From positions 1 to 32,874 of the forward strand of contig CAXXSM010000065.1 in NCBI GenBank assembly GCA_963663405.2: a stretch of DNA of 32,874 nucleotides. The letters run 5' to 3'. Under the pieces are notes generated by a model. It was given only the letters and a program-made list of their open reading frames with translations, was not told the origin of the DNA and did not search any database. This DNA is from a bacterium. GTDB taxonomy: Bacteria > Hinthialibacterota > Hinthialibacteria > Hinthialibacterales > Hinthialibacteraceae. The position numbers and the translations under genes were made by a program. Below are positions 1 to 32,874 of the stretch, piece after piece. Within the stretch, counting starts at the first letter, position 1; every line of letters begins with the position of its first letter.

Positions 1-648
1 ATATCCATGGAAGCGTCGCAATATTGCAATGCGTACCGGGTGATGAAGCAATGGCAATGAAGCGCTGAATTCAACGAGGTCTTGATTCTATGGTTCGGAT
101 TATAGACATCTTTGCTTCGAACTTTCTTGAACAGAGTTGGACTGATATCTTCGGGAATCTCATAAACAAGTCGGATGTGTGCGTGGCCAATTGCTGGATT
201 GTGATTTCCGATTCGGCGGGGACGGTTATGATTTTACCATCTTTTTCTTTAATCAGCACTCCCTATTTTTGAATTGTGGAAGATATTTGGAAACGGATCG
301 CTGAGAAGAATATGACCTTCTTCAAGCAATATCATCATGGCAGTGCAGGTGACTGGCTTGGTCATTGAATACAAACGGAACAAAGCGTCCTTTTCCATTG
401 AATTTGGTTTTCCAAATCGCGATAGCCATAAGCTTTAAATTGAACAATTTTACCGTGCCGGGCGATGAGTGTAACAAGTCCCGCTAGTTCATTATTGTCG
501 ATATAACTTTGCATTACTGGATCGAGACGTTCTAACCGACTGGATGACATGCCTACTTGCTCAGGCTTGACACATCAAATGTATCGGCATAAACGCTGGA
601 CAGACACATTACAAACAATAAGAAAACCATACCTAATCGATTTTTCAT
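1..648 (-). pseudogene. Serine hydrolase (class C beta-lactamase/esterase-like family), multiply frameshifted, runs off left edge
   Basis: Joined frames give signal peptide MKNRLGMVFLLFVMCLSSVYA, then RLERLD..YIDNNELAGLVTLIARHGKIV..AYG, MEKDALFRLYSMTKPVT (SxxK motif near 355-375), ITIQQLATHTS, and an LPLLHHP-like segment near base 40. The breaks may be sequencing errors. Confidence 0.8.
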
Positions 649-946
649 GATTTCCCCTCGTATTTGGTATATGTTAAAGAAACTTATTTTAAGAAATAGC
701 ATCGGAGAATAATGAATTACACCGAAGTTGCTGCTTTTCAATTTGACGGCATATGGAGGTTGGATTTAGAGAATCAAGAATGAGTTCTAGTGATCAAAAG
801 GTTACTGAAGCGAATTCCTCATCCCGTTTATTCAAGTCATTTCGAAACGATTTGATGAGAAATTGTGGTATTTTGGGAATTAGATCTCGTTCAGTATTAA
901 GAAATTAATGATCCAAGTATACGTTTGCAAAAGAGGTGTACCGAAA

Positions 947-1240
947 TTATTCCCGATTAGAGCGTTCTTTCATATAGCTTCCGGCTTTGAATTGAATGAT
1001 ATTGTGGGCGGTAGCTACTGCTTCTTCTCCCGTGACGGGATTTCTCCCAACTCGGGCGGGAGTCTTTTTAACTCTGAAGGTTCCAAAGCCGCGTATTTCG
1101 ATCCGCCCATCGCTTGCCAGGAGATCGATAAACGTTTCGAAAACGCATTCAACAATCTCTTTAATATGCTTGATCCTGATTCTCTCTCCCTTTTTGTTCA
1201 TTTGCCGGATAACGATTTCAACGATCTCTTTCTTCGTCAC
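947..1240 (-). CDS. HU/IHF family DNA-binding protein (IHF-beta-like)
   Basis: 97 aa; MTKKE start, RIEIRGFGTF and ARVGRNPVTGE motifs; GGAGG upstream of the GTG start. Confidence 0.92.
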   Translation of the reverse strand: MTKKEIVEIVIRQMNKKGERIRIKHIKEIVECVFETFIDLLASDGRIEIRGFGTFRVKKTPARVGRNPVTGEEAVATAHNIIQFKAGSYMKERSNRE

Positions 1241-1387
1241 AAATCAAATCCTCCCACAGTATGATTGCCATCTTTGCCATAGATTTTGGATTTAAAACAA
1301 TTTCCCCAAACCGGTCAACGTATTATTTAGTTTTCCCGCAAGCGAACCTACAATGATCCATTACATGAATGGTTTTGGTTGCAGGCT

Positions 1388-3546
1388 ATGCTTACTGAAC
1401 TCCAAGGGCTGATCGAACGCATCACCTATTTCAATGATGAAACAGGGTACACTGTCGCGCGCGTGAAAGTCTACAGACGTCACGAACTGGTTACTGTTGT
1501 CGGGACGTTGCACGAGATGAATCCTGGGGAGATCATCCTGATGAGGGGTGAATGGAGCACTCATCCCAAGTTCGGAGAGCAATTCAAAATCGTTTATTAC
1601 GAATCGAAAGTCCCGGCTTCCGTGACCGGCATTCAACGCTATCTGGGATCGGGATTGATTAAGGGGATCGGGCCAATCATGGCCAAGCGGATCGTTGCGA
1701 AGTTCGGTGAGAAGACGCTGGATGTGATCGATGGGGATGTTAATCGACTGATCGAAGTGGACGGCATCGGCGATAAACGAGTGGATATGATCGCCAAGGC
1801 CTGGGATGAGCAAAAAGAAATCCGGCAGGTGATGATTTTCCTCCAATCCCAGGGCGTGAGTTCGATCTATGCAACGAAAATCTTCCGGCAGTACGGCAAC
1901 GCCACCATTTCAGTTGTGAAAGAGAATCCCTATCGCCTGGCTACGGATATCTTCGGAATCGGTTTTGTAACCGCCGACCGAATCGCCGAGAAACTCGGCT
2001 TCGCCAGGGATTCGGATTTGCGCGCCCAGGCAGGAATCCTGTACGTACTCCACCAATTATCCGATGAAGGCCACGTTTATTATCCCTACGAACTGCTGAT
2101 GGAAGAGTCGGGAAAGATTCTGGAGATTCCCGCGGGGATCATTGAAAACGCTCTGAACGTCATCGCTTCCGAACGAAGAGTCGTCATTGAGGAGTTACGC
2201 GATGGAATCAGGGCTGTCTATCTCGCCAAGTTTCATGTTTCGGAGACTGCCGTCGCTTCCCGGATCAAAGCCCTGCTCGCCCATGAAAAAAGCATCCGGG
2301 ACGTCAATGCGGATAAAGCGCTGGAATGGGCGCAGGAGAGGTTGTCCATCATCCTGTCCGACAAACAAAAAAAAGCGGTCGTCTCCACTCTGACCAACAA
2401 AGTCCTGGTGGTCACCGGAGGGCCGGGAACAGGAAAGACCACTATTATACGCTCGATTCTCGCCGTCTTTTCCACCATGAAAATCCAATTTCTCCTGACG
2501 GCCCCCACGGGACGGGCGGCCAAGCGAATGAGCGAAGCCACAGGCCAGGAAGCGAAAACAATCCACCGGCTCCTGGAATACAACCAGCAAAAGGGAGGAT
2601 TTCAACGGGACGAGGAGAATCCGTTGGATTGCGATCTGCTGATTGTCGATGAGATGTCCATGGTGGATACGATCCTGATGCATCACCTGCTCAAAGCCGC
2701 GCCGCTTCACGCCGTGTTTCTCATGGTGGGGGACATCAACCAATTGCCCTCGGTCGGCGCCGGGAACGTGCTGCGCGATATTATCGAGTCTGGAGCGGTT
2801 CCGGTCGTCGAGCTCAACGAAATATTCCGCCAGGCCAAGGAAAGTTCGATCATCGTCAACGCCCACCGGATTAACCAGGGGCTTTCTCCCATCCTGAAAA
2901 AGACGACAAGGAACTGGATGATTTCTATTTTATCCATCAAGAAGATCCGGAAGCCGTGATTCAGACCATCATCAAACTGGTGCGGGAGAGAATCCCTCAG
3001 CGATTCGGGCTCGACGCAGTTGATGATATTCAGGTGCTCACTCCCATGCAGAAGGGCTCTGTGGGCGGGGCCAAGATGAACGCCGCACTGCAAACCGCCT
3101 TAAATCCGTCCACCCAGGAAATAACTCGCGGGGGCCGAAAATTTCTAGCGGGCGATAAGGTCATGCAGATCAGGAATAATTACGATAAAGAGGTCTTTAA
3201 TGGCGATATCGGCCGAATCCGGTCAATTGATTCTGAGATGCAAGAGGTCAAGATCGATTTTGACGGGAGGGAAATCACCTATGAATTCTCCGAACTCGAT
3301 GAGATCATATTGGCGTACGCCGTCTCAGTGCATAAATCACAGGGCTCCGAATACCCGGCGGTGGTGATTCCGTTGTTGACCCAACACTACGTCATGCTGC
3401 AACGCAACTTGTTGTATACGGCGGTGACGAGGGGCAAGAAACTGGTGGTTCTGATCGGAACCATAAAAGCCCTGGCTATCGCCGTGAAAAATGATAGGAC
3501 GCAGAAGAGGTATTCGTATTTGAGGGATCGATTAAGTCGAGCGTAA
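1388..3546 (+). CDS. recD2: RecD2 (RecD-like SF1B ATP-dependent DNA helicase), one frameshift near 2897-2905
   Basis: N-terminal GxIERITYFNDETGYTV, HhH segments (GLIKGIG, VDGIG), Walker A GGPGTGKT, APTGRAAKR, IVDEMSM, GDINQLPSVG; the second frame has LAYAVSVHKSQGSEY and RNLLYTAVTRGK. The frames join at an A-run (ILK/DDKELDDFYFI). Confidence 0.93.
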
Positions 3547-3564
3547 TCAGAAAGGAAAAGTGAC

Positions 3565-4438
3565 GTGGGACAAATATCAAATAAACTGAAAAAGAAATTC
3601 TCAAACAAAAAGAAATTGGTTTTATTCAATGAAATCAGGGAAATCGCATCCCAGTCCGAGCAATTATCGAATACAATCAAACCCCCGGATCGATTGAAGA
3701 ATTACGATCCGCTTCATGCGATTCATATTACCGCTCAAAATCTAGTTTCAGTTTTCGCCGAACAAATCTCAATACTCCCTGAATTAAAATTGTATCACAA
3801 AGAGGTTGCCAAAGCGGAAGATCTGTATATCCCGGGTTTCCCGCCGATTAGTCCTATTACGAATTCTTATTTTACCATGTGGGCTTTTTATGATTATTGT
3901 TTCGGCGACGATCGAGAGAGTATTGCAAGCATATTGCTCGATTTGTCCGGTATCTTGCACTTGAGCGCTGAGTGGTTGCAGGTTATTGAAACTTAAAAGC
4001 GCTCGTGTATGGGAGTTCACGAACATTGCGGATTTTTCGAAGATAAAATCCTTTTGAAAGCGTTGCTAACCGGCGAAGAGCGGAAGTGTATATGCCCAGC
4101 AGGATACAGAGGAGAGAAAGGAGAACTGTGGTTTGCCCGGGATTGTTGACGCTCCGTTTTCCTGGCTGGATTATAGCGTGGTTTTTACGACTCCGTATCT
4201 TTTACGAGGACATAACAAGGTTCAATGGTTAGAATATTTTGAGAGGAATGGGATTACGGAGAAAGATTCGGATGCGCAACAGAAACTCCAGTTGTTCATG
4301 AAACAAGGCGACGCCATTTTTTATTGGCATGATTTTATTGGGAATGGTTATGATGGATACCGAGATAATGTGATATTTCTTCGCGGTATTCCGGATATGC
4401 CAATCACATTACCGAATGGAGACCTGTTTGATGGTTGA
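3565..4438 (+). CDS. Hypothetical protein, split by about two frameshifts (near 3990-4005 and 4138-4141)
   Basis: ORFs 3565-3996 and 4133-4438 are bridged by a coding-like frame MGVHEHCG...CICPAGYRGEKGELWFAR; the gene starts 18 bp after the recD2 stop. Confidence 0.65.
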
Positions 4439-4471
4439 AATCGCTTGGTGGTGCTTCTATCTTCGCTGGTT

Positions 4472-5047
4472 TTACATTAGCTCATAAAATGATTCTTCGC
4501 CTAAGTGTTCGGCGTATTGTTGTACCAATTTTTTTAGATCGCCGTATTGGTGTAGTGACATCCAGTGATCTTCGCCGCCTCTGAAGCACATTCGTTCCAC
4601 GCAGAATATGCGCTTTTCCGCATCGATTAAGACGAATCGCATCATGGGGGAATAACTTGCGCGTTCTCTGTCGATTCGTAGGAACTGTTGGGTCATGAGT
4701 TGTCCTAATGGCCCCATGTTGTTTATGGCTTCATTCCTGTTCTGGTCAGATAGGTAAACGGTTATTGCGTTGTCTCTTACATCGATTTTGAATTCTTTGA
4801 TTTTGGAGTATTTTTTGATTCCTTGTTCAACAATCAAGATTTCTTCGTCGCGTATCACTTTAGGCCGGATTTTTCGTAAGAATACGTGGGCGTTGGGATT
4901 TTCGTACACCTCATAACCAAGCGGGATTGATTCGACGCATTCGCCGTCTGATTTCGGAGAAAAATAATATTTGGATTTCCCCGTTTTTGTTTCCCCAAGA
5001 TGAAGATAATACGTTTTCCCTTTGCGGTTTGTGTGAGTAATGGACAT
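4472..5047 (-). CDS. Hypothetical protein
   Basis: 191-aa ORF with ATG and an upstream purine-rich SD-like sequence; protein-like composition (NRKGKTYYLH, YEVYENPN, PMMRFVL). Confidence 0.8.
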   Translation of the reverse strand: MSITHTNRKGKTYYLHLGETKTGKSKYYFSPKSDGECVESIPLGYEVYENPNAHVFLRKIRPKVIRDEEILIVEQGIKKYSKIKEFKIDVRDNAITVYLSDQNRNEAINNMGPLGQLMTQQFLRIDRERASYSPMMRFVLIDAEKRIFCVERMCFRGGEDHWMSLHQYGDLKKLVQQYAEHLGEESFYELM

Positions 5048-5194
5048 AAGGCTCTCTTTTGTTTGGTGTTGATTCTATTCGAACATGGAAAATCGAAGTT
5101 TCTATTTGTTTGTATCCGTATCGGCGTTTTTCTCTTTCCCGCGCAGATTAATTTTCAATATGGAAAGGAATCCCCGTTCTTGGACAAAACTGCT

Positions 5195-6436
5195 TTATAA
5201 TTTAAATCGGAAAAATTTATCGTACAGTTCTGTTTTGCGGTACTCGTAGTCTCTTATTCTTTTCTCTTCTTTAGGTAACGCTCGGGTTTCGATCAGGCCG
5301 AATCGGACCAGAGGTTCGAGGATTCGCATCTGGACTTGGATGCCTAAGTCCCGATCTTCGTAGACGTAGTCTTGGACGATGGGAAGCGTGATTTGTTCGG
5401 CTATGTCCTCCGGCTTTTTCCAGTCTTGCAGGCGTTTTCCGATGGCGTAGAACGAATAGGCTATTGCGTCTTGTAACGGCTGGTTTTGTGGCGTTCCATC
5501 AAGGTAGGCCAGATCGAATTTTTGGAATTGGGTTTTGAAGAGGTGAACGTAGAGCCAAACGGCGAACGCTTCATGGGCGTATTCTTCGCCCTTCTTGGTG
5601 ATTTTGAAAGAGGATTTATGTTTTCGGATCAGACCGGAGCAGATCGCCAATACGCGCACGAGGTGGACGTGTATGGCGTCATCTTCGTTCAGCGTGGTTT
5701 TGTCATTGATAGTCCAAGCAAAGATATCCGGCGGCGGACCGAACGCCTCCATCATTTTCTGGACGAATTGGCGGTTGAGGTTACCCGAGCTGGTTGCTTT
5801 AATGCCGCCTCCTTCTTCGATGATCCCGGCGAGGAAGACCCGGACATCGTGAACAACCGGCGTACTCAAGATTTCTTCTTTAGGGATCGCCTGGTTGAGG
5901 CGCAAAGCGCTGTTCGGATTATCCCAATCGAAATCAATGAGGTAGTGGATTTGTTCCGGGGATAAGCCGCCCATGTCGTCTTGGGGCTGACGATTGTGCT
6001 CCACCATGATCTCCGACATGGCGGCGTTGAGTTCCTCGATGCTGCCGAATTCTCGGCCCTGAACTGTGGATTGTATCCGACCGGAGAGTTCTTGGGGAAA
6101 ATGCGAATTCAGAAAATCTTCGAAGGATTGGGGCGCTTCGTCTCCATCCGTGTAGGTTTCAAGCAGGCGGTGAACCTTCTCGAACAGCCGATTCCATCGT
6201 TTTTGTTTTTTCTTGTTATGGCAGAGGTCGGCTCCGGCGGAGGCCGCTCCGGCGAGTTCGTCCGCCTCGTCCAGATTCAGCCGGACGACCAGATTCTCGC
6301 CTTCCATGACGGCGAAGCGGAGCTTCTTCTCAAGTTCTTCTGAGATAAGCAGTGCTTCGTTGAGAATCAGCGTCCGCTCGTCTTCCTGAAGCATCAACGG
6401 AACGGTTTCGCCTGGGGCGATTCGAATCCTCTGCAT
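5195..6436 (-). CDS. Hypothetical multi-domain protein, possibly with winged-helix segments
   Basis: 413-aa ORF with GAGGGG upstream; motifs GGLSPEQ, KATSSGNL, and wing-like GLIRKHKSSFKITKKG and RFGLIET. Confidence 0.8.
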   Translation of the reverse strand: MQRIRIAPGETVPLMLQEDERTLILNEALLISEELEKKLRFAVMEGENLVVRLNLDEADELAGAASAGADLCHNKKKQKRWNRLFEKVHRLLETYTDGDEAPQSFEDFLNSHFPQELSGRIQSTVQGREFGSIEELNAAMSEIMVEHNRQPQDDMGGLSPEQIHYLIDFDWDNPNSALRLNQAIPKEEILSTPVVHDVRVFLAGIIEEGGGIKATSSGNLNRQFVQKMMEAFGPPPDIFAWTINDKTTLNEDDAIHVHLVRVLAICSGLIRKHKSSFKITKKGEEYAHEAFAVWLYVHLFKTQFQKFDLAYLDGTPQNQPLQDAIAYSFYAIGKRLQDWKKPEDIAEQITLPIVQDYVYEDRDLGIQVQMRILEPLVRFGLIETRALPKEEKRIRDYEYRKTELYDKFFRFKL

Positions 6437-6636
6437 TCTCTTTTCCCCTCAAAGATCTTTTCCGCAAAATATCAGGTTGTATTCTTTTTTCATAGGCAGA
6501 TAGTATTTCTGATTATTGTTTTGCTCATTTTTCAACAAAAATTTCATGTTCTCCATTCCAATTTTTATCAATATAGAAGGGATAGAGAGCCAACGACTCC
6601 TTTTCCATCTTTTTTTGTTCGATATCGATAAAGCAA

Positions 6637-7740
6637 TCAATTATCGATAATTTTTCTGCCATCCAATGTATCCAAAATCTGCATCAACCGGCGTTTGGCT
6701 TTGTGTTTCAACCTCAAATCCAGTAAATATTGTTTCCAATCCGCCATTCGCTTCAAGGAATGATACAGATTTTTCATCTTGCGAAGATAGATCGCCGCTG
6801 TTTGGTATTCCGATGGTTTTACTGCCGCGATATGAGATTCCGCCAGCGTTCGCCATATGACAAGAGAGTCATCCGGATATTTTGATTTTAACGCTTCGGC
6901 AACACGGTCGTCATTGGATAAAACTCTGTTACGCTTCTGTTTCTGTATATTGAACCATTTCAACACATCCTCGGGCCGCTTTTCTTCGATGGCTATATCG
7001 ATTAGCGTTTGCGTATTGGGAAAATGCGGCTGAAATCGCGGCTTGGGAACGGTCAATCCGCAATCCGGCAATGGCCACGAATCTCTTTTTTCGGGATGTT
7101 CGCCGGTTTCTAGAAAGTGAAGGGCTGCTTCTTGTATCGTTGGCCACAAGCGTATTGCCTTGGCCGTCTTTTGCAAATCTTGATATGCATTCGAACTAGG
7201 CGAATGAACGAATTCGAGAACGCGAAAGGATGCAACCAGCTTTTTGTTTTTTTCAATGGCGGCGATTTCTCTGAGTTTTCGTTCCAAAGACCAAGCGAGA
7301 CCAGACAAAGATCCAACCGTATCCTCAAAACCTCGACGCGCCCATTCACGAGCCCTCTCGTATTCCTTTGAGCCGATCAAGCAATCTACCAACCGTTCGT
7401 AGCATTGCGTAATTTTAGCTTCACGTTCTAAAAGAGGAATGATGTCTTTGGTTCTTCCTCCTTCCTCATAGGCATAAATGATCCAATCGATTAGTTTCTG
7501 ACGATTATACTTTTCTGAAAAAGACGAGTCTTCTCTAATAATCGGCATAGTTGAGAGACGATTTTCCAATTCTTCAGAAACGGATTTCCAATCGCTTTTT
7601 GTATAAATACGCTTTCGCAGATATTGCTCGTAATCATCGAGGATGGAGTAATTGTCCTGCAAGAACAAATCGATCATCCATTTTAACTGCTCGACCTTTG
7701 AAAGATTGGATTGAGAGATCGCCTTAAATACGATTTCCAT
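6637..7740 (-). pseudogene. C-terminal helical part of an IS-interrupted SWIM zinc-finger protein
   Basis: Intact 367-codon frame starting at the duplicated ATGGAA; it continues in frame from ISQCME of the 10153-10956 fragment once the IS and one TSD copy are removed. Confidence 0.85.
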
Positions 7741-10152
7741 CAGACCTCACTAAAACAGCCATTTTTACCCCAAAATAATCGCAAATAAAATTCCCGCTTA
7801 CCGAGGGAATTTGCTGTCAACCTACTCCCCTCTACAATCCAGTAATTCCATAAAAAAAACAGAGAGGGACTCATCATTTCTCATTTATCACATTCCGATT
7901 ATTTACAAAAGATTTTAGGCACGGACAAGAGAAATCCGGTGTTTACGATTTTCTGCGATGAAGAGGAAGACCAGTTGCATGTCTATTACGGCGCGGATCT
8001 ATTAGAAATTGTACCGGACGATCGAGAGCATATCGAATACAAATTACTCGTCGCTCGACTCTACAACGCCAACCTCAATGCGACCATCTTGCAAGAAGTC
8101 TTTCAAGTGGACCGGAAAACTATGAAGCGGTGGGGAGCCGCTCTTCGCTCTGGGGATAGTGAACAACTACGGAAAGTGTTGTTTGGCCGCCAAGCGCGAA
8201 GAAAACTCACTCCGGAAATCGAATCGTATATCCGCATGCGATTTCCCGCGATTTACGAGGAAACAAAATATGAATATAGCAAACGGATGCGGGAAGAAAT
8301 TGAGCAGGTGTTCGGCTGCACGCTATCCGGGGAAACGCTCCGTCCCTTGCTGAGAGAATTGAAGGAAAGCATAAAAGTTCAAAAGGAAAATGAGGAAACT
8401 CCCTGGGATTGTGAGCAGGAACCCGAGATCGAAGAAGAGGAGAAGACAAGCGAAATTGGCTCTGAAAACGAAGAAATTCGAGAACAATCTAAGGAGTCAT
8501 CCACACCAATGCCTTGTAACAATCGCAAGGAGTCTCCCGAATTAAAGGAAGCCTTTCCGGAGGAAGTGACGCTGTGTCATCACCTGGGCGTGTTGCTGTT
8601 CAGCGCCTTGTTTCTTAGTCTCGACGCTTTCCCGGGGGAGGAGAGTTGGCTGCTCAAACAATGGGTGGCGATCATCTTGTTAGGAGCGGTCAATATCGAA
8701 CAAACCAAGTTGCTGGATTTCGAGGATTTGAAACGGCTTTTGGGGAAGTGCATGCGCTCCTTGCATGACCAACGAACGCATCTGGGCCAAATGGCGACGG
8801 TCGCGATGGCGGAGCAGGTTCTTCGGTTAAACGCCGCAGAGGTCGATGCGGCGGCGAACGATGACTTTTATTACGATCCCCATACGAAACTCTATACAGG
8901 AATCCAGAACGTCTTGAAAGGCTGGTGTCCAAGCATTCGTTCGGCGGATAAAGCGCTCCATATGGATTTTATTCACACGGCGGCGGGGCATCCGGTGTAT
9001 CTCGAATCGACCGATAACTACGAAGACATGCGGGATCGGTTTTTTCAGGTGACCAACCACTTTCGAGCGCTTTTACAGATGGATAAAAAGAAGGTGATCA
9101 CCTTCATCGTTGACCGTGGGATATACAGTCTTGAAGTCTTTCAGAAATTCATCGAAGATCCTTCCACGCATGTGATCACGTGGGAAAAGAATTACAAGTT
9201 GGCGCCTTGGCCAGCGGAACCGGCGCCGGGAGCCTTCACGCTGGAACGGAACCGCAATTGCGCTACGGATCTGCAACTCTATACCTTCGCCTGCCTTGAT
9301 GAGCGCTGGGAAAAGGATTCGTCGATGCGGAGGCTGCGCGTGCGCGCGACCAATCCCAAAGGACGGACGATCGAAGTGGGCGTATTGACCGATGACTTGA
9401 CTCGGCCGGCCCCAGAGATAATTACCTTGATCTTCCGGCGCTGGATCCAGGAAAATGATTTTAAGTATTTGGACAAACACTTTGGGATTAACGAAATCAC
9501 CAGTTATGCGGTGATTCCTTACAAGCGATTACAAGATCACCTGGAAGATCAACAAATGAAGAGCGGCGCATATAAAGCGCTGGAAATGGAACGAAGCCAA
9601 ACGCAAGAGAAATTGGGCAAACTCTTGGTCCAGGAACGTCAACATCCCGGGAAAAATGCAAAACGTGCCGAAAAGATTCAAACCTTGTCTCACCGGCTGG
9701 ATGAGATTGACGAGGAAATGAAAACGACAGAAAAGGAAATGTCCCGGCTTGAGTTTTTAATCGAGCAGGATTGCGTCCGCTTGGATACACGCAATAAGTA
9801 TTTGATGGACGTTTTGAAATTGTTGGCGCGAAATATCTTTTACAAAATGCTGGAGCCGTTCAAAAAAGAGTATGATAATTACAGGGATGATCACGTGCTC
9901 TTTCGTTCCTTAACTCAATCGGATGGAGTCATCAAACAACAGGGAGATCAGGTGGAAGTCATTCTCCTTCCGAAACCGAATTATCCACCGAAAGTAAGGC
10001 GGATTATGGAGCAGTATCTGGCTAACATCAATGAGACCCACCCCCTTATGCCCGATGGCTCGAATCGGCAAATTCACTTTCGACTGGGGAAAAAATCGGA
10101 ATTTGAAATTGCGATTGTTTCAGTACCAAAACGGCCGAAATAGTGAGTTCTG
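7741..10152 (+). mobile_element. Insertion sequence, 2412 bp, large DDE transposase (family unassigned; IS4-superfamily-like motifs)
   Basis: IRL CAGACCTCACTAAAACAGCCATTTT (7741-7765) vs reverse complement of 10128-10152 CAGAACTCACTATTTCGGCCGTTTT (19/25); TSD TTCCAT at 7735-7740 and 10153-10158. Confidence 0.93.
7939..10143 (+). CDS. DDE transposase (734 aa)
   Basis: N-terminal HTH-like segment (VFQVDRKTMKRW); D in YYDPH, D in IVDRG, E in RWIQENDFK; coiled-coil insert; the stop codon lies within the right IR. Confidence 0.88.
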   Translation: MFTIFCDEEEDQLHVYYGADLLEIVPDDREHIEYKLLVARLYNANLNATILQEVFQVDRKTMKRWGAALRSGDSEQLRKVLFGRQARRKLTPEIESYIRMRFPAIYEETKYEYSKRMREEIEQVFGCTLSGETLRPLLRELKESIKVQKENEETPWDCEQEPEIEEEEKTSEIGSENEEIREQSKESSTPMPCNNRKESPELKEAFPEEVTLCHHLGVLLFSALFLSLDAFPGEESWLLKQWVAIILLGAVNIEQTKLLDFEDLKRLLGKCMRSLHDQRTHLGQMATVAMAEQVLRLNAAEVDAAANDDFYYDPHTKLYTGIQNVLKGWCPSIRSADKALHMDFIHTAAGHPVYLESTDNYEDMRDRFFQVTNHFRALLQMDKKKVITFIVDRGIYSLEVFQKFIEDPSTHVITWEKNYKLAPWPAEPAPGAFTLERNRNCATDLQLYTFACLDERWEKDSSMRRLRVRATNPKGRTIEVGVLTDDLTRPAPEIITLIFRRWIQENDFKYLDKHFGINEITSYAVIPYKRLQDHLEDQQMKSGAYKALEMERSQTQEKLGKLLVQERQHPGKNAKRAEKIQTLSHRLDEIDEEMKTTEKEMSRLEFLIEQDCVRLDTRNKYLMDVLKLLARNIFYKMLEPFKKEYDNYRDDHVLFRSLTQSDGVIKQQGDQVEVILLPKPNYPPKVRRIMEQYLANINETHPLMPDGSNRQIHFRLGKKSEFEIAIVSVPKRPK

Positions 10153-10956
10153 TTCCATACATTGCGAGATCTCCGTCGCCGTCATTCCATCGTCATCGGA
10201 TTGCTCAACTTGCTTGTTCCCCTGGATGAAAAGATAGCGGCCTAATTCAACTAATTCATCGGCATGGCCCTTTTTTAAAAGCGCTTCAAATTTTCGCTCG
10301 ATTTCAGAATAATCTGGGATGCTTGATTCCCCTGACCAGTGATTGCTCCAGGCCGGTTCATCGGTTATTTCATCGATGTCCGCCCGAATGGATTGGCATA
10401 ATTGATCGATATTTCCTTCAACGAGATTCATTCGATCGGTAATCTTGTTGCGCAATTCCGGATGTTGGTCGATCAAATCAAGAATCCATTCCACCAATTC
10501 GGCTTTTTTCTTTTTCTCTAAAAACGTTCTGAGCGTTTTTGTGGACGATTGCTTAGTCGTATTGAATGTTGAATAAATCTCGTCTTCGTCATCCCCGTCA
10601 TCACTCCATCCATCCTCAAGGCATCCCAACCGGGGATCGTTCGCTTGAGTTGGTTTGATTGTTTTCTTCTCTTTGATTTCGTCGAGATAAAGTAAAATAA
10701 CCGCAACAGCATGCTTGCATGGTCCCCAATCGTAGGGACACGTGCAGTCACACGCCAGCTCGTTTTTTTCGATCCAGACATGAGTGGCGTATTTCTCGGT
10801 TCCCCATACCCATGCCAGCAGCCCTCCTTTTTCCGTTAATCGTAAATCCTCGACTTCGGATTTATACGAACGTCCCCGGTTGACGATTTTTGATCCTGAT
10901 CAGGAATCAAGATCATCCCATTTGATGTCCTCGAATTTTAATCTCTTTTTTGACAT
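10153..10956 (-). pseudogene. N-terminal part of SWIM zinc-finger protein (IS-interrupted, in-frame TGA at codon 19)
   Basis: MSKKRLKFEDIKWDDLDS*SGSKIVNRGRSY...CDCTCPYDWGPCKHAVAV (SWIM CxC-xn-CxH motif); TGA at 10900-10902; same frame as ORF 10120-10629. Confidence 0.85.
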
Positions 10957-11140
10957 TATAATTTCCAGCAAGTAGTGAATTGTTTTCGTTGAATATCTTT
11001 AATTTACTGTATAAATCGGCTATAGCCAAGAAACAAGATCATGCCAAAATAATATAAGTGGACGTTCAAATCACACTTTCGCGCAGACGCATATGGTTGT
11101 TCCAAGAACAGATTCAGATTATTAGGGGGCAAATAGATGA

Positions 11141-11167
11141 GGGCATCAGCTTATTGGGCTGAGGGCC
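11141..11167 (+). repeat. tRNA-Gly anticodon-stem mimic 1 (possible integrase core-type site)
   Basis: GGGCA-TCAGC-TTATTGG-GCTGA-GGGCC; compare the att fragment TTCCCAA-GCTGA-GGGTC. Confidence 0.6.
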
Positions 11168-11235
11168 AACTATACAAAAAACCTCATTTGAACCATTTCT
11201 CATAATAGTATTGTTCAATAAGAACGGTAGTTTTC

Positions 11236-11255
11236 GTCCACCCTCTGTCCACCCT
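11236..11255 (+). repeat. Tandem direct repeat, putative integrase arm-type sites (left arm)
   Basis: GTCCACCCT at 11236-11244 and 11247-11255. Confidence 0.75.
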
Positions 11256-11384
11256 TTAGGGGGATTTTAAGGGCTAGAAAGGGTGTTTAAGGGTATCATT
11301 CCATTTTTTTCTTGGTCTCAGAAAGGCTTGATAATACCTGATTTAGAACGATCTTCCGCGTAGTTCCACCATTGCCGCCTTCTA

Positions 11385-11426
11385 TTCCCAAGCTGAGGGT
11401 CGCGGGTTCGAACCCCGTCTCCCGCT
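11385..11426 (+). other. 3' half of tRNA-Gly(CCC): att core for a tyrosine-integrase element, not a functional tRNA
   Basis: Loop TTCCCAA, stem GCTGA, variable loop GGGTC, T-arm GCGGG-TTCGAAC-CCCGT, acceptor strand CTCCCGC plus discriminator T. No 5' half upstream and no CCA. Confidence 0.9.
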
Positions 11427-11478
11427 TACTGATTTTGTTAGACTTATAGCATTTTTTGAAAAGTTCTTTTTTATCGTC

Positions 11479-11499
11479 ATCCACCCTCCTGTCCACCCT
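11479..11499 (+). repeat. Tandem direct repeat, putative integrase arm-type sites (right arm)
   Basis: ATCCACCCT at 11479-11487 and GTCCACCCT at 11491-11499; same motif and orientation as the left pair. Confidence 0.75.
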
Positions 11500-11601
11500 T
11501 TTCCAAAATATTGAATCAAAAATCACCAATCTCTCATTGTGAAGTTTTCATTAATTGCATACAAATCAGGAAGTTATAAATTTCAATGATTCCGGGTTGA
11601 C

Positions 11602-11630
11602 TAGAGCATCAGCTCAATGAGCTGGAGGTT
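11602..11630 (+). repeat. tRNA-Gly anticodon-stem mimic 2 (possible integrase core-type site)
   Basis: TAGAGCA-TCAGC-TCAATGA-GCTGG-AGGTT; TAGAGC resembles the 3' side of a tRNA D-arm. Confidence 0.6.
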
Positions 11631-11670
11631 CCCTTAAGAAACTATGAGTAGAAATTAGAGTTATTTATCT

Positions 11671-13428
11671 CCTAAATTGAGCGATTCTTCTTGAAAAATA
11701 TTCACTTTAAATGAAATTACAAAGATCAACTATGTTGTTTGATAAATGTAAGTTAAATTTCATTGAAAATCCAGTAAGTAAAGAACGTGTGAGTGAAATG
11801 TTGGGTATGAACAAGAGTCGTCGAGTGGAAATTTACAGCCTATAGGCGCACTTATCCTGTTACATTGGCAGGTCTTCAAGATGGAATTATCTTTTTTTTT
11901 ACTTAGGTCCAAACAAATTGAGGGGGATTCTTACATCGGTCCCAGAGTATATCGAGTTGGAGATCGTTCCAAGTGGCCTGAGTGAACTTGATCCATATCT
12001 CTCCACTCTTTCGAACAATCTTTGAAGCGATATCAATTACTTTTCGTCGGAAAGTCGACGCATACGTTTCGAGAGGCAAGATCGCCTCACATGTATCTGC
12101 TTTGAAACATTCGTATAAAAAGTGAGAGACAACCATTGTGTAATAGTAGGCGGCATTCGGAGCGAACCGCTGGAACGGTAGGGCCTCGAAGGCAAAGTTC
12201 TTGAAGGCGCGATGGACTAGTTCATCCCGTCCCCGTCCATGAGCGCATTCGAGGATCTTTTCGGTCTGGATGAGATCCTGCCGACCAACGAATAGGAGTT
12301 GTTCGTCAATCGACTCACCTTGCCCCAAGTTGGTATAGAGTATCGTCAGGGGACGAAACGCGTCAAACACTCGCTGCGGATCTTCCGGGGTGAAGCGGCA
12401 GAAAATGGCGCGGCGCGATTTTGACCAACTCGCTCGCCGATCCTCCATCTCGTAATAATCCCATCCGTCTTTCCCATTGGTATACTTTTTCCACTCTTCT
12501 TTCTCCAGGCTTTCGGCATAGTCCGAAAGGTCTTCGTAGAGTTTCCCCCCACAGATATACCCGACCTTCAGCGCTTCAAATTCCTGGAAGAGTTTTTCGT
12601 CGAAAAATCCTCCATCCAGAAGAAAGACGATGGCTACGTCTTTCCGATATTTTTTCCGGATGAGTTTCACGATTTCTCGCGCCATGTTGGCCACCGTCTC
12701 TCCATGGTTGCAATGTTTCTTGCCTCCACGGAACACCGCATCTATAATCACTCGCTTCCACGTCATCTGCAACGGGTGAAAGCCTTTCTTTTTTTTGTAC
12801 GTCGGCTGCACTCCATCCCGCTTGCTGGCTTCGTCGTTGTCCATCACCATTGAATCGATTCCGAGATAAATGACTGGTGGATTCTCCAACCGCAACCGCC
12901 ACAGGAACAGTTGCTTCAACAGTTTGCGAAACGCCCAAACCAGGGGCATGGAAAAGGCTTTAAAAAATCGTTTGACGCTGTGAGAGGAGACCATCTCCTC
13001 CGACGTCAGTTCGAGACTGGCGGTATAGCCTTGATCCGTTTTCAATTGGTCAAAGTAAGTCAAATGGCGGCTCATGCCATTCATTAAATTACAGATCACT
13101 TGTTTTAAGATGGTTTCGATTGACTGTCCTTTTTTACTTTTTCGGATGGAGCCAAATAGCATTCCTAAGACAGAAAGAATTTGTATGTTTTCAATATACT
13201 TTGAAAAGAAATTGAGTCCTCCTCGCGAAGTCAGCACATCGGAGGTGACTCCAATTTTAGTGATCTTAGCCGGATTTCGTTTCGATTTTTTCTTGGAACG
13301 CGCCATTGATTTCCCTCACCCAATAGGTTAGATTAAATTATGAATGCCATATATGTATAACGTATGAGAAATCAAAGCGTTACGCAGTTTTTTATCAGTA
13401 TTATTCACACATAATCGCTCAGCTTAGG
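11671..13428 (-). mobile_element. IS1380 family insertion sequence, 1758 bp
   Basis: IRs CCTAAATTGAGCGATT (11671-11686) and CCTAAGCTGAGCGATT (reverse complement of 13413-13428), 14/16; 5-bp TSD TATCT at 11666-11670 and 13429-13433. Confidence 0.92.
11903..13306 (-). CDS. IS1380 family transposase
   Basis: LTSRGGL, GIDSMVMD, YKKKKGFHPL, FRGG, LDGGFFD, HGRGRDELVH and LPFQRFAPNAAYY motifs. Confidence 0.9.
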   Translation of the reverse strand: MARSKKKSKRNPAKITKIGVTSDVLTSRGGLNFFSKYIENIQILSVLGMLFGSIRKSKKGQSIETILKQVICNLMNGMSRHLTYFDQLKTDQGYTASLELTSEEMVSSHSVKRFFKAFSMPLVWAFRKLLKQLFLWRLRLENPPVIYLGIDSMVMDNDEASKRDGVQPTYKKKKGFHPLQMTWKRVIIDAVFRGGKKHCNHGETVANMAREIVKLIRKKYRKDVAIVFLLDGGFFDEKLFQEFEALKVGYICGGKLYEDLSDYAESLEKEEWKKYTNGKDGWDYYEMEDRRASWSKSRRAIFCRFTPEDPQRVFDAFRPLTILYTNLGQGESIDEQLLFVGRQDLIQTEKILECAHGRGRDELVHRAFKNFAFEALPFQRFAPNAAYYYTMVVSHFLYECFKADTCEAILPLETYASTFRRKVIDIASKIVRKSGEIWIKFTQATWNDLQLDILWDRCKNPPQFVWT

Positions 13429-13517
13429 TATCTGAACATACCTTTATTTATTGGAGATGATGTTTGCATAAGGTCCTTTGGATAAATCTTTAGACTTACT
13501 CACAACAAATCTCTTAA

Positions 13518-13895
13518 TCATTTTGACGGGACAGATTGGCTTGAATCAGGGATTTTGCCTGCGAGCAAAGAAAGCATGGTCTTTCCATATCTCTTACCAA
13601 ACATTCTCGATCCTTCTGAATTGAAATGCAAGCGGTCTGGATGGCATGCGCAAACCGCAGAAGATATCACATAGTTCTTCATCCACCCGCGTTCTGGATT
13701 GTCAAAATCAGCCATGACCTGAAAACGTGGATCGGCGGTTCGGTCTACCTCATCCATTTTTCCTCCATTCTCCATGTTGGATTGACCAAAACAAAGGAAA
13801 ATATAAAAATTCGGATCGGGATCGGCGAACACCCTGACTGAGAACAAGCCCAGGGCTATCAGTACAAGTAAAGTTTGTTTTATTTTCTGTACCAT
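13518..13895 (-). pseudogene. CE6/SASA-type acetylxylan esterase with a large in-frame internal deletion
   Basis: Signal peptide and DPNFYIFLCFGQSNME (catalytic Ser) are joined after about 30 aa directly to the C-terminal YVISS..C..DRLHF..G.R..GKRY. The central HQGE block is absent; only 125 aa. Confidence 0.8.
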
Positions 13896-13927
13896 TGCGC
13901 GCTCCAATAATTTAGAGTAAGAAAATA

Positions 13928-16321
13928 CTACTTTGCTTCCGGAGCGCCTGGCTTGAGCAGACGCACATCATACAACCCTCCAGCGAGCCACCGTTTTACG
14001 GAAAACCGAACCGTTAGCCGACTAGTGCTTGCATTTACTAGGATTTCAGAGGGAATCGCATACCGCTTTTCAATAAAACTGTTTGGTTTTTCCCCGGTCA
14101 ATTTCTGTGTAGCGATCACGGTTCCGTTAACCAGAATATCGAATTCCCGGCCCCGGTCGTCACCGGAATACGTTACGGACAAGGTCACCTCTTTTTCGCC
14201 TTTCGGATCAAGAGTGTATTGAATCCAGGCTCCATGCCGCCAGCGTCGACCATTGTGAGTTCCCGACTCCATTCCTTCGCCTTTCAGGTCATGCTCCACT
14301 TCGGGTTGCTGTTCTCCCACAGCGACAGCGTCGAGTGTAGCGGCTTCGAGTGCGGCGCGGGCACGTTCCTGAGCGGCGATTTTTTCTTTGCGGGCCTTGA
14401 TCTTTTCAGCACTGGTGAGTTCCCAGTACATCTGGTAACGTCGTTCGTTTATTCTGAAGAATGGCATCAAAGGTATGCCCTTGGATTCAGGTGGCTCGAT
14501 CACATCTTTAATACGGAAGTGAAGCGATCCGGCAGCCACATCGGGAAAAATATGATTGAGAAGTTCCTTTTCATTGGTCAGCAAGGTCGGAACTTGATCG
14601 AGTGGTCTCATCGGGCCATTGGCAACGTGAGCCATTCGGCCTTCGTCAGCAAACAATCCCTCCAATTGATCTGTCCCGTCAGGCTTGGCAAGTACAATCG
14701 GGCCATTCAGGATAGCCACCCAATCAGAACCGTCAGGCAGACGCTCTACGTGCGTGCGCATGGGGAAGTCCACATCCACTGTATCGCCATCTTTCCACTC
14801 CCGTTGAATCGCGGCGTATGAAGAGGGGGCTGATTTGATTTCTACAGTTTGACCATTGACCTTGATTTCAAAACCACTGGTATCGGCCCAGGCTGGATGG
14901 CGGACGTGCAGTGTGAAACGCGTAGGTTTTTCAAGTTGAAGACGCAACTGTGTACGCTCTTCATCCGGGAATGTAGTCTCCTGCTTCAAAACCAATCCTT
15001 TTTCAAGTACAGAAAGTTTGGAGGAGATGAATAGATTGACATACACTCCATCTTTGGCCTGGGCATAGATGAACTCGCCGTACCGACCTGGATTTTCCAT
15101 ACCGGTTCCCACGCAACACCAGAATGCATGTTCAGGCTGTGAATATACCCGGTAATGGTCCGGACGGATTGAAGTGAAGTAAACATAACCGGGCTTTTCA
15201 GGATGGATCGAAGCCAGGATATGATTGTAAAGAGCGCGTTCGTAAAAGTCAGCATAAGCGGCTTTGGGTTCCGCCTTAAACAACTGCTCCGTTAGTCTGA
15301 GCATGTTGTAGGTATTGCAGGTTTCGGGGCCTTGTCGATGTTCAATAACTCTGCTGAAATCACGGGGATCGTTGAAATGCTCGCTGACGCTATTACCGCC
15401 AAAAGCCAGACTGCGATGCTTCGCTACTGTGTCCCAGAAGAACGTAGCGCCTGTGTGTAGTGTTTTATCATGGGTTAGCGCCGCGATACGCTCCATTCCT
15501 ACAATCTTAGGAATTTGAGTGTTGGCATGGAGGCCGGTAAGCCGGTCTTGATGATTTTCCAGTGGTACGAAAACAGCCTTGTGGTTAAAGCGTTTAGCCA
15601 GTTCAATGTATTTTTGCTCTCCGGTAATTTCATAGATATCGGCCAACACTTCGTTCATACCGCCATATTCAGTGTCGAGCATTCGCTGCATTTGTGCGTC
15701 GGTTAGACCGGATGTGACCTTTTCACACCAGTCTCCAAAGTGAATGAGCAGACCGCGAGCCGCTTCGGCGCCTCCGAGGAGATAGGCGTCCCTGAGTCCG
15801 GCAAACATTTTATGTAGGTTATACCACGGAACCCATTTTCTTCGTATCGCTTCGATTTGTCCCTCAGCGATACGGCTCCATAGTTCTTTACTACCAGGGA
15901 CTCCTCCGATGTAACCGTCCCCGTTGTTTTTTTGAATTTGATCAAGTTCAGCGATCATTGCTTCAAGGCGACGTTGAAGTTCTCCGTCTGGATCAGCCCC
16001 CGATGCTATCATGAGTGAAATCGCGGAAAGATAGTGACCTGCGGTATGCCCGTCGAGCCCCATGCTCTCCCAGTTGCCATACGGTTTCGCCTTGGCATCC
16101 AATCCCGCTTCGCGGCGGAATGGCGCAAGCAATCGGTCTATATCATGTGCCAACAGATATTGTCGATTGATTTCTACTGCTTTGGAAAATGGACTTTCAA
16201 GTAAGCGCACGTCTTTCAACGGGAAGAGTTGAACTGCTTGAAATTTCTCGATTTGTTCGGCAAAGCAGTTCACTACCAATATGACAGCAAACAGTGTAAC
16301 AATCATTATTTTCATCTTCAT
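13928..16321 (-). CDS. GH127/GH146-type beta-L-arabinofuranosidase, secreted, with C-terminal beta-sandwich domains
   Basis: GHTAGHYLSA, PWYNLHK, EYGGMNE, HANTQIPK, ETCNTYNML and FWCCVGTG motifs; signal peptide; 797 aa intact. Confidence 0.9.
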   Translation of the reverse strand: MKMKIMIVTLFAVILVVNCFAEQIEKFQAVQLFPLKDVRLLESPFSKAVEINRQYLLAHDIDRLLAPFRREAGLDAKAKPYGNWESMGLDGHTAGHYLSAISLMIASGADPDGELQRRLEAMIAELDQIQKNNGDGYIGGVPGSKELWSRIAEGQIEAIRRKWVPWYNLHKMFAGLRDAYLLGGAEAARGLLIHFGDWCEKVTSGLTDAQMQRMLDTEYGGMNEVLADIYEITGEQKYIELAKRFNHKAVFVPLENHQDRLTGLHANTQIPKIVGMERIAALTHDKTLHTGATFFWDTVAKHRSLAFGGNSVSEHFNDPRDFSRVIEHRQGPETCNTYNMLRLTEQLFKAEPKAAYADFYERALYNHILASIHPEKPGYVYFTSIRPDHYRVYSQPEHAFWCCVGTGMENPGRYGEFIYAQAKDGVYVNLFISSKLSVLEKGLVLKQETTFPDEERTQLRLQLEKPTRFTLHVRHPAWADTSGFEIKVNGQTVEIKSAPSSYAAIQREWKDGDTVDVDFPMRTHVERLPDGSDWVAILNGPIVLAKPDGTDQLEGLFADEGRMAHVANGPMRPLDQVPTLLTNEKELLNHIFPDVAAGSLHFRIKDVIEPPESKGIPLMPFFRINERRYQMYWELTSAEKIKARKEKIAAQERARAALEAATLDAVAVGEQQPEVEHDLKGEGMESGTHNGRRWRHGAWIQYTLDPKGEKEVTLSVTYSGDDRGREFDILVNGTVIATQKLTGEKPNSFIEKRYAIPSEILVNASTSRLTVRFSVKRWLAGGLYDVRLLKPGAPEAK

Positions 16322-16386
16322 GTTGATACTCCTATGTGATTACACGATTCATAACATAATCAAATTTAAACAATATATAAATCAGT

Positions 16387-16411
16387 GATGGGTCGGCAAG
16401 TGCGACCCATC
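16387..16411. terminator. Intergenic stem-loop between the GH10 and GH127/146 genes (weak terminator or mRNA-stabilising hairpin)
   Basis: GATGGGTCG-gcaagtg-CGACCCATC, perfect 9-bp stem; no clean U-tract. Confidence 0.5.
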
Positions 16412-16454
16412 CATCAGAGAATTCTATATTGTTAAAAAAATGCAGTAATCAAAT

Positions 16455-17573
16455 CTATTGGTTATCCTGTACCGATTTGACTACCGCGTGGAACGCCTCT
16501 TTGGGTTGGTAACTCCGATCAAACAATAAGGGAGAGCCACCGATCCAGGATGCGCCATCATAGATGCCCCAAAATGTAACGCGTGTAACATCGTCTTTGT
16601 GTTTGTTCAGGATCGAAAAAATCTCGGTATATTTCTCTGCAACTTTTTTCTGAGTTTCCTCCGAGTTTGCATCCGGATCACTTGTACTCTGCCGGTTCAC
16701 CCGACTGATATCGGCGCCGCGATATCCTCGCCGCCGTGTTCGGATATCCAATTCCGTAATCATTACTTTGACGCCGGTTGCAGCCAGACTGGTGATCGCG
16801 TATTCAAGACCTTCTGCGCTTGGGTACTCCAATCCCCCATGCAGTTGGATACCAACAGCATCGATGCGGATGCCCTTGGACTTTAAATGCTTTACGATCT
16901 CGACCGCTCCATCGGTTTTCTTTTTTGAGGTTTCCAAACCGTAGTCATTGTAGTATAACTCAGTGTCGGGATCGGCTTCATGAGTCCATTGAAAAGCTTT
17001 TTCGATGTAATCGTATTTCTTTTCTTCAGCGCCTTCACCGATGATCTCTAGCCATTTGCTTTTCCTTAGCGAACCGTCGCCTTCCAGTGCCTCATTGACA
17101 ACATCCCAACCCTTGATTCTGCCTTTATAGCGACCGACAACCGTATCGATATGATTCTTCATGCGATTTAAAAGCGCGTCTCTTGTCAGATCGCTTCCCC
17201 CATCGTCAAGAAAAACCCAGCGCGGAACCTGACTATGCCATACAAGGCAATGGCCTATGGCTGCCATTTTATTTTTCTCGCAGAACTCCATAAACTCGTC
17301 AGCCGGTCCCCAGTTGTATTGGTCGATCCGGGGATAAATGCGCTGCCATTTCATGGCGTTTTCTGCAGTCGCTGTATTAAAGTGTTTTTCAGCGAGCGCC
17401 GCCGCATTGGGATCTCGTCCTGCAATCACCCATCGATTCATCGCCCCGCCTATGAGGAAGTGATTCTTGAATACTTCTTTTAACACGGGGACATCCTGTT
17501 CAGCCGCATTTGAAAGTGCGCAATTCAAGAGGATCAATGCGCTCATTATTGTGATAATTCGTTTTCTTTTCAC
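16455..17573 (-). CDS. GH10 endo-1,4-beta-xylanase, secreted
   Basis: ENAMKW, GHCLVWHSQ, WDVVNE (acid/base), YNDY, GIQLH, ITELD (nucleophile), VTFWG; signal peptide. Confidence 0.95.
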   Translation of the reverse strand: MKRKRIITIMSALILLNCALSNAAEQDVPVLKEVFKNHFLIGGAMNRWVIAGRDPNAAALAEKHFNTATAENAMKWQRIYPRIDQYNWGPADEFMEFCEKNKMAAIGHCLVWHSQVPRWVFLDDGGSDLTRDALLNRMKNHIDTVVGRYKGRIKGWDVVNEALEGDGSLRKSKWLEIIGEGAEEKKYDYIEKAFQWTHEADPDTELYYNDYGLETSKKKTDGAVEIVKHLKSKGIRIDAVGIQLHGGLEYPSAEGLEYAITSLAATGVKVMITELDIRTRRRGYRGADISRVNRQSTSDPDANSEETQKKVAEKYTEIFSILNKHKDDVTRVTFWGIYDGASWIGGSPLLFDRSYQPKEAFHAVVKSVQDNQ

Positions 17574-17606
17574 GGACTACTCCCATTCTTCAAGTAAGAT
17601 GTGCAT

Positions 17607-20182
<2,576 letters not shown>

Positions 20183-20593
20183 TAGGAATCTCCTTTTGAG
20201 GGGTTTAGTTTTTAAAAGTCGATCCACTACTCATGAAAGTTCCAACACTCAAAAAACGAATGAGATAGCGAACAATCCATAAAATATCACATTTGAAACG
20301 TCAATTGATAGGTGAAAGCATTGGAATTTCTTAATATATCTCATCAAACTGAAAGTGAAATGCAATGAGAATCATTTACTAATTTATAACAAAAAATACA
20401 TATCCAATACACATTGCAATATTAACTGGTATTTTCTAGATATTTGGCAAATATCATACGGAAACTGAAAATTGAACATTTATGGGATGAATCGAGTTTC
20501 ACGATTCTCGTTTATATAGAGAATTTGCAACTTTTTCTATACAATCGAAGACAAATAAAAGTAATCTTTTTGAAAGGTGTCCGGAATATCACT

Positions 20594-22921
20594 ATGCAAT
20601 CAAGACGTGTTACCCTCCTTGTATTATTTTTCCTTCTATCAAGTAATGTGATTTTCGCACAGGCCCCATCTGAACCGCTCAGCCTTTGGTATCGACAACC
20701 ATCAGAACGATGGACGGAAGCGCTTCCAATCGGGAATGGGGCGTTTGGGTGGAATGATTTTCGGCGGCGTCAGTCAAGAACGAATTCAACTGAATGAAGA
20801 CACCTTATGGGCCGGTGGACCTTACGATCCGAATAATTCTGAAGCATTGGAAGCATTACCCAAAGCGCAACAGCTGATATTTGAAGGCAAGTATCGAGAA
20901 GCGGATCGCCTGATCGGTCAGAAAATGATGGCGAAACCACTAAAGCAGTTGCCCTATCAAGTGGTTGGCGACCTGCTCCTTACTTTTCCGGGAGGGAAAC
21001 TCGCTTACAAATTATCGGAGAACTCTCAATCTTGATACAGCAATCGCCAGCGTTTCATATACTCATGATGATGTTGAGTACTCTAGAGAATATTTTTCCA
21101 GTCCGGTCGATCAGGTAATCGTTATTCAATTAAAAGCCAATAAACCGGGGCAGCATTTCATTTTCAGCAGGAATAAAAACACCTCAGTCTGCATCTGTTT
21201 CCGTTGAATCACCGGGAACACTCCTACTGGATGGCGTCAACGGTGATGCTATGGGGATAAAAGGCGCGTTGACATTTCAGGCTCGTGTGAGAGTAAAACA
21301 GACCGGCGGCGAGTTGATAGAAAATGAGAACCAAATCACCGTAGAAAAAGCTGATTCGGCTATCCTTCTCATTGCCGTCAATACTAGTTTCATAAGATAC
21401 AACCGATGTAAGTGGTAATCCAGCAGAACTGACAAAAGAAACTATCAAGTCGGCAAATTTAAAGTCTTATCAAGACCTCAAACAAAAACATATCACTGAA
21501 CATCAACGACTTTTCCGTCGTGTATCGCTTGATTTGGGGACAAGCGACGCGATGAAACTTCCAACCGATGAACGCATAAAGAATTTTGCCAATGGTAATG
21601 ATCCCCAACTGGCAAGTTTGTATTTTCAGTTTGGACGTTATTTGCTGATTTCCAGTTCCAGGCCAGGTAGTCAACCTGCTAATTTGCAAGGAATCTGGAA
21701 TGAAAGTATGAGACCGCCATGGGACAGTAAATACACAATCAACATCAATACGGAAATGAATTACTGGCCCGCTGAACCAACCAACTTGGCGGAATGTACT
21801 GAACCGCTGATTGGGATGGTAATGGATATCGCTGAAACGGGAAGTCGAACAGCAGAAGTACAGTGGGGCGCAGGCGGCTGGGTCTGCCATCATAATACGG
21901 ACCTGTGGCGAGCAACAGCCCCAATCGATGGTCCCGCTTGGGGATTCTGGCCAACCGGCGGCGCATGGTTATGTAAACACTTATGGGAACGATACGAGTA
22001 TGGTGGAGATAACGATTACCTGAAAAAGATATATCCTGTACTCAAAGGCGCATCGCAGTTTTTTCTTGAAACGCTAGTGGAACATCCAAAATTCGAGTGG
22101 CTGGTTACTTGCCCTTCGCTTTCACCGGAGAACGGACACAAATACGGTGTGAGTATCTGCGCCGGTCCAACTATGGATATGCAAATCATCCGTGATCTGT
22201 TTACGTACTGTATCAATGCCTCAGAAATCCTGAAGCAAGATAACGATTTTCGCAGCAAAGTGATATCCGCTCGCGAACGGCTTGCCCCAAATCAGATCGG
22301 AAAAGAAGGTCAACTTCAGGAATGGCTTGAAGACTGGGATATGGAAGCGAGAGATATTCACCATCGCCATGTATCCCATCTCTATGGGCTTTATCCCAGC
22401 GACCAGATCAATGTCATCCATACACCGGATTTGGCCAAAGCGGTTCGTAAATCACTTGAGATTCGAGGTGACAACGCTACCGGTTGGGGAATTGGCTGGC
22501 GTCTAAACCTCTGGGCGCGCCTCCACGATGCTGAACACGCCTATAAGATACTCACAATGCTTATACACCCTCAACGAACATACCCAAATATGTTCGATGC
22601 TCATCCGCCTTTCCAGATTGATGGTAATTTCGGCGGTACATCCGGTATCGCGGAAATGTTTCTACAGTGTATGCAAAATGAAATTTTGCTTCTTCCTGCT
22701 CTGCCGAAGGCTTTTGCCAATGGATCGGTTCAAGGTTTATGCGCCAAAGGCGGATTTGAAATAGACATTGAGTGGAAAAACGGAAAACTGGCAAAAGCCA
22801 TCATCCATAGTAAAAATTGGTAATAAGTGCAATATCCTGTAATAACGAACAAACGAAAAACCTGCAGATTGATGCGGGGAATGAAATCATACTTGATCAT
22901 GATTTGAACATAATTCAATGA
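20594..22921 (+). CDS. GH95 alpha-L-fucosidase/alpha-L-galactosidase, broken by several frameshifts
   Basis: [74 protein letters not shown] and [11 protein letters not shown] motifs spread over at least five frames. Confidence 0.9.
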
Positions 22922-23185
22922 CAGTGCTGAATGGGAATCATTATAAAGTATTGCAAGGAAGTGGAGATTAAATAGTGAATTAAATCTTAATGAAACGCTG
23001 TTTTGGCACGCTTGAAATTCTATTAACGGATTGACTTTGGCTATTGTCCGCTCGATTACTGAAAAAGCTGGTTTGATAAAAGTAGCGGCAAGATCTCAAG
23101 AACTACAAGAAACGCAATTAACGAGAAAAAGCCAATAACCAAAATGAATTTTCAACAATAGTAATATGTATTGAAAGGTCTACTA

Positions 23186-24269
23186 ATGAAAAAATCAAAA
23201 GTTACTCATTTTGCGGTCTCAATGGCGTTCGTATGCTGTGTTCTTTTTACCTATATTTCAGATTCAGCATCACAAAACCAAGCGGATGCTCGCGAACCAA
23301 TAAGTAAAACCACTGTCGAAGCGCCTTTTGACACACCGTTGAAATGGACATCTTCGGATATCCTGGTCAAGCCTGTCTCTGATGAAACCCACAGTATAGT
23401 ATCGGTCAAAGATCCTACAGTGGTTCGTTACAATGATTTGTGGCACATCTATGCCACGGTCTATTCAACATCCGCCAGAACCTGGAATATGGTGTACCTG
23501 AATTTTAAAGATTGGTCTGATGCACCCAATGCCAAATTACATTTTGTCGATCAAAACCCGAATTTAACCGGATATCATTGTGCGCCGCATTTGTTCTATT
23601 TCAGTCCACACAAGAAATGGTATTTAATTTTTTCAATCTCAACAGCCTCAGTATTGTACAACGGATGATCTTTCCAAACCGGAAACCTGGACCAAGCCGC
23701 AAGACTTTTTTGATTCAAAACTCCCACTGCTCCACGCTTATGGATTGACTATTGGGTGATTTGTGACGACACACATGCCTATCTGTTCTCACTGGTGATA
23801 ACGGGCGTACGTATCGTAGCCGAACCAAGATCGAAGATTTCCCCAAAGGTATGAGCGAACCGGGAAGTTATTATTGAAGGAAGACGATTGATGTTTTTGA
23901 AGGCAGCATGACCTAACAAGATCAAAGGCACTGATAAATATATAACACTTGTCGAAGCGATTGGTCCTGCCCGCTATTACCGTGCCTGGATTGCTGATCA
24001 CCTAAATGGAGATTGGACGGAGTAACCAACGCGAACACATGGGATACACCGTTTGCCGGGATCAACAATGTCTCCTTTGCAGAAGGTATTGAAGCCTGGA
24101 CCCAAGGATATCAGTCATGGGGAATTACTCCGCGATGGATATGATGAAACGATGACAATCGATCCCTTATAACCTACAACTGCTTTTTCAGGGACGCGAT
24201 CCATCGTCCGGTGGTCGATACGAACTTTTACCCTATCGACTTAGTCTCTTGAAATTAAATCAGAAATAA
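23186..24269 (+). CDS. GH62 alpha-L-arabinofuranosidase, broken by several frameshifts
   Basis: [19 protein letters not shown] and [13 protein letters not shown]; shifted frames give [35 protein letters not shown] and [13 protein letters not shown]. Confidence 0.88.
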
Positions 24270-24318
24270 TCAAAACACAACTTTATTAACCGTATCTAAC
24301 CGCTTAGAGGAGAAAAAC

Positions 24319-27300
24319 GTGGAAAATCTTTTTAAGAAACTTATATCATCACTCGCACTTTTTTGCCTACTCATTGTTTTTACAAGTACTCTTTTAGCAA
24401 GGCAATCGGACAATGGTAACGGAACCTATACCAATCCACCTCTTTATGCCGATTTCCCAGATCCAGACATTATTAGAGTCGGCGATGATTTTTATTTTGC
24501 GACAACCACCTTTGTGAATACGCCAGGATTAACGATTCTACACTCTCAAGATTTAGTTAACTGGAAATATCTTTCCCATGTCATCAAACGGTTGGATGGA
24601 CGGTCAGAATACGATCTTCAAAATGGTACAGCCTACCGATCTGGAATATTTGCACCAAGCCTTCGATACCATAATAGCACTTTCTATGTGGCTGTAACTC
24701 CAGTGGGACAAAAGACTAGAATATACACAGCAAAAGAAGCAAGAGGCCCCTGGAGTTATACCGAATTAGACCGCAGTGCATTTGATCCAGCCTTATTTTT
24801 CGATGATGACGGCAAGGGTTATGTAGCGACATCGGCTGGATACGACGGAATACTCACTCTTTTGACCCTAAACGATGATTACACTGAAGTAGAAGAAGAA
24901 AAAAAGGTCTTTTTTAACAGAGGCGCTGAAGGATCAAAGATTATCAAACGTGGAGATTGGTACTATTTGTTTCAATCCATACCCCAGAAGATTGGGAATG
25001 GATATATCGCGTGCTAAAAGCCTAAATGGCCCTTGGGAAACGAAACGGTCTATCGACGATCGAACCGGCGGTCATCAGGGAGCCATTGTCGATCTGCCTG
25101 ACGGGAGTTGGTACGGATTCGTGATGTGTGATTTCAAATCTGTAGGCAGAATCACTAATATCAGCCCTATCTTTTGGCAGGATGATTGGCCCATGTGGGG
25201 AACGCCAGACGCACCAGACCGAGTACCGGATGTTGCTACCAAACCAATTCAAGGCAAACCGGTCTTTGAGCCAGCAACTTCAGATCAATTCGATTCCGAT
25301 ACACTGGGATTACAATGGCAATGGAATCACAATCCTGACGATAATCGCTGGTCGCTTACCGAACGGCCAGGCTATCTTCGTCTTAAAGCAACTCAATCCG
25401 ATCAATTTTGGACAGCACGCAATACGCTTACCCAAAAGGGCTGGGGCCCGTGGTGTCAAGGTACCGTTACATTGGATATAAGCAATCTCAAGCCTGGAGA
25501 TATCTGCGGTTTTGGGACATTAGGAAAATTCAACGGACACTTAATCGTTACTTGCAATGAACAAGGCGGATTATCTCTTGAAAAACAAGTGATGGAAGAT
25601 ATAAGAAACGGCCAGAAAACACATGAAAGCGAGATGCTAACTTCCATTAATACCCATTCTATTACGCTCCGTACGGAGATGGACTTTGAAACCCATAAGG
25701 GAAAATGTTCATATAGTTTGGATGGTCAGAATTGGTCTGATGCTGGTGCAGAATTTCCGCTCCAATTCGATTGGCAAACGGGAACGTTTCAGGGACAGCA
25801 ATTCGCCATCTTTTGCTACAATCCTGAGCCTAGTGCAGGTTTTGTTGATATAGATTCCTTTATTTTGACTGATGATAAATCCGCGCAACAAATAAAGCCT
25901 GTGTCTTTCGATAATTTCGAATACACGGGAGAAGATATCAATGCAACGTTTCCACTTTCTTCCGGTCAGTATCGTAATCCGATTCTCGCAGGTTTTCACC
26001 CTGATCCGAGTATTTGCCGCGCAGGCAAGGATTACTACCTGATTAATTCGACATTCGAATACTTTCCCGGTTTACCGATCTTTCATAGTACCGATCTTGT
26101 AAATTGGAAACAGATTGGCCATGTTATTCATCGCCCTGAACAACTCGACTTTAGAAACCGTCGTGTTAGCGCCGGACTATTCGCCCCAACCGTCACTTAT
26201 CATGATGGACTTTTTTACGTTGTGTGTACCAAGATCGACGGCCCAGGCAATTTCGTAGTAACCGCTGAAGATCCGGCTGGCCCATGGTCTGATCCCATCC
26301 CCTTAAAGTTTGGCGGAATTGATCCCTCGATCTTCTTTGATGACGATGGAACATCTTGGATTGTCTATAACGATGCTCCGGAAGACAGACCATTATATAA
26401 CGGGCACCGTGCAGTTTGGATTCAGCAGTTTGATCCTAAAAATAAAAAAATGTATGAGTCGCGTAAGTTACTCATTAATGGCGGTGTCGATATTTCAGAA
26501 AAGCCGGTTTGGATAGAAGGACCGCATATCTATAAACTCAATGGTTGGTACTACCTCTGCTGTGCTGAGGGTGGCACGAGTACGCAGCATTCACAAGTCA
26601 TTTTTCGCAGTAAAAAAGTCGATGGCCCATTCATCCCTTGGGATAAGAATCCGATCCTGACTCAACGTGATTTGGATGGCAATGCACCCAACGCTGTTAC
26701 TTGTACGGGACATGCCGATTTGGTTGTCGGACCGGACGATAACTGGTGGGCTGTATTTCTTGCCGTACGTCCATACAAAAATGGGCTTTCTCCAATGGGA
26801 CGAGAAACGTTCTTGCTGCCTGTCAATTGGACGGATGATGATTGGCCGATCATCTTGCCGCCGGGCGAGCGAGTACCACTTGTAAGCAAATCACCCAATG
26901 GCGTTGAAATTCAAGCATCAGATGCACCTCTCAATGGCAGTTTTACTTGGAGTGATGATTTCAAACAGAAGGATCTTTCATCGGAGTGGATCATGCTTCG
27001 TGATCCTAAGGAGGAATGGTGGAACGTAAATACAACAACCGAACGCCTCGAATTAACTCCTCGGTCAGAAACGCTTAGAGGTTCTGGCAATCCCAGTTTT
27101 TTTGGGCGTCGAGTTCGACATGCTAAGTACATGTCTGCTCTATCAGTAGGCATTCCAAAGAAAGAGGGTATTTCTGCAGGATTAGTGCTTTTCATGAATG
27201 AGAGGTATCACTATTTTCTGGCTGTACAGCATAAAAACGGTAAGGCTCAACTCTATCTCGAAAAAGTCGAAGGCCGGGATGTAAGCCGAGTTGCTGAAGT

Positions 27301-27502
27301 AGAGTTATCGTCGCTAAATGAAATCGATTTACGTGTTAAAGCAGATAAGGCTACCTGTTCTTTTGAATACAAGACGAAGGACAGTGACTGGAAAACTCTT
27401 GTAGGCGATGCTGACGCTACAATCATCACATCCGCTGTTCGTGATGGTATGTTTCTTGGCGCCATTGTTGGACCTCATGTCCGTATCGATGAACCTAAAT
27501 AA
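24319..27502 (+). CDS. Secreted tandem GH43-GH43 xylosidase/arabinofuranosidase, each unit with a C-terminal beta-sandwich; one frameshift near 24980-24990
   Basis: Unit 1: DFPDPDIIR, FAP, FDP, AEG, HQG, WQWNHNP. Unit 2: GFHPDPSICR, FAP, IDP, IEGPH, GHAD, GRET. Signal peptide; GAGGAG SD. Confidence 0.9.
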
Positions 27503-27625
27503 TTTTTCGTATAGTTGCCATGCATTTAGGCTTCAGTAGGCAAAAATTCTGTGAAAATAAATAAGATGCTTATCCTGGCAGTCGTTTTATCACCATCATA
27601 GGCAATCTTAAACTTATATTAGGAG

Positions 27626-27922
27626 ATGGCCACTATGAAATCGAATAAAAACAAAGAACCGAGCAATAAAATATCTCGTCGAGAGGCATTAATCAGTGGA
27701 GTGGCGCTTTCTTCGATAGCGTTTATGCCACGTCACGTACTGGGTGGAGAGGGAAATACTCCTCCAAGCGACTTATTAAATATAGCTATGATCGGAACTG
27801 GTGGTCGCGGTTTACAGCATACGAGATCAATTACTCGGGAAGACGATTTCCGCATCGTTGCGATTTGTGATGTTTCTGCAACCAATGACTACAGCCGTTT
27901 TTACTACCGAGGTAAAGCAGGT
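27626..27922 (+). pseudogene. Gfo/Idh/MocA family oxidoreductase with Tat-like signal, 3'-truncated by an IS
   Basis: SRREAL signal, PRHVLGG..PPSDLLNIAMIGTGGRG (Rossmann), IVAICDV; the frame enters the IS at 27923. Confidence 0.85.
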
Positions 27923-29403
27923 TGTGGCTGTTATGCTTGAATCGGACCACGAAATACCGATTGGAAAAAGAGATTTTAGCAGTTTTTAAGGTTGTGAATG
28001 AAGCCAGTGACAGATGTTGTTTAATTGTTTTAACAATAACGTTTTAGGTTAGATGTCTGGGGGATACACCTTCCCTGATGAATCGTTACATGATTATAGG
28101 TCAATACAATTTCAAGCCGCTTTTGAAAGACGAAAAGCCATAGTATTTGTTTCTTCGAACCGGCGTCGTTCAATAGGGAAGGGAACTGTTTTCGCGTCAC
28201 TGTTTAATGGATCTTTTTGGCATTCTGCATGAACTTCATTGGGAGTTCTTCCCTCAAATCGATAATGTGGTCGCCATTCGTTGTACCATTCCGAAAATGA
28301 ATTGCAAAGAGATTCCAGATGATCAAATCCTTTGACAATTGCTGCCCGGTTCAACCATTCATATTTTAGCGTTTTGATCACTCGTTCGGTCACGGCGATC
28401 GAACCATGTTTTCCAACCGCGCCAAAACGCTGCTTCATGTTAAAGTTATCAACAAATTCAGCGAAAGCGTCGCTGGTAAAAATCGGTTCTTGATCGGAGA
28501 TTATATGCTTCGGAGAGCCATGGATTTCAATTGCTTGTTCCAAGGTTTCTATTGTCCAACCGGCATTGGGGCCTTCCAGGGGAGAGCAGCAAACCACCTT
28601 CCGGGAATAATGGTCAATTGCAACAAGAACGTATGTTGGCCAGAGGCCCCACCGAAACACAATCGTTCGATCGATACTCCACACGTGATTAGGATACCAA
28701 GCCGGAATGGACCGCTGGGAGGATTGATCACTATTTTCTCCAGCCTGATTGGGCGCCAGAGATGGTTGCCCTGGTGGATAAGGCCGTTGCAGGATATTGC
28801 GAACCGTCGAGGCCGCCAAGAAAATGTTGAGAAGCGACAGCTGAAGAGATATCCGAATACGTCCCCAGTGCGGATTGGCTTTGGCAATTTCCCAGACGAG
28901 TAGGGCCACTTCGATAGGAGTTTTGTTTGCTGGTTCGTTTTTGTTCCCACTTTGATTTTTGATATTCTTCAGCCATCGATTAATCGTTGATCGAGCCACA
29001 CCGAGTCGTTTCGTTATCTCCCGAGTGGAAATTTGGAAATATTCCTTGTACCAGAGAATCCACAACCGTTCTCGAAGTGAATAGCGTGGTTTATGATTCT
29101 TATTTCTTCCTTGTTTGCGCAAAATTTTCAGTTCTGTTTCCAATTGAAAAATGCGATCACGTAGAAATTGGTTCTCGACTTCGGGATTGTCCTCCTCTTC
29201 AGCAAGATTTTTCATTTGCTTGAAACGAGTAACTCCCGCCCATTGAGCTGACAAGAGGAGAGCCTTCAAAATCAAAGGAATTGCCGCTTGAATTACGTCC
29301 ATAGTGGTCCCGTTTATGAGTATGTTTTGAAATGGGATCCTATGTATTAACATCAATATTGTCAACCGGTTATCGGTGGACCGATTCTTGGATAACAGCT
29401 ACA
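27923..29403 (-). mobile_element. IS481/IS3-related insertion sequence, 1481 bp, TGT...ACA ends, no TSD
   Basis: 41-bp IRs at 27923-27963 and 29363-29403 (31/41 identical); the flanks GCAGGT and TGTGGA differ. Confidence 0.85.
28112..29302 (-). CDS. Integrase-core (rve-type DDE) transposase with HTH
   Basis: HTH LGVARSTINRW, NPHWG..RI, WSID, AIDHYSRK, IISDQ, ERVIKTLKYE, YNEWRPH..GRTP. ATG at 29302 preferred because the TTG at 29365 lies in the IR. Confidence 0.88.
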   Translation of the reverse strand: MDVIQAAIPLILKALLLSAQWAGVTRFKQMKNLAEEEDNPEVENQFLRDRIFQLETELKILRKQGRNKNHKPRYSLRERLWILWYKEYFQISTREITKRLGVARSTINRWLKNIKNQSGNKNEPANKTPIEVALLVWEIAKANPHWGRIRISLQLSLLNIFLAASTVRNILQRPYPPGQPSLAPNQAGENSDQSSQRSIPAWYPNHVWSIDRTIVFRWGLWPTYVLVAIDHYSRKVVCCSPLEGPNAGWTIETLEQAIEIHGSPKHIISDQEPIFTSDAFAEFVDNFNMKQRFGAVGKHGSIAVTERVIKTLKYEWLNRAAIVKGFDHLESLCNSFSEWYNEWRPHYRFEGRTPNEVHAECQKDPLNSDAKTVPFPIERRRFEETNTMAFRLSKAA

Positions 29404-29443
29404 TGTGGATTTATTGAAAAAATCTATAAGAAAACCATAGCTC

Positions 29444-32400
29444 TTATTCTGTGTCCAATACTTCGCGCACTTTTTCAGCCAACGATTGCAGCGTGAAAGG
29501 CTTCTGTATGAAATTGACGCCTTCGTCTAGTACGCCGTGATGGGCGATGACATTGGCCGTATAGCCGGACATAAACAGCCTTTTGAGTGTTGGATACAGA
29601 GTAAGAAGCCGTTTAGCCAAATCACGGCCATTCATTTCAGGCATAACTACATCCGTCAACAGCAAATGAATATCTCCAGCGTGTTTCGCCGCCAGATCAA
29701 TCGCTTCTCCAGGCGTGTGAGCGGTTAGTACGCGATAACCAATTTTTTCCAACATCATCTTTCCGAGATCCAGAAGTGACTGCTCATCCTCAACCAATAA
29801 CACGGTCTCGTGACCTTGGACTACTGATTTCGAAGGATTTTCAATAACTGTTTGATCGGATTTACCGATATGACGGGGTAAATAAATTGTGAAAGTAGTT
29901 CCTTGGCCTGGTTCACTGTACACATTTATGAAACCATTATTTTGTTTAACAATGCCGAAAACTGTCGCTAAGCCCAAACCTGTCCCTTCACCTGTTTGTT
30001 TGGTTGTAAAGAAAGGATCGAAGATTCGGGAAAGAGTCTCTCTGTCCATGCCGCATCCGTTATCACTCACAGCGAGACGTACATATTCGCCTGGGATAAA
30101 ACCTGTATGCTCTCTACAATACGCATGATCCAGGCATTCGTTTTCTGTTTCGATTGTTATCTTGCCCACCCCATCTATGGCATGGCGGGAATTTACGCAC
30201 AAGTTTGCCAGCAACTGGTCGATTTGAATGGGATCCATTCGAATCGGCCAAACATCACAAGATGGCAGCCATTTTAATTCAATATCTTCACCGATAAGCC
30301 GCTGTAACATCTTTAACATGCTTTCGACTGTATCATTCAGATTGATGGTTATGGGAGATATAGTTTGTTGGCGCGCAAACGCCAACAATTGCCGCGTCAG
30401 ATTGGCGGAACGTTCGGCCGCTTGAGTAATTTGCTGAAGATCGTTATAGAGTGAATCCGAAGGATTTATTTTGTCCATGGCCAACTCCACGTGACCAAGA
30501 ATTACGCCCAACATGTTATTGAAATCATGGGCGACTCCACCGGCCAATCGTCCGATGGATTCCATCTTTTGGGCTTGTTGAAGTTGATTCTCCGTTCGTT
30601 TACGTTCCGCATTTGCCAGAACCTGCGCCATTTGATCCGCGGCCTGTCCGCTAAAAGAAATCTCATCGAGTTGCCAATGACGGGTTGTGTCTACTTGCTC
30701 TAAACGAATGACTCCTACAACCTGGCCGTGGAGCCGAATGGTTGCGTCGAGCATGGAGATAATTCTGTTGGGTTTAAGGTAATCCTCCGTGAATTCAAGT
30801 GTTCGCGGGTCACTTTGCGCATCAACCGCATCTATAGTGCGGCCTTGCTTTAACACATTAAAATAAGTTGGAAAGTTAATTGTGACTAATGTCTGCCCAG
30901 ATTGATGCTTTCTTTCAGCAAGGATATAAAGGCTATAGCATCTCAACTCCGTTTCTTCATTTTCGAGCAGCCATATACTCACCCGGGATACGCTCATCGC
31001 TTCAGCCACGGATTCGGTAAGGTATCCAGTCGCCGTATCGACATCACCATTAATAAAGGCTTCGTGCAGCGCCATCTCGATTAGTATCGATTGTTGTCGT
31101 TGTTGCCATTGATGAGCTTTTTTACGCTCGGAGATGTCGCGCGCGATACCTAACACAAGCGTTCCTTCCGGTGTTTCAAGACGAGAAAGAGTTATTTCAA
31201 CAGGGAAAACGGATTCGTCTTTTCTTCGATGATTTGATTCAACCGTCAGGGGGAGCCCTATTGATACTTGATTGAAAAAAGTGCGTAACTGCTCTTGCGT
31301 CGTCAATATTTTTGCGTCTATATCAGTAACATTCATACGCAGTAATTCAGTTTTGGAATATCCTGTTGATTCACATGCTTGTTTATTGACTTGGGTCAGA
31401 TTCCCATTTAAGTCATATACGTAAATGGCGTCAGCCGCCTGCTCGAATAGGATTCGCAGGCGCTCTTCACTCTCACGTAACGCCATTTCCGCGCGTATGC
31501 GATCGGTAACGTCTCGAAAACTCCACACTCTGCCGATAACTTTGCCGCTTAACTTTTGGGGTTGGGAATACCGTTCAAATATTATTCCATTTTTCAACTT
31601 GATAACGTCAAAACTAACCATTTCAGGATTATCATACATTTCACGAACGCGGGCTATAAATTCTACAGGATCCACAAGATTCGCGAGTACGTGATCTAGC
31701 GCAAGTTGATCGTCGTTGGATTCTTGTATCGACTGAGGGATCTGCCACATGTCGATGAATTTTTTATTAAATTGAGTCCATTTACCTTCTCCTGAAACAA
31801 CGAGTATGCCATCAGCGGTCGATTCCAAAGCCGACTTGAGTAAAGACAAAGAATATTTCCTTTCTTCTTCCGCTTGAATTCGGTCGGTGATATCAGAAAA
31901 CATGGTAGCCATGTAGCCGGCTTCAATCTGAAAGGCGTGAACCTCAAACGCGCCTGAAATTTGGCTGTCTTTATACTGAATCTGTTTTGTCTCCCAAACG
32001 CCTCCGTTGCGCACTATCTGCTGATATCGTTCGAGAATTTCTGTTTCTGTAAGCGCAGGGAAAACTTCTTCGATGGATTTTTCTATGAATTGATTGTTCT
32101 TAATACCCAAAATCTGGTCGGCCGCTTGGTTGGCGCCCTTAAAAACAAGTCGATCGTCGTTTTCCAGGGCATAGAAATGCATCCCCATCGGACTTGATTC
32201 GACAACCTTTCTAAACCGCAATTCACTCTCACGCAATTCCTGCTCCGTTCGTTTGCGTTCGGAGATATCCTTTACATACTCAATTACGCCCGTCACCTCA
32301 CCTTTTTCGTTTTCGAGGGGAAAAGAAGACAGGTCGATCCATCCTTTCGCATTCTCTTCACTAGGATAAGGAACTTCTACTCTATGCGTTTCCCCGTTTC

Positions 32401-32874
32401 TAAAGCCTTAATCGTAGGACACCAAGGGCATACAGAATTGCGTTGCTGGTAGACAGCGTAGCATTTCTTTCCAATGAGCGGCATTTCATCGGCGTACATT
32501 CTCTCCATCCAAGCGTTGGTTCGCATTATATTTAGATCGCGGTCTAACACGCTAAGCCCATCCTGAATTCCCTCAAAAACATTATGAAGAAACTTTTCGC
32601 TTTCCCGTAATGCTTCCTCCGCTCGTTTACGCCCAGTAATGTCCAAATGCGTGCCACAGGCGCGAAGTGGTTCGCCGTGGGTACCGCGTTCGATCACTTG
32701 GCCCTTATCGAGCACCCAAATCCAATCGCCCGACTTGTGTTTCATGCGATGTTCCGTCTCGTAAAAATCCGTTTTACTTTCCAGATGAGCGTTGAGCGTA
32801 TCCATTACGATCATCATGTCGCTGGGATGGACGAGTTTTTCCCATGATTTTACGTGTGGTTCAATTTCATCCAG
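29444..32874 (-). CDS. Hybrid sensor histidine kinase (multiple PAS/PAC, GAF, HisKA, HATPase, receiver); 5' end outside window; one frameshift near 32380-32395
   Basis: QKMESIGRLAGGVAHDFNN (H-box), NLCVN, SDNGCGM, FDPFFTTK, GTGLGL, VEDE..LLTDVVMP..KP; the frame ETHRVEVPYP..SFPLENEKGEVTG bridges the two ORFs; open to the window edge. Confidence 0.92.

Follow-up and report, generated by a model that had tools for sequence, protein, structure and literature searches.

Annotation of the attachment sites of tRNA islands is usually limited to the short repeat that they have in common with the tRNA, and to our knowledge the arm architecture of tRNA-targeting islands is known for only a handful of phages. 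In lambda-type attP, the core-type sites C and C' are accompanied by arm-type sites, which are bound by a separate N-terminal domain. The integrases IntS of KplE1 and Int of P4 are said to regulate their own expression through arm-type sites in the att arms that overlap the int promoter. Islands and prophages that enter the anticodon loop of tRNA genes by means of a tyrosine integrase reportedly form one of the sublocation classes of Williams 2002, with Islander-type islands among them and phage HP1 as the example that has been studied. No description of core-like dyads in the att arms of tRNA islands was found in the literature, the older HP1, P2, P4 and pSAM2 footprinting lying outside the coverage.

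The locus described here lies in the window (the whole stretch of DNA analysed, 32,874 nucleotides on contig C65 of genome G000). It carries a fragment of a tRNA-Gly gene and, in the arm on either side, a dyad that resembles the tRNA-Gly anticodon arm.

The attachment site and its tandem islands

A preliminary description of the window reported two dyads with different 7-nt loops either side of an att fragment. Both were read directly as GGGCA-TCAGC-TTATTGG-GCTGA-GGGCC and TAGAGCA-TCAGC-TCAATGA-GCTGG-AGGTT, and are termed M1 and M2 (Table 1). The loop centres are at 11154 (M1), 11388 (the tRNA-Gly fragment) and 11617 (M2), and recomputation gave the same spacings of 234 and 229 bp that had been claimed.

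Table 1. Coordinates of the attachment site, its dyads and the adjoining island features in the window.
Feature	Position	Strand	Remarks
M1a, degenerate outer dyad	11069..11089	+	AATCACA-CTTTCGC-GCAGACG; aligned to M1a dyads of relatives
M1 (= M1b)	11141..11167	+	Dyad CATCAGC-TTATTGG-GCTGAGG, flanks GGG/GCC; outer conserved site, P arm of left island
P-arm direct repeats TCGTCCACCCTCTGTCCACCCTTT, candidate arm-type sites	11234..11257	+	Repeat families D3 and D5; kept in type A arms
Conserved core-adjacent P-arm block	11296..11384	+	Common to type A and type B arms by alignment
tRNA-Gly(CCC) 3' fragment, anticodon loop to discriminator (tRNA positions 32-73)	11385..11426	+	97.6% to intact gene
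Conserved block TGATTTTGTTAGACTTA directly past tRNA end	11430..11446	+	Kept in 7/7 aligned right arms
P'-arm direct repeats TCATCCACCCTCCTGTCCACCCTTT	11477..11501	+	Repeats also in G015:C111
M2	11602..11630	+	Dyad CATCAGC-TCAATGA-GCTGGAG, left flank TAGAG; conserved site, P' arm of right island
Conserved P'-arm continuation past M2	11631..11670	+	Aligns with both G010:C1 arms
Insertion sequence interrupting P' arm	11671..13428	-	DDE_Tnp_1_4 transposase 11903-13306, Pfam 1.2e-29
Right-island cargo (SASA, GH127, GH10, esterase, GH95 ...)	13426..27921		Pfam; colinear with G010:C1 205332-186190

The fragment reads TTCCCAA-GCTGA-GGGTC... from position 11385, and its loop (11385-11391) is presumed to be the crossover region. 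The intact tRNA-Gly(CCC) gene was located elsewhere in the genome (G000:C83:35346-35419) and reads ...GGTAGAGCATCAGC-TTCCCAA-GCTGAGGGTCGCGGG...; the 5' stem that had been predicted for it was present with a GCA flank, and the host tRNA-Gly carries the GCATCAGC stem. A displaced 3' fragment that starts at the anticodon loop, together with an intact gene elsewhere, places the locus among islands of the anticodon-loop type. ARAGORN analysis of the window found no tRNA genes, and Rfam gave no matches at the gathering threshold and, within 10900-11900, none to tRNA even at E up to 10. Position 66 of the fragment is C, whereas the 5' GCGGGAA of the genome's own gene calls for T there.

The site in the window is the junction of two tandem islands, comprising the P arm of the left island, with M1, and the P' arm of the right island, with M2. 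The symmetry of M1 and M2, that of an attP-like P-O-P' junction, arises because two islands lie in tandem. The single symmetric device around one core that had been envisaged did not hold up, M1 and M2 coming from different islands.

The attP-like region spans approximately 550-620 bp in all, with a central core, arm repeats and a fixed geometry. BLAST matches over 11309-11426 were obtained on C129, G001:C498, G004:C54 and G012:C110. Sequence related to TGATTTTGTTAGACTTA is also present 3' of the intact tRNA on C83, and the TCATCCACCCTCCTGTCCACCCTTT repeats of G015:C111 lie inside the C-terminal coding tail of a broken integrase gene. As to inversion, deletion or excision, no joints were listed for Logan contigs of low-depth runs, at a depth (2-3x over the stretch) that gives this no weight for or against.

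The insertion sequence in the P' arm has TATCT on both sides, and P'-arm homology picks up again past it, at 13429. Copies of the insertion sequence with 98-99.7% identity are present on C7, C28 and C77, and a 278-bp end with 92% identity is present on C81. The right island is 86-95% identical to its counterpart in G010:C1, and arms across genera are 76-91% identical, as against 72-76% for the rpoB region between genera. As islands and arms are more alike between genera than the rpoB region, the islands are horizontally mobile. PF00589 tyrosine integrase matches numbered 49 in G000, none of which was on C65 or C83, and none was found between 183 and 205 kb of G010:C1, in the homologous island.

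The right flank was also considered as native host sequence 3' of the tRNA, which was suggested by the host-like genes that follow it in G004 and G001. This reading was rejected because the cargo behind the right flank varies between genomes, the right-flank repeats match those of P arms, the right-flank tRNA piece does not fit the 5' half in this genome, and the island beyond it shows a much closer likeness between genera than rpoB does.

Rarity, tRNA likeness and conservation of the dyads

The pattern GCATCAGC-N7-GCTG had four matches on both strands of the 8.44-Mb genome, namely two true tRNA-Gly genes, M1 and M2; the bare stem TCAGC-N7-GCTGR had 28. When the 27-mer of M1 and the 29-mer of M2 were searched with up to 7 or 8 mismatches, both also matched the tRNA-Gly(CCC) gene, a paralogous M2 was found on C81, and at 8 mismatches the M2 29-mer matched two further places, on C70 and C106. 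The possibility that the motif is an unrelated genome-wide repeat was ruled out by these pattern searches.

Against the arms of all 42 tRNAs, the window flanks matched the cognate Gly arm with 0/14 (M1) and 2/14 (M2) mismatches, the best non-cognate arm having 3 and the median being 4. The likeness to the tRNA runs past the 5-bp stem to approximately 10 nt per half-site. Both dyads differ from the tRNA at 5/7 loop positions, compared with 2/20 (M1) and 3/20 (M2) positions in the 10 + 10 flanks (Fisher one-sided p = 0.005 and 0.011, respectively, with boundaries set post hoc). M1 and M2 each have the inverted core half-sites and 6-8 bp spacer of a core-type site. A chance origin of M1 and M2 is excluded.

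Searching 20 family genomes for exact CATCAGC-N6-8-GCTGAKG returned 41 rows, 30 of which were true tRNA-Gly CCC/TCC arms. The remaining 11 rows represent 10 sites, with 8/10 within ~250 bp of a tRNA-Gly core and the other two having no tRNA-Gly core within 400 nt; a reversed-pattern control over the same 20 genomes had no matches. In wider genome contigs, CATCAGC-N6-8-GCTGAGGGCC matched at least 118 stretches, mostly true tRNA-Gly/tRNA-Arg genes of other phyla or chance occurrences in high-GC coding DNA, and one MAG contig (L109) was a clear homolog among the matches listed. Viral contigs scanned with the M2 and M1b patterns gave no matches. The metagenome scan with the M2 pattern gave 20 matches, all in high-GC sequence, with no upstream tRNA-Gly core and none like an att arm.

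Partly similar flanks were seen in L051 and L058, among the wider-contig matches listed, and the flanks of the metagenome matches were coding-like by appearance. For 11 further tRNA fragments of the anticodon type in this genome (Arg, Trp, Gln, Leu, Thr), cognate look-alikes were not above the control level, with the exception of one weak Trp case (2/14 mismatches, C147). Three identical tRNA-Phe-arm matches were observed within a repeated stretch; no tRNA-Phe fragment adjoins them by eye, and none is listed genome-wide.

Conservation at the same distance in related islands, on which the earlier reading depended, was found for M1 and M2 in 7/20 family genomes. Homologs of M1b lie at -224 to -244 from the loop centre (11 rows in all including the window; G001:C288, G001:C498, G010:C1, G010:C8, G012:C19, G012:C110, G015:C74, G008:C32 and one MAG contig). 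G001:C288, G012:C19 and one MAG have an 8-nt M1b spacer, and G004:C54 has a further M1 site with a shortened spacer. The M1a dyads of relatives (CATAAGT-TTTTTGG-GCTGATG and kin) are located 68-70 bp upstream of M1b in G001:C288, G012:C19, G012:C110, G004:C54 and G010:C8; in the window, only 4/7 and 5/7 half-site matches of M1a are left. Homologs of M2 lie at +227 to +229 in G001:C288, G001:C253, G004:C9 and G010:C1 (two loci), and at +215 on G000:C81. M2 stands at +227 to +229 in six arms, of types A' and B', despite several tRNA-to-M2 indels between the types.

Each class has its own spacer (TWDTTGG in M1, TCRATKA in M2) and one half-site better kept than the other, with a pairwise identity of 0.97 both for the right half of M1 (GCTGAGGGCC) and for the left half of M2 (GAGCATCAGC). 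Simple half-site binding does not explain the conserved spacers. The replacement of the tRNA loop that had been claimed is not free, each class keeping its own conserved spacer.

The dyads are constant while the direct repeats near them switch among at least five types (TCCACCCT, GGAACCCT, GTTGTTAY, TGTCATG and GTGGCAG), and the conserved stretches in alignments across arm types are the M blocks and the tRNA part. In several pairwise comparisons, homology stops at the outer edge of M1b or M2 (for example G015:C74 at 11138, G004:C9 at 11628, G001:C253 at 11624). The neighbour of M1 is, depending on the locus, a DUF6880-like gene, a converging PglZ/helicase cluster, a phd/doc-type pair or an IS; because the adjoining genes differ among loci, M1 belongs to the arm and not to one gene. 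Much of the 88-91% identity among type A arms is the result of recent transfer, not selection. There were no dyads beyond the core in E1 of G010, the C141 element or the C83 element, and M2 is absent from the int-bearing G015:C111, so the dyads are not required by all tRNA-Gly integrases.

Candidate binding proteins and roles of the dyads

Related arms adjoin integrases in G010:C8, G010:C1 (206 kb), G009:C62 and G015:C111, the last of these a broken gene and the only copy found of an integrase gene bearing the TCCACCCT repeat. In the int-bearing arms of G010:C1 (206 kb) and G009:C62, a CATCAGC...GCTGATG palindrome immediately precedes the integrase start; the same position in G015:C111, an arm without M2, is occupied by TTTCAGC-TTCCAG-GCTGAGG. 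G010:C8 has int, xis, the 13-nt core TTCCCAAGCTGAG, the repeats, M1b and M1a in one contiguous attP-like module. M2 was found only in int-less P' arms, at about the place where the int-bearing relative has its integrase gene.

We propose that M1 and M2 are conserved, dyad-symmetric protein-binding sites, at which the P and P' arms would have their functional outer limits in a family of islands integrating into the anticodon loop of tRNA-Gly(CCC/TCC) genes. The dyads repeat the half-sites that flank the tRNA crossover (consensus G-R-N-C-M-TCAGC, ~10 bp, inverted, with a 7-bp spacer), and for this reason the likeliest binder would be the tyrosine integrase, through its core-reading domains. As the M1 and M2 spacers differ from TTCCCAA, the integrase would bind without strand exchange with the tRNA core. 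We put at about even the chance that M1 and M2 are accessory dyads of this kind, which have core-type half-sites, bind the integrase and undergo no exchange with the tRNA core. The sequence, rarity, conservation, position and island context of the dyads are established, whereas the identity of the binding protein and the effect of binding are inferred. At ~22 helical turns from the core, the dyads could serve to load integrase protomers or to bridge them, with consequences for intasome shape and directionality, and where an integrase gene abuts the arm they could also repress that gene. Constant dyads beside changing repeats are what one would predict were the repeats read by variable arm-binding domains and the dyads by the core-reading domains of integrases with a common target. 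Counting against the proposal are the absence of PF00589 matches from the window, C83 and the homologous G010 island, which leaves these arms without a cognate enzyme among the sequences analysed; the arm and elements that have no M2 or no extra dyads; the 8-nt or shortened M1b spacers; the unequally kept half-sites and the conserved spacers; the recent transfer behind much of the type A identity; and the scarcity of look-alikes above control level at the other tRNA fragments of the genome. Among the readings in the preliminary description, a regulatory integrase site fits best, as a predicted binding site. Its wider suggestion of extra core-like att sites stands as far as core-like dyads tied to att are concerned, but not as a single symmetric device, nor with free loops, inversion or landing pads.

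More speculatively, int-less islands may keep core dyads in both arms to recruit any integrase of the tRNA-Gly anticodon arm (integrase piracy), a suggestion that we regard as doubtful. Recruitment would proceed via the core-reading domains, whatever the arm-site specificity of the enzyme, and satellite islands would be mobile without a cognate enzyme. The restriction of M2 to int-less P' arms, the constancy of the dyads over five repeat types and the movement of an int-less island between genera fit with piracy. If it were true, the int-less 20-kb glycan-degradation island to the right of the junction would be mobile as a satellite.

Binding by a different protein is an alternative that we consider unlikely. 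The dyads would then be operators or architectural sites of an HTH_17 excisionase-like protein, an island repressor or a host factor, with the tRNA likeness inherited from a duplicated core. The conserved spacer and the one better-kept half-site per class fit a protein reading ~17-20 contiguous bases; furthermore, HTH_17 genes accompany the integrases in related elements, and M1a and M1b of type B arms are upstream of the phd/doc-type pair. However, the neighbour genes vary by locus, most M-bearing islands are without an HTH_17 gene near the arm, and the half-sites follow the shared core while the arm repeats vary. The usual targets of excisionases are direct repeats, which also counts against this alternative.

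It is rather improbable that the dyads are functionless relics, that is, copies of the tRNA arm or of former att cores that have decayed and were carried along in recently transferred arms. Such an origin would be consistent with the recent movement of the arms (relative to rpoB, as above), with the degenerate copies (M1a of the window and M2 of C81, as well as those on C110 and C129), with the scar-like hybrid or near-tRNA dyads in G000:C81 and G015:C111, and with the absence of an integrase from the M2-bearing islands. However, differences from the tRNA in 14 sites were concentrated in the spacer (5-6/7, compared with 1-6/20 in the flanks), and the dyads persist at a fixed distance between arm types whose surroundings are barely alignable. 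The T arm and acceptor are gone, though the same decay rate would be expected for them.

Exchange at the dyads themselves, as true crossover sites with their own overlaps, used by the same integrases for secondary integration or cargo swaps between tandem islands, has little to recommend it. The dyads have the anatomy of a tyrosine-recombinase core, with inverted half-sites around 6-8 bp, and the arm in the window is a mosaic of an A' repeat module and an M2/downstream segment like that of the B' arm at 205 kb in G010. In addition, G001:C498 has a single M1 where four other loci have M1a-68 bp-M1b. On the other hand, an element was inserted at an M site in none of the loci examined, which also leaves unsupported the landing pads for sibling elements that had been suggested, and it is the outer edge of the dyads, rather than the spacer, where homology breaks. 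Recombinase synapsis would need more than the 68 bp of such a deletion, and slippage or tandem duplication would therefore explain G001:C498.

Action as RNA, in the form of hairpins that mimic the anticodon stem-loop of tRNA-Gly and might, for instance, decoy an enzyme directed at tRNA, is very improbable. The 5-bp stem is pairable in 94.7% of cells over 15 sequences, and folding of the M1 hairpin was somewhat better than that of shuffles (z = -2.5). However, 0/5 pairs change on both sides in the 15 sequences, the values equal those of shuffles, and the changes seen break pairs (GCTGA to TCTGG, GCTAA). M2 folding was no better than in shuffles (z = -0.7), its spacer is without the universal T at loop position 2, and there was no Rfam, ARAGORN or sigma-70-like promoter match. 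That M1 and M2 form an inverted pair flipping the ~460-bp att segment, as proposed when their spacers were seen to agree at 5/7 positions in reverse complement (a count that was reproduced), is scarcely credible, as the left-to-right order of the half-sites is the same for both on the + strand, the spacers are non-identical in either orientation, the consensus spacers of relatives agree at only 4/7 in reverse complement, and M1 and M2 come from different islands and are apart at most loci.

Comparison with known systems

Throughout this island family, both arms hold the complete crossover dyad, at a fixed distance and among changing repeat types, a design principle open to test. Additional core-type sites could determine intasome geometry, directionality or the expression of int, and could also explain the movement between genera of islands without an integrase. 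The dyads also mark the true outer limits of the att region (~550-620 bp) and so aid in delimiting islands in tandem arrays.

The islands described here are similar to anticodon-loop tRNA islands in having a displaced 3' fragment from the anticodon loop, an intact gene elsewhere, tandem arrays at one tRNA and arm repeats, and their relatives carry an integrase and an HTH_17 excisionase-like gene. They differ in the extra, full dyads of core half-sites ~230 bp out in both arms, and in that several of the islands are int-less. The large region, central core, repeated arm sites and fixed arm geometry resemble lambda attP; however, the arm sites of lambda differ from its core sites, whereas the outer arm sites here copy the core dyad and are present besides separate direct repeats. 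Similarly to KplE1 IntS and P4 Int, a dyad in the arm lies directly upstream of the integrase start codon in G010:C1 (206 kb), G009:C62 and G015:C111, but the site is core-like, and neither site in the window has an integrase gene next to it.

As a precedent for additional recombinase-binding motifs next to a core, the TnpI/Tn4430 internal resolution site (IRS; PMC2847244) comes closest. Its accessory motifs share the core recognition sequence, as do those of the present islands. The IRS is a resolution site in which direct-repeat motifs adjoin the core on one side, whereas the islands here are integrative, have separate arm repeats and carry full dyads at ~230 bp on either side.

Core-like dyads and their rarity

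Re-reading of the window sequence bore out the sequences and positions that a preliminary description had given for M1 and M2, two look-alikes of the tRNA-Gly anticodon arm, and for the tRNA-Gly(CCC) 3' fragment that they flank (Table). The loop centres of M1 and M2 were spaced 234 and 229 bp from that of the fragment, and direct repeats (TCCACCCT-N-TGTCCACCCT) flank the fragment on both sides. No tRNA was detected in the window by ARAGORN or Rfam. The window is an entire contig (C65) of an assembly of 8.44 Mb in 170 contigs, and the intact tRNA-Gly(CCC) gene is present on contig C83. This gene reads ...GGTAGAGCATCAGC-TTCCCAA-GCTGAGGGTCGCGGG... and includes the 5' stem that the preliminary description had predicted; the likeness of M1 and M2 to the tRNA therefore reaches past the 5-bp stem to ~10 nt on either side of the loop.

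The dyad is not a common genome-wide repeat. The pattern GCATCAGC-N7-GCTG had four matches on both strands of the whole genome, namely tRNA-Gly(CCC), tRNA-Gly(TCC), M1 and M2. With 7 or 8 mismatches allowed, the M1 27-mer and the M2 29-mer both matched the tRNA-Gly(CCC) gene; a paralogous M2 on C81 was also recovered, and the M2 29-mer had two extra matches at 8 mismatches (C70 and C106). Across all 20 family genomes, exact CATCAGC-N6-8-GCTGAKG gave 41 rows, comprising 30 tRNA-Gly arms and 11 rows for 10 other sites; eight of these 10 adjoin a tRNA-Gly core and two have no core within 400 nt. The reversed-pattern control gave no matches in the same genomes. In the sequence flanking the fragment in the window, the cognate tRNA arm matched with 0/14 and 2/14 mismatches, compared with 3 for the best arm of another tRNA. 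The likeness of M1 and M2 to the tRNA-Gly arm is not due to chance. Beyond tRNA-Gly, the sole and weak sign of such a look-alike was a dyad near a tRNA-Trp fragment (Table).

Features of the window and of related loci (G000, the window's own genome; other G numbers, relatives; C, contig; L, locus)
Feature	Location	Sequence or content
M1	window, 11141-11167	GGGCA-TCAGC-TTATTGG-GCTGA-GGGCC
M2	window, 11602-11630	TAGAGCA-TCAGC-TCAATGA-GCTGG-AGGTT
tRNA-Gly(CCC) 3' fragment	window, from 11385	anticodon loop first
Core-adjacent block	window, 11296-11384	~90 nt, kept in type A and type B arms; includes TTCCACCA; no recognisable left core half-site adjoining TTCCCAA
RecD2-type helicase	window, 1379-3546	read as overlapping 526-aa and 196-aa ORFs
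DUF6880-like gene	window, 6637-7740, 10120-10629	367-aa and 169-aa pieces
IS, 2.4 kb	window, 7740-10152	734-aa transposase, weak Transposase_29 match; copies on C119, C147, C77, C81
IS, 1.76 kb	window, 11671-13428	467-aa DDE_Tnp_1_4 transposase; TATCT on either side; copies on C7, C28, C77, C81
Right-island stretch	window, 13426-27921; G010:C1 (L019, L020), 205332-186190	colinear, 86-95% identity
Fused dyad	G000:C81 (L002), 6732-6790	tRNA-Gly 3' part joined to CCTCAGT-TCGGCGA-GCTGAGGG (non-tRNA spacer)
tRNA-Trp dyad	G000:C147, ~197 nt upstream of tRNA-Trp fragment at 17959	CAGGTGA-TCGAGTT-TCAGCAT; 2/14 mismatches to tRNA-Trp anticodon-arm dyad
Broken integrase	G015:C111 (L038), 4958-5686, minus	TCCACCCT repeats within C-terminal coding tail
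Intact integrase	G000:C141 (L005), 3337-4599	420 aa, beside tRNA-Gly(TCC)
Island with these arms	G015:C74 (L034), 12170-20000	putative defence genes (from translations): PglZ- and helicase-like
Island with these arms	G010:C1 (L019), 1-4800	putative defence genes (from translations): TIR-, SIR2-, phosphorylase-like
Island with these arms	G008:C32 (L157), 1-4400	putative defence gene (from translation): large helicase

Arms and integrases of related islands

A DNA search of 61 genomes, then of all 20 family genomes, was followed by reading and alignment of the loci. The att arms were present in several other genera, with M1 and the left arm at 88-91% identity in G001, G012 and G015, and M2 and the right arm at 76-88% in G004, G001 and G010. 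The M1 block alone was an isolated patch of similarity in G010:C8, G012:C110 and G001:C498. The left (P) arms comprised at least five types by direct repeat: A (TCCACCCT), B (GGAACCCT), that of G010:C8 and G008:C32 (GTTGTTAY), C (TGTCATG) and D (GTGGCAG). The first three carry M1b (M1 in the window) as CATCAGC-TWDTTGG-GCTGAGGGCC at -224 to -244, often with a second dyad, M1a, 68-70 bp outward. In types C and D, the site is a CATCAGC...GCTGATG palindrome (TTTCAGC-TTCCAG-GCTGAGG in G015:C111), and it lies immediately upstream of a divergently oriented integrase gene. The right (P') arms were of two types, A' (TCCACCCT repeats) and B' (GGAACCCT repeats), both with M2 as GAGCATCAGC-TCRATKA-KCTGR... 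at +227 to +229, a distance kept despite several indels between the tRNA and M2. Conservation in related islands, a check named in the preliminary description, was thus observed for both dyads.

G001:C498 (L030) has a single M1 dyad with an M1a-like left flank and an M1b-like right flank, whereas L029, L032, L033 and L028 read M1a-68 bp-M1b; the difference could reflect deletion between repeats or tandem duplication. Other tRNA-Gly fragments of G000 were identified on C110, C129 (decayed) and C81. The C81 fragment has a loop that is not tRNA-like and is followed, 215 bp downstream, by an M2-like site; its fused dyad may be the scar of a secondary-site event.

Profile searches for PF00589, the tyrosine integrase family, identified no integrase on C65 or C83, and no such gene was present in the M2-bearing islands examined. 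The integrases checked all had the usual SAM-like and catalytic domains. The frames of the broken and the intact integrase continue through arm repeats (...KGWTEGWMS...) and the tRNA fragment or gene (...RETGFEPATLSLGS), so the P' arm is coding in integrase-bearing relatives. M2 was absent from the integrase-bearing G015:C111 arm. In G010:C8, one contiguous piece unites the integrase gene and an HTH_17 gene with a 13-nt core (TTCCCAAGCTGAG), repeats and both M1b and M1a; the short core identity points to a putative crossover region of loop plus 3' stem.

A junction of two islands

The 1.76-kb IS lies in the P' arm, 40 bp past M2, and without it the right side of the window continues exactly as in G010 arms. 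The G010 counterpart (~20-22 kb) is bounded by a fragment and B' arm with M2, and by a type B arm with M1b and a fragment; it belongs to a tandem array whose members lie at 299, 278, 205.5 and 183 kb. The rpoB region showed 72-76% identity between the same genera, and 72-75% for the pair that shares the right island; the higher identity of the island and arms indicates that these moved horizontally. The right island carries glycan-degrading genes (SASA, GH127, GH10, esterase/malectin, GH95), with no PF00589 integrase found inside it in the window or G010. The cargo behind the A' arm varies: GH29 in G004 and G001, SASA and GH127 in the window, and TIR-, SIR2- and phosphorylase-like genes (labelled from ORF translations) in G010.

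The left island carries a RecD2-like helicase, whose overlapping ORFs may reflect a frameshift, and a DUF6880-like gene that appears to be split by the 2.4-kb IS. The related island on C110 also has a RecD2-like N-terminus. At tRNA position 66, where the G000 gene requires T to pair with 5' GCGGGAA, the window fragment carries C, a mismatch indicating that the fragment arrived with an element. Together with the G010 colinearity, this assigns M1 to the left island, as part of its P arm, and M2 to the right island, as part of its P' arm. Judged from its sequence, M1-fragment-M2 is an attP-like P-O-P' junction of two islands. The preliminary interpretation is thus partly supported: core-like dyads tied to the att site and conserved in relatives were upheld, a symmetric pair about the core of a single element was not.

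Possible roles of the dyads and known systems

The dyads hold constant with the target, whereas the arm repeats vary. They combine core-site anatomy, a fixed distance and a position at the outer limit of arm homology, and the integrase start is abutted in three arms. Over 14 sites, the spacer differs from the tRNA at 5-6 of 7 positions, and the flanks at only 1-6 of 20. Pairwise spacer identity was 0.81 within M1b, 0.85 within M2 and 0.42 between classes, and the best-kept half (right in M1b, left in M2; 0.97 each) is the core-facing half. The simplest reading, in which our confidence is about evenly balanced, is that M1 and M2 are accessory core-type integrase sites which, because their spacers differ, would not recombine with the tRNA; they could contribute to geometry, directionality or autoregulation.

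Binding of the dyads by another protein seems unlikely, and their being functionless relics somewhat more so, while use as secondary crossover sites is improbable. The stem pairs showed no compensatory changes and the folding of M1 and M2 was unremarkable, which places conservation at the level of DNA sequence and makes action as an RNA mimic very improbable. Inversion of the att segment by the M1/M2 pair is the least probable of all.

These dyads occur in a well-known setting, that of tRNA-targeting islands of the anticodon-loop class. In KplE1, the integrase is reportedly autoregulated via att-arm sites. No description was found, in the literature searched, of tRNA-island att sites with a full core-like dyad in each arm; the novelty of the dyads is provisional, as older footprinting work lay outside the scope of the search. 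The nearest precedent for M1 and M2 as putative accessory recombinase-binding motifs is offered by the Tn4430 resolution site of TnpI, where such motifs lie beside the core (PMC2847244).
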